Source of the DNA: a bacterium | Lineage (GTDB): Bacteria; UBA8248 | Assembly (NCBI GenBank): GCA_965242545.1 | Contig: OZ251456.1 | Coordinates: 21,146-85,145, forward strand | Direction of reading: 5' to 3' | Length of the DNA stretch: 64,000 bases | In this document: positions 1-64,000 of the stretch, in pieces | Layout: the number at the start of each line of letters is the position of its first letter | How positions within the stretch are numbered: position 1 is the first letter of the stretch | Program-made: the position numbers and the translations under genes | The notes under the pieces: generated by a model | The model's input: the letters and a program-made list of their open reading frames with translations, nothing else | Database searches by the model: none | Told to the model about the DNA's origin: nothing

Positions 1-1252
1 CGGCCAGCCACAGGGCGGCCATGATGGCCGGCTCGGGGCGCCGCAGTATCAGCGCGAGCAGATAGACGTTCGCCCCGATCCCCAGAAGCGGCAGCAGCGG
101 CACGAGGGGCACGCGAAAGGGCCTCGGCAGATCCGGGAATTTCCTGCGATGGCGGATGAGGGCGGCGTTCACCAGTATCAGCGCCAGCAGGAGAATGGCG
201 TCCGCGAAGTGCGCCAGCTTCTCCAGGTGAAAGCTCTGCGCGAAAAGGGCGACGCCTCCGCCCACCAGAAGAAGCGAGATGATGGGCGTGCGCGTGCGCG
301 GGTTGATGGCGGCGATGCCGGCGGGCAGGTGTCCCAGCTGCGCCATGGACAGCGCGACGCGGGAGCCCGCCAGAATGGACGCGTTGGACGCGGAGATCAT
401 CGAGAAAAGCGCGCCCACGACGATCACCATGCCGCCGATCGGTCCCAGGAATAGACGCGCCGCGTTGCCCATCGCCGCCTCCGTGTATTCCGTGAGGTTC
501 GCGGCGATGATCACGAAGACCACCAGGGTGTAGAGAATCGTCACGATCGCCATGGAGAGGAAGATGGCGCGGGGAATCGTCCTGACGGGATTGATGACTT
601 CCCCGGCCGAGGCCGCAATCGCCGAGAAGCCGAAGAAGGTGATGAAGACCAGACCCGCCGTCGCGCCGATTCGGGGGAGGTCCGCGCTCATTCTCTCCGC
701 CAGCGCCCGCGCGTCCAAGCTCCCCAGCCCGCCCCAGACGAACCAGACCAGAAGGATGACCTTGCCGGCGGTGATGAGGATTTGAAAGCGCGCCGACTCC
801 TTCGTTCCCTTCACGTTGAGCAGGACGAGGCATATCAGCCCCAGCGTCCCCGACATCTGTTCATAGGGAGAATGCCAGACGAACTCGTTGAAATACGAGG
901 AGAGGCTGCTGATGTAGAAGGCGCACGAAGAGGCGTAGCCGAGCACCAGCGTCCACCCCACCAGATAGGCGAGCGGCGGCGGAAACGTTCTCCGCGCGTA
1001 GAGATACCCCTCGCCGGATTCCGGGTAGATGGAGGAGAATTCGCAATACGTCAGCGCGGTGAAGGCGGCGACGAGGGCGGCGAGAAGAAAGGCGGCGACG
1101 GCCGAGGAGCCCACGTCGCGGACGGCTAGGCCGGAGAGCGTGAAGATGCCCGCCGCTATCATCGTCCCGACGCCGATGGAGAGCGCGGAGACGAGGCCCA
1201 GGTCCCGACTGAGTTCGGTTTCGATGCGCAGGCCGCCGTTGGGCTTGTTCAT
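1..1252 (-). CDS. APC-family amino acid permease (N-terminal part; gene continues beyond window start)
   Basis: Hand translation of the minus strand from ATG at 1250-1252 gives MNKPNGGLRIETELSRDLGLVSALSIGVGTMIAAGIFTLSGL..., and the frame stays open to base 1. It is absent from the ORF track because no stop lies inside the window. The polytopic hydrophobic pattern and the GxGIF motif are typical of APC transporters. Confidence 0.65.
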   Translation of the reverse strand, partial: MNKPNGGLRIETELSRDLGLVSALSIGVGTMIAAGIFTLSGLAVRDVGSSAVAAFLLAALVAAFTALTYCEFSSIYPESGEGYLYARRTFPPPLAYLVGWTLVLGYASSCAFYISSLSSYFNEFVWHSPYEQMSGTLGLICLVLLNVKGTKESARFQILITAGKVILLVWFVWGGLGSLDARALAERMSADLPRIGATAGLVFITFFGFSAIAASAGEVINPVRTIPRAIFLSMAIVTILYTLVVFVIIAANLTEYTEAAMGNAARLFLGPIGGMVIVVGALFSMISASNASILAGSRVALSMAQLGHLPAGIAAINPRTRTPIISLLLVGGGVALFAQSFHLEKLAHFADAILLLALILVNAALIRHRRKFPDLPRPFRVPLVPLLPLLGIGANVYLLALILRRPEPAIMAALWLA

Positions 1253-2112
1253 CGCAGCTCCGCCAGAAATTTCCGGAGCTCCCGCCGCACGACGGAGGGC
1301 TGGGAAACGGTCGGGAAATGACCGGCTCTCGCGCACAGCGCCGCGCGCGATTTTCCGGGCAGCGCGTCCAGCAGCGATTTTTCCGCCTCGGCGGAAAAGC
1401 GCCTGCTCTTTCCCCCGCGAAGCACGAGCGCGGGACATTCCGTCCGCTTCGCCCAGAAAACGGGATCGTAGTCGCTCGCCGAAGACGCCTGGAATTCCCG
1501 CAGCCGAAGAAGCCTGTCCTTTTCATAGGGCGCCCTGAGAGCGCCGTCCGCGTCGCCGCGCGTCAGAACGTCCGAGAGGAACCGTTCCGTCTCCGCGAGC
1601 GGCCAATGCCCCTCCTCGGCGGACGTGATGAATTTCCGCGCCTCGGCCAGGCTCCCGAATTCCGTCGGCCGCTCCCGCGCCGCCTCCAGGATCGCGCGGG
1701 CGTCCGCGCCGTCGGGCGTCGTCGGGTCCATCAGCACGGTCCCGACGACGCGATCCGGCCGGCCGGCGGCGGCGGCCAGGGCGACGGCGCCGGCGAAGGA
1801 GTGGCCCATCACCACGAAGCGATCCAGCAGGAGGGCGTCGGCGAGGCCGATGACGTCCCTGGCGAAGTCCGCGGCGGCGTCGCCCCCGCCCGGATCCTCC
1901 GTCCTTCCGTAGCCCCTCTGATCCGGGCATATCATGCGCAGCGTCCCCGCCCCTTCGGCCGTCGCGCTCCACATGCCGCCGCAGCCCAGCGAGCCGTGCA
2001 GCGCGATGACGGGCGCGAGCGAATTTCGCCGCGCCGGTCGCCATTCCCGGAACGACATCCGGAAGTTCGACACCGTCTCGAAACCGGCATACCAGCCGCC
2101 CTTGCCGCGCAT
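1249..2112 (-). CDS. alpha/beta hydrolase fold protein
   Basis: 287-aa ORF with a GHSFAG nucleophile-elbow motif. Its TGA stop overlaps the downstream permease ATG (ATGA). Confidence 0.65.
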   Translation of the reverse strand: MRGKGGWYAGFETVSNFRMSFREWRPARRNSLAPVIALHGSLGCGGMWSATAEGAGTLRMICPDQRGYGRTEDPGGGDAAADFARDVIGLADALLLDRFVVMGHSFAGAVALAAAAGRPDRVVGTVLMDPTTPDGADARAILEAARERPTEFGSLAEARKFITSAEEGHWPLAETERFLSDVLTRGDADGALRAPYEKDRLLRLREFQASSASDYDPVFWAKRTECPALVLRGGKSRRFSAEAEKSLLDALPGKSRAALCARAGHFPTVSQPSVVRRELRKFLAELR

Positions 2113-2691
2113 GTTTCCCTCATTTGAAGAAAGAAGCGGCGGGCGCGGGGAGTCCCACCCTGTCGGGAAGGCGCCCGCTCCCTCTCGCCGCGATGAAGAG
2201 GAGACGCCGTGAGGCGCGAATTCGCTCCCGCGAGCGGGAGAAAGCGCGATGACGCCCCTCGAAATATCTCTAGGAAGAGCCGCCTACGCGGGAGACGGCG
2301 ACGCGGCGGGCGCGAAAGCGGTTTTTCTCGCCGGCCGTCTACTCGAAGAATGGGCCCGCCTCCGGGTCCCGGTGGAGCGGATGGCGCGCGCCGCTTTCGT
2401 CCGGGGTCCGCGCGGCTCCGGGCGGAAGAAAGGAGTCCGGCCCCGGTAGGCGCTTCAGGCCGGGCTCCGCCGCGCGAATGAAGCCGCGGCCCCGGACTCC
2501 GCCGTCTCGAACGCCCGTCAGCTCCGCCGCCGGACGGGCGACGGGAGGGCCGGGGGCGCGGGCCGCGTCCATGTCGATCTCCTCTTCCGGGCTCGAAGCG
2601 TCCAGCCGCGATTCAACCACGAAAGGGGGCGCGTGTCGAGAGGCGTCCGCGCGGAAGCCCGCGCCGCCGAGAAACCGCGCCCCGGGGCTCG

Positions 2692-3471
2692 TCACCAGGG
2701 AATGTCCGGCTCGGCGAGCGCGCCGGGCGCCTCCGCCGTCTCCAGCAGGTCGAGCATGGCGCGAAGCGCGGCGCGCTGCTGGCCGGCGTTTCCCGGCCTC
2801 CCGAAGGGGTGGCCGAGCGGCCAGGGCAGGAAGACCGCCCTCGGGGGGCGCAGCTGAAGGGTGATCTCCTTCACCAGGGTCGCCGAGACGGTGGGCATCC
2901 CCGCCCTTTCCACCGCGTTCTGAATCAGCCCGACCGAGCGATGGCACAGCCCTCAGGCGGGGGCGAGCAGCGCGGCGTCCGCGCCCGCCTCCCGGAGGCG
3001 CCGCGCCGCCTCGGGCGCCGTCTCCTCGATGAGCCGGGGCAGAAGCGCGCCGTCGACGTGGCCCATGAAGCTCAGGTGCGCGTCGGCGACCCCGCCCGTC
3101 CTCCCCTCCGCCGCCAGCTCCCCGAGCCGCTCGTGGGGAAAGACGACGTTCAGGTCCGCGTCCGCGCCCCGGTGGTCGTAGTAGTCGTGGGTGATCGTCA
3201 GCTCCCCGCGCCCGGCGTCCGCCGGTATCTCCCGAAACGTCGGGTCGCCGTCGGGGTTCTCCATGTCGAAGGGGGTCTGCGTTTTGAGATGCACCCCCCC
3301 CGTCGTCACCAGCCCGAGCCGGCGCCCGGCGAGCGGCCGCGTCAGCGGCGTCCAGGGCGTCTCGCCGGCGAGGTCGGAGAAATCCCGCGTCCCCGCCCAT
3401 TTCCTCACCAGCCCCGGCCGGCGCGTCAGGAGGCGCGCCACCATCCTGTCCTTCCACCTTCTGAGACCCAA
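2692..3471 (-). CDS. PrdB/GrdB-family selenoprotein B-like reductase with an in-frame TGA (Sec) codon at 2953-2955
   Basis: ORFs 2953..3471 and 2692..2913 are in the same frame, separated only by one TGA. Across the junction the protein reads ...ALLAPA-U-GLCHRLVGLIQNAVERAGMPTV.... The motifs LVTTGGVHLKTQTPFD and U-G-x-C-H-R match my recollection of D-proline reductase PrdB (AGVHLKTD ... AGUGTCHR). Total length ~259 aa (248 ORF-listed residues plus the 11-codon junction with the TGA), versus my recalled ~240 aa for PrdB. Confidence 0.55.
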
Positions 3472-3588
3472 AGCCCCGCCTCCCCTGAAAGCCGCGCGCG
3501 CCGATGATAGCCGGGACCGGAGCCGGCGGGCAATCCGGGCCGCGTTCCGCGGGTCGCCATCGGCGCGATCCGGCCCGAAGCCGGCGGC

Positions 3589-3617
3589 TTGACGCGCGCG
3601 CGCTCCCTCAATATATT
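3589..3617 (+). promoter_or_regulatory. sigma70-like promoter TTGACG-N17-TATATT upstream of the DedA gene
   Basis: -35 TTGACG at 3589-3594, a 17-nt spacer, and -10 TATATT at 3612-3617, about 50 nt upstream of ATG 3666. Confidence 0.35.
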
Positions 3618-3665
3618 TCCCCCCGCGCCCCGGCTCCTCCCGGACATGAAGGCGACCGACCCGAA

Positions 3666-4388
3666 ATGAGCGACCCCGAACCCCGGCGAAAATTCTCGCC
3701 CCGGAGATTCCTCCTCCCGGCGGCGCTCCTCGCCGTCCTCGCGCTGTTCTTCTGGTCGGGGCTCGACCGCTACCTCACCCTCGAGGCGCTGCGGGAGAAC
3801 CGCGCCGCGCTCCAGGGGTGGGTGCGCGCGAACGGGGTGCTGGCCGTCCTCGCCTACGTGTTCGCCTACGCCGCCGTCACGGCCTTCTCGCTCCCCGGGG
3901 GCGCGGTGATGAGCGTCGCGGGCGGGTTCCTGTTCGGAACCCTCTGGGGGGCGCTCTACATAGTCGTGGGCGCGACGAGCGGCGCGCTGCTCCTCTTCAT
4001 GGCGGCGAAGACCGCCCTGGGCGACCCCCTGCGCGCGAGGGCGGGCCCCTGGTTGCTGAAGATGGAGCGGGGCTTTCAGAAGAACGCCCTGAGCTACCTG
4101 CTCGTTCTGAGGCTCGTGCCCCTGTTTCCCTTCTTCGTGGTGAACCTGGCGCCCGCCTTCCTGGGGGTGTCCCCCGGCGTCTATCTCCTCGGCACGTTCT
4201 TCGGCATCATCCCCGGCTCCCTCGTCTTCGCCTCGGTGGGGGCGGGGCTGGGCGCCATCTTCGAGGCGGGGGGCGAGTTCTCCGTCGGGAGCGTCCTGAC
4301 GCCCCAGGTCCTCCTCGCGCTCGGGGGGCTGGCCGTCCTCTCCCTCGTTCCGGTCGCCTACAAGAAGTTCAAGCCGAAGGACGACTGA
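3666..4388 (+). CDS. DedA / TVP38-TMEM64 family membrane protein
   Basis: Hydrophobic polytopic protein with the conserved ...GFLFGTLWG...LRLVPLFPF... signature. ATG at 3666 (MSDPEPRRKF) is the likely start, inside the longer ORF 3504..4388. Confidence 0.7.
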   Translation: MSDPEPRRKFSPRRFLLPAALLAVLALFFWSGLDRYLTLEALRENRAALQGWVRANGVLAVLAYVFAYAAVTAFSLPGGAVMSVAGGFLFGTLWGALYIVVGATSGALLLFMAAKTALGDPLRARAGPWLLKMERGFQKNALSYLLVLRLVPLFPFFVVNLAPAFLGVSPGVYLLGTFFGIIPGSLVFASVGAGLGAIFEAGGEFSVGSVLTPQVLLALGGLAVLSLVPVAYKKFKPKDD

Positions 4389-4399
4389 CGGACGGGGGA

Positions 4400-4570
4400 C
4401 GACGCGATCCCCCGCGCCGAAAGGATGCCCCGCCCGCAGGGACAACCCTCCGTGGTTGTCCCGTTTTCATCGCGCCCGCCGGACGCGAAACGGGACGCAT
4501 ATATGCGTGGGACGCGCCCCTCGGCGCGTCACCTACGCAAAACCGCCGCCCGGTCAGCAGGGGTATTCCG
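4400..4570. repeat. palindromic intergenic repeat cluster (modules GGGACAACC-N-GGTTGTCCC and GGGACGCATATATGCGTGGGAC)
   Basis: First locus of a repeat family that recurs at 7.9-8.15, 10.0-10.18, 22.15-22.62, 23.14-23.76, 24.04-24.15 and 30.76-30.98 kb. Confidence 0.7.
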
Positions 4571-4612
4571 CGAAAAAAACGCAATCTCCCCCCTCACCGG
4601 CCGGAACTGATC

Positions 4613-5686
4613 TCACAGGAGGGGCTCGACCTCCCGGACGAGGCGCTCGGCGACGGCGCGCCAGTCGAAAGAGGCCGCGCGCGCGACCCCGGCGCGTCCG
4701 AGCCTGTCGCGCAAGCCCTGGTTCTTCAGCAGGCCGACGAGCGCGCCGGCCAGGGCGCGCTCCCCTCCCCCGCGGTCGGGGGCGGCTTCCTCCGGCGGCA
4801 GCAGAACGCCCGCCTCGCCCACGACCTCGGGCGCCGCCGCGACCCGCAGTCCCACGACGGGAAGGCCCGCCGCCATGGCCTCCAGGAAGGCGATGCCGAA
4901 GCCCTCCTGAAGCGAGGGGAGGCAGAACACGTCCGCTGTCGCGTATTCGCGCCGCACGGTCTCGTCGTCGGGAACCTCGCCCAGGAGCGTCACGGCGTCT
5001 CCCAGCCCCAGACGCTTCACCTGCCTTTGAAGAGAATTCAGGCTCGGGCCCCCGCCCACGACGCGCAGCTTCGCCTCCGGCGCGGCGGCGAGCACCCGCG
5101 GCATGGCGCGAATCAGGCTCCGCGTGTTCTTTCTGGGGTATTGCCTCGCCACCGAGAGGATGGTCTGGCCCGGCGGCCCCTTCATCCTCCGTGCGCGCTC
5201 CCAATGGCGCGGATGAATCCCGTTCGGAACCACGCCGACCTTCTCCGCCGGAAGGTCATACGCCTCGCAGGCCGCGCGGCGGCTGTATTCGCTGGTGACG
5301 AGGACCCTCCCCGCGCGGCGCGCGTTGTCGCGCTCGAGGTGGGAGAGGGCGCGCAGATACTGGCGCGGCGCGCCCCGCTCGAAGCGCATCTCGTCCGCCG
5401 CGACCCCGTGCAGATACGCGACGAAGGGCGCCGCGGCGCGCAGGCTGAAGCCGTCGATGTCGAAGCCGATGACGAGGTCGAAATCATCGCACGAGAGCCG
5501 ATTCCCGAGCTCCAGATTATACAGAAGCCTTTGGAGCAGAAGGCTCGCCGCGCGCTCCTGCGGGCCGACGATCTCCACCTGATGGCCGTTCGCCTCCAGC
5601 CCGCCAGCGAGACCGGTGATGGCCGCCGCCGTGCCCGAGCCCCGCGCGGCGTCGAGCATCCAGGAGTTCAGGAAAGCGACCCGCAA
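4613..5686 (-). CDS. GT4-family glycosyltransferase
   Basis: 357 aa. The C-terminal ...FCLPSLQEGFGIAFLEAMAAGLPVV... motif is the GT4/GT-B EX7E signature. Confidence 0.8.
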   Translation of the reverse strand: MRVAFLNSWMLDAARGSGTAAAITGLAGGLEANGHQVEIVGPQERAASLLLQRLLYNLELGNRLSCDDFDLVIGFDIDGFSLRAAAPFVAYLHGVAADEMRFERGAPRQYLRALSHLERDNARRAGRVLVTSEYSRRAACEAYDLPAEKVGVVPNGIHPRHWERARRMKGPPGQTILSVARQYPRKNTRSLIRAMPRVLAAAPEAKLRVVGGGPSLNSLQRQVKRLGLGDAVTLLGEVPDDETVRREYATADVFCLPSLQEGFGIAFLEAMAAGLPVVGLRVAAAPEVVGEAGVLLPPEEAAPDRGGGERALAGALVGLLKNQGLRDRLGRAGVARAASFDWRAVAERLVREVEPLL

Positions 5687-5750
5687 CGCCTCTCCCCAAA
5701 AGGAAGGGGGGCGCGGCTCCCGCGCCCCGTCCCCGCCGCAAGAACGCGTC

Positions 5751-6083
5751 CTAAAGCGCCTGATCCGCCTTGGCCGCGAAGACGAAATCGCTCTCCGTCA
5801 GGCCGTCTATCTTGTGCGTCCAGACGGTGACCCGCACCTTGCCCCACGCGAGATGGATGTCGGGGTGATGCCCCTGCTCCTCGGCCATCTCGCCCACGCG
5901 GTTCGTGAAGTCGAGCGCCGCGCGGAAGTCGGGAAACCGGTATTCCTTCTCCAGATGATGCGCGTCCACCACGCGCCAGTCGCCGCCCAGCCGCTCCTGA
6001 AGGGCGGAGAGGGCGTCTCCCTCCAGCGGGGGGACGCCGCCCTTGCAGGGGACGCATTCCTTCGCCGCAAGCTCGCTGCTCAT
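5751..6083 (-). CDS. phhB: pterin-4a-carbinolamine dehydratase (PCD/DCoH)
   Basis: Start at internal ATG 6083 (MSSELAAKECVPCKGG...), with an AAGGAGA SD. ...EEQGHHPDIHLAWGKVRVTVWTHKIDGLTESDF is the canonical PCD motif. Confidence 0.75.
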   Translation of the reverse strand: MSSELAAKECVPCKGGVPPLEGDALSALQERLGGDWRVVDAHHLEKEYRFPDFRAALDFTNRVGEMAEEQGHHPDIHLAWGKVRVTVWTHKIDGLTESDFVFAAKADQAL

Positions 6084-6172
6084 GGCGTTCTCCTTCGCGG
6101 GTTCAGGGGAAAACCTCGTCGTCAAAAGGACGCTTCATCATCGCGCCTTTTCCGAAAAGCCGCAAGGCGGCC

Positions 6173-7306
6173 TCAGCCCTCCTTGAGGGCGGGCATCACC
6201 TCCCGGGCGAACCTCTCCATGCTGGCGGCGGCCTTCTCGACGTCCAGATTCCCGAAGTGAAAGTAGATGACCATGCCGCCGAAGCCCATCTTCTCCTTCT
6301 GCGCCATCAGTTCGTCGCGCACCGCGCGGGCGTCGCCCACGGCCGCCATGCCGTCGCGCATGAGCCGGGCGGGCGTCCTCTCCTCCTCGCCGAGCAGCCC
6401 CAGCGGCTTCGCGTCCCCGCGCCCCGGCGGCCGCCGGGGCGGGAGGCTGCCGGGGAACCGGCGCGCGAGCTCCGCCAGAATCTCGGGCTGTGCCCCGTAG
6501 AGGCTTCGCCAGTAATACGAGAGGGCGGGGCTCGCCTCCTCGACCGCCCGGGAGCGGGAATCCGCCACGTAGACCTGATGCTCCAGCCAGACGTGCTCCG
6601 CCTTCGCCTCCCAGCCGTGGGCGCGGCACCTCTCGCGGTAATAGGCGGCCTTTTTCAGGAGGTCGTCGAACGGCCGGTGGCTCAGCACGACGGGCGTCCG
6701 CGTCCTGGCGCCCCAGTCGAGCGAGGCTTCGGAATCGGCCGGGAAGAGAAGGGGCGGGTGAGGCCGCTGCCAGGGCCGCGTCCAGAGCTGGCAGCGCGGG
6801 TAGCGGAAATAGGCGCCCTCCCAGTCGAAAGGCTCGGTCTCGCGCCAGGCCTTGAGGATGAACTCCCACGCCTCTTGGAAGCGCCCCCGGCTCTCGGCCG
6901 GGTCCACGTTGTAGGCCAGATACTCCCGGTGCGCGCCGCGCAGGAAGCCCGCCACGACGCGCCCGCCGCTCAGCACGTCGAGTGCCGCGACCTCCTCCGC
7001 CACGCGCAGCGGCTGGGGGTAGAGGGGCAGGCAGTAGCCCAGGATGGCGATTCTCGCGCGCTTCGTCCGCGCGGCGATGTGGCCCGCGAAGACGCCCGGG
7101 GTGGGCATCGAGCCGAAGTGCGTCCCGTGATGCTCGTTCAGGCCGATGCCGTCGACGCCCGCCGCCTCGACGCGCTCCCAGAAGCGGAAGTGCGCCTCCC
7201 ACAGCGCGCGGGCCTTCCTCGCGTCGAACGCCGAGGCGTCGTGCGGATAGCGCGCCCCGCCCTCCAGATAGGGCCAGGGGATGGTGTCGAACGAGTAGAT
7301 TTGCAA
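6173..7306 (-). CDS. LLM-class flavin-dependent oxidoreductase (luciferase-like monooxygenase)
   Basis: 377 aa with typical LLM TIM-barrel motifs (GIGLNEHHGTHFG..., ...ILGYCLPLY...). Confidence 0.75.
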   Translation of the reverse strand: MQIYSFDTIPWPYLEGGARYPHDASAFDARKARALWEAHFRFWERVEAAGVDGIGLNEHHGTHFGSMPTPGVFAGHIAARTKRARIAILGYCLPLYPQPLRVAEEVAALDVLSGGRVVAGFLRGAHREYLAYNVDPAESRGRFQEAWEFILKAWRETEPFDWEGAYFRYPRCQLWTRPWQRPHPPLLFPADSEASLDWGARTRTPVVLSHRPFDDLLKKAAYYRERCRAHGWEAKAEHVWLEHQVYVADSRSRAVEEASPALSYYWRSLYGAQPEILAELARRFPGSLPPRRPPGRGDAKPLGLLGEEERTPARLMRDGMAAVGDARAVRDELMAQKEKMGFGGMVIYFHFGNLDVEKAAASMERFAREVMPALKEG

Positions 7307-7440
7307 GCGGCGCTCCCCGATGAAGCCCGAATCCGTAGCTCGGGGTTTTGTAGCATTCTTTCGCGCCGCCGCAAACGAAGGCGGGACTCGCGCGCCGGAG
7401 CCGCGAATCGGGACGGCTTCACTCCCGGAGGGGGCTGGCC

Positions 7441-8148
7441 GATCGGGGTGGGGAGGATGACCAGCGAGGTTCCGTAGGGGCGATCTCTCCTCGGGCTTGC
7501 CCCACGGTTCGCGAACCGCCCGTTTGGGTGGGAAGGCGATCTGGGAGAGGAGATGACCGCGATCGGAGCGGCGGGAGGAGCTGACCGATCGGGGCCGGGA
7601 GGATGGCCGCGATCGGGGCGGGGAGGCGATCCGGCCGATCGTGTCTTATTCAGAAGAAATTCCCCATCTTTCGGCGTTTTTCGTTTTGAATCAATCGGTT
7701 ATGCGTTCGCAAAAGCTGCGTGAATTCGCCTGAAAACGCCTTGAATTCGTTTTGAATTTGCTCGATGGTATTTGAATTGAAAGGTTTTCGGTTCGACGGA
7801 AAAAGACGCCCTCTTGATCGCCAATCGGGCGTGTTTCGGCTCGAATGGTACCTTTTTCGCTTCTTTTCGGGATACCGCAAATGCGGGCAAATGCGCGCGC
7901 CGCCGCGTCGCCGCCGACCCACAATCGGGGCGCATGTCCGCGCCCCCTACAATCGGACGCCACCCCACCGTGGGGCGGGCCCGGGAAGGAACCGCCCCTG
8001 CGAAACCCGTCGCGCCGCCGGGCGTCCCGCGAGGACAACCACAGGGGGTTGTCCCTACGGCAATCCGCATCGTCGGCCAATTCACGACGCGCCGCGTCGT
8101 CAACAACCCGCGATCGGGGCGCGTATATGGCGCCCTCGGCGTATTCCC
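7441..8148. repeat. left copy of a ~0.7-kb inverted repeat: 25-nt tandem GATCGGGGCGGGGAGG... units, an AT-rich ~250-bp core, and palindromic modules
   Basis: The reverse complement of 7650-7900 is ~90% identical to 30990-31245. The outer 7585-7650 matches the reverse complement of 31250-31320. The inner palindromic modules 7900-8148 match 30700-30980. Confidence 0.75.
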
Positions 8149-9543
8149 CTAGAACCGCGCGAGGAGGCTCACGCTCCCGCCGACCTCCCTGTTCTCGCCG
8201 GCGGCGGAGAAGTCCACGGAACCCCGAATCTCGTATTTTCCCTCTGCCCAGGCGTGAACGCCCCCGGCCCGCAGCCGAACCCGGGACGCCTCGGCCCTCG
8301 CCTTCAGCCGCTCGCCCGAGACCCTCGCGCTCGTCCCCGCCGAGAAGTCGTGCTCGAAGCCGGCCGCCCCGAACAGACGACCCGCGCCCGTCCGCTTCTC
8401 CACGCTCACCCCCGCCGCGCCCGTGAACATCTCGCCGTCCTCGATCGACACCCGCGAACCCACCGAGTCCGTGAAGTCGTCCAGCGAGACAGAGGAATGA
8501 ACCAGCCGGACGCGCGGCGTGAACGTCAGCCCCCCGGATTCGACCCGGCGCCCCAGCTCGACGCCCGCCGCCCAGCCCGAACCCGACGCCCCCGTCTCCA
8601 GCGCGCCCCGCGCGTCGGAGTCCAGATCCGCCTCATACGCGGTCGCCTCGAGCTGGGCGTCCAGATAGAAGCCCCCGCCAAGCCCCACGGCGGCCGAGAC
8701 GCCCACGCCGCTGCCGCTCACCTCGATCTCCCCGCTCCCGTCCACCTTCGCCGAGCCTCGCCCGTGACGCGCCGAGAAGCCGAGCAGGGCGTTCGCGCCC
8801 AGGCTCACGTCCACGCCCACCCGGACGCCGTAGCGGTCGTATTCATACGTCACGCCCGTCTCGGAGGCGTCCGCCTCCCAGTCGCCGCTCGCGCCCTCCG
8901 CCCGCGCCCAGACGCCGCGCGGCGACCGCGGCGCGCTCATCCGCTCCTCATGCGAGAGCATCCCGTTCATCCTCAGCAGAACCGAGGGCAGCGCCTCGTA
9001 GAGCTCGCAGCGGCGATCCCGCGCCCGGACACAGGAAAACACCGAGAGGTCGAGCGTCGAGAGGTCGAGCGGCTCGTCCTGGTCCTCCACCTCGAAGGTG
9101 GCGCGGTCGGTGATATTCCCCTCCTCGTCCACGAGCTCGACCTTCACGGTCTCGGCGCCCTCGACGGAGCCGCCCACCCGCTCCCGGATCGCCTCGCCCA
9201 CGTCCTCCTCATCGTCCCGCACCCGCACCGTGAGATCCACCGTCTCGCCCTTGATAAGCGGTTCGTCCGGATCGTTGTGCTCGGACCGCTTCACTGTTCC
9301 CGTTTCTCCGACCGTTATTTCCGTGGGGACGCACGACTCAACGGTGCCTATCACCTGGCCGTGAATGATGATGGTCGACCTGGGCTTCTGACGCCGCTGC
9401 CCTTCCGGGCAGTCCTCCTGCGCCCGCGCCTCCCCGGCGGAAAGCGTCAGCGCCGCCAGAAGCGCGGCGAGGAGAGGGATTCCTCGTCTCGCGCCTTTTG
9501 AACCGGGTAAAGAGCGGTCGTCTCCGTACAATCGCTTTCTCAT
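8149..9543 (-). CDS. autotransporter (type Va) outer-membrane protein: signal peptide, short passenger, C-terminal beta-barrel
   Basis: The signal peptide is MRKRL...LLAALLAALTLSAGEARAQE. The C-terminal ~300 aa are homologous to the C-terminus of the giant protein at 24042..30692 (YEALPSVLL..ERMSAPRSPRG...VRLVHSSVSLDDFTD...AGVSVEKRT...). It ends in ...LLARF, an aromatic terminal residue typical of OMPs. Confidence 0.7.
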   Translation of the reverse strand: MRKRLYGDDRSLPGSKGARRGIPLLAALLAALTLSAGEARAQEDCPEGQRRQKPRSTIIIHGQVIGTVESCVPTEITVGETGTVKRSEHNDPDEPLIKGETVDLTVRVRDDEEDVGEAIRERVGGSVEGAETVKVELVDEEGNITDRATFEVEDQDEPLDLSTLDLSVFSCVRARDRRCELYEALPSVLLRMNGMLSHEERMSAPRSPRGVWARAEGASGDWEADASETGVTYEYDRYGVRVGVDVSLGANALLGFSARHGRGSAKVDGSGEIEVSGSGVGVSAAVGLGGGFYLDAQLEATAYEADLDSDARGALETGASGSGWAAGVELGRRVESGGLTFTPRVRLVHSSVSLDDFTDSVGSRVSIEDGEMFTGAAGVSVEKRTGAGRLFGAAGFEHDFSAGTSARVSGERLKARAEASRVRLRAGGVHAWAEGKYEIRGSVDFSAAGENREVGGSVSLLARF

Positions 9544-9731
9544 CTGAATCGTCCTCTCGATGAAGTGAAAGAATCCCCTGTTGCTATCCGCCGCTTCTCG
9601 AATTCAGTCCGCCGGTTGTCGTCGGAAGACGACGAGGCGGAGGCGCGCGTTCGCCGAGAAGGCGGACTTCACGCCTTCGGGAGCGAGGAAGACGCCGCCG
9701 GAGGGCGCCCGCTCCCGGAAAACGGTTTCCT

Positions 9732-9801
9732 GTTGAGCGTTGAGCGTTGAGCGTTGAGCGTTGAGCGTTGAGCGTTGAGCGTTGAGCGTTGAGCGTTGAG
9801 C
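9732..9801. repeat. heptanucleotide tandem repeat (GTTGAGC)x10
   Basis: Perfect 70-nt array ~190 nt upstream of the autotransporter start at 9543. It lies between that gene and the cas9 remnant. Confidence 0.9.
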
Positions 9802-10138
9802 GCCTTTTCCCAGCCTAACCCCTCCCGCCTCGGGGCGCAAGGGGGCGTCGGGGACGCGGGGTTTCCGAACGCGGGAGAGAGGAAGATTCTCCCGCGCGCG
9901 GGCGACGGTTCAGGCATGAAAAGACGGGCCTCCTCGATGAGGGTCGAAAGCTCGCCGGCGGAAAGCGGAACCCGTCTCCGCGGCGAGTGAAAGCGACGAT
10001 TTGGACAAGGTTACGAAAATCCGCCTCGGGCGTCAATCCGCCCCCGGAAAAGCGGGCGGGACGGGGGAGGAACCCCGCGCCGTTCGGCGAACGGAGGCGG
10101 GGGCGTTCCGACGGCGGGGCGCATGTATGCGCCCCGTT

Positions 10139-10336
10139 TCGCGTCTGGCGGCGCGCCAGACGGGCGTCCCGCCTCTTGCGGTTCTTCGGCGTCTTGCTCT
10201 TCCTGTCCACCATCTCCTGAAACGCGCGGACGCCCATGGCTTCGAGGCGCGCCGGGTCGCCCGCCTCGTCCTCCTCGACGAGCGCCCAGCCGATGGAGTT
10301 GGGCCCCAGGTCGAGACCCAGCGTCATGCGAGGCAT
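10139..10336 (-). pseudogene. cas9: cas9 N-terminal remnant (RuvC-I motif plus the start of the arginine-rich bridge helix), truncated after 66 codons
   Basis: MPRMTLGLDLGPNSIGWALVEEDEAGDPARLEAMGVRAFQEMVDRKSKTPKNRKRRDARLARRQTR. The GLDLGxNSIGWA catalytic-Asp motif sits at residue 9, and the R-rich helix GVRxF...RRxARRxTR matches type II-C Cas9 N-termini. Homology stops exactly where the palindrome GGGGCGCATGTATGCGCCCC (10116-10135) begins; the rest of ORF 9815..10336 is repeat-derived nonsense. Confidence 0.55.
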
Positions 10337-10351
10337 ATCGAAAATCTCCCC

Positions 10352-10380
10352 TTGACAATTCGCGCGGGACAGCCTATCAT
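10352..10380 (+). promoter_or_regulatory. strong sigma70-type promoter TTGACA-N17-TATCAT
   Basis: -35 at 10352-10357 and -10 at 10375-10380, divergent from and 16 nt away from the cas9-remnant ATG. Confidence 0.45.
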
Positions 10381-10384
10381 CATA

Positions 10385-10513
10385 GCAGTTTTAGCTGATC
10401 GATGCCTGCTCGCTTTTCTCAACAAGAAGAGAATCTTCGCAGGCAATTCCCCGAACGGGGAAACGACTCCACCCTCGCGATGCCTTCGGGCCCCTCCGGG
10501 GGTGTATTTTTTT
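10385..10513 (+). ncRNA. candidate structured small RNA (~130 nt), possible tracrRNA or crRNA-like relic
   Basis: The predicted transcript starts AGCAGUUUUAGCUGAUCGAUGCCUGC.... It has nested stems (UGCCUGC/GCAGGCA enclosing UUCUC/GAGAA, then UUCCCCGAACGGGGAA) and ends in a GC hairpin (GCCUUCGGGCCCCUCCGGGGG) plus a U7 run at 10507-10513, which is an intrinsic terminator. No ORF is present. Confidence 0.35.
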
Positions 10514-10685
10514 GACCCCCTCCTCCGATTCCCTCCCGGTCAATCTCTCTCCGTCCGCGGGGGGACGCGGATGTGCGTCCCGCCTCTCCCGCGTGGTTGA
10601 AAACGGGCGGCCTTGCGGCCTACACTTGGACGCGCCGCCTCGCGGCTTCCCGGCAATCTATCGGCGACGAAAAGGAGGAGCGGAC

Positions 10686-11192
10686 ATGAGAAAATTCTTC
10701 GGTGGAGCGGCGGCGCTGCTGGCCGCCGCGGCCCTCGCTTTCGGCGCGGGGAGCGCCCTCGCCGCCGAGAGCGGCAGCTTCGAGTTCTACGAGAGCGCCG
10801 TCCACGACTATTCGACCATGAAGCACGCGGACGCGGACGTCACCGTCGGGCCCCTGCATGGAACGGCCACCATCGTCAAGAGCAGCGGCGGCCCCTTCAG
10901 GGAGGGCGCGAACTTCGGCGCGACGTGCCTCGTCTACGCGCGGAAGACGAAGAAGGGCGTCCACCTCGAGGCGCCCTGCTCGTTCACCGACGCGGCGGGC
11001 GACAAGCTCTGGCTGATCGCCCGAAGGAGCATGGGCGACATCCAGGTCGGCGGCGGGGGGCGGGGCGTCCAGCGCATCGTGGGCGGCACAGGCAAATACG
11101 CCGGGGTGACCGGAAACTGCCCCTACCGGACGGACTACCTGCCGGACAAGTGGCTCGTCTCCAAATCGACCTGCAGCTGGAGCAGGCCGTGA
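10686..11192 (+). CDS. secreted small Cys-containing protein, tandem paralog 1
   Basis: Signal peptide MRKFFGGAAALLAAAALAFGAGSALAAE. Four conserved Cys (ATCLVYARKT...APCSFTD...NCPYR...STCSW). SD GGAGGAG upstream. Confidence 0.6.
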   Translation: MRKFFGGAAALLAAAALAFGAGSALAAESGSFEFYESAVHDYSTMKHADADVTVGPLHGTATIVKSSGGPFREGANFGATCLVYARKTKKGVHLEAPCSFTDAAGDKLWLIARRSMGDIQVGGGGRGVQRIVGGTGKYAGVTGNCPYRTDYLPDKWLVSKSTCSWSRP

Positions 11193-11722
11193 TCGCGCGC
11201 GGAGCGAAGCGGAAGGCGGGGAAACCGCCCGGCGCGCTCCCGGCCGCCCTGGCGGTCGCCGCGGGCCTCGCCCTCGCGGCGGGAGCCGCCCTCGCCGCCG
11301 AAAGCGGGAGCTTCGAGCTCCACGAAACCTACGCTCCCGACCTGGCGACCATGAAGCACGCGGACGCCGAGATCACCGCGGGCTCCCTGCGCGGAGCGGC
11401 CGCCATCCTCGAAAGCGGCGGCGGCCCCTTCAGGGAGGGCGCGAACTTCGGCGCGGCGTGCCTCGTCTACGCGCGGAAGACGGAAAAGGGCGTCCGCCTC
11501 GAGGCGCCCTGCGCGCTCACCGACGCCTCGGGCGACAGGCTCTGGCTGCTGGTCGAAAAGCACGAGGGCGGCGTCCGGAACAACGGCGGGCGGGGCGTTC
11601 AGCGCATCGCGGGCGGCACCGGCAAATACGCCGGGGCGCGCGGAGAATGCGCCTATCGGTCGGAAACCCTGCCGAACGGACGCCTCGTCGTCCAATCGAC
11701 CTGCAGCTGGCGCAGGCCGTAA
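11189..11722 (+). CDS. secreted small Cys-containing protein, tandem paralog 2
   Basis: ~70% identical to paralog 1 (AACLVYARKTEKGVRLEAPCALTD...ECAYRSETLPNGRLVVQSTCSW). The GTG start overlaps the paralog-1 stop (GTGA). Confidence 0.55.
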   Translation: MIARGAKRKAGKPPGALPAALAVAAGLALAAGAALAAESGSFELHETYAPDLATMKHADAEITAGSLRGAAAILESGGGPFREGANFGAACLVYARKTEKGVRLEAPCALTDASGDRLWLLVEKHEGGVRNNGGRGVQRIAGGTGKYAGARGECAYRSETLPNGRLVVQSTCSWRRP

Positions 11723-11801
11723 GCCCCGGGCGCGCGGGCTTCGCCTTCCGCGGGGCTTCATTCTTCCCGCCGCCACGCTTTCGGAGAACGGGAGAAAAAG
11801 C

Positions 11802-13619
11802 GTGAAATTCCTGATGACGCCGCTGCTCGCCCTCCTCCTCGCGGCCGCGAACCCGGGCGGCGCGGCGGCGGCTCCCCCGTTGCGCGCCCTGCCTCCGGGA
11901 GCGGCCTACGGCGACTACGCCGTAGGGACGGTCACGGGCTTCGCCGTGGACAGGCATCAGCGCTTCGACCCGTGGAACGCCGCCTACGGCCGCCCCGAAT
12001 ACCGCGCCCTGCTGCGCCGGGTGGAGGCGTCGGGCCAGACCCGCGCGGTGGTGTTTCAGCTGTGGTATCCGGCTGCGCCGGACCCCGCGCGCGGGCGCGT
12101 CGCCGGGCCGCGCTCCCCCCTCCACGCGGCGAGCGGGCGGCGGGCGAAATTCTTCGACTTCTATTTTCGGGATCGCTCCCTGGCGGATCGCGTCGCCGCG
12201 GCCGCCCAGGTGGTGATGCCCCCGTTCATTCACCTTCGCGGCGGCGGAACCCTCGCCGAAGCGAAGGGCGCGGCGCGGCGGGACGCCCTCCGCGAGATTC
12301 GCCGGCGCATCCTCGACGCCCCGCTCGGGGCGTGGCTCCGCGCCCGGCCCGCCGAGGGGAGGTTTCCCCTCGTGGTTCTCGCCCACGGACTCGCCGGCAG
12401 CCACGGCATGTGGAGCTCCTTCGCCGAGTTTCTCGCCTCGCGCGGCTACGCGGTCGCGGCGCCCACCTTCGTCTCCGACGGCGGCCTGCCGCTCGCGTTC
12501 CACGATCCGGATTCGCCCTTCGCCGGGAGCGCCTCGCCCGATGAACTGAAGCGCGCCTACGCGCTGATGCTCGGCGAGGTCCGGGTCGTCCCCTACTTCT
12601 ACCGCCTCCTGTTCGGGCGCGAGGGCCGGGGCTTCGCGCCGCCGGCCGGCTTCGCGCCGCCGAAGGAGAGGGTCGTCCCCGGCGGCGTGGAGCGCGCCAC
12701 GACGATGATGCGCAACCTCTTTCGCCAGCGGGTGGCCGACCTGGCGCTGACGCTGCGAACCGCGCGGCTGCTCGGCGAGAAGAAGGAGACCTGCCGCGCC
12801 GCGCTCTCCGCCATGGGCGCGACCAGCGCGGCGCGCGGCCTGTGCGGCCTCCTGGCGGGGCGCATCAACGGCGCGCGGGCGGGCGTCGCCGGCCATTCGC
12901 TCGGCTCCATGACGGCGCAGCTCGCGGCGAATCACCTGCCGGGCGCGGCCGCGGCGCTCGGCTTCAACAACGCCCCGCCCTTCACCTGGACGCCGGAGGA
13001 GATGTTCGGCGCGGGCGAGACGGAGGACGGCGGCGAGACGCTGCCGGCGGGCAGCCGCAAGCCCCTGATGATCCTGATCGGCGACGAGGACGACTTCGTG
13101 CAGCGCATCTTCATCGGCCTCTTCCAGTCGGCGGTGAAGGCGGCCGGGGGCGACCCCGCCGCGGCCTTTCCGCTCGCCCCCGAGCGCGCCGCTCCCGATC
13201 GCGCGCGGAATCCCCAGCCGGTCGCGCTCAGCGCGTGGCGGCGCGCGCTCTCCGACCGCCTGCTGGTGATCGCGCGCGACACCGACCACTTCACGCTCGC
13301 GGAGGACTTCGCGCGGCTCTTCCCCTGGCCGGCGTTCCTGCGCGGGGAGCTTCCCTTCGGCCAGACCCCGGAGCGGACGCGCAAGCCGACGGGCGCGCGC
13401 GCCTTCGCCCCGCCGGGGGGCGCGGGGGAGCGCTACGTCCAGCCGGGCTGGATCGAAGTCCCCGGCGCGGGCCGGGCGTATCTGCCCCACGTGATCCGCG
13501 ACTGGTACGCGCGGGCGTGGTTCGACTGGCACCTCAAGGGAGACGGGAGCGCCCGCGAGCGGCTTCGGAGGCCCGACCCGTTCGGGGCCATGACCTCCGT
13601 CCGGCGGCGGATCCGCTGA
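11802..13619 (+). CDS. secreted alpha/beta hydrolase (lipase / PAF-acetylhydrolase-like)
   Basis: Signal peptide MKFLMTPLLALLLAAANPGGAAAA. Has a GHSLGS nucleophile elbow. GTG start with an upstream SD. Confidence 0.6.
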   Translation: MKFLMTPLLALLLAAANPGGAAAAPPLRALPPGAAYGDYAVGTVTGFAVDRHQRFDPWNAAYGRPEYRALLRRVEASGQTRAVVFQLWYPAAPDPARGRVAGPRSPLHAASGRRAKFFDFYFRDRSLADRVAAAAQVVMPPFIHLRGGGTLAEAKGAARRDALREIRRRILDAPLGAWLRARPAEGRFPLVVLAHGLAGSHGMWSSFAEFLASRGYAVAAPTFVSDGGLPLAFHDPDSPFAGSASPDELKRAYALMLGEVRVVPYFYRLLFGREGRGFAPPAGFAPPKERVVPGGVERATTMMRNLFRQRVADLALTLRTARLLGEKKETCRAALSAMGATSAARGLCGLLAGRINGARAGVAGHSLGSMTAQLAANHLPGAAAALGFNNAPPFTWTPEEMFGAGETEDGGETLPAGSRKPLMILIGDEDDFVQRIFIGLFQSAVKAAGGDPAAAFPLAPERAAPDRARNPQPVALSAWRRALSDRLLVIARDTDHFTLAEDFARLFPWPAFLRGELPFGQTPERTRKPTGARAFAPPGGAGERYVQPGWIEVPGAGRAYLPHVIRDWYARAWFDWHLKGDGSARERLRRPDPFGAMTSVRRRIR

Positions 13620-13638
13620 GCGGGGAGGCGCGCCGCGC

Positions 13639-15144
13639 CTAGGCGCGCGTCCTTTTGATCTCGCCGCGTCCGAGGCGCGCCATGTAGTCGTCCAGCTCCC
13701 GCTTCACGACGGGGGCGAGGAAGTAGAGCCCCAGGACGTTGGGCACGCAGATGAGGAACACCAGCGCGTCCGAAATGTCGAGAATCGGCCCCAGACTCAC
13801 CGCGCAGCCCAGGACGACGAAGAAGCAGAACGCGACCTTGTAGACGGTCTGCCCCGTCGGGCCCTCGCCGAACAGATACGTCCAGCCCTTCAGGCCGTAG
13901 TAGGACCAGGAGATCATGGTCGAGAAGGCGAAGAGCGTCCCGGCGAAGGCGAGCGGAATCGGGAACCAGGAGAGCTGCGTCCTGAAGGCGGCCGAGGCCA
14001 TGGCGATGCCCGTGGCGCCGTCCGCGTAGCCCGGATGCGCCGCGGCCGTCGTGGCGAGCACGAGCGCCGTGATCGTGCAGATGACGATGGTGTCGATGAA
14101 GGGCTCGAGCAGGGAGACCAGCCCCTCGGTGACGGGCTCGTCGGTTCGTACGGCGGCGTGGGCGATGGAGGCCGAGCCGATGCCCGCCTCGTTCGAGAAG
14201 ACGGCGCGCTGAAAGCCGATGATGAGCGCCCCGAGCGCCCCTCCCGCCACGCCCGCGCCCGTGAACGCCCCGCTCACGATGTCGCCGATCGCCTGCGCGA
14301 TGGCCGCCGGGCCGTTCATCGCGATGACGACGAGCGCGAAGAAGCAGTAGAGCGCCGCCATGAACGGGACGAGCTTCTCCGCCGTCGCCGCGATGGAGCG
14401 GATGCCGCCCACGATCACCATGAACACCACGCCGGCCATGACGAGGCCCACGAGCCAGCCCAGCCCGTCGAGCGCCCCGCCCGCCACGTTGTTGATCTGC
14501 ACGTAGGCCTGGTTCGACTGGAACATGTTGCCGATGCCCATCGCGCCGACGAGGATGCCGACCGCGTAGAACGCGCCGATGAACCTGCCGAAGCCCGCCA
14601 TGCCGCGCTCGGAGAAGCCGCGGCGCAGGTAGTGCATGGGGCCGCCGGAGACCGAGCCGTCCGGGTTCTCGCTGCGGTATTTGACGCCCAGGACGCACTC
14701 CACGAACTTCGTGGACATGCCCAGGAAGCCCGCCATGATGAACCAGAAGGTCGCGCCCGGCCCGCCGACCGTGACCGCCACCGCCACCCCGCCGATGTTC
14801 CCGATGCCCACCGTGCCCGAAACCGCCGTGGCCAGCGCCTGGAAGTGCGAGACCTCGCCGGGGTGGCGCGGATCGGCGTAGTCGCCGCGCGTGAGGCGCA
14901 CCGCGTGCCGGAAGCCGCGAACGTTCACGAAGCCCATCTTGAAGGTGAAGAAGACCGCGCCGGCGACCAGCCAGAGGACGACCAGCGGAAGCTGCGCGCC
15001 GAAGACCGGAACCTTGAAGAAGACGATCGCCCCGAAGGCGGAGGCGATCGGGGCGGTCGCCGCGTTGATCGCGTCGTCCACCCCCGCGAAGGCGGGCCGG
15101 GGCGCGAGGACGCAGGGGACGAGCGCGGCCATGAATTTTCTCAT
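13639..15144 (-). CDS. alanine/glycine:cation symporter (AGCS) family transporter
   Basis: The internal start MRKFMAALV... has an AGGAGG SD. The characteristic AGCS motifs ...FWFIMAGFLGMSTKFVECVLG... and ...FSNEAGIGSASIAHAA... are present. Confidence 0.75.
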   Translation of the reverse strand: MRKFMAALVPCVLAPRPAFAGVDDAINAATAPIASAFGAIVFFKVPVFGAQLPLVVLWLVAGAVFFTFKMGFVNVRGFRHAVRLTRGDYADPRHPGEVSHFQALATAVSGTVGIGNIGGVAVAVTVGGPGATFWFIMAGFLGMSTKFVECVLGVKYRSENPDGSVSGGPMHYLRRGFSERGMAGFGRFIGAFYAVGILVGAMGIGNMFQSNQAYVQINNVAGGALDGLGWLVGLVMAGVVFMVIVGGIRSIAATAEKLVPFMAALYCFFALVVIAMNGPAAIAQAIGDIVSGAFTGAGVAGGALGALIIGFQRAVFSNEAGIGSASIAHAAVRTDEPVTEGLVSLLEPFIDTIVICTITALVLATTAAAHPGYADGATGIAMASAAFRTQLSWFPIPLAFAGTLFAFSTMISWSYYGLKGWTYLFGEGPTGQTVYKVAFCFFVVLGCAVSLGPILDISDALVFLICVPNVLGLYFLAPVVKRELDDYMARLGRGEIKRTRA

Positions 15145-15209
15145 CGGGATTTCCTCCTGGAATCGCCCGCCGGCGCCCGCGAGGCTCGCCGGCGCCGGGC
15201 GGACGCGGC

Positions 15210-15986
15210 CTAGTGGCGCAGAATCTGGTTCAGGAACGTCTTGGTCCGGTCGTGCTTCGGATTGATGAAGAACTGCTGGGGCTCGTTCTGCTCCACGATC
15301 TCGCCCTCGTCCATGAAGATCACCCGGTCGGCGACCTCGCGCGCGAAGCCCATCTCGTGGGTGACGCAGAGCATGGTCATGCCCGACTCGGCCAGGCCGA
15401 CCATCACCTCCAGCACCTCCTTGATCATCTCGGGATCGAGGGCGGAGGTGGGCTCGTCGAACAGCATGACGCGCGGGTCCATGCACAGGGCGCGTGCGAT
15501 GGCGACGCGCTGCTGCTGGCCGCCGGAGAGCTGGCCCGGGTACTTGTCCGCCTGCTCGGGTATCTTGACGCGGTTCAGATACCGCATGGCGGTCTCCTCG
15601 GCCTCCTTTTTCGGAACCTTCCGCACCCAGACGGGCGCCAGCGCGCAGTTCTCCAGAACCGTCAGGTGCGGAAACAGGTTGAAGCTCTGGAACACCATGC
15701 CGACCTCGGAGCGCACCTCGTCGATGTTTCTGAGGTCGTTGGTGAGCCGCACCCCGTTGACCATGATGTCGCCCTCCTGGTGCTCCTCCAGCCGGTTAAG
15801 GCACCGCACCAGCGTGGACTTGCCGGAGCCGGAGGGGCCGCAGATGACGATGCGCTCGCCCCGCGCCACCTGCAGGTTGATGTCCTTGAGAACGTGGAAG
15901 GCGCCGAACCACTTGTTGACGCCGCGCATCTCGACCGCCGGACTCTCCGCCTTCACCTCGCCGCCTCCTTTCGCCTCGCGGGTCAT
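15210..15986 (-). CDS. polar amino acid ABC transporter ATP-binding protein
   Basis: Walker [10 protein letters not shown], signature [15 protein letters not shown] and Walker [12 protein letters not shown]. The ATG overlaps the upstream permease stop (ATGA). Confidence 0.85.
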
Positions 15987-17107
15987 CGCTCCTCCCCGCG
16001 CGAAAGCCTCTTTTCGAGCCACAGGCTGTAGCGCGACATCGAGAAGCAGAAGATGAAAAACCCGACGGCGATGAAGACGTAGAGATCGACGTCGAGCCCC
16101 AGCCATTCCTGATCCGCCACGATCGCCCGCGAGACGCCCAGCAGGTCGAAGATGCCGACGAGCGCGACCAGCGTGGTTTCCTTGTAGAGGGCGATGGCGG
16201 TGTTCACGACGCCGGGGATGGATATCTTGAGCGCCTGCGGCAGGACGATGAGCGCCGTGGTCTTCCAGTAGCCCATGCCCAGCGCGTCGCCCGCCTCGTA
16301 TTGCCCTCTCGGTATCGCCTGGAGGCCGCCGCGGATGACCTCCGCCATGTAGCCCGAGGCGAACAGGCACATGCCCACCACCGCGCGCAGATAGCCGTCG
16401 ATGGTCACCCCCTCGGGCAGGAACAGGGGCAGCGCGATGTTGGAGAAGAACAGGATGCAGATCAGCGGCACGCCCCGGATGTATTCGATGAAGACGACGC
16501 ACATCGCGCTGATGACGGGCATCTGCGAGCGGCGCCCGAGCGCCAGCAGAACGCCCAGGGGAATCGAGACCGCGATGCCGGTGACGCCCATCGTGATGGT
16601 GAGCAGCAGCCCGCCCCACCTCGCCGACTCGACGAAGGGGAGCCCGCCGAAGCCGCCGTAGAGAAGCCAGTAGGCGATGAAGGGGAAGGCGGCGCAGAAC
16701 GCCAGCCCGTATTTGCGCCCCGGCGCCCCGTCGTAAAGCCCGTAGTAGAGGGCGGCGAGCAGCAGGCAGAAGGCCAGGTTGGGCCGCCAGTGCTCGGCTT
16801 CGGGATAGAAGCCGTACATCAGCTGATCCCAGCGGGCGATGACGACCGACCAGCAGGCGCCGCCGGCGCCCGCGCACGCCGCCCGCGTGTCGCCGAAGGC
16901 GGCGTCGAAGATCATCCAGTTCAGGAGCGGCGGGATCGTGAAGTAGAGAAGCGCGAGCGAGGCGAGCGTCAGGAAGCCGTTGAAGTAGCTCGAGAAGAGG
17001 TTCTCCCGCATCCAGCCCAGCGCGCCGATCATCGTCGGCGGGGGCGGCCGGCTCGGCAGAGGGTTCCAGGCGGCGTCCCGCGCCGCTTCCGGGCTCGTCT
17101 CGCTCAT
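15983..17107 (-). CDS. amino acid ABC transporter permease (AapM-like)
   Basis: 374-aa polytopic protein with the EAA-like loop motif; part of the aap-like operon. Confidence 0.75.
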
Positions 17108-17111
17108 CGGA

Positions 17112-18290
17112 TCAGCGCTCCGTCAGCTTCACGCGCCTGTTGTACCAGTTCATGAAGGCCGAGATGAGCAGGCTGATGACGAGATAGGTTGCCATCGTCA
17201 TCGCCATGATCTCGATTTCCTTGCCTGTCTGGTTCAGCGCGATGCCGGCGTAGACCGCGAACAGCTCGGCGAAGCCGACCGCGTAGGCCAGCGAGGAGTT
17301 CTTGGTGAGGTTCAGATACTGGCTCGTCAGCGGGGGGATGATCACCCGCATCGCCTGCGGAATGATGATGAGCCGCATGTTCAGACCGCGCCTGAGACCG
17401 AGGGCGCGCGCCGCCTCCGTCTGCCCCTTGTGGACCGCCAGGACGCCGGCGCGGACGATCTCGGAGATGAAGGCGCCGGTGTAGAGCGTCAGCGCGAGGA
17501 GGATGGCGATGAACTCGGGGCGGATCACCATGCCGCCCCGGAGGTTGAAGCGCGTCGCCCGGGGGTGGAGCAGCTCGACGGGCTGGCCCGCCAGAAAATA
17601 GGCCGCCAGCGGCAGGCCCGCCAGGAGGGCGAGCGACGCCCAGAAGACGGGAAACGTCTCGCCGGTCGCTTCCTGCCGGGCGCGCGCCCATCCGCGGAGA
17701 GCGACCGCCGCCGCCGCGGCCGCGAAAAGCGCCGCCGCCACCCACCAGAAGGCCGGCTGCGGGTCGGGCGCCGGGCCGAACAGGCCCCGGTTGTTCAGAT
17801 AGAAGCCGAACCGGGGAGCGTCCGCGCGGCTCCAGCGCGGCAGCCCCAGGAGGATCGCGTACCAGAAGATGATCTGGAGAAGCAGCGGGATGTTCCGCAT
17901 GAATTCGACGTAGCAGTAGACGATCCGGCTGAGCAGCCAGTTCCGGGAGAGCCGCATCATGGCGAGAACGAAGCCGAGCATCGTCGCCAGCGCGCAGCCC
18001 AGGCTCGACACCAGGAGCGTGTTCAGAAGCCCCACGAAATAGACGTCGAGAACCGGCGAGGTCGGCGAGTAGGGAATCAGGGTCAGCGGAATGTCGAAGC
18101 CCGCCGGCTGGGTGAGGAACCAGAAGCTGATCTCCTTGCCCAGGCTGCCCATGTTCCGCGCCGCGTTGTAGGTCAGCGCGAACAGGACGAGCACCGCCAG
18201 GCCGAAGACGAGCGTCTGCGCCAGAATCGACCGGAAGCGCAGGTCGGTCCAAATCGAATCGCGTCCCCCGGCCGCCGCCTCATTCGCCAT
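17112..18290 (-). CDS. amino acid ABC transporter permease (AapQ-like)
   Basis: 392-aa polytopic permease in the same operon. Confidence 0.75.
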   Translation of the reverse strand: MANEAAAGGRDSIWTDLRFRSILAQTLVFGLAVLVLFALTYNAARNMGSLGKEISFWFLTQPAGFDIPLTLIPYSPTSPVLDVYFVGLLNTLLVSSLGCALATMLGFVLAMMRLSRNWLLSRIVYCYVEFMRNIPLLLQIIFWYAILLGLPRWSRADAPRFGFYLNNRGLFGPAPDPQPAFWWVAAALFAAAAAAVALRGWARARQEATGETFPVFWASLALLAGLPLAAYFLAGQPVELLHPRATRFNLRGGMVIRPEFIAILLALTLYTGAFISEIVRAGVLAVHKGQTEAARALGLRRGLNMRLIIIPQAMRVIIPPLTSQYLNLTKNSSLAYAVGFAELFAVYAGIALNQTGKEIEIMAMTMATYLVISLLISAFMNWYNRRVKLTER

Positions 18291-18430
18291 TGCGCCCGCC
18301 TCCGTCAGGGAAGCCCCCTTCCGCCCGAGCCGCGAGCGTCAAAAAAAGGGCGGGGCATTCCGGCTCGCGTCGTCATGCCCCGCCCCTCGAGCCTGTTCCG
18401 TGAAAGGAGGGCTCCCCGCTTCCCGAGCGG

Positions 18431-19447
18431 CTACCGGAACGGCGGCGCGTAGAGGATGCCGCCCCTGCTCCAGAGCTGGTTCAGGCCCCGCTCGAGTCCG
18501 ATCTTCGTTTTGGGGCCGATGTGGCGCTCGAAGATTTCGCCGTAGTTGCCGACGGCCTTGATGGCGCGCGCCGCCCAGTCCTTGGGCAGACCCAGCATCT
18601 TGCCGTATTCGCCCTCGGAGCCGAGGAGTCGGCGCACTTCCGGATCCTTCGAGGCCGTCATCATGGCGTCGGCGTTCGCCGCGGTGACGCCCTTCTCCTC
18701 CGCGATGATGATCGCGTTCAGCACCCAGCGCACGAGGTCGCCCCACTGGTTGTCGCCGTGGCGAACGAGCGGGCCCAGGGGCTCCTTCGAGATGATTTCC
18801 GGCAGGATGGCGTGCGCCTTCGGGTCCTTCAGAACGGCGCGGGTCGAGGCCAGGCCGGAGGCGTCCGTCGTATAGACGTCGCAGCGGCCCGCCTCGTAGC
18901 CGGCGCGCGCCTCGGCGTTCGTCTCGATGGTGATCGGCTCATACTTCATGCCGTTCGCGCGGAAGAAGTCCGCCAGGTTCAGCTCCGTCGTCGTGCCCGT
19001 CTGGATGCACACCGAGGCGCCGCCCAGCTCCTTCGCCGACTTCACGCCCAGCGCCTTGCGCACCATGAAGCCCTGGCCGTCGTAGTAGTTCACGCCGGTG
19101 AACTCGAACTTGAGGTTCACGTCGCGCGAGAACGTCCACGTCGTGTTGCGGGAGAGCAGGTCGATTTCGCCGGCCGCCAGCGCCGGGAAGCGGTTCTTGG
19201 TGGTGAGGGGCGTGAACTTCACGGCCTTCGGGTCGCCCAGCGCGGCGGCGGCGACGGCGCGGCAAACGTCCACGTCGAAGCCCCGCCACTCGCCCTTGTC
19301 GTCGGGGGCGGCGAAGCCGGGCAGGCCGGTCGAGACGCCGCAATTCAGCGATCCGCGCTTCTTCACGTCGTCCAGCGTGCCGGCGAGCGCGGCGCCCGCC
19401 GCGCAGAGCGCGAACGCCGCCGCAAGCGATGCAACGATTTTTCTCAT
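18431..19447 (-). CDS. amino acid ABC transporter substrate-binding protein (AapJ-like)
   Basis: Signal peptide MRKIVASLAAAFALCAAGAALA, followed by a periplasmic binding-protein fold. Confidence 0.8.
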   Translation of the reverse strand: MRKIVASLAAAFALCAAGAALAGTLDDVKKRGSLNCGVSTGLPGFAAPDDKGEWRGFDVDVCRAVAAAALGDPKAVKFTPLTTKNRFPALAAGEIDLLSRNTTWTFSRDVNLKFEFTGVNYYDGQGFMVRKALGVKSAKELGGASVCIQTGTTTELNLADFFRANGMKYEPITIETNAEARAGYEAGRCDVYTTDASGLASTRAVLKDPKAHAILPEIISKEPLGPLVRHGDNQWGDLVRWVLNAIIIAEEKGVTAANADAMMTASKDPEVRRLLGSEGEYGKMLGLPKDWAARAIKAVGNYGEIFERHIGPKTKIGLERGLNQLWSRGGILYAPPFR

Positions 19448-19756
19448 CTCTCCCTCTCCTCTCGATTGTGAGGCGCTGCGAACGGATTTGCGCGAATCCT
19501 CCCGTCGGGGAGGCGTGTCCGCGCTCTTCTCCCGACCCCGCGGCCGGAACAGGAAATTCCGGATCCTTCTCCATCTTCGGCCTTTGACGATGAAGTCGAT
19601 TCACTCTTATTCACGATGCGCGAAAATGTCAACAGGCGAACGGGGCGGGCGCGCCTCCGTCTCCCGTCCCGTCCCCGGTTTTCTTTCCCGAACGCCCCGT
19701 CGGTGGTATGAATGGTTCCCGTCTTCTGAGGAACCACTCGCGGATGAGGGCGCTTC

Positions 19757-20989
19757 GTGAATCCCCGCGGCGCCGTTCGCCTTCATCCGCCCGCTCCGGG
19801 AGCGCGCATGAACGCAGGCGGCGGCGTCCTCGTCCTCGCGTCGAGCCACGCGGTGAACTCCGTCTACAACCGGATGCTCACGCCCATTCTCCCGCTCATC
19901 ATGGCCGACTTCGGCCTGAACTACGCCCAGACGGGGCTCATCGCCTCCGCCTACGCCCTCTCGAGCAGCCTGTTTCAGTGGCCAATCTCCTTTCTGGGCG
20001 ACTTCACGGGGAGAACCCGTCTCATCCTCGCCCTCTCCCTGCTCTTCAACGCCCTGCCCGCCGGGTTCTACGGCGGCTCGACCACCTACGCGGGGCTGCT
20101 CGCCCTGGTCTTCCTGAGCGGGCTGGGCTGCTCGGCCTACCACCCGGCGGCGGTCTCGATGATCGCCCGCGAAAGCCCCGAAAGCCGGGGATTCGCCATG
20201 GGCCTCTTCAAGGCGGGCGGCGACTTCGGCAGCATCCTGACGCCGGCGATCATGAGCTGGCTCACGGTGCATCTGGCGAGCTGGCGCGCCGCCTCGCGGT
20301 ATTTCGCGCTGCCGGGAATCGTCTGCGCCCTCGTCGTCTGGCTGAGGTTCCGGGACGCGCCCGGGGCGCGGACGTCGATGGCGAAGGAGGCGAGGTCCAC
20401 GGCGCGCGAACTGCTGAGCGACAGGTTCATGATCCTCATCACCCTGCTCTCCTCCTGCCGGGTGATGGGCCTGCGGGGCATCATGACGTTCCTGCCCCTG
20501 CTGCTGGCGGAGGGGCTGGGGCTGGACACCATCGGGGTCGGCTGGGCGATCACGGGCTATTTCCTCGTCGGCACGGCCTTCGCCGTCTTCTGGGGAAAAT
20601 ACGCGGACGGAAAGAGCGAGACGCGCCTCCTCCTCGTCATGATGGCGTCGAGCGCCCTCGCGCTCGCGTTCCTCTCTCGCGCCGAGTCGACCGTCGTCTC
20701 CCTCGGTCTGCTGGCGCTTCTGGGCGCGGGGCTGAACCCCTCGCAGAGCCTCATGCTCGCCCTCGCCACGGGCGAGGTGCGGGAGAAGAACCGCGCGAGC
20801 GCGGTCGGCCTCATGTACACGGCGAACGAGGCGGCCTCGGTCGCCTCGCCCTTCCTGGGCGGCCTCATCGCCCAGGCGGCGGGTCTGAGGGAGTCGTTCC
20901 TGTTCTACGCCCTGCTCTGCCTCGCCGCCACGGGCCTCGCCTGGCTCATCCACGCGGATCGGAAACGACGGGAGAGGGCGAAGCCGTGA
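19757..20989 (+). CDS. MFS transporter
   Basis: ~12 predicted TM segments and MFS-like loop motifs. Start uncertain (alternative ATG ~19808). Confidence 0.6.
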   Translation: MNPRGAVRLHPPAPGARMNAGGGVLVLASSHAVNSVYNRMLTPILPLIMADFGLNYAQTGLIASAYALSSSLFQWPISFLGDFTGRTRLILALSLLFNALPAGFYGGSTTYAGLLALVFLSGLGCSAYHPAAVSMIARESPESRGFAMGLFKAGGDFGSILTPAIMSWLTVHLASWRAASRYFALPGIVCALVVWLRFRDAPGARTSMAKEARSTARELLSDRFMILITLLSSCRVMGLRGIMTFLPLLLAEGLGLDTIGVGWAITGYFLVGTAFAVFWGKYADGKSETRLLLVMMASSALALAFLSRAESTVVSLGLLALLGAGLNPSQSLMLALATGEVREKNRASAVGLMYTANEAASVASPFLGGLIAQAAGLRESFLFYALLCLAATGLAWLIHADRKRRERAKP

Positions 20990-22149
20990 CGTCGGGAACG
21001 CGGCGCGCTCTCCCGCTCATCGTCTGCCTCGCCCTGGGCGCGTGCGGAGCGGCGGGCCGCGGCGCCCCACCGGCCGAGTCCCGCGCCCGCCTGAAGCCGC
21101 CCTTCGACCTCCCGAAGCCGCGCGGCGCGAAGGGGAGGCACGGGCGCGAAGAAGCCCCCTGCGGCGCGCCTCCCCCGCCCGTCCGCGACCTGACCTTCGG
21201 GGGCTTCTACGCCGGGGGGAGCGGCTCGTCCGTCATCGACCCCGCCGCGATGCGCCGCTACCGCGCGGCGCGCGCCCCCGTCCGCTCCTTTCAGCGCGCC
21301 CTCCTCGCGCGAACCGACCGCTACGTCGAGACGCGCCGCCCCCGCACCGCCGCCTGCGCGCTGGCGTGGCTCGACCGCTGGGCGCGCGCGGGCGCCTTTC
21401 TGGGCCGGGTCAGCCGGCAAGGGGGCTACGAGCGCAAATGGGCGCTCGGGGCGGTCTCGATGGCCTATCTCAAGGCGCGCGGCGCGAGCGGACTCGACCC
21501 CGCCCGGAAAAAAGCGGTCGAGCGGTGGATCGGCGAATGGGCGCGGGTCGTCCACGCGGACTACGCGGATCCGGCCAAATCCCGCCGGACGAGCCGCAGG
21601 AACAACCACGCCTATTGGGCCGCCTGGTCGGTCGGACTCGCCGCCGTCGTCCTCGACGACCGGAGCCTCCTCGACTGGGCGATGACGCGCTACCGCCGCG
21701 CCACGCGCCAGATAACCCCCGAGGGCGTCCTGCCGCTCGAACTCGCGCGCGGCTCCAAGGCGCTTCACTACCACCTCTACGCGGCCGCCGCGCTGGTGAT
21801 GCTCGACGAGCTGGGCGCGCGCAACGGATACGCGGCGGGCGGCGCCGCGCTCGGGCGGCTCGTCCGGCTCGTCGTCGCGGGCCTTTCGGACCCGGCGTTT
21901 TTCGTCCGCAGGACCGGAAAGCGGCAGAACTGGGTGGGACGCCTCGACGGCTCGAAGCTCGCCTGGATGGAGCCCCGCTACGCCCGCCGCCGGGAGCCCG
22001 CGCTCGCGCCCTGGATCCGCAGATTCCGCCCCATGAGGAGCCGGCTCCTGGGCGGCGACGCGACGCTGCTCTACGGCGCGCCCCTCCCGCCCCGCCGGGG
22101 CGCGGTTCGCGGGAGGCTTCCTCCCCGGAAACGCCCCCCAAGCCGCTGA
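20986..22149 (+). CDS. alginate lyase family (PL5-like) lipoprotein
   Basis: The GTG start overlaps the MFS stop (GTGA). Has a lipobox LIVCLALGAC, and an RRNNHAYWAAW motif resembling the NNHSYW motif of AlgL-type lyases. Confidence 0.5.
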   Translation: MTSGTRRALPLIVCLALGACGAAGRGAPPAESRARLKPPFDLPKPRGAKGRHGREEAPCGAPPPPVRDLTFGGFYAGGSGSSVIDPAAMRRYRAARAPVRSFQRALLARTDRYVETRRPRTAACALAWLDRWARAGAFLGRVSRQGGYERKWALGAVSMAYLKARGASGLDPARKKAVERWIGEWARVVHADYADPAKSRRTSRRNNHAYWAAWSVGLAAVVLDDRSLLDWAMTRYRRATRQITPEGVLPLELARGSKALHYHLYAAAALVMLDELGARNGYAAGGAALGRLVRLVVAGLSDPAFFVRRTGKRQNWVGRLDGSKLAWMEPRYARRREPALAPWIRRFRPMRSRLLGGDATLLYGAPLPPRRGAVRGRLPPRKRPPSR

Positions 22150-22620
22150 ACCACCCCGCCTTTGGTCGCCGAACGGCGCGGGACGCATGTAGAAGAACGC
22201 CGCGGAGACGCCCCCGTGGCCGTCCCCTACAATGGAATATCGCCACCCTCGCCGTAGGGGGCGCATATATGCGCCCCGATTGTAGGGTTGGCGACGATGC
22301 GGATTGCCGTAGGGACAACCCCCTGTGGTTGTCCGTTGTCAACGGCGCGCGCCGGTCTGGTTTTCACCGCCGGGACGTTGCGCCCGTAGGTGAAGCGCCA
22401 AGGGGCGCTTCCCACACATACATGCGCCCCGGTTGTGGAATTGCCGACGATGCGGCGCGGACAACCACAGGGGGTTGTCCCTACGAAGGCGGAATCACCA
22501 CCGGCCCGCAGGGGTGGTTCCTTCCCGGGCCCGCCCCACGGTTCGCGGCGGCGCGCCCGCCCGTGTTCGCCGAACGGCGGGGGCATTGCCGTTCCGTCGG
22601 CGATTCGGTATGATCGCGCG
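22150..22620. repeat. palindromic intergenic repeat cluster (modules A-E)
   Basis: Contains GGGGCGCATATATGCGCCCC, GGACAACC-N-GGTTGTCCCTACG (twice), and CACCGCCGGGA-N-CCGTAGGTGAAGCGCCAAGGGGCGCTTCCCACACATA. Confidence 0.7.
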
Positions 22621-22658
22621 GCGATAATGAGGATCAACCGAATGGAGACGCGCCGGAC

Positions 22659-23138
22659 ATGACGGACTACGAGAAGCTCAACCTTGTCATCGCCTTTCTC
22701 GCGCTGATCGCCTCCTACGGCGGTCTGGCGCTGCTCTACTACGGCATCCGCCAGATGGATCGGGGGAGCGCGCGGCGGGCGGCGGAGTCGAAGCGCCAGC
22801 ACGAGGAGACGATGACCGCGCTCGCCGAGGAGCGGGAGGAGGCCCGGAGCCGGCACGAGGAGGCGATGCGGAAGATCGCCGAGGATCAGGAGGCGTCGCG
22901 GAAGCGGCACGAGGAGGCGATGGCCGCGCTCGCCGAGGAGCGGGAAGCCTCCCGGAAGCGGCATGACGAGGTGATGGCCGAATCGGAGAAGCGGCACGAG
23001 GAGGCCATGCGCAAGCACGACGAGGCCATGCGGAAGCACGACGAGGGGGCGGAGGAATCCAAACGCCGGCACGAGGAGAGCATGGCCGCGCTCACGGAGC
23101 TCATCAAGCGGACGGGAAACCCGCAGAAGCCCTCGTAG
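22659..23138 (+). CDS. small membrane-anchored coiled-coil protein with RHEEAM heptad-like repeats
   Basis: An N-terminal TM helix (LVIAFLALIASYGGLALLYY) followed by ~7 degenerate copies of (K/R)RHEEAM(R/A). Confidence 0.45.
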   Translation: MTDYEKLNLVIAFLALIASYGGLALLYYGIRQMDRGSARRAAESKRQHEETMTALAEEREEARSRHEEAMRKIAEDQEASRKRHEEAMAALAEEREASRKRHDEVMAESEKRHEEAMRKHDEAMRKHDEGAEESKRRHEESMAALTELIKRTGNPQKPS

Positions 23139-23139
23139 G

Positions 23140-23760
23140 GACACAACCCCCCGTGGTTGTCCTTCATCATGTTCGTATCCCGCAGATACCCGAACCGCCC
23201 GCCTTTGGTCACCGAACGACGCGGGACGCATGTATGCGTCCCCTACGGCGAGGGTGGCGATATTCCTTTGCAGGTGACGCGCGGGAGCGCGTCCATACAT
23301 GCGCCCCGTCGTGAATTGGCCGCCGGCGCGGATTGCCGTAGGGACAACCCCCCCGTGGTTGCCCGTTGTCAACGATCCGGGCGGTTCCGCATCGGAAACG
23401 CCCCGCAATTCACGAACCGTGGGGCGGCCCCGGGGAGGGGTTGCCCCTGCGCAAAAACAAAACCGCCGCCCTGCCTTGTTCACCGCCGGGATATTTCACC
23501 CGTAGGTGAAGCGCCAAGGGGCGCTTCCCACACATATATGCGCCCCGCATGTGGAATTGGCGATGACGCGGCGCGGACAACCACGGGGGGTTGTCCCTAC
23601 GGAACCGACAAACCCGCATCACCCCGAACGGCGCGGCACCTGCGCAAAACAAAATCGTCGTCCGTCCGTGGTCGCCGGATGGATATTGCGCCCGTCCGCG
23701 CGGGACGCATATATGCGTCCCCTACAAAACCGTTGCCCGGCGCGGGTGTGAATTTTCATC
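23140..23760. repeat. palindromic intergenic repeat cluster
   Basis: GGGACGCATGTATGCGTCCC, GGGACAACC-N-GGTTGCCC, GGGGCGCATATATGCGCCCC and GGACGCATATATGCGTCCCCTAC, the same modules as at 22.2 kb. Confidence 0.7.
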
Positions 23761-23923
23761 TTGCGCGGGGGTTGAACTTCGCCAACTCTTTTTGTTACAA
23801 TGGCGGTCATCATCGGTTTTGACGCGGGACTCGAACGAAACGGGAATCGACCGCTTACAAAGGGGGCAGCGCACATGAGCATGTTCAGCTTGTCCGCGCC
23901 TTGGGATTTGGGGCATACTGGCG

Positions 23924-24023
23924 CCGACTCACCGACTCACCGACTCACCGACTCACCGACTCACCGACTCACCGACTCACCGACTCACCGACTCACCGAC
24001 TCACCGACTCACCGACTCACCGA
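23924..24023. repeat. octanucleotide tandem repeat (CCGACTCA)x12.5
   Basis: Perfect 100-nt array immediately 5-prime of the giant autotransporter gene's ATG at 24042. It lies within the TTG-initiated ORF 23901. Confidence 0.9.
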
Positions 24024-24041
24024 CATGAGAAGGGGCGCGCG

Positions 24042-27000
24042 ATGAGAACGCCGGACGGCGCGGGACGCAACTATGCGTCCCCTACAAAATCGTCGCCGCC
24101 CTGTTTCCGTAGGGGGCGCGGACAACCACGGGGGGTTGTCCCTACGGATATAAAACCGGCATGGGGGCGGCTGGCGGGGCTTCTCGCCGGCTTGGCGCTG
24201 GCGGGGCTGCTGCTGGCGCCGGGGGAGGCGCGGGCGCAAGCCCTTCTATGCGGGAACTCGAACAACGTCCGCTTGGACTGCCCGAATCGGGATTATCCCG
24301 ACGGCATCGTCTATGGCATCGCGGGCGACAGCAGCAATATCAGCCACGGCATCCCCCAGACGCTCAACCTCCTGGGCCACAGTTCCGGGCCGATCACGCT
24401 CACGGCCGGCGCCCGGGGGGTCGCCTTCGGCGCGCGAGCCAGCGGAGGGGCAGGCCTCACGTTGAACATCGGCGGCGCGACGGGCGGGACCGCCCACGTC
24501 GTCAGATTCGTCCAGGGGACGAACTCGGTCTCCGGCATCGACCGGAACAACGGCATCTATGTTTGGCGTACGGCCAACAACACCGGCGCGAGCACAACGC
24601 TGAACGTGAAAGCCGGTGTGACCATCGGCACGATGGCCACGCCGATGAAGCAGCACGGCATCTTCCTCCGCCCGCACGCCGACCGCCCCTCCGCTGGCCG
24701 GGGCAGCGCCGGCCTCACCCTCACCAGCGCGGCGACCATCCATGCCGCCCGGCAGGGCATTCGGATAGTCCGGCAGACCGGGGGCACCAACGACGCGACC
24801 ACCGTCACCAACACCGGCGCCATCCACTCGGGCGTCGGCAACGCCGCCGCCACCGGCAGCTACGTCGACCGGCCGCACGGCATCTACGCGCTGCATGGGG
24901 GGACGCAGAGGACCGGCTCGCTGACCGTCACCAACTCGGGCGACATCACGGTGGGGGGCGCCTACACCGGCATCCTGATGAACTACTGGGGCGCCGGCGC
25001 CCTGAGCCTCGACAACCGCGGGGACATCGCCGCGGCGACGGGGCAGACGGCGAAGCAGGGCATCCAGTTCAACTACAAGTACTGGGACAACCAGAGCGCC
25101 CAGGCCATCACGCTCACGAACTCCGGCGACATCACGGCGTCCGAGTTCGGCATCCGGCTCACGAAGCTCTCGGGCGGCGCGGTCGAGCTCACGAACAGCG
25201 GCGCCATCACGGTGACGGGCGACGCGGCGCAACACGCGGGGCACGCCATCTATCTGGCGGAGGGCGTCACCTTCGGCGAGGGCAGAACCTACGCCGCCAA
25301 CGGCGGCGCCCTCACGGTCGACAACAGCGGTGTCCTCAGCTCGAAGAACCACGCCCTCTACGTCTACCTGGCCACGGCGGACGACGACGTCGAGCTCGAG
25401 AACAGCGGCGACGTCGTCTCGGAGGAGGGGGACGGCATCCGGATCGAGCGGGTCGTCGAGGGCGACGTCGCGGTCGAGAACAGCGGGAGCGTCTCGGGGA
25501 AGGGCCACGGCATTTACGTGGGCCAGGCGGCGCGGATCGACTTCGAGCAGTCGGGGTCGGGGACGATCAGGGGCCGGACGGGGGTCTATCTCGGTGTCGC
25601 GAAGGAGAGCGCGTCGGGCGACTCGCGCAGCACGGACAGCGGCGGGGATCACATCCCCGCGATCGACGTGACCTGGTCGGGCGGGAGCGTGGCGCGGGGG
25701 CCGGCGACGACGGGCGCCCGCTTCACGGCGACCACCTGGCTGGAGACGTCCGTCGCCGACCGGGAGGCGACGGTGGTGAAGTCGGTGGAGGATTCGCTGC
25801 GCTGGGGGGCGGCGGCGGGTCTGGAGGCGCGCGTCCTGTCCTGGCGGGCGGTGATGGAGCAGGTGGCGGCGGGCGACGATCCGGGCGTGATAGCGAACGC
25901 GGCGGCGCAGACGACGCTGCTGGCGACGAGCGGGGCCGGTTCGCGCCGGGCGACCATCCTGGCGCAGGTCCGGGCGATGCTGGGGAACGATGACCTCTCG
26001 GTGGGGACGGATCTCCTCACCGCCATCGACTCGACGGCGACGAGCGTGAGCGACCTGAGCGACGCGGAGATCGCGACCTATCTGACCCAGGACGCCCCGG
26101 ACATCCGGATCATTCTGCGGAACATCCTGCGTTACGGCCTCTCGGCCGCCGAGAAGGCGGTTCTGGCGGCGGTCGTGGCGGGGGACGGCACGGCGCTCAC
26201 CACCGCGCTGGCCGTCACGACGCCGGCCGCCTTCTCCTCCGCCTACAAGACGGCGGTGACCGGGCTGCTGTCCCGCTACAACCTGGACGACGTCAGCGTC
26301 AGCATGACGGGCGGCGAGATCGCCTCGCGCGGCGACGGCATCCGGGCCTATTACGCGACGGCGAACGACAGCAACGGGAGCGTGGAGATCACCATCGGCG
26401 CGAACGCGGCCGTGGAGGGAGACGTCCACGGGATTCACGTTTCGGGCGGCGGGGTGAACGCCTCCAGCGTGAAGCAGCAGCGCGTCACCGTGAACGGGAG
26501 GGTGACGGGCGGGACGGGGGCGGGCGTTCACCTGGTGGGCGGGGGGACGGTGACGGTGGGCGCGGGCGGGCGCGTGGGCGCGACCTCGGGCACGGCCATC
26601 GAGACCTCGGACGGCGGCGATCTGACGGCGGCCATCTCCGGGCGGGTGGAGGGGGACATCCGGGCGGCGGGGACGCTGACGCTCACCTCGGCGGCGGGGA
26701 GCGTGATCACGGGGACGGTTCACGACCCCTCGGGTTCGCTGTCGGTGGCGGGGAGCATCGGGCGGATCGTCTATACGAGCGGGGGGACGGTGACGGTGGC
26801 GGCGGCGGGCCGGCTCACGGGGGTGTCGGGCGAGGCGGTTCGCAGCGACTCAGGCGATTTGAGCGTGACCATCGCCGGGCGGGCGACGGGCGACGTTGAG
26901 GCGGGGGGCAGCGGGAACCTGACCCTGAGCCTCACCGGGAGCGGGCGGCTGGACGGCGACGCCGAGGCGGGGGGGACGCTGACGCTGACGGCGGCGGCGG

Positions 27001-30000
27001 GGACGGTGATCACGGGGACGGTTCACGACCCTTCGAGCGCGTTCACGACGGTGTCGGGGAGCATCGGGCGGATCGTCTATACGAGCGGGGGGACGGTGAC
27101 GGTGGCCGCGGCGGGCCGGCTCACGGGGGCGTCGGGCGAGGCGGTTCGCAGCGACGCGGGCAACCTGAGCGTGACCATCGCCGGGCGGGCGACGGGCGAC
27201 GTTGAGGCGGGGGGCAGCGGGAACCTGACCCTGAGCCTCACCGGGAGCGGGCGGCTGGACGGCGACGCCGAGGCGGGGGGGACGCTGACGCTGACGGCGG
27301 CGGCGGGAACGGTGATCACGGGGACGGTTCACGACCCTTCGAGCGCGTTCTCCACGGTGTCGGGGAGCATCGGGCGGATTCTCTACACGAACGGCGGGAC
27401 GGTGGCGGTGGCCGCGGCGGGCGCTTTGACGGGGGTTTCGGGCGAGGCGGTTCGCAGCGACGCGGGCAACCTGAACGTGGACGTCTCGGGCCGGGCGGGG
27501 GGCGACGTCATCGCCAACGGCGGGGGCGATCTGGACCTGGACGTGCTGGGTTCGGGGCGGGTCGAGGGTGACGTCAAGACCTCGGGCGGGGGCGACCTGG
27601 ACGTCTCCCTGGCCGGCACCGGGCGGATTGACGGCGACGTGCGCGCCCAGGGCGGGGGCGACCTGACGCTCGCCTCGGCGGCGAATACCGTCATCACGGG
27701 CACGGCCTACGACCCGACGGGCGCGCTGTCGGTGGCGGGGAGCGTCGGACGGATTCTCTATACGAACGGCGGGGACGTGACGGTCGCATCGGGGGGCGCC
27801 CTGACGGGCATCGATGGCGTGGCCGTCCGCAGCGCCGCGGGGAACCTGGACGCCGACGTCGCCGGGCGCGCGGGAGGCGACGTCATCGCCAACGGCGGGG
27901 GCGATCTGGACGTGGACGTCTCGGGTACGGTCGCGGGCGACGTTCTGGCGAACGGCGGCGGCGACCTGACGGCGGACCTCACCGGGACCGGGCGGGTGGA
28001 AGGCGATATCCGGGCCTCGGGCGGGGGGACGCTGACGCTGACGGCGGCGGCGGGGACGGTCATCACGGGGACGGTTTACAGTCCCGCGAGTCCGTTCACG
28101 GTGTCGGGGAGCATCGGGCGGATTGTTTATACGAACGGCGGGACGGCGACGGTGGCCGCGGCGGGCGCCCTGACGGGGGTCTCGGGCGAGGCGGTTCGCA
28201 GCGAGGCGGGGGACTTGAGCGTGACCGTCGCCGGGCGCGCGGGAGGCGCCATCCTGGCGAACGGCGGGGGCGACCTGACGACGGACGTCTCGGGGACGGT
28301 CGAGGGCGACGTTATCGCCTCGGGCGGGGGCGACGTGGAGGTGGACGTCACGGCCGCCGGGCGGATCGAGGGAGACGTTCGCGCCGAGGGCGGCGGGATG
28401 CTGACGCTGACGGCGGCGGCGGGGAGCGTCATCACGGGGACGGTCTACGGCCGCCCCGCGGGCGCGTTCACGGTGGAGGGCAGCATTGGACGGCTGGTCT
28501 ACGCGAGCGGGGGCGAGGTGACGGTCGCCGAGGGCGGCGTCCTGACGGGGGTGGATACCGGGGACGGCATGGAGGTGATTCGGAGCGAGGCGGGGGATTT
28601 GAGCGTCACGGTGGCCGGGCGGATCGGGGGCGGCATCCGCTCCGCGGGCGGCCTGGACGTCACGATAACGAGCGCGGCGCCGGGCGACCTCCGCGCGGGC
28701 GGCGACATGACGGCGGATATATCCGGGACGGTCGAGGGCGACCTGGACGCCGGCGGCGATTTGACGGCGACGATCACCGGGGAAGTCGAGGGCGACCTCG
28801 CCGCCGGGGGCGACATGACGGCGGAGATTTCGGGAACGGTCGAGGGGAGCGTCCGCGCGGGCGGGGCCGTGACGGCGGAGCTCTCCGGGCGGATCGAGGG
28901 CGACCTGGACGCCGGCGGGGCGCTGGCGCTGACGGCGACGTCGGGGAGCGTCATCGCGGGCACGCTTCGCGGCCCCGGGGGCGCGTTCACGGTGAGGGGG
29001 AGCATCGGGCGGATCCTTTACCGGGGGGCGGGGACGGTGACCGTGCCCGAGGGCGGCGTTCTGACGGGCGTGGATACCGGGGACGGCATGGAGGTGATTC
29101 GGGGCGAGGCGGGGGACTTGAGCGTGGTGGTGGCCGGGACGGTGGGGGGCGGCATCCGCTCCGCGGGCGGCCTGGACGTCACGATAACGAGCATGGTGCC
29201 GGGCGACGTTCGCGCGGGCGGCGACGTGACGGCGGACGTCTCCGGGACGCTGACCGGCGACCTGGACGCCGGGGGCGACATGACGGCGGATATCACCGGG
29301 ACGCTGACGGGCGACGTGGTCGCCGGGGGTGATTTGACGGCGGATATTTCGGGGACGGTTGACGGGAGCGTCCGCTCCGGGGGCGACCTCACGGCGGTGA
29401 TCACCGGGATGGTGACGGGCGACGTGGAGGGACCGGGCGCGGGCGATCACACCGTGACGGTCTCGGCGGGGGCGGTGGTGACGGGAACGGTTCACCTGGC
29501 GGCCTCCACCGTGCGGGTGGACGGGACGGTGGGCGGGGTGCGCTTCCGGCGGGGCGGAACCCTCACCATCGGGCCGAACGGGCGGATACTGGCGGGCGAA
29601 GGGGTGGCGATACGCAACGACCGGGGCGCGCTGACGGTGACGATAGAGGCGGCCCCGGGCGAGCGGCCCGAGGAGAGCGTCGCCCGGGTGGAGGGGACGG
29701 TGGTGGACCCGGGCGGGAACGAGCGGGCGCGGACGCTGACCCTCCTCTCGACGGACGGGCAGACGGCCGAGCTGAGCCTGGACCTGGAGGGGCGGATCAG
29801 GAGCGGCCTGCCCCCGCGCGCGAAGGTGTATGAGGCGCTGCCCTCGGTTCTGCTGGGCATGAGCCGCCCGCTCTCCTACGGGGAGCGGCTGAGCGCGCCG
29901 CGCTCGCCCCGGGGCGCCTGGGCGCGGGTCGAGGGCGCGAGCGCCAGCTGGAAGGCGGTCTCCTCCGCCTCGGACGCGGAATACGACATGAAGCGCCACG

Positions 30001-30692
30001 GCGTCCGCGCGGGCGTGGACCTGCGCGCGGGGGCGGACTTCCTGCTCGGCTTCTCGGTTCATCACGTTCGGGGCTCGGCGAACATGGGCGCGGACGACGA
30101 GGGCGGGGAGCTCGAGGCGCGGGGCAGCGGGCTGGGGCTTCACGCGGCGTGGGCCTTCGGCGGGGGCTTCTACGCGGCGGGGCAGTTCGAGGCGACCTCC
30201 TACGAGGCGGACATGGAGTCGGACCGGCGGGGGGAGCTGGAGACGGGCGCCCGCGCCCTGGGCCTGACGGTCGGGGCGGAGCTGGGGCGCCGCGTCGCCT
30301 CCGGGGGGGTGACCATCGCCCCGCGCGTCCGGCTGGTTCACGCCTCGGTCTCGATGGACGACTTCACCGACGAGGCGGGCTCCGAGGTCTCGGTCAAGGA
30401 CGCCGCCAGCTTCACGGGCGCGGCGGGCGTGAGCGTGGAGAAGCGCACCCGCGCCGGGCGCGCGTTCGTCTCGGCGGACTTCGAGCGGGAGTTCATCGAG
30501 GAGACCCGGGTGAAGCTCGACCGCGACGCCCTGAAGGCCAAGGCGTCGGAGAGCCGGCTTCGCCTGCGCGCGGGCGGCCTCCACGCCTGGGGCGGGGGCA
30601 GATACGCCGTGCGCGGCGCCCTGGACTTCTCCGCCGCCGGCGATGAAAGCTACGAGGTCGGCGGCAGCCTCGCCTTCCGCGTGAGGTTCTAG
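24042..30692 (+). CDS. giant autotransporter adhesin (~2,216 aa) with a repetitive passenger domain and a C-terminal beta-barrel
   Basis: Signal peptide ...WGRLAGLLAGLALAGLLLAPGEARA-QA. Passenger domain of Gly/Thr/Val-rich beta-helix-like repeats, including ~101-aa modules repeated near-identically. The C-terminal 300 aa are homologous to the 8149..9543 protein and end in ...FRVRF. Start codon uncertain: ATG 24042 reads through a palindromic repeat module. Confidence 0.7.
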   Translation: MRTPDGAGRNYASPTKSSPPCFRRGRGQPRGVVPTDIKPAWGRLAGLLAGLALAGLLLAPGEARAQALLCGNSNNVRLDCPNRDYPDGIVYGIAGDSSNISHGIPQTLNLLGHSSGPITLTAGARGVAFGARASGGAGLTLNIGGATGGTAHVVRFVQGTNSVSGIDRNNGIYVWRTANNTGASTTLNVKAGVTIGTMATPMKQHGIFLRPHADRPSAGRGSAGLTLTSAATIHAARQGIRIVRQTGGTNDATTVTNTGAIHSGVGNAAATGSYVDRPHGIYALHGGTQRTGSLTVTNSGDITVGGAYTGILMNYWGAGALSLDNRGDIAAATGQTAKQGIQFNYKYWDNQSAQAITLTNSGDITASEFGIRLTKLSGGAVELTNSGAITVTGDAAQHAGHAIYLAEGVTFGEGRTYAANGGALTVDNSGVLSSKNHALYVYLATADDDVELENSGDVVSEEGDGIRIERVVEGDVAVENSGSVSGKGHGIYVGQAARIDFEQSGSGTIRGRTGVYLGVAKESASGDSRSTDSGGDHIPAIDVTWSGGSVARGPATTGARFTATTWLETSVADREATVVKSVEDSLRWGAAAGLEARVLSWRAVMEQVAAGDDPGVIANAAAQTTLLATSGAGSRRATILAQVRAMLGNDDLSVGTDLLTAIDSTATSVSDLSDAEIATYLTQDAPDIRIILRNILRYGLSAAEKAVLAAVVAGDGTALTTALAVTTPAAFSSAYKTAVTGLLSRYNLDDVSVSMTGGEIASRGDGIRAYYATANDSNGSVEITIGANAAVEGDVHGIHVSGGGVNASSVKQQRVTVNGRVTGGTGAGVHLVGGGTVTVGAGGRVGATSGTAIETSDGGDLTAAISGRVEGDIRAAGTLTLTSAAGSVITGTVHDPSGSLSVAGSIGRIVYTSGGTVTVAAAGRLTGVSGEAVRSDSGDLSVTIAGRATGDVEAGGSGNLTLSLTGSGRLDGDAEAGGTLTLTAAAGTVITGTVHDPSSAFTTVSGSIGRIVYTSGGTVTVAAAGRLTGASGEAVRSDAGNLSVTIAGRATGDVEAGGSGNLTLSLTGSGRLDGDAEAGGTLTLTAAAGTVITGTVHDPSSAFSTVSGSIGRILYTNGGTVAVAAAGALTGVSGEAVRSDAGNLNVDVSGRAGGDVIANGGGDLDLDVLGSGRVEGDVKTSGGGDLDVSLAGTGRIDGDVRAQGGGDLTLASAANTVITGTAYDPTGALSVAGSVGRILYTNGGDVTVASGGALTGIDGVAVRSAAGNLDADVAGRAGGDVIANGGGDLDVDVSGTVAGDVLANGGGDLTADLTGTGRVEGDIRASGGGTLTLTAAAGTVITGTVYSPASPFTVSGSIGRIVYTNGGTATVAAAGALTGVSGEAVRSEAGDLSVTVAGRAGGAILANGGGDLTTDVSGTVEGDVIASGGGDVEVDVTAAGRIEGDVRAEGGGMLTLTAAAGSVITGTVYGRPAGAFTVEGSIGRLVYASGGEVTVAEGGVLTGVDTGDGMEVIRSEAGDLSVTVAGRIGGGIRSAGGLDVTITSAAPGDLRAGGDMTADISGTVEGDLDAGGDLTATITGEVEGDLAAGGDMTAEISGTVEGSVRAGGAVTAELSGRIEGDLDAGGALALTATSGSVIAGTLRGPGGAFTVRGSIGRILYRGAGTVTVPEGGVLTGVDTGDGMEVIRGEAGDLSVVVAGTVGGGIRSAGGLDVTITSMVPGDVRAGGDVTADVSGTLTGDLDAGGDMTADITGTLTGDVVAGGDLTADISGTVDGSVRSGGDLTAVITGMVTGDVEGPGAGDHTVTVSAGAVVTGTVHLAASTVRVDGTVGGVRFRRGGTLTIGPNGRILAGEGVAIRNDRGALTVTIEAAPGERPEESVARVEGTVVDPGGNERARTLTLLSTDGQTAELSLDLEGRIRSGLPPRAKVYEALPSVLLGMSRPLSYGERLSAPRSPRGAWARVEGASASWKAVSSASDAEYDMKRHGVRAGVDLRAGADFLLGFSVHHVRGSANMGADDEGGELEARGSGLGLHAAWAFGGGFYAAGQFEATSYEADMESDRRGELETGARALGLTVGAELGRRVASGGVTIAPRVRLVHASVSMDDFTDEAGSEVSVKDAASFTGAAGVSVEKRTRAGRAFVSADFEREFIEETRVKLDRDALKAKASESRLRLRAGGLHAWGGGRYAVRGALDFSAAGDESYEVGGSLAFRVRF

Positions 30693-30699
30693 CCGCGGG

Positions 30700-31410
30700 A
30701 CGCGAAAACGCGAATCGACCGGGCGCGGGGAACGGCGAATCACGCCCCCGCGCCCGGTTTTTTGCGCGGCAAAACGGGACGCATATATGCGTCCCCTACG
30801 GGCCGGGGGTGGCGTCATCCAATTGTAGGGGGCGCGGACACCCGCCCCGCACCTGCGCGTCACCTACCCCCTACGCAAAACCGCCGCCCTGTTTCCGTAG
30901 GGGGCGCATATATGCGCCCCGATTGTGGGACGGCGACGACGCGGCGCGGACAACCACGGGGGGTTGTCCCTACGGAAACAAAATTCCCCGCGCGCATTTG
31001 CCCGCATTTGCCGTCGCCCGAAAAGAAGCGAAAAAGGTACCATTCGAGCTGAAACGCGCCCGATTCCCGATCAAAAAGGCGTCTTTTTCCGTCGAACCGA
31101 AAATCTTTCAATTCAAATACAATCGAGCGAATTCAAAACGAATTCAAGGCGTTTTCAGGCGAATTGACGCAGCTTTCAGGAACGCATAACCGCTTGATTC
31201 AAAACGAAAAACGCCGAAACGCGGGGAATTTTATCTGGATAAGACCCGATCGGGCGGATCGCCCTCTCGCCCCGATCCCGGCCATTCTCCCGGCCCCGAT
31301 CTGCCATTCCGCCGCGCCGGGGTCGGCTCATCCTCTCCCCGCTCCGATCGGCCCCTCCACCGGGAGTGGTTTCCCCCTCGCCCCCGAAGCCCGGATCCCG
31401 ACCATCGCTC
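30700..31410. repeat. right copy of the ~0.7-kb inverted repeat (see 7441..8148)
   Basis: 30990-31245 is ~90% identical to the reverse complement of 7650-7900. It includes palindromic modules and 25-nt GATCGGGGC... units. Confidence 0.75.
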
Positions 31411-31416
31411 CCCGGC

Positions 31417-32193
31417 TCACCTGCCTTTCCATCGCGGCTTTCTTTTCTCCAGGAAGGCGCGCAGCCCCTCCGCCTTGTCCTCGGTTTCGCAAAGCGCGCC
31501 CTGGGCGAACTTCTCGAGCGCCAGCCCCGCCTCCATGCTCCCCTCCATGCCGCAGCGCACCATGGCCTTCATGAACTGCGGCACGAAAGGCGCGTAGCCC
31601 GCCAGTTTCCGCGCCATCTCGCGGACCTCGGGCAGGAGGTCGTCGGGTTCCGCCAGCCGGGTGACGAGGCCGATTTCGAGGGCGCGCTCCGCGCCGATGA
31701 CCTCTCCCATCAGGAGCATCTCCATGGCCCAGGCGCGCCCGACGAGGCGGGGCAGGCGCTGGGTGCCGCCGCCGCCCGGGATGATGCCGAGCCGCCCCTC
31801 CGGCGTGGCGAATTTCGAGGCCGGCGTGGCGATTCGCAGGTCGCAGCCGAGCGCCACCTCCAGGCCGCCGCCCATGCAGTAGCCGTTGATCGCCGCGATC
31901 GTCGCCTTGGGCGTTCTCTCCAGGCGCTCCGCCACCCCCTGCACCAGGGGGGTGAGCGCGATTTCGAGGCTGCGGCGCTCGACTTCCTCCAGGTCGGAGC
32001 CGGAGGCGAAGGCCTTGCCGCCCGCCCCGGTGACGGCGATGGCGCGGATGGCCTCCTCCCCCGCCGCCCGGGCGATGGCGGCGTGCAGATCGTCCAGCGT
32101 GGCCAGGGAGATGGCGTTGAGCCGCTCGGGGCGGTTGATGGTGATCAGGGCGAGGGGCCCGTCCGCTTCATACAACACGTTTTCGTATGGCAT
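31417..32193 (-). CDS. enoyl-CoA hydratase/isomerase (crotonase family)
   Basis: MPYENVLYEADGPLALITINRPERLNA... and ...INGYCMGGGLEVALGCDLRIA... are crotonase motifs. Confidence 0.85.
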   Translation of the reverse strand: MPYENVLYEADGPLALITINRPERLNAISLATLDDLHAAIARAAGEEAIRAIAVTGAGGKAFASGSDLEEVERRSLEIALTPLVQGVAERLERTPKATIAAINGYCMGGGLEVALGCDLRIATPASKFATPEGRLGIIPGGGGTQRLPRLVGRAWAMEMLLMGEVIGAERALEIGLVTRLAEPDDLLPEVREMARKLAGYAPFVPQFMKAMVRCGMEGSMEAGLALEKFAQGALCETEDKAEGLRAFLEKRKPRWKGR

Positions 32194-32238
32194 GACCGTC
32201 CTTTCTCGGCGGGCGCGCGCCGCGCTTCTCTCCGGGGG

Positions 32239-33231
32239 TCAGGCGTCTCTCGCGACCCTGTTTCGCAGTATCCCGATTCCCTCGATTTCCAGCTCGATCA
32301 CGTCGCCCGGCCTTATCCATCTGTCGAGGTCCGCCCCGCAGCCCGTGGCCACCGTGCCGGAGCCGAACATCTCCCCCGGGAGGAGCTCCTCCTCCATCGA
32401 GGCGTATTCGATCATCCTCTCCCAGGAATAGTAGGCGTCGCCCGCGTTGCCCCTGCTCCATTCCTCGCCGTTGACGCGGGCGATCATCGCGGCGTCGGCG
32501 GGGTCGAACTCGTCCGGCGTGACGATGCACGGGCCGACCGCCGTGCCGAAGTCCTTGCCCTTGTGCGGCCCCAGCCAGTTCTTCATCTCGGCGATCTGGA
32601 TGTCGCGCGCGCTGAAGTCGTTGAGCGCGCTGAAGCCGAAAACGTGCGCCATCGCGTCTTCCTGGCGGATGTCCCTGCCGCGCTTTCCGATGAACATGGC
32701 GAGCTCCAGCTCGTAGTCGAGCTTTTCGGTGTAGCGCGGCCATCTGATCTCATCCTCCGGGCCGATGATGGAGAGGCGGTTTCCCTTGTAGCAGGAGGGC
32801 AGTTCATACCAGACGGGGTCGATGACCGCGTTCCGCCGCCGCGCGCCCGCGGCCTTGTGGCCTTCGTGGATCAGAAAATCGCGAAACGCCTTGGGGCGCG
32901 GCGCGGGCGCGCGCAGACGCGCCTCATCGAGGGAGAAGGCGAGCCGCTCGCCTCCCGGCCCGCGCCGGGCGGCGTCCGCCAGGATGAACTCCTGGGCCGC
33001 CCGGGCGGCCGCCAGCGAGGGCGCGCCGCCCGCCATGAGCGCGCACATGTCCTGGGGAAGCCGGAAGTCGGCGTATTCCCGAAAGCGCGGCTCCTCGCCC
33101 TCTTCCCTGAGGAGGGCGGCGTAGCCGTTCGCGAGGTCGAGGGCGATTGGCCCGTCGGTGCCCTGCGCCAGCGCGCCGACGCGCGAGACGCGGCCAAGAG
33201 GGGTGGCGACTTCAAACGTGATGAACTTCAT
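32239..33231 (-). CDS. fumarylacetoacetate hydrolase (FAH) family protein
   Basis: Start MKFITFEV at 33231 with a GAGGGAGA SD. The C-terminal ...GTAVGPCIVTPDE... and ...GDVIELEIEGIGILRNRV... are FAH-fold motifs. Confidence 0.75.
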   Translation of the reverse strand: MKFITFEVATPLGRVSRVGALAQGTDGPIALDLANGYAALLREEGEEPRFREYADFRLPQDMCALMAGGAPSLAAARAAQEFILADAARRGPGGERLAFSLDEARLRAPAPRPKAFRDFLIHEGHKAAGARRRNAVIDPVWYELPSCYKGNRLSIIGPEDEIRWPRYTEKLDYELELAMFIGKRGRDIRQEDAMAHVFGFSALNDFSARDIQIAEMKNWLGPHKGKDFGTAVGPCIVTPDEFDPADAAMIARVNGEEWSRGNAGDAYYSWERMIEYASMEEELLPGEMFGSGTVATGCGADLDRWIRPGDVIELEIEGIGILRNRVARDA

Positions 33232-33480
33232 CTCCCTCTCCCGTGAAAGAGGCCGGCGCGGGGCGCGGAAATTTCCGTTGCCTCCGAAAATAGCACGGTT
33301 CGCCTCGCGCGGGGAGGCGACGCTCGCCGAAGCCCCGCGACCGCGCGACCGGAGAGCCGAAATTCGGGAAGTTGCAAAATATCCCCCGAAGGTCTTGACT
33401 TCGGCCATGGGCGCAGGTAGGTTTAGGCGTTTTCTGGGGGTAGGGCGTCCAAGCGGCCTCCCTGGAAAACATGTGAATTC

Positions 33481-34149
33481 ATGAGCCATTCCCCAACGGT
33501 TTTCGTGGAAGCGCCTGAACCTTTCGGGGGTGGGCTTATGTCCGACGCGGGCGTGATGAGAGAGGGATCGATGGGCCGTCTTCTTCGTTTCAGGCGATTC
33601 GCGCCCGTTCTGGCGCTGGTTCTCGGGCTGCTCGCCGAGCCCGCGGCGTCCTGGGCGGCGAGCGTCCCGCAAAGCGGCTTCGGCGGGTGGCTCGCGAGCT
33701 TCAACCTCGGGAGCGGGGCGCTCGTCATCAACCCGCTCGTCATCCTCGTGCAGTGGGCCAATTTTCTGATTCTCCTGGTCGTCCTCAACAAAATTCTGAT
33801 CAAGCCCCTGATGGGCCTCATGGAATCGCGCGACGCGGAGATCGCCGGCGACCTCGAAGCCGCCGAACGGGACAGGGGCGAAGCGTCGGGCTACGTCAGC
33901 CAGTATGAGGATTCGCTGGCGGAAATTCAGCGGGAGAACACGGAAGCCCTCGCCGCTCTCCAGCAGGAGATGACGGAGGCGAGCCGAAAGAGTCTCGACG
34001 GGATTCGGGAGAGAACGAACCGCGAGATTGAGGAAACGCGCCAGTCCCTCGTGATCCAGGCGGGGCGGGCGGCTTCCCAGCTCGAGGAGAGGGCCGACCG
34101 GCTGGCGAGCGAAATTGCCAGCAAACTCGCGGGCCGCAGGGTCGAATAA
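33481..34149 (+). CDS. atpF: F0F1 ATP synthase subunit b-prime
   Basis: A TM helix (LVILVQWANFLILLVVLNKILIKPL) followed by a long charged helix. First of two b-type subunits. Start uncertain (possibly ATG ~33571). Confidence 0.65.
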   Translation: MSHSPTVFVEAPEPFGGGLMSDAGVMREGSMGRLLRFRRFAPVLALVLGLLAEPAASWAASVPQSGFGGWLASFNLGSGALVINPLVILVQWANFLILLVVLNKILIKPLMGLMESRDAEIAGDLEAAERDRGEASGYVSQYEDSLAEIQRENTEALAALQQEMTEASRKSLDGIRERTNREIEETRQSLVIQAGRAASQLEERADRLASEIASKLAGRRVE

Positions 34150-34152
34150 GGG

Positions 34153-34758
34153 ATGACGGAAACCGTGCTTTCAGCGAGAAGACGCTGGTGTCTTTCGGGC
34201 CTTCTGCTTGCGGCGGCGCTGCTTTCGCCGGAAGGCGCTCTGGCCGCGGAGGCGCATCACAAGGCGTTCAGCTTCACCGAGGAGCTCTTCAAGCTCGTCA
34301 ACACGCTCGTCGTCGTGGTCATCCTTTACAAGTTCGCGTTTCATCCCCTCAAGAATTTCCTGAAAGACAGGAGAGAGGGCGTTCGCAAGGCGCTCGAGGA
34401 GGCCAGGGCGGCGCGCGATGAAGCGGAAAAGCAGCTTGCCGAGCAGCGCGAGAAGGTGGCCGACCTGGAGACCGAGCTCGCCCGCGTTCGCGATCGGGGA
34501 GAGAAGGAGCGCGGCGCGCTGAAGGAAAGACTCGAGGAGGAGCGGGAGACCCAGGAGCGGCGCCTGCTGGATCAGACGAGGGCGACCATCGGGCTCGAAA
34601 TCTCCAAGGCGCGCGCGGAGCTGCGGAGCCAGGCGGCGAGCCTGGCGCTGGGTCTGGCGGAGGAGATGCTCAAAAACAAGCTGGACGAGACGGATCAGGA
34701 AAGATTCGTTGCGAGCTATCTCGCCGAACTCGACAACAGAAACGGAGGATCGCTGTGA
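34153..34758 (+). CDS. atpF: F0F1 ATP synthase subunit b
   Basis: ...LVNTLVVVVILYKFAFHPLKNFLKDRREGV... followed by a coiled-coil. Confidence 0.7.
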   Translation: MTETVLSARRRWCLSGLLLAAALLSPEGALAAEAHHKAFSFTEELFKLVNTLVVVVILYKFAFHPLKNFLKDRREGVRKALEEARAARDEAEKQLAEQREKVADLETELARVRDRGEKERGALKERLEEERETQERRLLDQTRATIGLEISKARAELRSQAASLALGLAEEMLKNKLDETDQERFVASYLAELDNRNGGSL

Positions 34759-35297
34759 CAGGCGGCGAGGCGGCGCGGCGCTACGCGCGGGCATTGGTGG
34801 AAATCGCCGAGAAGCGAGACGCCCTGGACGAGACCGGAGAGGCTCTGGCGGAGATCGCGGGTGAATTGCAGGGGAACCGGGAGCTGCGGCGCGTTCTGCT
34901 GAACCCGCGCTTCGCGCGAGGCGCGCGGGTGAGGATACTCGAGGATATCATGGACTCGTCGGGCGCGAGCGAACTGCTGCGGAATTTCGTGCGCGTGGCG
35001 GCCGAGAAAGATCGCGTCGGCGAGTTGTCCGCCATGGCGCGGAGCTATCAGCAGCTTGCGGACGAGAGGCGCGGCCGGGTTCGCGCCCGCGTGAGCGCGG
35101 CGCGCGACCTCGACCCCGCCGCCCTTGAGAAGCTGCGCGAGAAACTCTCCGAGATGACCGGCAGCGAGGTTCTCGTGGAAGTGGAGAGGGACGAAACATT
35201 GATTGGAGGGCTGGTCTGCCGCCTGGGCGGCGTCGTCATGGACGGAAGCATCCGCAACCAGCTTCGCAGCCTGCGGAAGACGCTGATTGCGAATTGA
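34755..35297 (+). CDS. atpH: F0F1 ATP synthase subunit delta
   Basis: OSCP/delta family. The GTG start overlaps the atpF stop (GTGA). Confidence 0.75.
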
Positions 35298-35338
35298 CGC
35301 TTTTTCGGGAGTCAGCTGAAGAATCAAGGGGGCAATTC

Positions 35339-36880
<1,542 letters not shown>

Positions 36881-36887
36881 GCGGAAA

Positions 36888-39276
<2,389 letters not shown>

Positions 39277-39279
39277 GGA

Positions 39280-39705
39280 ATGACCGAAGGAAAGATGACG
39301 CTCGACATCGTGACGCCGGAGAGCAAGCTCGTCTCCGCCGAGGTGGACGAGGTGGCCGCCCCCGGCTTTCACGGCGAGATCGGCGTGCTGCCCCGGCACA
39401 CGCCCTATCTGTGTCAGCTCGGCGTCGGCGTGCTCAGCTACCGCTCCGGCAGCGCGCGGTATTTCGTCTCGATCGTCGAGGGGTTCGCCGAGGTGGGGCC
39501 GGACAGAATAACCGTTCTGGCCGAGAGCGCCGAGCGGGCGGAAGACATTGATTCCGCGCGTGCGGAGGAATCCCGCAAGCGCGCGGAAGAGCGCATGGCG
39601 GGCCGGGGACAGGAGGAGCGCTTCGATTTCGAGCGCGCCGAGGCGTCCCTGAGACGCGCCATCGCCCGCATTTCCGTGGCGCGGGAGAGCGGCATCGACG
39701 CCTAG
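39280..39705 (+). CDS. atpC: F0F1 ATP synthase subunit epsilon
   Basis: MTLDIVTPESKLVSAEVDEV... Confidence 0.85.
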   Translation: MTEGKMTLDIVTPESKLVSAEVDEVAAPGFHGEIGVLPRHTPYLCQLGVGVLSYRSGSARYFVSIVEGFAEVGPDRITVLAESAERAEDIDSARAEESRKRAEERMAGRGQEERFDFERAEASLRRAIARISVARESGIDA

Positions 39706-39871
39706 CGAAGCGTCCGGAATGGGGGGGGCCGCCGCTGACCGGGGGATGAATGGCGGCTCCGCTTTTCGTTTCATATCCAAAGCGCGCGTCTTCGTCGAAA
39801 AGAGCGCAGGGCGCGCTCTTGGAAATTGGCCGCCTGAAGCGGACGTCTTTGGGCTTGCGGGAGGTGACGCC

Positions 39872-40318
39872 GTGAAAATCTTGTCCGTTGTCGTTTTCGC
39901 GCTCACGATCTCGTTCGCCTTGGCGTCGCCGTCCCATCCGGCGGGCGATCCGAAGGGCCCCGAAACGGCGGGGGAGCACTATTCCCGAGGGGAGGAAAAG
40001 GCGAGGCAGGGACAATGGACGGAGGCGGCGGCGCTGTTTGAAAAGGCGGCCGGAGAGGACCCGCAGGATTATCGCGCGCTCAACATGCTGGGCTATTCCT
40101 TGAGGAAGATGGGCAGGACGAAAGAGGCCCTCGCCGCCTACGACAGGGCGCTTTCCCTCAAGCCCGACTACGCGCCTGCCCTCGAATACAGGGGCGTCGC
40201 CCACGTCTTGGCTGGAAACAAGGCGGCCGCTCTGGCGGATTTTCAGAGGCTCAAGCGCCTGGGTTCTCCCCTCGCCGAGGATTTGCGCGAGAAAATCATG
40301 GCCATGCCGGCCAACTGA
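39872..40318 (+). CDS. secreted TPR-repeat protein
   Basis: GTG start with a GGGAGGTG SD. Signal peptide VKILSVVVFALTISFALA, followed by TPR motifs (...ALNMLGYSLRKMGRTKEALAAYDRALSLKPDYAPAL...). Confidence 0.55.
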   Translation: MKILSVVVFALTISFALASPSHPAGDPKGPETAGEHYSRGEEKARQGQWTEAAALFEKAAGEDPQDYRALNMLGYSLRKMGRTKEALAAYDRALSLKPDYAPALEYRGVAHVLAGNKAAALADFQRLKRLGSPLAEDLREKIMAMPAN

Positions 40319-40493
40319 ACTGATATCCGAACCGGAAAGCCGCCTTGCGGACTCTCTCCCCGGGGCGGTTTTGCGGGTTTGAGCATGAGCAGCCAAGCCG
40401 CTCCGCCGCGATTCAGGACGGAGGCTGGAAACGTCCCCGCTTCCCCGCATCGGCTTCCGCGGCATGACGGGCGACGGGAGGCGCCCTTTTCCG

Positions 40494-41684
40494 CTATATC
40501 CGCATGAACTTCATGGGGAATTTCTGGAGCGATCGCGCCCCCGTCCTGGTGACTTCCACGAGGTTGCCCACCTGAAGGCCGCGCTTGCCGTCCGCTGTGC
40601 AGACGTTGGGCTGAATTACCATGAGCATTCCTTCCCGGAAGGTGATTTCGTTCTGGGGACGCTTGAGAATGCTGGCGTCTATGTCGATTCGGGGATTTTC
40701 GATGAGCAGCCCCCAGCCGTGGAACGTGGTGTCGAAGGTGGTGAAGCCCTCCTCTTCGATGACCGCGCCCGCGCGCTTGACGTCCTCGCGCGTGGCGCCC
40801 GGCTTGAGCGCCTTGAATATCCGATCGTAGGCCTCGACGGCCACTTCGTAGAGTTTCCGGTAGACGGGCGTCGGCTCGACGCCGACGGAAACGGGCCGGT
40901 GCGCCTGACCCGGGTGCATTTCATAATCGGCGGAGAGCTCCGTCAGAACGATGTCGCCTTTTCTGATCTTCCGATGGGTGGGGAACTGGTTCGGAAAAAT
41001 CAGGCGCGGCCTCGCCATGGAGGTGGATCCCACGAAAATGAGCTGCGGGCTTCCGCCCCTGGGCATGTATGCGCCGGAAATGAGGGCGGCGAGCCCGAAT
41101 TCGCTCATGCCCGCCTTCGCTTTTTTCTCCAGCGCCTCGAACGCCATGTCCGTCAGCGCCGCTCCGCGCCTGAACCATTTGAGCTCCTCCGGGCTTTTGA
41201 CGAGCCGCGCTTCCGCCAGGATGTCCGAGGCGTCGGTGAATTGCGCGCTTTTCAGGGTTTTCCGCCAATGATCCACCACGCTGAACGGCATGGACACCGG
41301 CAGGATGCCCCGAAAGCCGACCAGGCCGATGCTCCCCTTATCGAGTCCCAGTTCGCGGATGCGCCCCTCCACCTTCGCGCCCGGATCGTAGTCCACGGCC
41401 TCGGTTCTCGGGATGACGCTCATCTTTTTCGCGTAGGGAAGGTAGAGCCGATTCGAGATGAAGAGAGCGGGGGCGCCCTTGAGGGGGAAGACGAAGAAGC
41501 TGCTCACCGGGTCCTTGTAGTTCGTTGCGTATTTGACGTTGGCCTGATTGCCCCCCTGCATCCCCGAGTCCCCGTAGAATACGAGCGCGTCGATTCCCCG
41601 CGCGCGCATCCTTTTTCTAATCTCCCGATAGCGGCGGGCGTATTCGGCCTTCGGATATCGCGGATGGTCCTGAACCGGAGCCAT
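40494..41684 (-). CDS. M24-family metallopeptidase (Xaa-Pro aminopeptidase/creatinase-like)
   Basis: Pita-bread fold motifs, e.g. ...GDIVLTELSADYEMHPGQAHRPVSVG.... Internal start MAPVQDHP. Confidence 0.65.
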   Translation of the reverse strand: MAPVQDHPRYPKAEYARRYREIRKRMRARGIDALVFYGDSGMQGGNQANVKYATNYKDPVSSFFVFPLKGAPALFISNRLYLPYAKKMSVIPRTEAVDYDPGAKVEGRIRELGLDKGSIGLVGFRGILPVSMPFSVVDHWRKTLKSAQFTDASDILAEARLVKSPEELKWFRRGAALTDMAFEALEKKAKAGMSEFGLAALISGAYMPRGGSPQLIFVGSTSMARPRLIFPNQFPTHRKIRKGDIVLTELSADYEMHPGQAHRPVSVGVEPTPVYRKLYEVAVEAYDRIFKALKPGATREDVKRAGAVIEEEGFTTFDTTFHGWGLLIENPRIDIDASILKRPQNEITFREGMLMVIQPNVCTADGKRGLQVGNLVEVTRTGARSLQKFPMKFMRI

Positions 41685-41710
41685 GTCGGCGTCTCCCTGG
41701 TTTTCGGGGG

Positions 41711-42718
41711 CTATTTCTTCAGCGCGGGCATGAGCTCGTCGGAGATGAGCCGCGCGCTTTCCAGCGCGGAGGATGCGGGCATCCCGATCCAGCTCGTGCG
41801 GATGATGAGGTGGTTCACGCCCATCTCCTTGTAGGGCATGAGCTGCTCGCAGCATTCCTCCGGCGAGCCGATGACGAAGCGATTCTTCAGCAGCGCCTCG
41901 AAGGGCTGATCGAAGGTCTCATCCTCCGGCAGGGCCCTGTCCTGCCCCCAGCGGGCGTAGTCCCTGTATTTCTGGCCGAGGTAGGGGCCGGCGAGTTCGA
42001 GAGCCGTTTTCCGGTTCTTGGCGCAGAATACCTCCTTCATGCAGGGGAGCTCTTTCGGGAAAGGCTTGCCCGCTTCCTTCAGGCCTTCGCGGTAGATGTC
42101 CATCTGGCGCGCGATGGTGCGCGTGGTGGCGTGGGGGTTGATGAAGAGCGTATCGCCCAGATGCGCCGCCCGCCTCACGGCGGGGTCGCTGTTCGCCGCG
42201 AACCAGATGGGCGGATGGGGCTTTTGCACGGGGCGCAGGTTCAGGCGGACGTTCTCCAGCGCGCAGTATTCGCTCTCGAACGAAACGGCCTCTTCCGTCC
42301 ACAGGCGCTTCACGAGCTCCAGGCAGTCCACGAAGCGCTTCACTCGCTCGCCTCGCCTGACGCCGAAGGCGTCGAACTCCACGTCCCGGTAGCCCAGGCC
42401 GACGCCGAACGCCATGTTCCCCTCCGCGATGGCGTCCATGGTGGCGACGGTCTCCGCCACGTAGACCGGGTTGTGAAGGTTGATGAGCAGAACGCCGATG
42501 CCGAGCGTCATCTCGCCCGCCTCGGCCTTCAGGCGCGCCAGAAAGGGCAGGTTTTGAAGGTGCTGCACGTTCCCCTCGCTGAGGTAGTGCTGACCGGTGA
42601 AGAATGAATCCCAGCCCTTGTCGCGCGCCAGGCGAACGAGGGCGATTTGATCGTGGAGCGCTTCAACTAGGTTGGCGTCCAGGGTCTGCTGCGCCGAGAG
42701 AAAGATGCCGAATTTCAT
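41711..42718 (-). CDS. LLM-class flavin-dependent oxidoreductase
   Basis: MKFGIFLSAQQ...; luciferase-like fold. Confidence 0.75.
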   Translation of the reverse strand: MKFGIFLSAQQTLDANLVEALHDQIALVRLARDKGWDSFFTGQHYLSEGNVQHLQNLPFLARLKAEAGEMTLGIGVLLINLHNPVYVAETVATMDAIAEGNMAFGVGLGYRDVEFDAFGVRRGERVKRFVDCLELVKRLWTEEAVSFESEYCALENVRLNLRPVQKPHPPIWFAANSDPAVRRAAHLGDTLFINPHATTRTIARQMDIYREGLKEAGKPFPKELPCMKEVFCAKNRKTALELAGPYLGQKYRDYARWGQDRALPEDETFDQPFEALLKNRFVIGSPEECCEQLMPYKEMGVNHLIIRTSWIGMPASSALESARLISDELMPALKK

Positions 42719-42816
42719 GCCCGAACCTCAAGAAAGGCGCTTTGCGCGAAGGTGTAAAAAAGCCGCGGGGACGCGCCTTGAGCGCCCCCGCGGCCTGATG
42801 AAGCGAAAACGCCCGC

Positions 42817-44346
42817 CTAGTTGCTGCCGAGCACCTCAATCTCCCAGGGCAGCAGCGTTTCGTCGTGGCGCGGCGTCCACCGCAGATTCGAGCGATGGCC
42901 GAGCACGTCGTGAATCTTCACGACGATCTTGTGCGTGGCCAGCTCCTTCATCTTGTCGGTCACGGTCTCGAACGCGGCCTGTTGCGCTTTCGTGTCGACG
43001 GTGGCGTTGGCCTTGTCGATCAGTTTATCCAGCTCGGGGAAGCACATGCCGCTCCAGGCCCCTTTGCAGCTCGAGGTTCCGCGAAGGACGCCGGAAGAAT
43101 CGCCTCCGCCGTTGCCGAAGCCCATGTAGTAGGCCGCCGCGCCTTTTTTCTTGCCGGCCTTGTAGGCGCGGTGCAGCTTCTTGAAGAGCGGAAAGCGCTG
43201 GGAGTTGCAGGTGGCGTCCACGCCGACTTTCTTGATCATGCCGGCGAAGGCCTCGCAGGTGGCCTTGTCGCCCGGATAGCGGCCGTTCGTGGCGATGACT
43301 TCCATCTTGAAGCCCTTGGGGTAGCCGGCTTCCTTGAGGAGGGCCTTCGCCTTGGCCGGGTCGTAGCCGTACCATTTCTTGTTCGGGTTGTAGCCCGAGT
43401 AGTTCCAGGGGTGGAGCATTTGGCCGAACAGATCGGCGCGCCCGCCCAGGATGGTCGTTCGCACCGCTTCCGCGTCCAGGGCGTAGTTGATCGCCCTGCG
43501 CACCTTCACGTTGGCCATCGGGCCGCCGTGTCTCGTGAAGAAGCCCATGTGCATGATGCGCACGGCGGGAACGACGGCGACGCTCGTTTTCGGGTTTTTC
43601 TGAAGTTGCGGGATGAACTGAGGCATGATGCCCCAGGCCACGTCAATTTCGCCCGCCAGAAGCGCCTTGGCGCGCGTGGCGCTCTCGCGGATGCGACGGA
43701 GTACGATGCGCTGCGGTCGCTTCGGGAAGTTCTTGTTGTTCCACCAGTTCGGGTTCGCCTCGAACACCATCTTCTGGCCCTTGGTCCAGGATTTGAGGAT
43801 GTAGGGGCCCGTCCCGTAGGTGTTGCGCGAGATTTTGGCGACATCCATGCCCTTGGTGTTCAGGCTGATGGCGCCGGCCCAGCGGGTCAGGCGGTTCCAC
43901 ATGCCGCTGTCCGGCTGCTTGTTGTGGTAGATGAAGGTGTGGTCGTCAATGATCTCGATTTTGTCGAAGTTCTTGAAATACGTCCTCTGGCGCGCGGAAC
44001 TCGTGACGCGGCTGAGCGTATACTTGATATTCTCGGCGGTAAGGCGCGTGCCGTCCGTGAATTTCACGCCCTTTCGCAGGTGGAACTTTGCGCTTTGGGG
44101 GGTTATTTTCACCCACTTGGTGGCGAGCCAGGGCTTCTTCGCGCCCGTTCCTGTCTCGGCGTGAAGCAGGGTGTCGTAGCTCCAGCGCCAGACCATCGCG
44201 CCGATGAAGTTCGAGGTGCGATGCGGGTCCATTGTCGGGGGTTCGCCCGTCAGGGCGATGGTGACGGTGCTTTTCGCGCTGGCCGTCATGGGCGCGCCGA
44301 CCGCCAGGACGGCTAAGGCGGCCAGAATTACGAGAAATTTCCGCAT
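42817..44346 (-). CDS. ABC transporter substrate-binding protein, family 5 (Dpp/Opp-like)
   Basis: Signal peptide MRKFLVILAALAVLAVGAPMTASA. 509 aa, an SBP_bac_5-like fold. Confidence 0.75.
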   Translation of the reverse strand: MRKFLVILAALAVLAVGAPMTASAKSTVTIALTGEPPTMDPHRTSNFIGAMVWRWSYDTLLHAETGTGAKKPWLATKWVKITPQSAKFHLRKGVKFTDGTRLTAENIKYTLSRVTSSARQRTYFKNFDKIEIIDDHTFIYHNKQPDSGMWNRLTRWAGAISLNTKGMDVAKISRNTYGTGPYILKSWTKGQKMVFEANPNWWNNKNFPKRPQRIVLRRIRESATRAKALLAGEIDVAWGIMPQFIPQLQKNPKTSVAVVPAVRIMHMGFFTRHGGPMANVKVRRAINYALDAEAVRTTILGGRADLFGQMLHPWNYSGYNPNKKWYGYDPAKAKALLKEAGYPKGFKMEVIATNGRYPGDKATCEAFAGMIKKVGVDATCNSQRFPLFKKLHRAYKAGKKKGAAAYYMGFGNGGGDSSGVLRGTSSCKGAWSGMCFPELDKLIDKANATVDTKAQQAAFETVTDKMKELATHKIVVKIHDVLGHRSNLRWTPRHDETLLPWEIEVLGSN

Positions 44347-44581
44347 GGGGGTTCCTCCTTTAGGGAAAGATAGGCTCCGAACTGCTCTGGCGACACTGAA
44401 AATCCGAGTCTTGCCAATCGCAAAAGCCCCGATCGATATTGCGGTTTTTCCGCTGTGGATGTCCTACTCTATCACGGATGCGAATCGGGCGTCAAAGCAT
44501 AAAGCGCGGTTTTTTTGCGTGGGTCCCGTTTTCCTTGTGAGCGCGCGCGGGTTGCGTGTATGGTCTCCATGTCTCTGAATA

Positions 44582-45796
44582 ATGAACATGCGCGCGGGCT
44601 TCGTGAAGGAGAGGGTCCTCATGGCGGCGGAAAACATCATCGGCTCCTGGTTTCGATATTTCCCCGAGCATTATCTGTGGTCGCAGCTGATGAGCGGGCA
44701 AATCAACATCGCCCCCATGGGAGGCTCGAACTTCCAGGAACTGGATCAGATCGGAAAGCGGCTGGGCGGGCGCGCGGGAGACGCCGACGCCTGGCATGAT
44801 GCCTGGAGCTGGATGGCGGACAAGACACTGGCGTTCGCCGAGGAGGAGGAGCGCAGGGGCCACGCGCAGACCTCGATGGCGGCCTACGTGCGAAGCGCGA
44901 TTTATCGCTACGCGAGCGAGCGCTTCGTCCATCCCGACGATCCGAGAAAGGCGGCGTCCTACAGAAAACTCCTCCCCCACTACGAAAAGGGGATGACGCA
45001 CCGCGTCCCCGGGTTTCAGCGCGTGGAGGTTCCCTACGAGGAGGGCCCGCTGGCGGCGTATTTGATTCCGCCCAGGAACCCGACCGGCAACGACCCTTAC
45101 GTCGCCTTTTTCGACGGACTGGACGGCTCCAAGGAGATCACCGTCCTGTGGGGCGCGCTTTTCCTCATGGAGCGCGGCGTCGGCGCGCTCTGCGTGGATG
45201 GACCGGGACAAGGAGAGACGCTCCGCCTTCGCGGAATACCGAGCCGTCCCGACTACGAGGCGGCCGGAACGGCGGCTTTCGATTTTCTGGACGCGCGGCC
45301 CGAGGTGGATTCCGCGCGCATCGGCCTCATGGCGATGAGCATGGGGGACTACTACGCGCCGCGCATCGCCGCCTTCGAGCACCGCTACGCGGCATGTCTC
45401 GCGTGGGGGGCGCATTTCGATTATCACGAGGTCTGGGTTCACCGACGGAAAGTGCTGGAAGGCGGCGGCACCGTCTCTTCTTCCGCCATCTGGCAGCTGC
45501 CCTGGGTGCTGGGGACGCCGGACATGGACTCGGCGATGGAGAAATGCAGAGCCTACACGCTGGCGGGCGTCGCGGAGAGGATACGAATGCCCATCTGCAT
45601 CACCCATGGGCGCGACGACAACATCGTGCCGGTCGATATGGCCTACAGGCTCTACGATGCGTGCGGCTCGAAGGAGAAGGAGCTCAAAATCTTCACCGTC
45701 CAGGACGGGGGCAGCCAGCACTGCGTTTTCGACAATCTGCCGATGTGCGGCGCCTGGATTGCGGACTGGTGGATGGACAGGTTCGCCGCCGCGTAG
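44582..45796 (+). CDS. alpha/beta hydrolase (DHPON-hydrolase-like family), paralog of 61205..62380
   Basis: Shared motifs with the paralog: ...FDGLDGSKEI..., GDYYAPR, ...HG..D..VP..., GSKEKELKIF / GSKDKTFRIV, and QHCQ/QHCV. Confidence 0.6.
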   Translation: MNMRAGFVKERVLMAAENIIGSWFRYFPEHYLWSQLMSGQINIAPMGGSNFQELDQIGKRLGGRAGDADAWHDAWSWMADKTLAFAEEEERRGHAQTSMAAYVRSAIYRYASERFVHPDDPRKAASYRKLLPHYEKGMTHRVPGFQRVEVPYEEGPLAAYLIPPRNPTGNDPYVAFFDGLDGSKEITVLWGALFLMERGVGALCVDGPGQGETLRLRGIPSRPDYEAAGTAAFDFLDARPEVDSARIGLMAMSMGDYYAPRIAAFEHRYAACLAWGAHFDYHEVWVHRRKVLEGGGTVSSSAIWQLPWVLGTPDMDSAMEKCRAYTLAGVAERIRMPICITHGRDDNIVPVDMAYRLYDACGSKEKELKIFTVQDGGSQHCVFDNLPMCGAWIADWWMDRFAAA

Positions 45797-45870
45797 GCGC
45801 CGTCTGTTTCCGGCGGGGTTTTCGGCTCCGAGCGCCCCGTCTTTCATCTTTTCTTGAGGAGGGTAATACG

Positions 45871-46305
45871 ATGGCCGAAGAAACGAGAGAGGAAAAGGTC
45901 CGGCGCATTACGGAGAAAATTCACGGCGACAGGGGGTTCGTCTATGACGTGCTGGGCTTCGGCGCGCAGCTGGACCCGGATTATTTCGAGGCCTACTCTC
46001 AGATGCACTGGGGGTTCTTCAAGGAGAAGCCGCGACATCTGGACCCCAAGACGCGCGAACTCATCGAAATCGGCCTGCTCGCCTTCAAGGGCATGAAGCA
46101 CGAAGTTTATACCCACACGAAAAAGGCGCTGCGCCTCGGCGCAACGATGGAGGAGGCGCTCGAGGCGTTCGAGGTGGCGAGCATTGGCGGGGGCGCGCCC
46201 GTGCTGATGGAGGGCCTGTACGCGCTCAAGCGCATCGCTGACGAGCAGGCCGAGGAGGAGCGGGCGAACGCCGGCCGCTCGCTGGCGGAGGAAGGGGATT
46301 TGTGA
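45871..46305 (+). CDS. carboxymuconolactone decarboxylase (AhpD-like) family protein
   Basis: 144 aa. Has the CMD-fold motif ...ELIEIGLLAFKGMKHEVYTHTKKALRLGAT.... SD GGAGGG upstream. Confidence 0.6.
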   Translation: MAEETREEKVRRITEKIHGDRGFVYDVLGFGAQLDPDYFEAYSQMHWGFFKEKPRHLDPKTRELIEIGLLAFKGMKHEVYTHTKKALRLGATMEEALEAFEVASIGGGAPVLMEGLYALKRIADEQAEEERANAGRSLAEEGDL

Positions 46306-46367
46306 GAACCTCCCCTTGAAATCCACGGACGAGATCAACTCACCTTCCCGCGCAAGGAGAGCGCCCT

Positions 46368-47336
46368 TTGACCCAGGGGAAAGCGTCTTTGACCGATGAG
46401 CGGATGCAGGAGATGTACCGCGCCATGCTGCGCATACGGAGGTTCGAGGAGACGGCGTTCGAGCTGTTCGAGAAAGGCGAGGTGGTGGGCGGCATCCACG
46501 TGAGCGTCGGGCAGGAGGCCTGCTCGGTCGGGGCGTGCGGCGCGCTCGAGGAGGAGGACGCGATTCTCACCACCCATAGAGGCCACGGCCATTCCATCGC
46601 CAAGGGAACGCGCCTGCCCGAGATGATGGCGGAGCTTCTGGGCAAGGCGACCGGCCTTTGTCACGCCAAGGGCGGCTCCATGCACATAGCGGACGTCTCG
46701 AAGGGGCACTACGGCGCGCATTCCATCGTGGGCTCGAACATGCCCATGGCGGTGGGCATCGGCCTCGCCTTTCACTTCGAGGGAAGGGGACAGGTGGCGA
46801 TCGCCTTCTTCGGGGACGGCGCGGCGAACGAGGGCAGCTTCCATGAATCCATGAATCTGGCCTCGATATGGAAGCTGCCCGTCATCTTCTTCTGCGAGAA
46901 CAACCATTTCGCGTCGAGCACCCGGGTGGGATACGCCACCTCGGTGGCGGATATCAGCGCGCGGGCGGGGAGCTATGACGCGCCCGGCGTGACCGTGGAC
47001 GGCATGGACGTGCTGGCGGTTCACGAGGCGACGGTCGAGGCGGTGGCCCGCGCGCGGGCCGGTTCGGGCCCCAGCCTGATCGAGGCGAAAACCTACCGGT
47101 ATTTCGGACATTCGAGGAAAGACCCCCGGTTCGGGCTCTACAGAACGGAGGATGAGTGGAGCGCATGGAGGGAAAAAGACCCCCTCGTCCTGGCGGAGAG
47201 AATCCTTGGGGTGAGCGGCGCGCAGAAAAAAGCGCATCTGGCGGCCGTGGAGCGGGAGCTGCGCGAAGCGCTCGCCTTCGCGGAGGCGAGCCCCGAGCCG
47301 GCGCCTGACGACGTTTATGAGGACCTCTATGCCTGA
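46368..47336 (+). CDS. TPP-dependent dehydrogenase E1 component alpha subunit
   Basis: ...GGIHVSVGQEA...THRGHGH... and the TPP-binding GDGAANEG motif. Confidence 0.8.
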   Translation: MTQGKASLTDERMQEMYRAMLRIRRFEETAFELFEKGEVVGGIHVSVGQEACSVGACGALEEEDAILTTHRGHGHSIAKGTRLPEMMAELLGKATGLCHAKGGSMHIADVSKGHYGAHSIVGSNMPMAVGIGLAFHFEGRGQVAIAFFGDGAANEGSFHESMNLASIWKLPVIFFCENNHFASSTRVGYATSVADISARAGSYDAPGVTVDGMDVLAVHEATVEAVARARAGSGPSLIEAKTYRYFGHSRKDPRFGLYRTEDEWSAWREKDPLVLAERILGVSGAQKKAHLAAVERELREALAFAEASPEPAPDDVYEDLYA

Positions 47337-48330
47337 GGCGAAGACGCGCTCCGCTTCCTACGCGGCGGCGATCAACGAGGCGCTCCATGAGGAGATGGCG
47401 CGCGACGACAAGGTGTTCCTGATGGGGGAGGACGTGGCGCTCTCCGCCATCTCTCCCGCCACGGCGGGCCTGAGCGAGAGGTTCGGTCTCGACCGCGTGC
47501 GCGACACGCCCATCAGCGAACTGGGCTTCACCGGCGCCGCCGTCGGCGCGGCGATGGCGGGCTATCGGCCCGTGCTCGACATGCGGCGCATCGATTTCAT
47601 GATGCTGGCGATCGACCCAATAGCGAACCAGGCGGCGAAGCTGCGCTACATGCTCGGCGGCCAGGTGAGCGTCCCCCTGGTGATCCGCGCGCCCGAGGGC
47701 GGCGGCGTCCAGAACGGCCCCACGCACAGCCAGTGCCTTGAGGCCTGGTTCATCCAGGTCCCGGGCCTGCGCGTCGTGGTGCCGAGCGACCCGGCGGACG
47801 CGAAGGGGTTGCTGAAGTCCGCCATCCGGGAGGACAACCCCGTGCTGTTCGTGGAGTATCGCTCGCTCTATGCTCTGGAAGGCCCCGTGCCCGAGGGTGA
47901 CCATACGGCGCCCATCGGCGAAGCGGCGGTGAAGCGGGAGGGAGCGGACATCACGCTCATCGGCGTCGGAAGCCAGGCGCGCAACTGCCTGGAGGCGGCG
48001 GATGCGCTCGCGGGAGAGGGAATAGACGCCGAGGTGGTGGATCCCAGAACCATTAACCCCCTTGACGTGGAGGGTCTCGCGGCTTCCGTTCGGAAGACCG
48101 GATTTTGCGTGATAGCCGAGGAGGGGCACAAAAGCGGCGGCGTGGGCGCGGAGATCGCCGCCTCGCTTCAGGAGACGGCGTTCGGCGCGCTCAAGGCGCC
48201 CATCGCCCGCGTGGCCGCCCTTGACGTGCCCGTGCCCGTCCACGCGAAGCTTGAGGCGATCGTCCTGCCCAGCGCGGAGAAAATCCTGGCGGCGGCGAGA
48301 AAGACCTTGGCCGCCGCCTCCACCGGGTAG
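47329..48330 (+). CDS. TPP-dependent dehydrogenase E1 component beta subunit
   Basis: Transketolase-like pyrimidine-binding and C-terminal domains. Overlaps the alpha-subunit stop. Confidence 0.8.
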   Translation: MPEAKTRSASYAAAINEALHEEMARDDKVFLMGEDVALSAISPATAGLSERFGLDRVRDTPISELGFTGAAVGAAMAGYRPVLDMRRIDFMMLAIDPIANQAAKLRYMLGGQVSVPLVIRAPEGGGVQNGPTHSQCLEAWFIQVPGLRVVVPSDPADAKGLLKSAIREDNPVLFVEYRSLYALEGPVPEGDHTAPIGEAAVKREGADITLIGVGSQARNCLEAADALAGEGIDAEVVDPRTINPLDVEGLAASVRKTGFCVIAEEGHKSGGVGAEIAASLQETAFGALKAPIARVAALDVPVPVHAKLEAIVLPSAEKILAAARKTLAAASTG

Positions 48331-48334
48331 CGCT

Positions 48335-49402
48335 TCAGTCCTGGGCGACGATGGGGTTTCTCAAAACGCCCAAGCGCTCGACTTCGCACTCCACCACGTC
48401 TCCCGGCTTGAGCAGAAACGGCTCCGGGTCTTCCTGTTCGAGAGCCACGCCGCAGAACGTCCCCGACGAGATGATGTCGCCGGGCTCCAGCGACATCTGG
48501 CTGTAGAAGGCGACGAGATCGGGTATCTTGAAAATCATGTCGGTCAGGCGTTCGTCCTGGCGCGTCTCGCCGTTCACCCGGCATTGGACGCGCAGTGATT
48601 CCGGGTTCGGGACTTCGTCCGAGGTGACGACGTAGGGGCCGATGGGGTTGGTGGCGTCGAAGTTTTTTCCGAGGAACACGCCGCCCAGCGCGGGAGTTCT
48701 CTGCACCTCGCGCGCCGTGATGTCGTTGTAGACCGCGTAGCCCAGGATGACGTCATAGGCGTTCTCGGGCTTCACGTCCTTGCAGTACGCGCCGATGACG
48801 ATGCCGACCTCCACCTCGTAGTCGAGCATCCGGGTTTGCTTCGGGTAGAGCACGGGCTCTTCATGGCCGATGAGCGAGGTATGGAAGCGCGGCGCGCCGG
48901 GCACGTTTTCGGGAACCGCGTGGCCCGTGTTCGCCACGTGCTTGTTCGAGTTCAGCCCGGTGTGGCAAAACTTGCCCGGACGCGGAATCGGCGCCCTGAG
49001 GCGCGCGTGTCCGCTTTTCAGGGCCGCCAACTCCCCATCGGGTCCCGCCGGTTCTCCGCCGGCCTCGATGGTCGCCTCCGCGTGGTCGAGAGCCGCGCGC
49101 GCGGCGGCCAGCGCCGGCTCCCCGCCGCAGAGAAAATCGCGCATGTCTCCCGGAATCCGTGCGTTCGCCATGGCGTAGGGGCGTCCCTCGCTTCCTCTTT
49201 TTGCGAGCCAGTCAGCGTAGGCGAGCCGCAAGTCGAGCATCCGCCCGTCGGACAGGACGGCTCCCAGGCGGTCTCCGGCGGCGCCCGGCGATAAATTCCT
49301 GTAGGTGGCGAGTTTCAATGGGCATTCTCCTTCATGGATTGCGAGGCTTGAGCGATAAGCTGAAAACGGGAACCGCGCCTGGACGGGCGGGTGCAGCGTC
49401 AA
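48335..49402 (-). CDS. FAH-family hydrolase (second copy)
   Basis: ...LDYEVEVGIVIGAYCKDV... and ...GDVVECEVERLGVLRNPI.... 5-prime end uncertain. Confidence 0.6.
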   Translation of the reverse strand: MTLHPPVQARFPFSAYRSSLAIHEGECPLKLATYRNLSPGAAGDRLGAVLSDGRMLDLRLAYADWLAKRGSEGRPYAMANARIPGDMRDFLCGGEPALAAARAALDHAEATIEAGGEPAGPDGELAALKSGHARLRAPIPRPGKFCHTGLNSNKHVANTGHAVPENVPGAPRFHTSLIGHEEPVLYPKQTRMLDYEVEVGIVIGAYCKDVKPENAYDVILGYAVYNDITAREVQRTPALGGVFLGKNFDATNPIGPYVVTSDEVPNPESLRVQCRVNGETRQDERLTDMIFKIPDLVAFYSQMSLEPGDIISSGTFCGVALEQEDPEPFLLKPGDVVECEVERLGVLRNPIVAQD

Positions 49403-49603
49403 CGGCTCATCCTACAAAACGAAAGCGCAGGCTGTCCACGAAGCGGGACGAGGGAAGGCGCGCCGATTGAAGAGACCAGGATTCGGCGGCAGAGCCTCAC
49501 GCGCCGGACGCGCTCTTGACGCCGCGGCGAAAGAAGGGGATAAAGTATCATTCAAGTGAAGTCGATGCGTTCGTTTCGCGGTTGTTTTTATCAAGGTTCC
49601 GTC

Positions 49604-50623
49604 ATGCGCACCTATATCATCAGACGCTGTCTTCAAAGCTTCATCGTGTTCGGGGCGATTCTTCTCATCGTGTTTTCGATGCTGCAGATCACGGGAAACC
49701 CCGCGGCGGTTCTGATGCCGCTCGATTCCTCCGAGGAGGACATTCAGGCGTTCAGCAGGGAGATGGGCTTCGATCAGCCAATCCCGGTTCAGTTCGCCAA
49801 GTTCATCCTGGGTTCGGATCTGGTGGACGACCTCTTCGGCTTCGAGAAACCCAAGGAGGAAGTCCGTCAAATCGAACGCGACACCGACGCGCCCAAGATA
49901 GTCAAGACCAAAGGCGTCATTCGCGGGGATTTCGGCTTTTCCTACAGGCACGAGATCCCGGCGATGGGCCTCGTGCTGGAGCACTTTCCGAACACGGTGC
50001 TTCTCGCCTTCGTGGCGGTCTTGATAGCCGTGGTAATTTCCATCCCCGCGGGGGTTCTTTCGGCGACTTTCCGCAACACGTGGATTGACTACACCAGCTC
50101 CGTCGGCGCGATGTTCGGCCAGTCGATGCCGAATTTCTGGCTCGGGCTTCTGCTCATCATCTTTTTCGCCGTTTATCTGGACTGGCTGCCCACGTCGGGC
50201 TTTGACGCCTGGTATTACATCATCCTGCCGGCGGTCACGGCGGGCCTTTACGCCACCGCGCGCATCACGCGCCTGGTGCGCTCCCAGATGCTGGAGGTGC
50301 TGGGCATGGACTATGTGCGCACGGCGCGCTCGAAGGGCATCGTGGAGTGGCTTGTGGTGGTTCGGCACGCCCTCAAGAACGCGTCCATCCCCGTCGTTAC
50401 CCTGGTGGGCTTCGAGCTGGGCATCCTGCTCGGCGGCACGGTGGTGACGGAGGCCGTCTTCGCGTGGCCGGGCGTGGGTTTTCTGGTGGTGGACGCGATC
50501 AACAATCAGGACTATCCCATCGTCCAGGCGGCGGTGGCGCTGCTGGCGTTCGTGTTCGTGTTCGTGAATCTCGTGGTGGATATACTCTACGCTTGGCTCG
50601 ACCCGAGAATTTCCTACAGTTAG
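49604..50623 (+). CDS. ABC transporter permease (DppB/OppB-like)
   Basis: MRTYIIRRCLQSFIVFGAILLIVF.... ABC-2 type transmembrane domain. Confidence 0.75.
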   Translation: MRTYIIRRCLQSFIVFGAILLIVFSMLQITGNPAAVLMPLDSSEEDIQAFSREMGFDQPIPVQFAKFILGSDLVDDLFGFEKPKEEVRQIERDTDAPKIVKTKGVIRGDFGFSYRHEIPAMGLVLEHFPNTVLLAFVAVLIAVVISIPAGVLSATFRNTWIDYTSSVGAMFGQSMPNFWLGLLLIIFFAVYLDWLPTSGFDAWYYIILPAVTAGLYATARITRLVRSQMLEVLGMDYVRTARSKGIVEWLVVVRHALKNASIPVVTLVGFELGILLGGTVVTEAVFAWPGVGFLVVDAINNQDYPIVQAAVALLAFVFVFVNLVVDILYAWLDPRISYS

Positions 50624-50648
50624 GCGACGGAAGACAGGGGCGATTTTT

Positions 50649-51578
50649 ATGGTCGTGGACGACAGGGCGGCGACGCTCGATATGGAAATGGATGATGACA
50701 TGGAGCGCGGGCCGACCGATTTCCGGTTGGCCATGCAGGAGCTCAAGCGGCGGCCGCCGGCGATATTCGGCGCGCTGTTCGTCGGCATCGTCATCATCTT
50801 CGCCCTCGCGCCGGAGCTGTTCTCCCCGCTGGATCCGCTCTCCCAGGATTTGGGACGGTATCTCAAGGCGCCCGGCTACGTGGACAAGGCGGGCGACGTC
50901 TATTGGCTGGGCACGGACCAGCAGGGCCGGGACATCCTGAGCCGCATCATCTGGGGTTCGCGCATCTCGCTCATCGTCGGCATCGCCGCCGTCCTAGTGA
51001 GCGGGCTCATCGGCATCACCGTCGGCATTTTCGCGGGCTATTTCGGCGGGTGGGTGGACACCGTCATCAGCCGCATCATCGACACGGCGCTGGCGGTTCC
51101 CTTCATCCTGCTGGCCATCAGCCTGGTGGCGATTTTGGGGCCGAGCCTGCAGAACATCGTCCTCGTCATCGCGCTGAGGACCTGGCTGGTCTATGCGCGA
51201 GTGGTTCGCGCGGAGGTTCTCTCCATCAAGGAAAACGAATTCATCACCGGAGCGCAGGCCACCGGCTGCGGCACGCTGCGGATTCTGTTCGTCTATCTTT
51301 TCCCGAACGTCGCCTCGACAACCATCGTCATCGCCACGCTCTACCTGGGCCGGATGATCATCATCGAATCCGCTCTCTCCTTCCTGGGCCTGGGCGTGCC
51401 GCCCCCCACGCCTACGTGGGGCGGGATGCTCGCCGACGGCAGGAGCTTCCTCGATACGGCCTGGTGGATCGCGCTCTTCCCGGGCCTCATTCTGATGCTC
51501 ACGGTCCTGAGCGTGAATCTTCTGGGCGACTGGCTGCGCGACGTGCTCGACCCGAGGATGAAGCGTCTCGCCGAGTAG
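50649..51578 (+). CDS. ABC transporter permease (DppC/OppC-like)
   Basis: Polytopic protein with an EAA-like motif. Confidence 0.75.
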   Translation: MVVDDRAATLDMEMDDDMERGPTDFRLAMQELKRRPPAIFGALFVGIVIIFALAPELFSPLDPLSQDLGRYLKAPGYVDKAGDVYWLGTDQQGRDILSRIIWGSRISLIVGIAAVLVSGLIGITVGIFAGYFGGWVDTVISRIIDTALAVPFILLAISLVAILGPSLQNIVLVIALRTWLVYARVVRAEVLSIKENEFITGAQATGCGTLRILFVYLFPNVASTTIVIATLYLGRMIIIESALSFLGLGVPPPTPTWGGMLADGRSFLDTAWWIALFPGLILMLTVLSVNLLGDWLRDVLDPRMKRLAE

Positions 51579-51602
51579 CCCCCAGAGCGGGAGGCCGCCC
51601 CC

Positions 51603-52595
51603 ATGCTGAATTCCGATGTTCCCCGGAGCGTCCTCGTGCGCGACGTCGTGATGCGCGACGGCATCCAGAACCTCAGGCAGGTCCTGCCCACGGATCTGAA
51701 GGTCGCCATCATCGAGGGCCTTGCCGACGCGGGCGTTCGCCGCATCGAGGCGACGAGCTTCATGAACCCCGGGGCGGTGCCCGCCACCGCGGACGCCGAG
51801 GAGGTGATGCGCCGCATCAGGAGAAAGCCGGGCGTCAGGTATGAGGCGCTGGTCGCCAACCGGCGCGGCGCGCGCCGGGCGGCGGACGCCGGGTGCGATG
51901 GAATTCAGCAGGTCGTCTCCCTCACGGACGTCCACAACCGCGCGAACGTGAACCGATCGGGCAAGCAGAGCCTGGAGGAGATGCGCGAGGTCGCCGGAAT
52001 CGTGAAGGGCGCGGGGATTCCCTTCAGCGGGGCGATCAGCCTCGCAACGGGGTGTCCCTATACCGGGCGCGTGGCGGAGCGGGCGGTATATGATCTGGCG
52101 GAGAAATACGACGAACTGGGCGTGGACGAGGTGTTTTTGTGCGATTCGATGGGAATGGGCGATCCCGCGCGGATGGCGCGCATGGTGAGCGAGCTCAGGC
52201 GCCGCTGGCCGCGCAAGGGGCTGGTCGTTCACATTCACAACACGCGCGGGATGGGGCTCGCCAACGCCCTGGCCTCGATGCAGGCGGGCGCGGGCGTCCT
52301 TGATGCCTCGCTCGGCGGCATCGGGGGGTGCCCTTTCGCGCCGGGGGCTTCCGGAAACGTCTCGACGGAGGACTTGGCCCACATGCTCTGGCTGATGGAG
52401 GTGGAAACGGGCCTTGACGTGGACGCTCTCATCCGCCTGGCGGAAAAGCTGGCGAACGCCCTGGACGCGCCTTTGCACGGCGCGGTGCTCAAGGCGGGCA
52501 AGAGTTTCACGAAGACGCCGATACCCGAGGGCCTCCTCGTGAACGAGGACGCCCGCACCACCCAGGCGGTGGACGCGCTGGCCGAGCGGATATAA
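51603..52595 (+). CDS. hydroxymethylglutaryl-CoA lyase-like (HMGL family)
   Basis: ...VRDVVMRDGIQN... and the TIM-barrel DRE-TIM metallolyase motifs. Confidence 0.75.
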   Translation: MLNSDVPRSVLVRDVVMRDGIQNLRQVLPTDLKVAIIEGLADAGVRRIEATSFMNPGAVPATADAEEVMRRIRRKPGVRYEALVANRRGARRAADAGCDGIQQVVSLTDVHNRANVNRSGKQSLEEMREVAGIVKGAGIPFSGAISLATGCPYTGRVAERAVYDLAEKYDELGVDEVFLCDSMGMGDPARMARMVSELRRRWPRKGLVVHIHNTRGMGLANALASMQAGAGVLDASLGGIGGCPFAPGASGNVSTEDLAHMLWLMEVETGLDVDALIRLAEKLANALDAPLHGAVLKAGKSFTKTPIPEGLLVNEDARTTQAVDALAERI

Positions 52596-52683
52596 GAAGA
52601 GCGCGGCGCGGCGACGCTCTCCCCGGGGGCGCTTCGGGCCGGTTTCCGCGCGTCGGTCCAAGGGAAGCGTTCGCCCTCGTCCG

Positions 52684-53895
52684 TCAGCCCAGTTCGATTC
52701 CCTCGCTTTCGAGCTTCTCCTCCGAATAGCCCAGGCGATCCGCCAGTATCTCCCGGTTGCTTCTTCCCAGCGGCTCGCCCGCGTGGCGGATTTCACCCGG
52801 CGTGCGCGAGAGTTTGCCGAAGACCTCCTGCATCCTCACGGGGCCGCCGAGCTCCTCGTCCTCCACGGTCACGATGTTCCCGCGCGCGGCGACCTGCTCG
52901 TTTTCCACCACCATCTTCACGTTGTTGATGGGAGTGGCCGCGCCCTCGAACGCCGTCAGGCGCGCCATCACTTCCTCGAGCGTGAGCGCCGCAATGGTCT
53001 TCTGGAGTTCGCCTTCAAGCGCGTCGGGGTTCTTCATGCGCTCGCGGTTGTTCAAGAACCTTGGATCCGCGATGAGATCCTCGCGCCCGAGGCCCTTGCA
53101 GATGTTCTCGAAGATCGACTGGTTCGAGCCCGCGATAAGCACCCACTGATCGTCGGCGGTGCGAAAGTTGTTTCTGGGCACGGCGAATTCGAGGCGTGAG
53201 CCGCTTCTGCCCTGGATGAAGCCGAGCTGGTCGTAGTAGATCACCTGGGGCCCCAGCATGGTGAGCAGCTGCTCGTAGATCGCCAGGTCTATCTGCTGGC
53301 CCAGGCCTCCTCTTTTTTCACGCTCGAACAGGGCGATCATCACCAGGAAGGCGGCGGCGATGCCCGTGGAGCAGTCGCCCAGCCCCCAGGAAGGGCTCAG
53401 GGGCGGGCCGTCCGCGTGGCCGTTGATGTGGCTGAAGCCCGCGAAGGCCTCCGCCAAGGAGCCGAAGCCCGGGCGGTTTTTGTAGGGGCCCGTTCTGCCG
53501 AAGCCCGTGATGGAGAGCATGATGACGGCGGGGTTCACCTCCTTGAGCGCGTCGTAGTCGAGTCCCCATTTTTGAAGGACGCCGGTGCGGTAGTTCTCCA
53601 CCACCACGTCGGCTTCCTCCACGAGCCGCTTCGCCGCCTCGACGCCGAATGGCGTTCTGAGGTCCAGTGTCACGCTTTTCTTGTTGCGGTTGATCATCTT
53701 GTGGTAGAGGCCCACGCCGTTTTTGTGATGGCCCCAGAGGCGCATGGGGTCTCCGCCCTTCGGGTTTTCGATCTTGACGATCTCGGCGCCGTAGTCGGCC
53801 AGATACATGGTCGCCAGCGGTCCCGCCAGATAGTTCGAGATGTCCACGACCTTCACCCCCGCCAGGGGCGGGTGCGCCTCCGCCGAATCATTCAT
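52684..53895 (-). CDS. CaiB/BaiF family (class III) CoA-transferase
   Basis: ...GVKVVDISNYLAGPLATMYLADYGAEIVKIE... is the family signature. Confidence 0.8.
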   Translation of the reverse strand: MNDSAEAHPPLAGVKVVDISNYLAGPLATMYLADYGAEIVKIENPKGGDPMRLWGHHKNGVGLYHKMINRNKKSVTLDLRTPFGVEAAKRLVEEADVVVENYRTGVLQKWGLDYDALKEVNPAVIMLSITGFGRTGPYKNRPGFGSLAEAFAGFSHINGHADGPPLSPSWGLGDCSTGIAAAFLVMIALFEREKRGGLGQQIDLAIYEQLLTMLGPQVIYYDQLGFIQGRSGSRLEFAVPRNNFRTADDQWVLIAGSNQSIFENICKGLGREDLIADPRFLNNRERMKNPDALEGELQKTIAALTLEEVMARLTAFEGAATPINNVKMVVENEQVAARGNIVTVEDEELGGPVRMQEVFGKLSRTPGEIRHAGEPLGRSNREILADRLGYSEEKLESEGIELG

Positions 53896-53998
53896 GGAGA
53901 ATCCTCTGTCCGGGTTTTCGCGTGTTCACGAAGCGGGGGGAATGCTATCATCCGGCTTGTTCCATGAAAATCGACGAGGCTTTGTCGTGGAGAAAACC

Positions 53999-54368
53999 AT
54001 GGGCTATCGCGGAATGCACGTCGTGGACTCCGACGCGCACTATCTCGAGGAAATTCGGGATTTCGCCAAATATCTGAAAGGCCCCGCCGTCGAGCGCTTC
54101 GCCGACTGGAGCGGGCGATACCACATGCCTGCCCTGGTGGGGGAGCAATACGACGTCATGCTCCACGGCCGCACGGTGCGTGGGCGCCGACGGCAGGGTG
54201 GAGGAGCACTACGCGCGCGAGGAGGCGGACGTCATCGTCTGCCCCATGCACGGCTGGGAGTTCGAGGTCAGGACGGGGGAATGCCTCGCCAACCGCAGGC
54301 GAAAAGCGCGGCGCTTTCCCGTGGAAACGAACGGGGAGGACATTTACGTCATCCTGCCGGGAAGGTGA
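53999..54368 (+). pseudogene. fused gene remnants: amidohydrolase N-terminal fragment joined to a Rieske [2Fe-2S] C-terminal fragment
   Basis: Frame 1 reads MGYRGMHVVDSDAHYLEEIRDF..., an amidohydrolase-like N-terminus of only ~60 aa. Frame 2 reads ...VIVCPMHGWEFEVRTGECLANRRRKARRFPVETNGEDIYVILPGR*, a Rieske second Cys/His box plus C-terminus with no first box. Neither fragment is full length. Confidence 0.5.
54303..54368 (+). repeat. direct repeat copy 1 (island boundary, att-like)
   Basis: GCGCGGCGCTTTCCCGTGGAAACG-AACGGGGAGGACATTTACGTCATCC. It is repeated at 57716-57775 as GCGCGGCGCTTTCCCGTGGAAACGGGCGGAGAGGACATTTACTTCATCC. Confidence 0.7.
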
Positions 54369-54440
54369 GGGGGTGAATCGGGGTGGTGAAAGATCCATCA
54401 CCGATCTTCAAATTGCGAATAAGGATAGGATAGAAGAAAC

Positions 54441-55607
54441 GTGTCTCTGGCGAATCTGGACAGGGAAGCGCTCCGTAAAAAGGTGATGGAGGCTTACGAT
54501 GCGGATAACCCCCATCTCCAGCGGTTCCGGGAACATGCGCGCCGTCTCCGGGACGGAGTGAAGCCGCTTCGCGCATATTCAGCGCACGCGGTCTCGTCGG
54601 TCTCTGCGGATGGCGGCGACAATCGCCTCACGTTTAATCCGGTAGTTGTTGAACTCATCCGGGTTGTGGATTCGCGAGGTATGGAGTGCGTACTTGATGT
54701 CGTCGCCAGCACCAGCACTTTGAAAGAACTGGGAGGGCGCGCCGAGCCGGGATCGGAACATGGAAATCCTCCCTTGCAGCGACTAGCCCAGGATACCGGA
54801 AGGACGCTCGAATATATGGCGTCAAACCTCATCAGAGGCATCGGGACTCCGGGCGGAAGCACCACGGCGATGCGCTGTTACCGCGACATCGTTGAGTGGG
54901 CCGTGCTTTACGATTTTGTTGCGAACCCCAATCTTCAATTGGGTAACGATACAATTCTGGTGCGAGACGGCCTTCTCCGAACCAAGTCCTTCTCGCGGGA
55001 CATGTTCCCTTTGCTGGATGAAAAGATCCGTGGCGGCGTAGCCGCGCACGCGCAAAAAAACGTGCGACTCTCAATCGTGGGCGTAGCGAAGCAAAGCGCC
55101 GTTCTCGGACGACTTGCGGTCGCTCTTGAGCTGGAAGCGACGTTTCACAAGGATTACCCATGCTACGTTCGCGTCGATCGGGACATAGAGAAAGAGTGCT
55201 ACGATTTCGACAGCTCTTGGTTTGAGACGTACGAAACAACAGAGGAAGACAACGCCGGCCGCCGGTTGTACCAATCTCTGGGGCGTCTCCATCTTGTGAA
55301 GTTCGGGGACAGTCCAATGGATCCGGTCTGGCCTGTTGATATCGCTGAATGGCAGGTGGGGGGCGCCGACCGCATTCTGGGGCAACTAATGGCCGACGCC
55401 CAAGAAGGCTTCCCCATCCCCGATTACCCGATGTGCATTCAGCGAGCGCATAACTATGCGAAAATATCGGGTCTCGAAGTCCAGGACCTACAGGATATGC
55501 TTTTCCAAGGATTGTGCAGCAAACTTACAAATGAAGAGTCCGAGCGTCTCCTTCGCATGAAGCACTTGGGGCAAACGCTGGCGGATCTCAGATACAGGGA
55601 AGCCTGA
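54441..55607 (+). CDS. NurA-like nuclease (RNase-H-fold) partner of the HerA-like ATPase
   Basis: 388 aa. The motifs VSADGGDNRL (~aa 55) and TILVRDGLL (~aa 175) resemble NurA DGS-type catalytic motifs. It is immediately upstream and co-directional with a HerA-like ATPase, and lies in lower-GC sequence. Confidence 0.4.
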   Translation: MSLANLDREALRKKVMEAYDADNPHLQRFREHARRLRDGVKPLRAYSAHAVSSVSADGGDNRLTFNPVVVELIRVVDSRGMECVLDVVASTSTLKELGGRAEPGSEHGNPPLQRLAQDTGRTLEYMASNLIRGIGTPGGSTTAMRCYRDIVEWAVLYDFVANPNLQLGNDTILVRDGLLRTKSFSRDMFPLLDEKIRGGVAAHAQKNVRLSIVGVAKQSAVLGRLAVALELEATFHKDYPCYVRVDRDIEKECYDFDSSWFETYETTEEDNAGRRLYQSLGRLHLVKFGDSPMDPVWPVDIAEWQVGGADRILGQLMADAQEGFPIPDYPMCIQRAHNYAKISGLEVQDLQDMLFQGLCSKLTNEESERLLRMKHLGQTLADLRYREA

Positions 55608-55711
55608 AAAAATGCTGTTTTCGAAACGCGCGCATCGTTGGAGCGTTCAAGGGCTTTAATGAGCGCGGCTTTGAGTTTGCGGCTGAAATTATTGCCCCGT
55701 ACGACGCTGGA

Positions 55712-57679
55712 ATGCTTGATCGTCCTCAACTCGGCCAGTTCCTTCTTGTTGAGCTCGGCTCACGGGAAGAGGCCGCGCTCGGACGCATAACGCGCCTCGT
55801 TCCTTCCGGGCTGCTGACGACGCCGGAAGGTGAAGACTACATCACTACGATGCAGCGCAGGCAGCAAGAGGTGCCCGAAGACCTGAAGCAACAGCGCCTG
55901 AAGTATCGCGTTCAGGTAAAACTGCTTGGGGCTGCGCGCGCAAGCGGAAGCGAAATCATCTATGTTCCATCACAGCGGAGACTGCCGCATCTCGGCGCGC
56001 GCGTCGCGTTGCCCAGCGATCTGGTTTTGCGGGAACTATGCAAACTGAGCCAGGGAGAAACGGAGCTGGGGTCATACGTGTTGGGCGAATTCGTATTCTG
56101 CGGCGCTAGTCATAGACAGCGCCAGCGCGAACTGCTCTCTTTGGATCCTCGCCTTCAGGTTACCTTTGACATCAAAAACCTTGTGTCCCGCCGTTCTGTC
56201 GTTTTCGCGCGCGCGGGCTACGGGAAGTCCAATCTCGTCAAGTTTCTTGTCGCCGAGTTATACAAGACGCAGCCGACGACGGGGAGCGGCCGCCCCGTCG
56301 GCACGCTGATTTTCGATCCCGATGGCGAGTATTTCTGGCCTGACCGCGTTGCGGATCGCTCGGGGCTGTGCGATGTGCCGCACCTGAAGGATCGGCTTAT
56401 CGTGTTCACCAACCGGCCAGCGCCAAATCCATACTATGGCAGCTGGAAGGCCGGCGAAGTGAAGCTAGACATCCGAGATATCGCCCCGCGTGACGTGATC
56501 GGCATTGCGATTCCTTCCGACCGCCAAACCCAGCAGAACGTGCTCAAGCTAAAGAGCGTTTCACGCCCAAACTGGCGCGAACTCGTCGATCTGATCCATG
56601 GAGAAGGACTTCGGGCCGAGGACGATGAAATCGGAAAACTTCTTGGCTATGCAGGACCTCAAATCTCGAACGCGGGGGCCGAAATCGCGGCGGCTCGCAG
56701 CAACATGTTCAACGTTGTGCGTACCCTCCACGATCCTGCCAGCAAGTTGCTGGCGAGGACGCTCCGCGCTCTGGCCAAAGGCCAGGTTGTCATAATCGAC
56801 ATCAGCTTGTTGAGTTCGGGTACCGGCAACATGCTTGCCGGTCTGCTTCTCAGGCGGATTTTCTCGCATAACCAGGAGAACTTTACAGGCGGGAATCCCG
56901 TAATCCCCGCCGTCGCCATCGTAGAGGAGGCGCAGAGCGTTCTCGGCCGCCGTCTGGACGATACCAGCCCTTATGTCGAATGGGTAAAGGAAGGGCGCAA
57001 GTACGATCTCGGAGCCATGCTCGTTACGCAGCAGCCTAGCGCGCTGGCGCCCGAATTGCTCAGTCAGGCGGACAACTGGTTTTGTTTCCATCTGCTCTCC
57101 GAAGGCGATGCCGAAGCGCTTGGAAAGTACAACTCCCACTATTCATCGGACATTCTCGCTCATCTCATCGCGGAGCCTATCCCCGGCAATTGCTACATGT
57201 GGAGCGCACCGCATCAGCCCTTCGTGCTTCCGGTTCGATTGCGAGACTTCGGCGAAATCTATGGGGACAACATACGGAAAGAAGATGATGCGTCGCCCAT
57301 AGAAAAAACCGGGACTCAGGAAGTTATCAAGGAGCAGTCGGACGCGATGGCCCGCATCAGAGATTGCGTCCGGGAGCAACTGAAAGAAAATCGCACAGAT
57401 AGAGGCTTTCCGATTAAATACTATAGAATACCTGATGCGCTTCCCGAAGGCAGGGAGGGGGTTGGGATCAAAGATGGCCAACTGTACTACCTCATCAAAG
57501 CCTGCAAATCTCCCGAAGATCCCCACACGGAAGATGAGTTGAAACGCCCAATTCTCGAGCTGTTGCTTGGAGAAGGAATCTTATGGGTCAAAAAGCATGA
57601 GAATGCGGATTACTACTGCGCCGCCCCGGAAGATTGGGAGCGCGTGATCGGAAAGAAGCCGACCCTTTCGGATCCATAA
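55712..57679 (+). CDS. HerA/FtsK-like P-loop ATPase (DUF87-type)
   Basis: Walker A FARAGYGKSNLVKF, Walker B plus catalytic Glu VAIVEEAQSV, and sensor LVTQQP. 655 aa. The size and motifs fit HerA-family translocases. Confidence 0.6.
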   Translation: MLDRPQLGQFLLVELGSREEAALGRITRLVPSGLLTTPEGEDYITTMQRRQQEVPEDLKQQRLKYRVQVKLLGAARASGSEIIYVPSQRRLPHLGARVALPSDLVLRELCKLSQGETELGSYVLGEFVFCGASHRQRQRELLSLDPRLQVTFDIKNLVSRRSVVFARAGYGKSNLVKFLVAELYKTQPTTGSGRPVGTLIFDPDGEYFWPDRVADRSGLCDVPHLKDRLIVFTNRPAPNPYYGSWKAGEVKLDIRDIAPRDVIGIAIPSDRQTQQNVLKLKSVSRPNWRELVDLIHGEGLRAEDDEIGKLLGYAGPQISNAGAEIAAARSNMFNVVRTLHDPASKLLARTLRALAKGQVVIIDISLLSSGTGNMLAGLLLRRIFSHNQENFTGGNPVIPAVAIVEEAQSVLGRRLDDTSPYVEWVKEGRKYDLGAMLVTQQPSALAPELLSQADNWFCFHLLSEGDAEALGKYNSHYSSDILAHLIAEPIPGNCYMWSAPHQPFVLPVRLRDFGEIYGDNIRKEDDASPIEKTGTQEVIKEQSDAMARIRDCVREQLKENRTDRGFPIKYYRIPDALPEGREGVGIKDGQLYYLIKACKSPEDPHTEDELKRPILELLLGEGILWVKKHENADYYCAAPEDWERVIGKKPTLSDP

Positions 57680-57715
57680 CGCTTGGCGCTCTATATGTCT
57701 CCTCGCTCGTTTGAC

Positions 57716-57775
57716 GGGCGCGGCGCTTTCCCGTGGAAACGGGCGGAGAGGACATTTACTTCATCCCGTCCGTCG
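57716..57775 (+). repeat. direct repeat copy 2 (island boundary)
   Basis: See 54303..54368. It duplicates the Rieske 3-prime coding end but without a proper stop. Confidence 0.7.
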
Positions 57776-57801
57776 AACAAATATCGAATCCCCAAAGCCC
57801 G

Positions 57802-58605
57802 TCAGCTCCCCCTGAAATTCGGCTTGCGCTTTTCGTGAAAGGCCTCGACGCCCTCCCGAAAATCGTCCGACTGGCGTAGCCTCGCGTAGCAGTGCCCCTC
57901 CAACTCGATGGCGGCGGAGAGGAGCGCATCCTCGGTTTCGTTGAGCAGGCGCTTGGCCGTGCGCTGCGCCAGAGGCGCGAACCCGCGCAACTCGGCGACC
58001 AGGGCGTCCGTGGCCTTTTCGAGCTCATCGTCCGGGACGACCTCCGAGACGATGCCCCATTCATGCGCCTGCCTGCCGGTGATGCGCTTCGAGCGCATGA
58101 TGATGTTTTTCGTTCGCGTGACGCCGATCATCTTTTGCAGGCGCGCCGAGCCGCCGGAGCCGGGAATCTGCCCCAAGCGCTGTTCGGGGAGGGCGTAAAG
58201 CGTCGTCTCCGAGGCGACGCGGAAGTCGCAGGCGAGCGAGACCTCGAAGCCGACGCCGAAGCAATAGCCGCGATTGGCGGCGACGACGGGCTTCTCGCAC
58301 CTCGCCGGCGCAGCGATGTTGGCGGCCAGTTTCGAGACGTGTTCGGGCGAGGCTTCCAGGAAGCCTCGGATGAATCCGCCGGAGGAGAAGTTCGGGCCGA
58401 GGGCGCGCAGCACGATCACCCGCACCCGATCATCTTGGTCGAGGTTCTCGAACGCGGCGCGCATCTCCTCGCGCTGCCCCATCGAGATGGTGTTCATGTC
58501 GCCTCGGTCGAGAATGACGTCGCCGCGCTCTCGCCCGGCGTCCACCTCGACCGTGAAGCCGTCGAAACTCGCGCCGCTCATATCTTCCGCGCCCCCGCTC
58601 GCCAA
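57802..58605 (-). CDS. enoyl-CoA hydratase/isomerase family protein
   Basis: Crotonase fold motifs (...ANRGYCFGVGFEVSLACDFRVAS...). Confidence 0.8.
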   Translation of the reverse strand: MASGGAEDMSGASFDGFTVEVDAGRERGDVILDRGDMNTISMGQREEMRAAFENLDQDDRVRVIVLRALGPNFSSGGFIRGFLEASPEHVSKLAANIAAPARCEKPVVAANRGYCFGVGFEVSLACDFRVASETTLYALPEQRLGQIPGSGGSARLQKMIGVTRTKNIIMRSKRITGRQAHEWGIVSEVVPDDELEKATDALVAELRGFAPLAQRTAKRLLNETEDALLSAAIELEGHCYARLRQSDDFREGVEAFHEKRKPNFRGS

Positions 58606-58668
58606 GTCGGTTCCTCCCGTCTTGATTCTCTCGCTTCGCGCACCCTTCCGGCGTGCGTGGCGGCGCCG

Positions 58669-60285
58669 CTACTCGACGGACGCCGTTTCCAGCAGTCGCT
58701 TCTTGTCGATCTTGCCGCCGCCGACGCGGGGAAGCTCGCTCAGTTGAATGAACCGCGCCGGTATCTTGTAGGTGGCGAGGCCGCCCGCGCGCAAAACGTC
58801 GATCAGGGCTTCCGGGCGAAGCGTCTTTCCTTCGCGCGCCTGAAAAAAGGCCCAGGGCGTCTCACCGTATTCGGGGTCGGGCGCGGCGACGACGGCGCAC
58901 TGGAATATGTCGGGGTGCTTTGCGATTTCCCGTTCGACCTCGATCGGCAATATCTTCTGGCCGCTGCGGTTGATGACTTCCTTGCTGCGGCCCAGCAACG
59001 TCAGGCGGCCGTCTCCGTCAAGGCTCGCGACGTCGCCGGTCGCGCACCAGCCTTCCGACCAGACCGCCCGCGTGGCTTCCGGATCGTTCCAGTAGCCGGA
59101 GGAAGCGTAGGGCGCGGAAATTTTGAGGAGGCCGGCCTTTCCCGGGGGAAGCGCCTCTCCGTTCTCGTCCTCGATTCGCAGGCGGCATCCCGGATGCGGC
59201 ATGCCGACGCCGCCGCCCAGCCGGAGCGCGGCCGGCTCCTTGACGTCCGCGTGCGCGAAGCCGGGGCATTCCATGCTTCCCGCCGCGACCACGACGCGGC
59301 AGTTGGTCCGGCTTTCGAGTCGGCGCGCCGCGTCGAGGTCCGCCGCAGCGGTACCCACCCGGAGGGCGCGCAGCGAACTCAGGTCGAACGAGGCAAGATC
59401 TTCCTCCGCCAGCCGGGCGAGGATGACGGGGACCGTCGTCGCCACCGTGATCTTCTCGTCTTCCATGAGCTGGAGCAGGGCGCGCGCATTGTAGGCGTCG
59501 GGAAAAGTGAAGGCGCAGGGCGCGGCGCCCGACGCCACCCAGACCAGCAGTCCGGCGCCCCCCGCCATCGGCGCGAATACGCCGACGTTGTCGTCTTCGC
59601 CGATGTTCAACCGCGCGGCGTTGGCGCGGCCGAGGCACATCTGCGCCCCTTCCGGCCATTCGCACAGTTTGGGGAGGCCGCTGGAGCCGCTTGAGACCGT
59701 GATCAGGGAAACTTCATCAAACCGGAAGCGTCGGGCGGCGATCTGATCGATCCCCTCGGCGTCTTGCGGGGTTTTCGTCAGCTCCGCCCAAGGCAGCCAT
59801 CCATCGGGCGGCTTCCTCGACAGGCCGACGCGCAGGACGAGCTCGACCCGGCCGTCGGGTGCCTCTTCCAGCCAGTCCGCCTGCCCGTCGTCCATGGATT
59901 CGGGCGAGATGAAAACGGCGGCGGGGTCGAGCTGCCGGCGGGCGTGGGCGAGTTCCTTGCGCCGCCATTGCATGGGGGCGAAGCAGCCGATGACTCCGGC
60001 TTTCTTGAGAGCGATTCGGAGGATCATCTCGCGGTTGGAGGAGGGCATCTGCACGAGGGCGCGGGCGCCGCGCCCGATCCCCCGGGCGATCAGATTCGCG
60101 GCGATGCGCTCGGTGAGATGCTCCAGCTCCCGCCAGGTGAACTCCCGTTCCGAATCGCGGCAGGCGACCTTCCCGGGAAAGTCCCGCGCATAGGCGGCGT
60201 ATCGCTCGACCATCGTCACGCGCGACCAATGCCCGGCCGCGAGATAACCCTCGATTTTTTCCTGATCGAGAAGGAACGGCTTCAT
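58669..60285 (-). CDS. AMP-dependent acyl-CoA synthetase/ligase
   Basis: Start MKPFLLDQEK at 60285. Has the AMP-binding motif TSGSSGLPK-like (VSSGSSGLPKL) and a C-terminal GGKIDKKRL. Confidence 0.8.
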   Translation of the reverse strand: MKPFLLDQEKIEGYLAAGHWSRVTMVERYAAYARDFPGKVACRDSEREFTWRELEHLTERIAANLIARGIGRGARALVQMPSSNREMILRIALKKAGVIGCFAPMQWRRKELAHARRQLDPAAVFISPESMDDGQADWLEEAPDGRVELVLRVGLSRKPPDGWLPWAELTKTPQDAEGIDQIAARRFRFDEVSLITVSSGSSGLPKLCEWPEGAQMCLGRANAARLNIGEDDNVGVFAPMAGGAGLLVWVASGAAPCAFTFPDAYNARALLQLMEDEKITVATTVPVILARLAEEDLASFDLSSLRALRVGTAAADLDAARRLESRTNCRVVVAAGSMECPGFAHADVKEPAALRLGGGVGMPHPGCRLRIEDENGEALPPGKAGLLKISAPYASSGYWNDPEATRAVWSEGWCATGDVASLDGDGRLTLLGRSKEVINRSGQKILPIEVEREIAKHPDIFQCAVVAAPDPEYGETPWAFFQAREGKTLRPEALIDVLRAGGLATYKIPARFIQLSELPRVGGGKIDKKRLLETASVE

Positions 60286-60299
60286 GCCCGGCTCTCCGG

Positions 60300-61085
60300 C
60301 TAGCGGCCCTTGTATTCGGGAGGGCGCTTTTCGGCGTAGGCCCTGAGCGCCTCGCGTCCGTCTTCGGTCGCCATGCAGATGGCGTAGAGTTTGCGCTCGT
60401 AGTCGATGCCCGTCAGCAGGTCCGTCTCCGTCGAGCGCAAAACGGCGTCGCGCCCGGCGACGAAGGCCATGGGCGCCTGCGCGCCCAGCTCGCGCGCCAG
60501 CGCCTTCGCGCGGGACAGCAGGTCGGCCTGCGGCATGACCTCGGTGACCAAGCCGATGGCGCGTGCGGTTTGGGCGTCGATGCGTCGTCCGGTCAGCACC
60601 ATCTGCATGGCCCAGCCGAGACCCACGAACCGGGAGAGGCGCTGCGTGCCGCCGGAGCCCGGAATCTGGCCGAAGTTGATTTCCGGCTGCGCGAGCAGGG
60701 CGTTCTCGCTCGCGATGCGAATGGTGCATCCCATGGCGAATTCCAGTCCGGCGCCGAAGCAGTAGCCGTTGATCGCGGCGACGGTCGGCTTGCCGAGACG
60801 CTCCACTGCGGTTGGCAGGTCTTTTCTGAGCGTCGCCGCCGGCCCCATTTCCGAGACCAGCGTTCGCTGCTCCAGCTCCGGGATGTTGGTGCCGGCGCAA
60901 AACGCCTTGTCCCCGTGTCCGGTGAACACGATGGCCTTGACCGCGTCGGCGACTTCGGCGCGGCGAACGCAGTCCAGCAGATCGACCCGCATCTGGTGGG
61001 TCATGGCGTTTCGCCGCTCGGGCCGGTGCAGGGTGACGATCAGCAAGTCCCCGTCCATTTCGGTCAGCACGTTCTCGTAGGGCAT
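60300..61085 (-). CDS. enoyl-CoA hydratase/isomerase family protein
   Basis: MPYENVLTEMDGDLLIVTLHRPERRNAM...; GGAGG SD upstream. Confidence 0.8.
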   Translation of the reverse strand: MPYENVLTEMDGDLLIVTLHRPERRNAMTHQMRVDLLDCVRRAEVADAVKAIVFTGHGDKAFCAGTNIPELEQRTLVSEMGPAATLRKDLPTAVERLGKPTVAAINGYCFGAGLEFAMGCTIRIASENALLAQPEINFGQIPGSGGTQRLSRFVGLGWAMQMVLTGRRIDAQTARAIGLVTEVMPQADLLSRAKALARELGAQAPMAFVAGRDAVLRSTETDLLTGIDYERKLYAICMATEDGREALRAYAEKRPPEYKGR

Positions 61086-61204
61086 GGGAGAGCCGCCTCC
61101 TCGTTCCGTAGAATTTTCGCGCCGACGCTCGCCGCGGCCCTGCATCTGCGCGCCGTCCGCTTTCCTTGGCCGCGCGGGGATTTCCGCCGGGCGCCCGAAC
61201 CTGC

Positions 61205-62380
61205 TTAGGCGCCCAGCTTCAGTTTGAGCCAGTCGAAAATCTCGTGCGCGTAAGGGGGGACATTGTCCATCTGGCAGTGCTGGGCGCCGGTTTCCGTCCC
61301 CTTGACGATTCGGAACGTTTTGTCCTTCGAGCCGACGGCCCGATAGAGCTTCCGCGCCTCGGCGAGGGATATCTGCTGGTCGCCCTCCCCGTGAATCAGG
61401 AAGAACGGACAGCGCATTTTCTGCGCTACGCCGTCGAGCTTGAAGCCTTCGAGCTTTTCGAGGGAATCCTCGGTGGATTCGGAGTCGAATATCCAGTTCA
61501 GATGATGGCCGGGAACCGAGAGCGCCGTCTTGTAGGCGGCGGCGATGCGTTCGCGCCATACTTTCTGATAATCCCAAATCGCCCCCCAGGCCACGCACGC
61601 CTTGAAGCGGCGCTCCATGCTGGCGCTTCTGGGCGCGTAGTAGCCGCCCAGGCTGATCGCCATGACGCCCGCGCGCTTCGCGTTCACGTCCTTCCTCGTC
61701 TCCAGATAATCAAGCGACGCCGCGCCCGCGGCTTCGTGGTCGTGCCGCAGGTAGAGCTTCCGGAAGCGGATGGCCTCCCCGTTTCCGGGCGCGTCCACGG
61801 CCAGCACGCTCATCCCCCGGCGCGCGAGGTCCTCCGCCCCCAGCAGGTATTGAATCTCCTTCGAGACGTCGAAGCCGTCAAAGGACACCACCACGGGCGG
61901 CTTCGCCTTTCTCGTGTTCCGCGCGTGGACGAGGAGGCCGGGCAGCGCCTTTTTCCCCTCAAAGGGGATTTCCACATGTTCAATGCGGGGAGCGTCCGTG
62001 ACCGCGGCGAAGCGCTTGAAGGAATCCAGCGACTTGCGGTAGGCGTCGTTCGCCGCCTTGTCCTTGGGCGTCCTGAAGCGCTCGCCGAGTTGATAGTAGA
62101 AGCAGGCGCGCTTGTGGAAGGCGGCGGCGGAGAGGGCGTTCTTTTTTCTGGCGGCGGCCATGCCCAGGGCGCGCATCCTGTCGCCCTCCTTCACCCATTC
62201 CGCGAACCAGGCGTCATCGTCGCCCACCTTGCCCGCCAGCCTTCGGCAGACGCGATCCGCCTCCCCCATCGTGGCGGCGCCCCAATAGGACGCGGAGCAG
62301 GCGATGCTCACGCCCGCGGACCAGCGGTAGTCATCCGGAAAATACGCGAACCAGGGTTCCTTGCCGACGGCTTTTGCCAT
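61205..62380 (-). CDS. alpha/beta hydrolase (DHPON-hydrolase-like), paralog of 44582..45796
   Basis: See paralog entry. Confidence 0.6.
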   Translation of the reverse strand: MAKAVGKEPWFAYFPDDYRWSAGVSIACSASYWGAATMGEADRVCRRLAGKVGDDDAWFAEWVKEGDRMRALGMAAARKKNALSAAAFHKRACFYYQLGERFRTPKDKAANDAYRKSLDSFKRFAAVTDAPRIEHVEIPFEGKKALPGLLVHARNTRKAKPPVVVSFDGFDVSKEIQYLLGAEDLARRGMSVLAVDAPGNGEAIRFRKLYLRHDHEAAGAASLDYLETRKDVNAKRAGVMAISLGGYYAPRSASMERRFKACVAWGAIWDYQKVWRERIAAAYKTALSVPGHHLNWIFDSESTEDSLEKLEGFKLDGVAQKMRCPFFLIHGEGDQQISLAEARKLYRAVGSKDKTFRIVKGTETGAQHCQMDNVPPYAHEIFDWLKLKLGA

Positions 62381-62575
62381 GGAAGATTTCTCCTTGCGGG
62401 AAGCGGAAATTGCCGTGAACGTCTTTCGACGATTACCTCATGGATAACTCCATCATATCACGCCGCCGCCATCGCCGCGAGGAGAGTCCGTCCGCAAGGC
62501 GCGCGGTCGTTTTTGTAGTAGGATATCGCCCGCCCTCCGGCCCGCTCGCTTCCCGCATGGAAACGCAAGGAGACG

Positions 62576-63256
62576 ATGATGACGCTATCCGATGAAACCC
62601 TCGCGCGGCTCAGGGAGCTGGACACGCCCACGGTGTCGAACGCGGTGGAATCCTTCGGCGTCCGACCCAGGAGCGCGGGCCACGCCGACGCGAGCGTCAG
62701 GTGTATGTTTCCCGAGATGGGGATTGCGCTCGGCTACGCCGTTACGTTCACGACGATCGAATACGCTCCGGGCGAGGCGCGCTCGAACGAGGAGCGCGCC
62801 GCGCTCTACCGCGCCGTGGCCGCCGCGCCCAAACCCTGCCTTCTCGTCCAGCAGGACGTGGGGCCCAAACCGCACTCGGCGTGCTTCTGGGGAGAGATCA
62901 TGTCGAACCTGTTCGTGAGGCTGGGCGCCGGGGGCGTGGTGACGGACGGGGTCGTGCGCGATTCGGACGCCATGCGCGAGGCGGGCTTCAAGACCTGGTG
63001 TGCGGGGACGACGGCCTCGCGCGGCGACGTGCGCGTGGCGTCCGTGAACGCCCCGATCTCGGTCGGTGGCATGGCCGTCCTCCCGGGCGATCTGATTCAC
63101 GCGGACGCGAGCGGGGTCGTCGTGGCGCCGAAAGAAATTGCGGGGGAGATTCCCGACGCCGCCCGGCGGGTGCTGGACAAGGAAGCCGAGGTTCTCGAAG
63201 CGATTCGGGACGGGAATTTCAGCCTGGATGACCTCATTCAGCGATTCTGGGGGTAG
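62576..63256 (+). CDS. RraA-family protein (RNase E inhibitor / HMG-CHA aldolase-like)
   Basis: ...GEIMSNLFVRLGAGGVVTDGVVRDSD... is an RraA/MenG-fold motif. Confidence 0.7.
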   Translation: MMTLSDETLARLRELDTPTVSNAVESFGVRPRSAGHADASVRCMFPEMGIALGYAVTFTTIEYAPGEARSNEERAALYRAVAAAPKPCLLVQQDVGPKPHSACFWGEIMSNLFVRLGAGGVVTDGVVRDSDAMREAGFKTWCAGTTASRGDVRVASVNAPISVGGMAVLPGDLIHADASGVVVAPKEIAGEIPDAARRVLDKEAEVLEAIRDGNFSLDDLIQRFWG

Positions 63257-63409
63257 GGGAGCGGGGGTCGCCCGTCCGTAAAAGGGGCATTTGTAGTAGG
63301 ATGATTCCCGACGGTGAAGGTGAAAAGACCTCATGCCGTCGCTTTTGGGGCAGGAATAAACATTGGATGATGGGCTAAAAAGACGCGGCGTTTTGGAAGG
63401 TAGCAGAGA

Positions 63410-63643
63410 TTGCGTATGAACCGGGACAAATCGCTTTTCCAAAAGATTCTCGGCGGCCGCTCGGACGGGAATATCCGCTTCGCCGACTTGCGCGGCCCGC
63501 TCCGGCATCTGGGGTTCACCGAAAGGGCGCGGGGAGCCATCACATACTCAGAAGGGAAGGCGTCGCCGAGAGAATCAATCTGCAGCGAGACGGTAGTCAG
63601 GCGAAACCCTATCAGACGCGGCAGGTTCGTCTGGTACTCCTGA
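63410..63643 (+). CDS. HicA-like toxin (possibly degenerate: GSHH replaced by GAIT)
   Basis: KSLFQKILGGRSDGNIRFADLRGPLRHLGFTERARGAITY aligns with HicA ...LL..L.....F.F.EL..LL...GF...R.RGSHH.F. Confidence 0.4.
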   Translation: MRMNRDKSLFQKILGGRSDGNIRFADLRGPLRHLGFTERARGAITYSEGKASPRESICSETVVRRNPIRRGRFVWYS

Positions 63644-63665
63644 AGCATGAGCTGGAGAAGGAGGA

Positions 63666-63881
63666 ATGATGGACAAATACGAGATTATTCTCTATTGGAT
63701 CAACGCGGACGAGGCCTTCGTGGCGGAAGTCCCGGAGCTGCCCGGTTGTGCGGCGCATGGCGACACGCAGGAAGACGCGCTCCAGAACGCCAACCAAGCG
63801 ATGGCTCTCTGGATCGAGACCGCGAGAGAGTTCGGCGATCCGATACCGGAACCCAAAGGCGAACGGCTGATGCTGGCATGA
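63666..63881 (+). CDS. HicB-like antitoxin (UPF0150 N-domain)
   Basis: YEIILYWINADEAFVAEVPELPGCAAHGDTQEDALQNANQAMALWIE matches the HicB N-terminal domain pattern. AGGAGG SD upstream. Confidence 0.5.
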   Translation: MMDKYEIILYWINADEAFVAEVPELPGCAAHGDTQEDALQNANQAMALWIETAREFGDPIPEPKGERLMLA

Positions 63882-64000
63882 AGGGGCGGGAAGAGGATCG
63901 CCGTTGCGCGGCAAGGTGAAGGACCGAGCGGGGTTGTTGCCTAACCGAATCGCTCACCTGAACAGCCGAACGGCTTTTCCATAAGTGTAGACCTGTGGCC

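Follow-up and report, generated by a model that had tools for sequence, protein, structure and literature searches.

GTAG-tagged REP-like hairpins assembled into dimers and mosaic clusters in a 64-kb stretch of bacterial DNA

The GTAG-tagged REP superfamily, with 24 published families as given in the paper that defined it (PMC3733652; Di Nocera, De Gregorio and Rocco 2013), consists of stem-loops with a terminal GTAG on one end and stems of 6-13 bp, in which several families with complementary stem variants coexist, and the units pair into dimers, whose tags are outside or inside, or gather into larger clusters. The elements are found mainly downstream of ORFs, with occasional in-frame intragenic copies (PMC3733652), and are associated with RAYT genes. 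In E. coli the REP/BIME elements are GTAG-headed imperfect palindromes of alternating orientation, joined by conserved linkers into mosaics at the 3' ends of genes, and the cognate enzyme RayT (YafM) is an HUH/Y1 protein that recognises the single-stranded hairpin together with its tag. Binding of IHF, DNA gyrase or Pol I is a further trait of BIMEs. In the REPIN-RAYT systems of Pseudomonas (Bertels and Rainey) the replicating unit is an inverted REP doublet with a long-hairpin fold, dispersed in many copies while the transposase is low-copy; these systems are, in the descriptions available, vertically inherited. Among the RAYTs, subclass 2.4 of TnpA_REP carries the signature NH[IFV]H, WQ and YIxNNP, with REPs between HuH and Y (PMC6006769, Quentin et al. 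2018), and its REPtrons combine genes of ~190 aa with canonical long flanking REPs, GC pairs at the stem foot, double-foot forms and a patchy distribution across many phyla. Classical MITEs (Correia/NEMIS, ERIC) are small non-autonomous intergenic repeats with inverted termini, sometimes co-transcribed or inserted in frame, that depend on DDE transposases.

The palindromic modules described here, from a 64-kb stretch of bacterial DNA (referred to as the window), share the superfamily traits listed above, their association with RAYT genes being seen in other genomes, and are very probably GTAG-tagged REPs combined in dimers and in mosaic clusters resembling BIMEs, although the clusters are unusually dense and heterogeneous. 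They also share the E. coli organisation of headed palindromes, linkers and 3'-end mosaics, but the stems are different, shorter and without the typical bulges, and A is a perfect palindrome. Inverted doublets with a long-hairpin fold occur as in Pseudomonas, but are mostly heterodimers, the observed indel is a single unit, and in contrast to vertical inheritance the hairpins are common to many phyla. The subclass 2.4 traits, including gene length, flanking REPs and patchy distribution, are matched by RAYT genes that carry one of the hairpins elsewhere, whereas the window shows REPs alone and no REPtron. Size, intergenic position, inverted termini and in-frame insertion are shared with classical MITEs, but the units are much smaller, GTAG-tagged, without target-site duplication and partnered with an enzyme of the Y1/HUH type. 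The element type is ordinary and well known, and should be only a modest surprise to specialists.

Unit anatomy and cluster organisation

Module counts across the 64-kb window were compared with 100 dinucleotide-preserving shuffles. The A palindrome GGGRCGCATRTATGCGYCCC was found at 10 sites with at most 3 mismatches (0.07 expected), the B hairpin GCGGACAACCACRGGGGGTTGTCCCTACGG at 6 sites (0 expected) and the D module CGCCTTTGGTCRCCGAACG at 4 sites (0.07 expected), and the 37-nt C module has two exact copies. The modules named in a preliminary description of this DNA were thus recovered at the positions given there, far above chance, in seven clusters at 4.44-4.54, 7.93-8.13, 10.07-10.15, 22.15-22.55, 23.13-23.73, 24.06-24.15 and 30.77-30.98 kb. 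In all, these seven places, which lie within a 27-kb part of the window, hold ~25 units. The units are regionally clustered and not evenly spread, and as many as nine, from at least four families, crowd into 600 nt. The reported absence from the rest was confirmed as well, the module scan showing no comparable unit from 31.4 to 64 kb though 12 intergenic intervals there are 40 nt or longer; units occupy 5 of the 14 intervals in the first half and none of the 12 in the second (p ~0.03 by a one-sided Fisher test, own arithmetic).

Each unit begins with a 5' GTAGG tag followed by a GC-rich stem of 8-10 bp and a loop of 4-6 nt, with a total length of 24-28 nt. At least three families can be distinguished by their stems: A (GGRCGCAT/ATGCGYCC), B (GACAACC/GGTTGTC) and C (GAAGCGCC/GGCGCTTC). 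GTAGG lies on exactly one side of 18 of the 21 A, B and C cores (A 7/9, B 8/9, C 3/3), with GCAGG on the ninth B core, against a background of only 293 GTAG/CTAC tetranucleotides in the whole window. The asymmetric B loop always reads CCCYGT from the tag, and therefore whole units have been inverted. The A unit is a perfect 20-bp palindrome with an invariant core, CGCATATATGCG; its stem pair 8-21 shows AU, UA, GC and CG across genomes with pairing kept in 100% of cases, i.e. covariation. Folding, which had been proposed as a check, gave stable hairpins with z-scores of -2.2 to -5.2, and no Rfam family was matched at gathering thresholds. The features are listed below.

4436-4536, unstranded: cluster 1, between convergent gene ends, a dimer with tags outward (z = -5.2)
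4436-4462, plus strand: B-type hairpin with a GCAGG head
4476-4536, minus strand: C-type composite GTAGGTGACGCGCC..GGCGCGTC with the right half of an A palindrome
7927-8058, minus strand: cluster 2, 3' of the autotransporter gene 8149-9543 (minus strand), all tags on the minus strand
7927-7950, minus strand: A' unit
7967-8002, minus strand: GCAGGGGCGGTTCC-type unit
8033-8058, minus strand: B unit
~8108-8136: degenerate A copy without a tag, cluster 2
10074-10151, unstranded: cluster 3, with a D-like module at 10081-10099 and an untagged A palindrome at 10116-10135
10562-10581, unstranded: isolated untagged A'-like palindrome GGGACGCGGATGTGCGTCCC
22150-22545, unstranded: cluster 4, from the stop (22149) of a gene with an alginate-lyase domain to the promoter-like site of the small gene
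22157-22175: D module
22207-22234, minus strand: degenerate GACGGCC-type unit
22254-22277, plus strand: A unit
22309-22336, plus strand: B unit
22386-22431, plus strand: C composite
22459-22484, minus strand: B unit
22507-22542, plus strand: GCAGGGG..-type unit, last of cluster 4
22659-23138, plus strand: small gene, bounded by clusters, whose product is a single-pass membrane protein containing RHEEAM-type repeats of 18 residues
23135-23725, unstranded: cluster 5, in which 23496-23606 has a tag-outward doublet fold
23135-23160, plus strand: B' unit
23200-23218: D module
23223-23246, minus strand: A unit
23270-23308, plus strand: C' unit with a GCAGG head and a half-A
23338-23364, plus strand: B unit
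23413-23451, minus strand: GCAGGGG..-type unit
23502-23547, plus strand: C composite
23575-23600, minus strand: B unit
23702-23725, minus strand: A unit
24062-24147, minus strand: cluster 6, within a coding region, with A at 24062-24085 and B at 24120-24145
30774-30975, unstranded: cluster 7, at the 3' end of the giant gene, distal to a terminator-like hairpin
30774-30799, minus strand: A unit
30825-30848, plus strand: A' unit
30897-30920, plus strand: A unit
30948-30973, minus strand: B unit

Both dimer types known from REPs were found, tag-outward (e.g. 30897-30973, 23502-23600 and 22386-22484) and tag-inward (22207-22277). The tag-outward doublets measure 80-110 nt, are bounded by inverted CCGTAGG...CCTACGG and adopt a long-hairpin fold in which an outer GTAGG/CCTAC stem encloses the two unit hairpins (z -3.5 to -5.2). 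The stretches 30893-30979 (REPIN-like, z = -4.4) and 23496-23606 are of this kind, but their partners come from different families, and most dimers are likewise heterodimers rather than pairs of identical REPs. Two linkers are conserved, GATTGTGG(G/A)A..GCGACGACGCGGCGC between A and B in three clusters and GGCGAGGGTGGCGATATTCC between inward tags in two. Strict alternation of orientation is not kept, since runs of tandem units in the same orientation exist, and singletons occur too. The modules had been described as recurring in shuffled order; the recurrence stands, while the order is that of oriented dimers joined by conserved linkers and not of random shuffling. Oriented units and conserved linkers of this kind are REP dimers and BIME-like mosaics.

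Neighbouring genes and turnover of the clusters

The units are mostly extragenic and 3' of ORFs, including between convergent gene ends, and do not overlap the two promoter-like sites (22586-22614 and 23772-23801), being distal to both. As first described, clusters flank the small RHEEAM-type gene (22659-23138) on both sides. The gene contains internal repeats of 54 nt, its product has no Pfam match, and its TAG stop (23136-23138) falls within the GTAG tag of the unit at 23135-23160. The gene was also considered as a passenger of the REPs, which was rejected as the Nitrospinae copy is situated between rpe and ffh with 1-2 REPs nearby. In cluster 6 the A and B units form an in-frame insertion of ~105 nt (35 codons) in a giant autotransporter-like gene, between the conserved start ATG at 24042 and the core of the signal peptide, and the start of the orthologous gene in a close relative is without this insertion. 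The minus-strand ORF from 10336 corresponds to residues 13-78 of the Cas9 N-terminus (E = 1.9e-10), and the homology, running down to ~10127, ends inside the A palindrome at 10116-10135, which confirms that a unit copy marks the truncation point of cas9.

Evidence of gain or loss was found when cluster 7 was compared with a paralogous flank, revealing a clean 41-nt indel that corresponds to one B unit (~30945-30985), with no target duplication found at its junctions. Between the paralogous flanks there is also a 72-nt difference with a junction in the centre of an A palindrome, and such central junctions recur at the cas9 end and in the C composite. In the close relative OZ241326.1 (86% nucleotide identity) the same families are present, with at least 20 units in 16 kb (two loci examined), but cluster composition is wholly different while flanking genes are conserved, and clusters coincide with synteny breakpoints between the two genomes. 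The insertional or recombinogenic activity suggested earlier is borne out by these observations, the unit-sized indel, the synteny breaks and the cas9 truncation all coinciding with units. The window thereby presents a compact case of REP cluster accumulation and turnover between 86%-identical genomes, and reading the modules as REPs accounts for ~2 kb of non-coding DNA that would otherwise be hard to understand, as well as for several oddities at gene boundaries (a stop supplied by a repeat, an in-frame signal-peptide insertion, a truncated cas9 and broken synteny).

The strongest of the alternatives is that the units are structural elements kept by selection on the host, such as mRNA 3'-end stabilisers, attenuators or sites for nucleoid proteins or gyrase, and not currently mobile. 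This would agree with their position after coding regions, with the stability of the hairpins and with the lack of a RAYT gene in the window, and roles of this kind are among those reported for E. coli REPs. However, T-runs are absent and no unit is terminator-like, for which reason a terminator reading was rejected; cluster 7 even lies beyond a hairpin with a T-run (~30722-30765, identified by inspection of the sequence) that has the appearance of the true intrinsic terminator. The complete change in composition between 86%-identical genomes with conserved neighbours fits turnover better than purifying selection, and the proposal concerns a secondary use only, compatible with a RAYT origin. 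As a full account of the clusters it is considered improbable.

The wider sequence context was surveyed too. Among the searches with window proteins the closest relative was 77% identical. A plasmid search with 11 kb returned only generic ABC-transporter similarity (~80%) to alphaproteobacterial replicons, so the DNA is not a known plasmid, and with one match among 2.9 million viral contigs carriage by phage is not supported.

The same hairpins and RAYT genes in other genomes

A scan of a genome collection revealed the tagged B hairpin in multiple copies in at least ~70 assemblies of at least 15 phyla among the matches listed, compared with ~5 chance matches by our own estimate for the 596 Gb. 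With the same tag polarity, GACAACC hairpins and CGCATATATGCG palindromes recur in distant phyla. Confinement to the window, which would have spoken against a repeat family, was thus not observed, units being present in OZ241326.1 and in other phyla.

In nine loci (L049, L069, L110, L119-L121, L123, L125 and L128) the B hairpin flanks RAYT-like genes or is located in frame inside them, and in two of these (L069 and L121) A-type palindromes with ATAT or AGATCT cores are found 45-50 nt past the RAYT stop. A set of 80 RAYT loci from a metagenome scan, picked by protein motifs alone, was analysed for GT[AG]G hairpins, showing 2.9 per kb inside the genes, 1.7 within 300 nt and 0.2 beyond, i.e. a density near the gene 9-15 times background, and 73 of the 80 carry at least one such hairpin inside or adjacent. 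None of these loci comes from the source lineage, and those of high GC carry other stems. The proteins associated with the hairpins have their best matches in NF047646 (REP_Tyr_transpos) and PF01797 and contain NH[IFV]H, WQ and YIxNNP with REPs inserted between HuH and Y; by comparison of motifs, rather than with the profiles of Quentin et al., they would belong to TnpA_REP subclass 2.4. E. coli RayT is distant from the RAYTs found here (tblastn E 1e-7 to 1e-9, two loci). No RAYT gene was found in the 64-kb window or in the 16 kb examined of OZ241326.1.

The RAYT association bears directly on the proposal that the modules are MITEs of a DDE-type insertion sequence, with terminal inverted repeats, mobilisation in trans and target-site duplications. 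The tag-outward doublets, with their inverted termini and long hairpins, resemble such elements, and insertional polymorphism does exist, but the variable unit is a single 41-nt hairpin segment without target duplication. Units are 24-28 nt long and are found alone, in tandem and in dimers of either type; their termini carry the GTAG/CTAC that marks REPs as a class, and the genes with which they are associated encode RAYTs of the Y1/HUH type rather than DDE transposases. A DDE origin is accordingly regarded as very unlikely. Of the REP or MITE-like family first suggested, the REP/REPIN part is supported by the tag, the RAYT association and the 41-nt indel, while a classical MITE with terminal inverted repeats and target-site duplication is not.

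The suggestion in the preliminary description that the AT-cored perfect palindromes are operators of a dimeric transcription factor, which would make the clusters regulatory regions, draws on the 20-bp dyad of A with its invariant core, on the symmetric changes at pair 8-21, which also fit a dimer touching both half-sites, and on some A copies being located upstream of genes (22254 and 23702). It was not borne out and there is little reason to retain it, because the units are polar through their one-sided GTAGG, distal to the promoter-like sites, mostly situated after gene 3' ends including convergent ones, in one case in frame inside a coding region, linked by conserved linkers to the unrelated hairpin families B and C, and recurrent across phyla, the same palindrome lying beside RAYT genes in distant ones. 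That the palindromic repeats are a degenerate CRISPR array of the cas9 locus, whose N-terminal fragment abuts one unit, can be dismissed because of the unit anatomy, there being irregular spacing, no single repeat type, both orientations, seven separate locations as far as 20 kb from cas9, the same units in genomes and positions unrelated to CRISPR, and no Rfam match.

A putative mechanism of multiplication and spread

By analogy with E. coli RayT, as summarised in PMC3733652, the REP units would form hairpins where the DNA is single-stranded, for instance on the template of the lagging strand. An HUH/Y1 enzyme of the RAYT type, whose gene would lie elsewhere in the genome or have been present there formerly, may bind the hairpin and its GTAG foot and then cleave and rejoin the DNA, whereby units would multiply and dimers and clusters would be built. 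The palindrome clusters could in turn become hot spots at which DNA is deleted or rearranged; the cas9 truncation and the synteny breaks may be examples. Strengthening the palindrome of an E. coli REP abolished cleavage by RayT (PMC3733652), and the perfect 20-bp palindrome of the A unit was counted against the RAYT mechanism. RayT cleavage has been reported at GTAG, so the junctions at palindrome centres are not explained by it. The predominance of heterodimers, the regional clustering and the lack of a RAYT gene in the window were also counted against the REP/RAYT reading.

A further proposal, held only tentatively and judged rather less likely to be right than wrong, is that an in-frame REP doublet borne by the RAYT gene seeds REPs at each horizontal transfer, with the A centre as a preferred point of breakage and rejoining. 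The RAYT gene of this clade contains a complete doublet in frame, which would be translated ...VGDGPRAVP...GQPQGVVPT..., and horizontal transfer of such a gene would deliver ready-made seed REPs, while the AT-cored palindrome centre would truncate genes, here cas9, and reshuffle clusters. If true, seed REPs borne by RAYT genes would explain the near-identical GTAGG-GACAACC hairpins and CGCATATATGCG palindromes in at least 15 phyla, and a horizontally spreading REP-RAYT system would stand against the model of vertically inherited REPIN-RAYT systems. A REP "dialect" common to many phyla, together with REP-carrying RAYTs of putative subclass 2.4, bears on this question of vertical or horizontal inheritance. 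Many of the hosts that carry the hairpins appear, from the names of their MAGs, to be co-resident symbionts.

Anatomy and distribution of the repeat units

When analysing the modules that a preliminary description had reported in shuffled order at 22150-23760 and at six other places of the window, all were found to be present, in numbers far exceeding those expected from shuffled versions of the window that preserve dinucleotides. The A palindrome GGGRCGCATRTATGCGYCCC occupies 10 sites (0.07 expected), the B hairpin 6 (0 expected) and a further module, D, 4 (0.07 expected), and the C module, 37 nt long, is found in 2 exact copies. The modules and their recurrence are real, and the apparent shuffling resolves into a single design common to all units, a hairpin with the tag GTAGG on one side only:

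A unit: GTAGG-GGRCGCAT-ATAT-GCGYCC
B unit: GTAGG-GACAACC-CCCYGT-GGTTGTC
C unit: GTAGG-TGAAGCGCC-AAGG-GGCGCTTC, then the right half of A

In the window the tag adjoins the core in 7 of 9 A units, 8 of 9 B units (GCAGG in the remaining one) and 3 of 3 C units, and GTAG/CTAC occurs just 293 times in the 64 kb. Because the asymmetric B loop keeps one polarity relative to the tag throughout the window, the units are truly inverted, giving dimers with the tags either outward (e.g. 30897-30973) or inward (22207-22277), and conserved linkers are shared between clusters. Folding of tag-outward doublets (two inverted units) as single strands predicted an outer CCGTAGG/CCTACGG stem around two hairpins with z -3.5 to -5.2. 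An Rfam search revealed no family matching the repeats and none of the units examined resembles an intrinsic terminator; specific tests disfavoured regarding the hairpins as purely structural elements.

A systematic search for headed hairpins identified ~20 strict units, every one situated at 4.4-31 kb, and showed nothing comparable in 31.4-64 kb despite 12 intergenic intervals of ≥40 nt there, in agreement with the absence noted before. The window is chromosomal DNA with ordinary genes and a GC content of 63-74% apart from 53896-57801. This stretch of ~3.9 kb has a GC of 0.57-0.58, compared with 0.63-0.74 in the remaining window, lacks ORFs showing the strong GC bias at third codon positions typical of the rest and is possibly foreign DNA.

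Gene boundaries and rearrangement joints

The clusters are located 3' of gene ends. Genes of the window include:

end at 22149, alginate-lyase-domain gene
22659-23138 (+), small repeat-containing (RHEEAM-repeat) gene
end at 30692, giant autotransporter-like gene
8149-9543 (-), opposite strand, autotransporter paralogue of the giant gene

The suggestion that the perfect palindromes could be operator sites is disfavoured by this position and by the location of both promoter-like sites of the region (22586-22614 and 23772-23801) outside the clusters. Units are also directly observed inside coding sequence. The small gene takes its stop codon (TAG, 23136-23138) from the GTAG tag of a B-type unit. 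In the giant gene the cluster 24062-24147 is an in-frame insertion of ~105 nt that separates the start codon from the signal-peptide core and comprises an A unit and a B unit. This insertion is lacking in a relative (MAG chromosome OZ241326.1), in which homology covers the start of the gene and its first seven codons.

A minus-strand ORF from 10336 encodes the N-terminus of Cas9 (residues 13-78, E = 1.9e-10) and its homology stops within the A palindrome 10116-10135, confirming that one copy marks the exact truncation point. The remnant (10127-10336, minus strand, ~70 residues) retains the RuvC-I motif and best matches Neisseria-type Cas9 structures; the downstream part of cas9 is wholly deleted, with repeat units in its place, and no cas1, cas2 or CRISPR array was seen near it. 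That the repeats would themselves be a CRISPR remnant was disfavoured by specific tests. Adjoining the cas9 remnant is a direct duplication of ~300 nt (10708-11540, spacing 533 nt, 83% identity) in ORFs without Pfam match.

A natural experiment on the gain and loss of units is offered by the two autotransporter paralogues, whose 3' flanks show a clean 41-nt difference, a segment with one B unit; comparison of the two flanks revealed no target duplication at this indel. A second difference comprises a ~72-nt segment with its junction in the centre of an A-type palindrome. Downstream of both paralogues a relatively AT-rich, non-coding segment of 331 nt (7569-7899 and, inverted, 30989-31319) is 89% identical, above the 73-75% of the adjoining coding parts, and has no match in Rfam.

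Half copies of the A palindrome were found at joints at 4492-4511, 22414-22431, 23294-23308, 23530-23547, 10116-10135 and 30825-30920. Junctions fall at the A centre at the end of cas9, in the half-A of every C composite and in the 72-nt flank difference, as though joining favoured the AT-rich centre.

The same hairpins in other genomes and at RAYT genes

The tagged B hairpin (GTAGGGACAACC N4-8 GGTTGTCC) was found in at least 117 stretches of a species-representative genome collection, where an estimated ~5 matches would be expected by chance. The matches listed come from ~70 assemblies whose labels, counted from record titles, represent at least 15 phyla and include Nitrospirota, Nitrospinota, Latescibacterota, Poribacteria, Chloroflexota, Clostridia, Bacteroides, WOR-3, Zixibacteria and CPR groups. 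Among them the hairpin is often multi-copy within an assembly and always of constant polarity, and a second hairpin, with CCTAC at its end, often comes after it; 14 of these loci also contain tagged A-type palindromes (GGGNCGCATATATGCGN'CCC). Across genomes the variable pair of the A type is always paired (100%) and occurs in all four Watson-Crick combinations, a directly observed covariation.

The close relative, represented by loci L034 and L099 of OZ241326.1 (70% GC), is syntenic with window 17905-22091 over 4.2 kb at 86% identity, and the homology ends where the alginate-lyase gene ends. Beyond this breakpoint the relative carries an SLT-rlmN block and the small gene in inverted orientation, and the start of the giant gene is ~100 kb away. 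It has the same unit families in clusters of different composition, which together with the synteny breaks shows that clusters match rearrangement boundaries and that their turnover is fast.

REP-associated tyrosine transposases (RAYT, TnpA_REP) were searched for using tblastn with E. coli RayT and then an iterated HMM; the loci selected by the hairpin yielded four RAYT-like ORFs, the 64-kb window none. The gene in locus L049 has doublets on both sides and one inside (1034-1106), and in L069 (7320-7407) and L110 (3060-3145) a complete doublet, in the order GTAGG-hairpin, linker, GACAACC hairpin, CTAC, is situated in frame directly after the HUH motif. An A-like palindrome lies 45 nt past the RAYT stop codon in L069, and a B hairpin abuts the RAYT start in L110. 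A protein search with the L069 enzyme gave 790 relatives with PF01797 and JGI names like 'REP element-mobilizing transposase RayT', whose post-HUH loop contains from zero to several hairpin translations, e.g. VGDGPRAVP, VGTGPRACP and GQPQGVVPT; the peptide GQPQGVAPT had no match in the literature searched. NCBIfam REP_Tyr_transpos was the best family for all five proteins tested, above cut-off for two. Among the RAYT homologues P0001-P0118 the in-frame REP copy number varies, from none in P0066 to three tandem GPCAVP units in P0012.

The physical association was also observed when the hairpin was not used for selection. Three RAYT genes retrieved independently of it have GTAGG hairpins, of the B type and related to it, within the gene or at its borders, and in locus L121 an ATAT-cored palindrome lies 50 nt past the RAYT stop. 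In 80 metagenomic RAYT loci, picked solely for the presence of LWQR[SN][FY]Y[DE] and F.[VIA]MPNH.H in the protein, the density of GT[AG]G-headed hairpins is 2.9/kb inside the gene, 1.7/kb within 300 nt and 0.2/kb farther away; 73 of the 80 have at least one inside or adjacent to the gene, and the set provides three more examples of the exact B hairpin inside a RAYT gene. In L120 (1413-5009) a type I restriction-modification operon contains the RAYT gene P0011, flanked by the methylase gene, whose stop it overlaps, and the specificity gene.

GTAG-tagged repetitive extragenic palindromes (REPs) are defined by a terminal GTAG and stems of 6-13 bp; families with complementary stem variants coexist, the units form clusters as well as dimers whose tags are at the outer or inner ends, and they lie 3' of ORFs, have copies in frame within genes and are associated with RAYTs (Di Nocera et al. 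2013, PMC3733652). The units of the window match exactly these features. The RAYTs of the other genomes fit TnpA_REP subclass 2.4 (NH[IFV]H, WQ, YIxNNP, ~194 aa), found in 'Cyanobacteria, Bacteroidetes and various phyla', with canonical long REPs having three GC pairs at the stem foot, double-foot forms and in-frame REP insertions between HuH and Y, and with a patchy distribution put down to horizontal transfer (Quentin et al. 2018, PMC6006769). Since their features agree with both descriptions, the repeats are REPs of a known kind, forming mosaics with linkers (BIME-like), in a lineage without earlier description of them, and the REP/RAYT-type reading is held to be highly probable. The proposal of a REP or MITE-like family with recombinogenic or insertional activity therefore stands for REPs, on the tag, in-frame insertion, indel, turnover and RAYT association, and specific tests disfavoured a MITE of the DDE type.

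By analogy with work in E. coli (PMC3733652), a putative RAYT encoded elsewhere in the source genome would recognise the single-stranded hairpin with its GTAG foot and then cleave and rejoin it, giving new copies, dimers and clusters. The REP/RAYT reading leaves the restriction of units to 4-31 kb unexplained, and also the A-centre junctions, whose site differs from the reported RayT cut site and hence falls outside this account; hairpin or cruciform breakage is a possible cause. It is compatible with the data that REPs inside the RAYT gene may seed the same repeat 'dialect' across phyla via horizontal transfer.

Tandem repeats of the autotransporter genes and the small gene family

A perfect octamer tandem repeat, (CCGACTCA)n with ~12-13 copies, is located at 23924-24025, after a promoter-like site and ahead of the giant gene's start codon, and ~16 copies are found in the same place in the relative (L034, ~3133-3265). 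It looks like a length-variable leader and is possibly phase-variable. A heptamer repeat, (GTTGAGC)n with ~10 copies, lies at 9732-9800, ~190 nt upstream of the start of 8149-9543 (-), so that each autotransporter paralogue has a short tandem repeat in its upstream region. The giant gene itself has extensive internal tandem repeats at 26540-29540 (periods 54, 306 and 369 nt), just a weak bactofilin-like match in Pfam and a C-terminus paralogous to the beta-domain gene 8149-9543. The small protein (22659-23138; L099 541-996; L202-L205) is a member of a family without annotation, whose single-pass membrane proteins combine 18-residue RHEE(A/T)M repeats with a conserved ...L(T/R)ELI(K/E)RTG at the C-terminus; a 3.09-Mb contig of a relative carries four paralogues, and Nitrospinae are among the MAGs with homologues.

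Follow-up and report, generated by a model that had tools for sequence, protein, structure and literature searches.

A perfect octanucleotide array upstream of a giant autotransporter gene is a probable contingency locus in a family that carries repeat tracts at the same place

What is the role, if any, of a perfect octanucleotide repeat that ends shortly before the start codon of a giant autotransporter gene? The repeat lies within a window of 64 kb (the whole stretch of DNA that was analysed, 64,000 nucleotides). A sequence-only reading had described it as a perfect octanucleotide array in front of this gene, and the raw sequence and Tandem Repeats Finder (TRF) both agree, except that the array runs one base further than had been given, to 24024 instead of 24023, so that 17 nt follow before ATG 24042.

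23924-24024, plus strand: octamer array (CCGACTCA)x12.6 (raw sequence and Tandem Repeats Finder)

TRF reports a period of 8, 100% matches, no indels, and a score of 202. A perfect array of 101 nt cannot arise by chance, and perfect identity across 12.6 units implies either ongoing slippage or a recent expansion. Only two long perfect arrays are present in the 64-kb window, this octamer and a heptamer (TRF score 142), and each is located 5' of one of the two genes of the window in which an autotransporter beta-barrel has been identified. On the plus strand the octamer array contains no stop codon in any of the three frames, and on the complementary strand there is a TGA in every unit. Because 8 and 3 have no common factor, all three plus-strand frames of the array encode one cyclic peptide. 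Translation agrees with the earlier observation that the array is open in the frame of TTG 23901, where it reads as LTDSPTHR repeats. Each unit also contains GANTC, the target of CcrM methylation in Alphaproteobacteria, so that the 101 nt comprise 12 such sites. The idea that the array represents a CcrM methylation cluster was dropped, as GANTC is not depleted in the window (211 sites observed vs 197 expected), and it is also weakened by the presence of the octamer in many unrelated contigs with GC contents between 30 and 73%.

The gene behind the array and the surroundings of its start are organised as follows.

24042-30692, plus strand: giant autotransporter ORF, 2216 aa (translation)
24049-24097 and 24115-24148, plus strand: two REP-like palindromic elements in the predicted N-terminal extension (repeat families D2 and D5)
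24161-24167, plus strand: out-of-frame ATG with a run of five G (24163-24167) (sequence)
24171-24236, plus strand: hydrophobic core and cleavage region of the signal peptide, LAGLLAGLALAGLLLAPGEARA, with QA after the predicted cleavage (translation)
29916-30599, plus strand: autotransporter beta-barrel domain (PF03797, residues 93-320 of the segment starting at 29640)

When scanned alone, the C-terminal 350 residues match PF03797 with E=1.9e-26, and the whole protein matches TIGR01414 with E=2.6e-28. The passenger is highly repetitive and contains repeats of 306 and 369 nt. With a signal peptide including an AxA motif, a passenger, and a PF03797 barrel the protein has the composition of a classical (type Va) autotransporter, the C-terminal barrel of which has 12 strands, and the APGEARA motif is kept in all homologues. 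ATG 24042 is the sole canonical in-frame start 5' of the signal-peptide core. We take it as the best start for the gene, because it is preceded by the Shine-Dalgarno (SD) sequence AAGGGG, because the assembly looks accurate, and because REP-like extensions are also found in homologues. There, a different REP-like unit of about 31 aa is placed between the start and the hydrophobic core, and in P0006 it is present in tandem copies. In the window, the D5 copy within the N-terminal extension is 100% identical to 23570-23603. The second candidate, ATG 24161, is one base out of frame, and one G fewer would result in a canonical 25-aa signal peptide (MGRLAGLLAGLALAGLLLAPGEARA). This ATG and the five G could be a relic of a former start or form a further, smaller slippery site. 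A sequencing error at 24163-24167 is an unlikely explanation: in the comparison of the window with five contigs of a related strain (97.4-98.5% identity over 18 kb) every indel is intergenic. Given that there are no coding indels, the assembly appears to be accurate, and the run of five G is probably genuine.

The DNA around the gene has some further peculiarities. Two families of REP-like palindromes, GGGACGCATATATGCGTCCC and CCGTAGGG...GGACAACCACGGGGGGTTGTCC...CCCTACGG, are spread across intergenic DNA, and REP-like palindromes are found at 22209-22485, 23134-23737, 24049-24148, 30772-30977, 8033-8095, and 4434-4537. Just 5' of the leader, an ORF of 159 aa (22659-23138) has a third-position GC of 0.90 and thus a strong coding signal. 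Its tandem repeats of 54 and 108 nt encode HEEAMAALAEEREA-like units, and it has no Pfam match.

Whether the array could influence the autotransporter depends on what is transcribed and translated across it. The leader contains the following elements.

23772-23801, plus strand: sigma-70-like promoter, TTGAAC, 18-nt spacer, TACAAT, with TG before the -10 element (promoter scan, predicted)
23859-23866, plus strand: Shine-Dalgarno-like AAAGGGGG, 8 nt 5' of ATG 23875 (sequence)
23875-24045, plus strand: upstream ORF of 56 codons, composed of MSMFSLSAPWDLGHTGA, (DSPTHRLT)n, and DMRRGAR (translation)
24026-24028, plus strand: third-frame TGA directly 3' of the array (simulation)
24030-24035, plus strand: Shine-Dalgarno-like AAGGGG, 6 nt 5' of ATG 24042 (sequence)

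The promoter-like site is the only one in the region 23100-24300, where shuffled sequences let expect 0.2, and the predicted transcription start is at about 23808. Because the site ends 122 nt 5' of the array and is also located 5' of ATG 23875, both would be transcribed. The upstream ORF starting at ATG 23875 crosses the entire array, and its stop codon (TGA 24043-24045) overlaps the autotransporter start (ATG 24042-24044) in the form of ATGA. A further ATG is found at 24025 between the array and the second SD. In this window of 67% GC the third-position GC is flat over 23140-24140 and rises only from about 24150, and the approximately 1 kb between the gene ending at 23138 and the signal peptide is therefore not typical of coding DNA. 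The upstream peptide of the window does not resemble the MAGSTDR-type peptides that are conserved among the paralogues, and no Rfam family exceeded its threshold when 23000-24400 was scanned. In the predicted fold of 23808-24170 (minimum-energy and centroid) the array is essentially unpaired, with z=-1.0 compared to shuffles, and a hairpin of the HMW type, in which the repeats are paired with a G-rich arm, was not found in it. The array is also not placed between the -35 and -10 elements of a promoter.

The number of units was varied in silico and the end of the upstream ORF was recorded for every variant, which resulted in three states.

12.6, 9.6 or 15.6 units: the stop of the upstream ORF overlaps the autotransporter start (ATGA) (simulation)
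13.6 or 10.6 units: the upstream ORF stops at TGA 24026 (simulation)
11.6 or 14.6 units: the upstream ORF is fused in frame to the autotransporter (simulation)

ATG 24042 remains intact, with its own SD and in frame, in every simulated unit state, and in two of the three states the upstream ORF ends at ATG 24042 or at most 16 nt away from it. The earlier proposal of a switching upstream frame is consistent with an SD-equipped ATG at 23875 whose frame crosses the array. The proposed start has to be revised, as it is not TTG 23901, and the frame is a different one.

Homologous loci carry repeat tracts in a comparable position. A protein search with the N-terminal 753 aa identified 30 relatives, the best with 79% identity, and the loci of the two best relatives carry C18 and C24 tracts about 32 nt 5' of an SD and an ATG. 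Scanning the family with one genome per species revealed 35 loci in eight MAG genome records, which together with two ENA loci makes 37, and related genomes typically contain 4-7 autotransporter copies. A poly-C/G tract of 9-29 nt is present 80-320 nt upstream of the mature N-terminus in 33 of these 37 loci, and in the approximately 280 kb that the 37 loci comprise there are only a handful of tracts of at least 8 nt elsewhere. Locus L033 has a 9-mer array, (GCAGCACCG)x11, in place of the poly-C/G tract. The layout of the window is shared by 28 loci, in which a strong SD (GGAGG) and an upstream ATG (GGAGGTTCCGAGGATG) are followed by the tract and then by the main start ATGAAGG. The main start is in frame with the mature protein in all 28. 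The upstream ORFs end in different ways.

7 of 28 loci: upstream ORF fused to the main ORF
9 of 28 loci: stop of the upstream ORF overlaps the main start (ATGA)
7 of 28 loci: upstream ORF in the third frame, continuing past the start out of frame
5 of 28 loci: upstream ORF in the third frame, with its stop 13-16 nt before the start

The frames are thus split into about one third each (7, 9, and 12), which is expected if the tract length drifts. An even split is also the pattern that assembly noise would give, and the homopolymer lengths were taken from MAG assemblies and may be imprecise. Most of the paralogous ORFs are intact for more than 1300 codons in any frame state, and C10, C12, C16, and C22 tracts are found in different copies with identical flanks. 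In L030, the tract has decayed to C6, and this locus, whose ORF is intact, shows the ATGA overlap.

Promoter-like sites were found upstream of the mature N-terminus in eight loci, with 0.01 expected per zone. In the seven loci that combine such a site with a leader-type tract, the site is located 84-190 nt before the tract. It is clearly 5' of the conserved SD-equipped ATG in six of these seven, and in L004 the site coincides in part with the outermost of several upstream ATGs. Some paralogues clearly use other mechanisms, and the family also has other tract positions. In L029 (2783-2816) a C12 tract is part of the spacer of TTGACC-16-TACAAT, in L033 (2712-2841) the 9-mer array of 11 units, which is incapable of shifting a frame, begins about 25 nt after a perfect TTGACA, and L010 and L013 have poly-G directly 5' of a TTGACG motif resembling a -35 element. 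Homology between the window and its closest relatives does not extend 5' of the end of the signal peptide (CTGCTGCTGGCGCCGGGGGAGG), and the 5' modules therefore look exchangeable. The core of the sequence-only reading, that a repeat prone to slippage acts as a switch at the 5' end of an autotransporter gene, is considerably strengthened by tracts in 33 of 37 loci, 28 of which have the same layout and one of which has a 9-mer instead.

Based on these data the octamer array is probably a contingency locus, either phase-variable or level-variable. It consists of 12.6 uninterrupted perfect units, and tracts are regarded as hypermutable from at least three to five units in the case of tetra- to octanucleotides and from at least nine in the case of homopolymers (as in PMC7383803). 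The unit of 8 nt is not a multiple of three and the tract is part of the leader. The product has a signal peptide and a PF03797/TIGR01414 barrel and belongs to a multi-copy family. According to the main reading, to which we assign a probability of about 0.55, the leader of the giant autotransporter gene is transcribed and probably also translated, and the octamer within it serves as a contingency tract that is prone to slippage. Transcription would proceed from the promoter at 23772-23801, and ribosomes would load at the SD-equipped ATG 23875 and read through the stop-free array. Each gain or loss of an 8-nt unit would rotate the upstream frame among the three outcomes. At 12.6 units, the stop at the ATGA overlap would make termination-reinitiation at ATG 24042 possible. 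With one unit more, the upstream ORF would end at TGA 24026 just before the SD of the gene, and with one unit fewer, a fusion would add about 55 residues before Met 24042, with the core of the signal peptide beginning only at about residue 100. These frame states would alter the amount of exportable autotransporter, and a clonal population would become mixed for this surface protein. Slippage at the locus of the window, translation from ATG 23875, and an effect on expression are what we infer from the arrangement of the DNA. It is a tentative guess that the ATGA-overlap state is the expressing one, for which the weak hint is that the window and L030, with its C6 tract and intact ORF, are both in this state. 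The effect on expression could well be small and not of the ON/OFF type, because ATG 24042 with its SD is left untouched whatever the number of units, and because two of the three states end nearby. It is tempting to regard the whole family as being equipped with a three-state translational switch. A short upstream ORF with a strong ribosome-binding site would hold the tract (mostly poly-C/G, the octamer in the window), and the length of the tract would pick coupling, fusion, or interference for dozens of giant autotransporters. We consider this generalisation possible, and rather doubtful at present.

The second long array of the window belongs to a smaller relative of the gene.

9732-9802, minus strand: heptamer array, GCTCAAC on the gene strand (GTTGAGC on the forward strand), x10.1, 100% matches (TRF)

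It is located 189-259 nt upstream of ATG 9543 of a small autotransporter gene (8149-9543, minus strand), whose product matches PF03797 with E=5e-29. The beta-domains of the small and the giant autotransporter share 74% DNA identity, which identifies them as paralogues. Stops in all three frames separate the heptamer from ATG 9543, and the heptamer therefore cannot act by frame shifting. If functional, it would have to act at the level of transcription or of the leader. An upstream ORF of 82 codons starting at ATG 9917 crosses the heptamer and ends at 9671, and no sigma-70-like promoter was found in 9500-10100. It had been suggested that both paralogues carry a repeat switch. Both arrays are indeed real and placed 5' of barrel genes, but they do not represent one type of switch, as the heptamer is 189 nt off and has stops in all frames. 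Just 3' of both autotransporter genes there are copies of an element of about 350 nt, at 7543-7899 and 30989-31339, which are 87% identical and have the same relative orientation at both genes. A further copy is found in scaffold L149 of the related strain (3057-3481).

The alternatives differ in whether the array has a role at all and, if so, whether translation matters for it. It could be a transcriptional or 5'-UTR volume control, in which its length alters transcript level, stability, or the geometry of the leader as in the HMW adhesin repeats, and in which there is no translation through the array and the upstream ATG is irrelevant. The HMW heptamer acts via the transcribed 5'-UTR (PMC12721329). 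Such a control is suggested by the companion heptamer and the 9-mer of L033, which cannot work by frame, and by the tract of L029 in a promoter spacer. In addition, a weaker pair, TTGTCC-18-CATACT, which is below the threshold of the scan, ends at 23919 and would place the transcription start where the array begins. However, with an array that is unpaired in the predicted leader fold (z=-1.0), a HMW-like hairpin that could be cleaved by RNase III is unsupported, and it would be left unexplained why 28 paralogues conserve an SD and an upstream ATG whose frame leads into the tract. We therefore regard this alternative as unlikely. The gene might also be off or decaying, with an array that has no control role. 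In this case the ancestral start would be ATG 24161, knocked out of frame by an extra G, and GC-rich REP sequence would have left the frame open back to 24042 only by accident. The third-position GC signal, which appears only from about 24150, would fit such a decay, as would the two REP-like elements that make up 24049-24148 and are also present in non-coding DNA, and deletion of one G would restore a signal peptide of 25 aa, the length of the MKALGVAALAAAALLLAPGEARA type of L004 and L005. Nevertheless, of the two starts only ATG 24042 is preceded by an SD (AAGGGG, suitably spaced), and many paralogues have REP-like extensions of 40-130 aa between start and hydrophobic core. The frame of 2216 codons is intact, the assembly has no coding indels compared to the related contigs, which makes a sequencing error unlikely, and decay would not explain why the array is found where the family keeps its tracts. 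In sum, we think that a decaying gene is distinctly unlikely.

That the array is just a neutral microsatellite of intergenic origin without a regulatory role was assessed by scanning metagenomes for CCGACTCA arrays of at least four units. Such arrays are present in 111 contigs (L038-L148) from different environments with GC contents of 30-73% and unrelated flanks, and they have no preferred orientation with respect to the ORFs downstream, with 15 of 87 on one strand vs 21 of 84 on the other within 60 nt, which speaks for a neutral repeat. However, both long perfect arrays in 64 kb are placed 5' of the two autotransporter genes of the window, the position corresponds to that of the tracts in 33 of 37 paralogues, and the perfection of the 12.6 units implies ongoing slippage or recent expansion. 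A neutral origin is therefore very unlikely. In favour of the main reading, octamer arrays elsewhere differ in copy number between samples although their flanks are identical, for example 13.1 units in L050 vs 10.1 units in L126 and L133, and also L046, L065, and L077. Close variants of the octamer (CACCGATT, CACCCACT, and CACTGACT) were observed in the contigs as well. Finally, the sequence-only reading had placed the start of the gene at TTG 23901, so that the array would encode a real N-terminal LTDSPTHR repeat. From 23901 the gene can indeed be reached without a stop, but TTG 23901 has no SD, there is no codon-position GC signal across 23900-24140 that would indicate coding, and such an N-terminus is absent from all homologues. 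This start can hardly be upheld, and an LTDSPTHR N-terminus is barely conceivable. We thus prefer the contingency tract in a transcribed and probably translated leader.

A direct comparison of repeat lengths at this locus would need a second copy, and none was found by exact-protein look-ups or by the metagenome scan for the octamer. The look-ups with the autotransporter, the small autotransporter, the 159-aa ORF, the enoyl-CoA hydratase, and both versions of the upstream ORF gave no match, and none of the 111 octamer contigs has the flanks of the window. The ATP synthase beta of the window is identical to proteins on five metagenome scaffolds of a related strain, which carry the label PANK22-1, and the related-strain scaffolds share 97.4-98.5% identity with the window over 30989-49258. 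The synteny of L149 with the window stops at 30989, and it has Mg-chelatase-like and luciferase-like genes instead of the autotransporter. Because the autotransporter is absent in L149, the locus appears to vary between strains. An intergenic poly-G at 39721, after the ATP synthase operon, comprises eight G in the window and five to nine G in four related contigs, and is largely deleted in the fifth (L153), so that it represents another variable homopolymer of this species. From its label alone we take PANK22-1 to stand, probably, for Pankey et al. 2022, a study of sponge microbes. The carriers are uncultured high-GC Alphaproteobacteria that probably live as symbionts of marine sponges.

Of the known systems the HMW adhesins of Haemophilus influenzae are most similar in the type of repeat. 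The genes for HMW1A and HMW2A are preceded by 7-bp ATCTTTC repeats in non-typeable strains (PMC3309571, PMC12721329) and hmw1A and hmw2A of biogroup aegyptius by 12-15 copies of the 8-bp unit GCATCATC (PMC3309571). The HMW leader forms a long hairpin that is cut by RNase III, and more repeats lead to less expression (PMC12721329). The window shares with them a perfect array of 10-15 units of 7-8 bp, a transcribed leader (predicted for the window), and a very large secreted surface protein. Both unit sizes, octamer and heptamer, are present in the window on two paralogous genes. However, HMW proteins are exported by two-partner secretion and the protein of the window is an autotransporter, and instead of a hairpin, which is not predicted in the window, there is an SD-equipped upstream ATG that reads through the array. 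In H. influenzae lic1, CAAT repeats are combined with alternative upstream ATGs, and in the opa genes of Neisseria CTCTT repeats are part of the region coding for the signal peptide. As in lic1 and opa, the unit in the window is not a multiple of three and is placed between upstream starts and the body of the ORF, which gives three states. In lic1 and opa, however, the repeat is inside the sole protein-making frame, whereas the window and the 28 paralogues keep a complete in-frame start with an SD downstream of it. In addition, the stop of the upstream ORF can overlap the downstream start as ATGA in the window and the paralogues. Phase-variable autotransporters are NalP and MspA of N. meningitidis, with poly-C/G tracts, and Lav of H. 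influenzae, with GCAA repeats, and in these the tracts are inside the gene (PMC3723659, PMC9022572). They have in common with the window a hypermutable tract near the 5' end of an autotransporter gene and a multi-copy repertoire of surface proteins. They differ in being found in human host-restricted pathogens and in having a tetramer or homopolymer within the ORF, whereas the window has an octamer in the leader and derives from an uncultured high-GC alphaproteobacterium. Homopolymers in promoter spacers act as switches in Bordetella fim and in Neisseria porA and opc. The paralogue L029, with C12 in the spacer, is of this classical type within the same gene family, and the array of the window is different in being located about 120 nt downstream of the predicted -10 element.

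To our knowledge, nearly all cases in which slippery repeats switch surface proteins at random come from host-restricted pathogens and commensals. In uncultured high-GC Alphaproteobacteria, a whole family of giant autotransporters bears this signature. For annotation this means that start-codon calls are unreliable in this family, as proteins in the databases begin at different ATGs depending on the length of the tract. If the family-wide switch is true, contingency loci would be extended to symbionts of invertebrates, and the known mechanisms would be joined by one that is based on coupling and does not disrupt the start of the gene itself. If the tracts switch, the surface of these bacteria would be continually varied, which suggests pressure from host recognition, phage, or grazers.

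Follow-up and report, generated by a model that had tools for sequence, protein, structure and literature searches.

The window, a 64,000-nt stretch of bacterial DNA, contains a 3,429-bp segment (positions 54373–57801, + strand) that carries genes for a NurA-like nuclease (ORF A) and a HerA-like ATPase (ORF B). GC content is 56.2% within this segment versus 67.4% across the remaining window, and GC3 is 0.63–0.65 in A and B versus 0.86–0.87 in the flanking genes; the DNA is foreign by composition, and the AT-richer block noticed in the preliminary description is real. Its boundaries were placed where similarity to L045 and L046, two relatives without the island, stops (54371–54372) and restarts (57802). 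The right flank is a host enoyl-CoA hydratase gene (57802–58605, − strand) convergent with the HerA gene, recognized by Pfam ECH_1/ECH_2 matches of its homologues and by synteny with L004, L041, L043, L045 and L046.

On the left, the segment follows a chimeric host pseudogene (53999–54368, + strand), in which an amidohydrolase-like N-terminus of about 57 codons is joined to a 62-aa C-terminal fragment of a Rieske [2Fe-2S] protein. Pfam Rieske_2/Rieske matches cover 54180–54368 (Rieske_2 6.4e-07, profile positions 59–103 of 104). Alignment with the relatives revealed that the chimera is in frame in L003 and L041, as a 122-aa ORF, and that the window frame is split by one extra T at 54181. The Rieske gene is longer in L045, and L046 keeps 357 nt more of it. 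Of the Rieske-ferredoxin reading frame described at first, the C-terminus and stop codon are thus genuine, and they belong to a fragment inside a pseudogene.

A repeat search of the 5.1-kb region identified a single prominent direct repeat (54306–54354 and 57718–57766; 45 matches over 49 nt, 92% identity) with no other of comparable quality; the flanking repeats are real, and shorter than the 60–66 nt originally claimed. Copy 1 (54306–54354, + strand) is the 3′ end of the native Rieske frame and encodes ARRFPVETNGEDIYVI. With the Rieske 3′ end of L045 and L046 it shares 87% identity, and the host similarity continues past the stop codon to about 54372, a pattern that marks copy 1, as judged from sequence, as a native gene end and not element-supplied sequence. 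Copy 2 (57718–57766, + strand), at the right edge of the foreign DNA, is a partial duplicate of the Rieske 3′ end without a stop, as had been noted, and is 78–80% identical to the Rieske end of L045 and L046. It was found in L003, L041 and L042; in L004 and L043, which are more distant members of the clade, it is absent and unrelated sequence stands in its place. The 49-bp repeat is a real scar, left either by the acquisition or by some later rearrangement, and may represent an old integration scar.

ORF A (54441–55607, + strand; GTG start, 388 aa) was assigned to the NurA family as a TdpB-like nuclease with an RNase-H fold by profile, fold and motif comparison. No Pfam match was obtained for ORF A itself at E ≤ 1, nor any in PADLOC or NCBIfam, whereas 19 of 54 diverse members of its family matched Pfam NurA (PF09376, best 3.2e-12). 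The family profile matched TdpB with 4.1e-17 and Sulfolobus NurA weakly (E 0.32, with the AxDGG and KAH motifs aligned). Since the window protein is unmatched and the profile reaches NurA only at this value, its link to PF09376 is transitive or structural rather than direct. The AF2 model of ORF A (pLDDT 92.7, pTM 0.90) is predicted to adopt an RNase-H-like fold with NurA topology, and Foldseek ranked TdpB first (4e-12, TM 0.62–0.68), followed by NurA proteins and then Argonaute PIWI domains. Candidate catalytic residues in the alignment of family sequences are D57 (50/54), E152 (53/54), D/E176 (53/54) and H337 (42/54), D57 aligning to the AIDGG motif and H337 to the KAH motif of Sulfolobus NurA. 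The suspicion that the 388-aa protein is NurA-like was therefore well founded, and its identity to TdpB is only 16–17%. TdpAB (PDB 8wet, 8wfd) is the restriction module in TdpABC, a phosphorothioate system found in thermophiles. The Tdp system was reportedly presented by An et al. in 2025 (Nat Chem Biol 21:1160).

The gene downstream of ORF A (55612–57679, + strand) encodes a TdpA-like ATPase/translocase of the HerA family. ORF B matched Pfam DUF87 (PF01935) with 3.7e-24 (86.5 bits, cut-off 23.2), and its top PDB match was TdpA (2e-20), with defence and archaeal HerA proteins ranking next. All of its PDB matches were HerA-type and none was VirB4/TraC or another conjugative ATPase, which, together with the DUF87 match, excludes assignment to the conjugative ATPases, a possibility raised in the preliminary description. 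The Walker A motif GYGKS (56216–56230, + strand) and the Walker B region IVEEAQ (56918–56935, + strand) are present as had been read from the sequence. The anti-phage HerA models of PADLOC and NCBIfam matched the C-terminal half of B only, with 50 bits against an NCBIfam cut-off of 800. ATG 55612 is the start codon of the gene. At 55624–55626 the window reads AAA, against AA in three relatives. This additional A, in codon 5, strips the first 33 residues from the longest window ORF (55712–57679) and may leave the N-terminal barrel domain incomplete; the length of 655 aa first reported for the ATPase is a frameshift artefact, the intact products of relatives being 687–693 aa long.

Alignment of the DNA to the druA–A junction of six canonical cassettes revealed a remnant of the 3′ end of druA (DUF4338) just upstream of ORF A (54397–54437, + strand), whose left limit may reach about 54375. 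The remnant translates as SITDL....IANK in the window and as ITDLHRFHEIANKKG in L004, to be compared with the DruA C-terminus of L001, which ends in TITDLHRLHIVAKKMG and the stop; it precedes A in the window, L003 and L004. The statement that the two genes are the only cargo thus does not hold. The complete cassette was found in about 30 genomes from roughly ten phyla, with A and HerA adjoining DruA/DUF4338 in all of them. Across 37 genome loci searched by tblastn, DruA directly precedes A–HerA wherever the cassette is whole, except that in Bacteroidota it directly follows them; it is missing only from the window, L003 and L004. The cassette DruA matched Pfam PF14236 (1.5e-79) and, over the whole model, PADLOC DruA (5.5e-126). 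In six-frame translations of the 64-kb window the DruA profile detected nothing beyond the remnant; a second druA may lie elsewhere in the genome.

The homologues are patchily distributed over these phyla at 52–89% identity, which fits horizontal transfer, and cassette GC is below host GC in every genome checked; segment 54373–57801 is horizontally acquired. Nitrospira carries the cassette between uvrC and leuS, together with FitA, DUF2283/DUF4258 and PIN-MazE modules. In L048 it adjoins a giant DEAD/Helicase_C/MZB helicase, an HTH protein and a PD-(D/E)XK protein, and in L001 HigB/HTH follows it. The toxin–antitoxin and defence genes in these neighbourhoods point to a putative role in defence against phage or other invading DNA. 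The DruA–NurA–HerA cassette is widespread and apparently undescribed.

The window and L004 proved syntenic across about 20 kb, and their inserts occupy the identical site. Between the two, A and B have a dS of 0.34–0.37 and an omega of 0.14–0.15, and seven flanking host genes have a dS of 0.28–0.44 and an omega of 0.09–0.31. The equal dS values indicate that, as far as sequence divergence can tell, the A/B pair is vertically inherited in the window's clade, diverging in step with the host genes that flank it, and purifying selection as strong as that on neighbouring metabolic genes suggests that the pair, long kept there without DruA, is still useful. Given this omega and the intact A and HerA genes of clade members, the extra A in the window HerA gene is a very recent mutation or an assembly error. 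All syntenic relatives covering the site (L003, L004, L041, L042 and L043) carry the insert, and the next relatives, L045 and L046, have 7.7 kb of other genes there; no empty site, which the preliminary description had hoped to recover as an att site, was found among the relatives.

We consider it probable that 54373–57801 is the remnant of a horizontally acquired druA–nuclease–HerA cassette that has lost druA and retained the effector pair. An ancestor of the window genome and its close relatives would have acquired the cassette between the Rieske and enoyl-CoA hydratase genes, and a deletion would then have removed nearly all of druA along with whatever stood to the left of the cassette; because no empty site was recovered, we infer the order of insertion, druA loss and repeat formation. 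The surviving genes would encode a nuclease–translocase of HerA–NurA type, the nearest solved relative being TdpAB. By homology, a HerA-like hexameric ring may pull double-stranded DNA through its pore using ATP, and a NurA-like dimer may receive the DNA and cut or resect it. In the complete cassette, DruA would most likely sense, regulate, or separate self from non-self. A and B are presumably transcribed from a host promoter upstream of the chimeric amidohydrolase–Rieske pseudogene. Unless the codon-5 insertion is an assembly error, this single base would have broken or shortened the HerA gene very recently, and, together with a C-terminal frameshift in L043, it could mean that the pair is starting to decay. 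Homology and neighbourhood suggest that A and B function in defence.

Continued selection in the absence of DruA is hard to reconcile with DruA as a protective self-marking enzyme. We raise, tentatively, the possibility that DruA–NurA–HerA is an unnamed anti-phage or anti-plasmid system, combining the Druantia component DruA with a nuclease–translocase like TdpAB, in which DruA, as the long survival of the effector pair under selection after the druA deletion implies, is a dispensable sensor or activator and not a self-protecting modifier, the pair acting alone or having been co-opted by the host. If true, the window's clade amounts to a natural experiment with this system, in which the pair has been kept after the loss of druA.

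The preliminary description had instead interpreted the two genes as the complete cargo of a minimal mobile islet; in this reading site-specific insertion targeted the 3′ end of the Rieske gene, and the repeats would be attL and attR. A real 49-bp repeat around foreign DNA, the sharp composition contrast and a left boundary only a few bases from the Rieske stop codon all speak for such an islet, but we consider it unlikely. With a druA remnant within its left boundary, the unit is truncated and not complete. The two-gene form is confined to a single clade, where it sits at a single chromosomal site and has co-diverged with the chromosome. Copy 1 is host-like through the stop, unexpected for an element-supplied gene end, and L004 and L043 share the insert yet have no copy 2. 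As the preliminary description had observed, there is no integrase or transposase gene, none being annotated by Pfam within about 10 kb on either side in syntenic relatives; nor is there a tRNA in the 40–64 kb part of the window, and neither plasmids nor phage records yielded the cassette. In a weaker version, a larger integrase-bearing element may have integrated here and been eroded later.

It is similarly improbable that the pair is a housekeeping HerA–NurA machine for end resection and repair, as in archaea and Deinococcus, and not a defence module. The end-resection complex (PDB 2ygk, 9x1l, 7f6d, 4d2i) is a related pair, but A and B are not linked to Mre11–Rad50; their patchy, horizontally transferred, low-GC genes are fixed beside DruA, a Druantia component, in defence and toxin–antitoxin neighbourhoods, and TdpAB, a restriction complex, is by far the nearest solved relative.

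The loss of druA and the frameshifts in the window and L043 would also fit a defunct, decaying remnant that no longer has a function in the window genome, and two cassettes elsewhere are visibly broken (L019 by an insertion in HerA, L039 by truncation). We regard this as quite unlikely, however: omega has stayed at 0.14–0.15 over a dS of about 0.35 since druA was lost, as in the flanking metabolic genes, ORF A is intact (388–389 aa) in all five clade members, and HerA is intact in L003, L004 and L041. Very improbable indeed is a reading of the pair as a phosphorothioate-dependent Tdp system reduced to its restriction half, the modification gene having been lost or lying elsewhere. In its favour, the best solved relative of B is TdpA and that of A is TdpB, and a TdpB relative shares the gene order. 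Against it, TdpB identity is low, no dnd, ssp or tdpC-like gene lies near any cassette examined, and the third gene, linked without exception, is DruA/DUF4338, which has been described as GNAT-like (PMC10853773); TdpC is reported to work via an adenylated intermediate (PMC12914056, citing An et al. 2025).

The remnant as we favour it, derived from a druA–nuclease–HerA cassette, resembles several known systems in part. With TdpABC, in which TdpAB acts as the restriction module (PMC12914056), it shares, at the level of distant homology, a TdpA-like ATPase and a TdpB-like nuclease, and the order of nuclease gene then ATPase gene, which also occurs in L052 around a TdpB relative (76% identical). 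It differs in the low identity to TdpB and in the third gene: the window has no linked TdpC gene and its third gene is deleted, and complete cassettes have DruA/DUF4338 in that place. The cassette hosts are mesophilic soil and sediment lineages, whereas TdpABC belongs to thermophiles, and there is no evidence of phosphorothioation for the cassette. Like SIR2–HerA and HerA–DUF4297, the pair places a HerA-family ATPase gene next to an effector gene, but the effector here is a predicted NurA-fold nuclease and not SIR2 or the Cap4-like DUF4297. Druantia type I (DruABCDE) is defined by DruA–DruE, DruE being a DUF1998 helicase, and this set is incomplete here: A and B match no PADLOC model of DruB–E, and the window keeps just about 40 nt of druA. 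The complete cassette nevertheless opens with a bona fide DruA, and in L048 lies near a DruE-like DEAD/Helicase_C/MZB helicase; it differs from Druantia type I in lacking DruB, DruC, DruD and DruE and in pairing DruA with NurA-like and HerA-like proteins.

The segment carrying the NurA-like and HerA-like genes differs markedly in composition from its surroundings, with a GC content of 0.51-0.59 across ~54400-57700 against 0.62-0.70 in the flanks, and a GC3 of 0.63-0.65 in the two genes against 0.86-0.87 in neighbouring genes, which bears out the AT-richer block recognized in the preliminary description. Its boundaries were placed where similarity to L045 and L046, the next relatives without the insert, breaks off and restarts. 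Similarity ends at 54371-54372, just past the stop of the Rieske gene, and resumes at 57802, at the stop of the enoyl-CoA hydratase gene, so that the foreign segment spans 54373-57801 (56.2% GC; rest of the window, 67.4%).

The first gene, ORF A (54441-55607, 388 aa), gave on its own no match in Pfam, PADLOC, NCBIfam or PDB, and PADLOC 2.0 holds no model for it. More than 700 homologues were found, the best 120 of which are nearly all 387 aa long and 65-96% identical, those bearing a name being called hypothetical; a search of 50%-identity representatives yielded 287 further, more distant relatives. ORF A could be resolved only by a profile of diverse homologues (54 members) and a structure model. 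The profile matched TdpB (PDB 8wet_G, 4.1e-17) and, weakly, Sulfolobus NurA with the AxDGG and KAH motifs aligned, and 19 of the 54 members match Pfam NurA individually (best 3.2e-12). An AlphaFold2 model built on this alignment (pLDDT 92.7, pTM 0.90) retrieved TdpB first in Foldseek (4e-12, TM 0.62-0.68), followed by NurA proteins and then Argonaute PIWI domains. Together with the conservation of the candidate catalytic residues D57 (50/54), E152 (53/54), D/E176 (53/54) and H337 (42/54), these data identify ORF A as a NurA-family nuclease with an RNase-H fold, as its motifs had first suggested.

For ORF B, matches were obtained to the HerA central domain of Pfam (DUF87, 3.7e-24) and to HerA models of PADLOC and NCBIfam. 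Among solved structures TdpA ranks first (2e-20), ahead of SIR2-HerA, HerA-DUF4297 and archaeal HerA proteins, and VirB4 and TraC were absent from the PDB matches, placing ORF B with HerA and not with the conjugative VirB4/TraC ATPases. The length of 655 aa originally assigned to it is a frameshift artefact. The frame opened by ATG 55612, the true gene start, closes in the window after 15 codons because 55624-55626 reads AAA instead of the AA of the syntenic relatives L003, L004 and L041; a further start in frame does not follow until ATG 55712, and intact HerA in the relatives measures 687-693 aa. Across 14 kb the window differs from L003 by only 13 indels, mostly intergenic, indicating that the assembly is not riddled with frameshifts. 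The extra A may be an assembly error at that single site, or the window copy may be freshly broken.

Scanning one genome per species revealed 37 loci, assigned by record title to Nitrospirota, Latescibacterota, Ignavibacteriales, Eisenbacteria, Acidobacteriota, Gammaproteobacteria, Planctomycetota, Syntrophales, Syntrophomonadaceae, Bacteroidota and Gemmatimonadales, with members 52-89% identical across roughly ten phyla. As shown by tblastn across the 37 loci, a third gene adjoins A and HerA wherever the cassette is whole, lying directly upstream (DruA, A, HerA) or, in Bacteroidota, directly downstream (A, HerA, DruA). It encodes full-length DruA/DUF4338 (Pfam PF14236, 1.5e-79; PADLOC DruA, 5.5e-126). 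Exceptions, without DruA, are confined to the window and the relatives syntenic with it, namely L003 and L041 (~98% identity at the DNA level) and, at ~87%, L004 and L043. The 72 nt separating A from the Rieske stop align with the druA 3′ end of canonical cassettes: the remnant reads ITDLHRFHEIANKKG in L004, compared with ITDLHRLHIVAKKMG up to the stop in DruA of the complete L001 cassette, and SITDL, a 12-nt deletion and IANK in the window. Survival of this 3′ end upstream of A indicates that the druA gene was cut off, and its presence in the window, L003 and L004 alike dates the cut before their divergence. The two genes, previously taken for the only cargo, are therefore the truncated rest of a three-gene cassette.

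Cassettes elsewhere vary in several ways. The three genes of the Bacteroidota loci (L023-L030, L036-L038) are still adjacent in their altered order, and their DruA is only 31-38% identical to that of Latescibacterota. L019 carries a ~1.3-kb insertion within HerA (L019:12375-13647), L039 has a truncated A and has lost most of HerA (L039:10001-11926), and the L026, L031 and L037 cassettes contain multiple frameshifts, some of which are possibly long-read assembly errors. An apparent ubiquitin-like domain in the L001 DruA (L001:8812-9996, residues 151-211) proved spurious: the single-sequence match had a single-domain E-value of ~0.002-0.04, inflated to 1e-21 on polyubiquitin chains, and was gone when a 27-sequence DruA profile was used.

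The window aligns collinearly with L004 along ~20 kb, the insert occupying an identical position in both; dS between them is 0.34 for A and 0.37 for B, within the range of seven flanking host genes (0.28-0.44), indicating that the insert has been inherited vertically since before the two split. The corresponding dN/dS of 0.14 and 0.15 (host genes, 0.09-0.31) places both genes under ordinary purifying selection without DruA. A minimal mobile islet had been envisaged earlier, and the lack of an integrase or transposase gene noted with it was confirmed, none being found near the insert in the Pfam annotations of syntenic relatives, nor any tRNA nearby. Ranked by identity of the flanking hydratase, the 98% and 90% relatives carry the insert, the 87% relatives (L045/L046) hold a different block, and synteny is lost in the 82% relative; none of these four classes offered an empty site. 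In L045/L046 a 7.7-kb stretch carrying glyoxalase, creatininase and ABC-transporter genes lies between the Rieske gene and the hydratase, which leaves no simple empty site. Since the integrase, the polymorphism among relatives and the empty site of an integrative element are all missing among the relatives compared, and druA is truncated, the islet interpretation was abandoned.

ORF A had no match in plasmid or phage records. Two IMG/VR contigs classed as viral, L054 (UViG_3300033167_000284) and L055 (UViG_3300033164_000247), each contain a complete cassette, scoring the same as the Ignavibacteriales L012 cassette against three queries, with an IS3-like transposase fragment a few kb downstream; being the same cassette as L012 beside an IS3-like transposase, they were not accepted as evidence of viral origin. 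The window ends with a lower-GC patch (0.57-0.59) that encodes a toxin-antitoxin pair at 63410-63881, HicA-like (77 aa) and HicB-like (71 aa); in the syntenic relatives L041, L042 and L043 the pair precedes a D12-class adenine methyltransferase and a protein of 261 aa lacking assignment. Possibly this patch was acquired as another small block, ~6 kb away from the first.

The direct repeat, by far the longest in the region, comprises 54306-54354 and 57718-57766 (49 nt, 45 identical); its existence was thus upheld, its earlier length of 60-66 nt being slightly too long. Copy 1, at the Rieske 3′ end, resembles host sequence up to and including the stop codon (87% to L045), and copy 2, at the right edge of the foreign DNA, is 92% identical to copy 1 and only 78-80% to L045/L046. 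In L004 and L043, ~94 nt of unrelated sequence replace copy 2 after GCGGCGCTT. The 49-bp repeat is a genuine scar and at most a possible att site; att-type, Campbell-type and short-homology deletion models were considered for its origin and none fits all junctions. The repeat starts with codons for A-R-R-F-P (54306-54320), and DruA proteins share a conserved P-R-A-x-R-x-P motif (PRARRFPEW in L001, e.g. L001:9900-9930) ~15 codons ahead of the piece surviving upstream of ORF A. The spacing is at odds with simple recombination between the two, and the likeness may be coincidence.

Copy 1 does close a Rieske frame, as proposed (Pfam Rieske_2, 6.4e-07, last 45 model positions matched), but of the Rieske protein the frame holds only the C-terminal 62 aa, fused to the opening ~57 codons of an amidohydrolase-like gene. 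This chimera forms a single 122-aa ORF in the near-identical L003 and L041 and is split in the window by an additional T at 54181. The amidohydrolase-Rieske pair is shortened by differing deletions among relatives (window 53999-54368; L004:9720-9935; L046:15783-16560): L004 shows a further, larger left-hand deletion with its junction at GCGCTT(C/T), and L046, which has no island, is likewise shortened, although by 357 nt less than the window. The locus appears deletion-prone independently of the island. The L001 cassette also adjoins an Amidohydro_2 and Rieske pair; a common origin with that of the window was rejected, the proteins being only ~32% identical or unrelated.

The surroundings of complete cassettes are of defence type. 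The Nitrospira cassette is flanked by uvrC and leuS and accompanied by FitA, DUF2283/DUF4258 and PIN-MazE modules, and that of L001 is followed by a HigB/HTH pair. The L048 cassette (L048:1-8556; JGI 3300027965, Ga0209062_1000706) is directly downstream of a DruE-like helicase of >1,700 aa (DEAD, Helicase_C, MZB/DUF1998), with an HTH protein, a PD-(D/E)XK protein and three proteins lacking assignment also upstream, and may represent a larger Druantia-related island. Cassette GC is below that of the flanks in every genome checked. By homology, ORF B would act as a hexameric ATP-driven DNA translocase coupled to ORF A as a dimeric nuclease. Given the HerA-NurA/TdpAB homology, the neighbourhoods, the low GC and the GNAT-like DUF4338, we favour an anti-invader nuclease-translocase in which DruA would serve as sensor or regulator. 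The selected pair without druA argues against DruA as an indispensable self-protecting modifier, provided that the genome holds no second druA copy. The locus points to a very well conserved three-gene cassette pairing a NurA-HerA-type machine with DruA, and its value lies in the cassette family and the natural druA deletion, a testable hint on DruA's role, rather than in the truncated window copy.

Modules that combine HerA with an effector make up an expanding group of bacterial immune systems, of which TdpAB, reportedly the DNA-restricting part of the Tdp system, is to our knowledge the only solved one with a NurA-fold nuclease; we know of no established role for DruA in Druantia. DruA is the only component shared with Druantia type I. 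DUF4338 has been described as GNAT-like (PMC10853773). According to PMC12914056 (citing An et al. 2025), TdpABC is a compact phosphorothioate system that relies on TdpC alone for the modification. The window pair differs from the Tdp system in having no linked modification gene; among the TdpB relatives found, all on contigs of just 1.6-2 kb, a HerA neighbour and no third gene were seen. HerA-NurA complexes of archaea and Deinococcus function in DNA end resection (PMC9960219, PMC12977600). A limited search of the searchable literature found no description of the DruA-NurA-HerA combination, and the window pair is predicted to work as TdpAB and HerA-NurA do.
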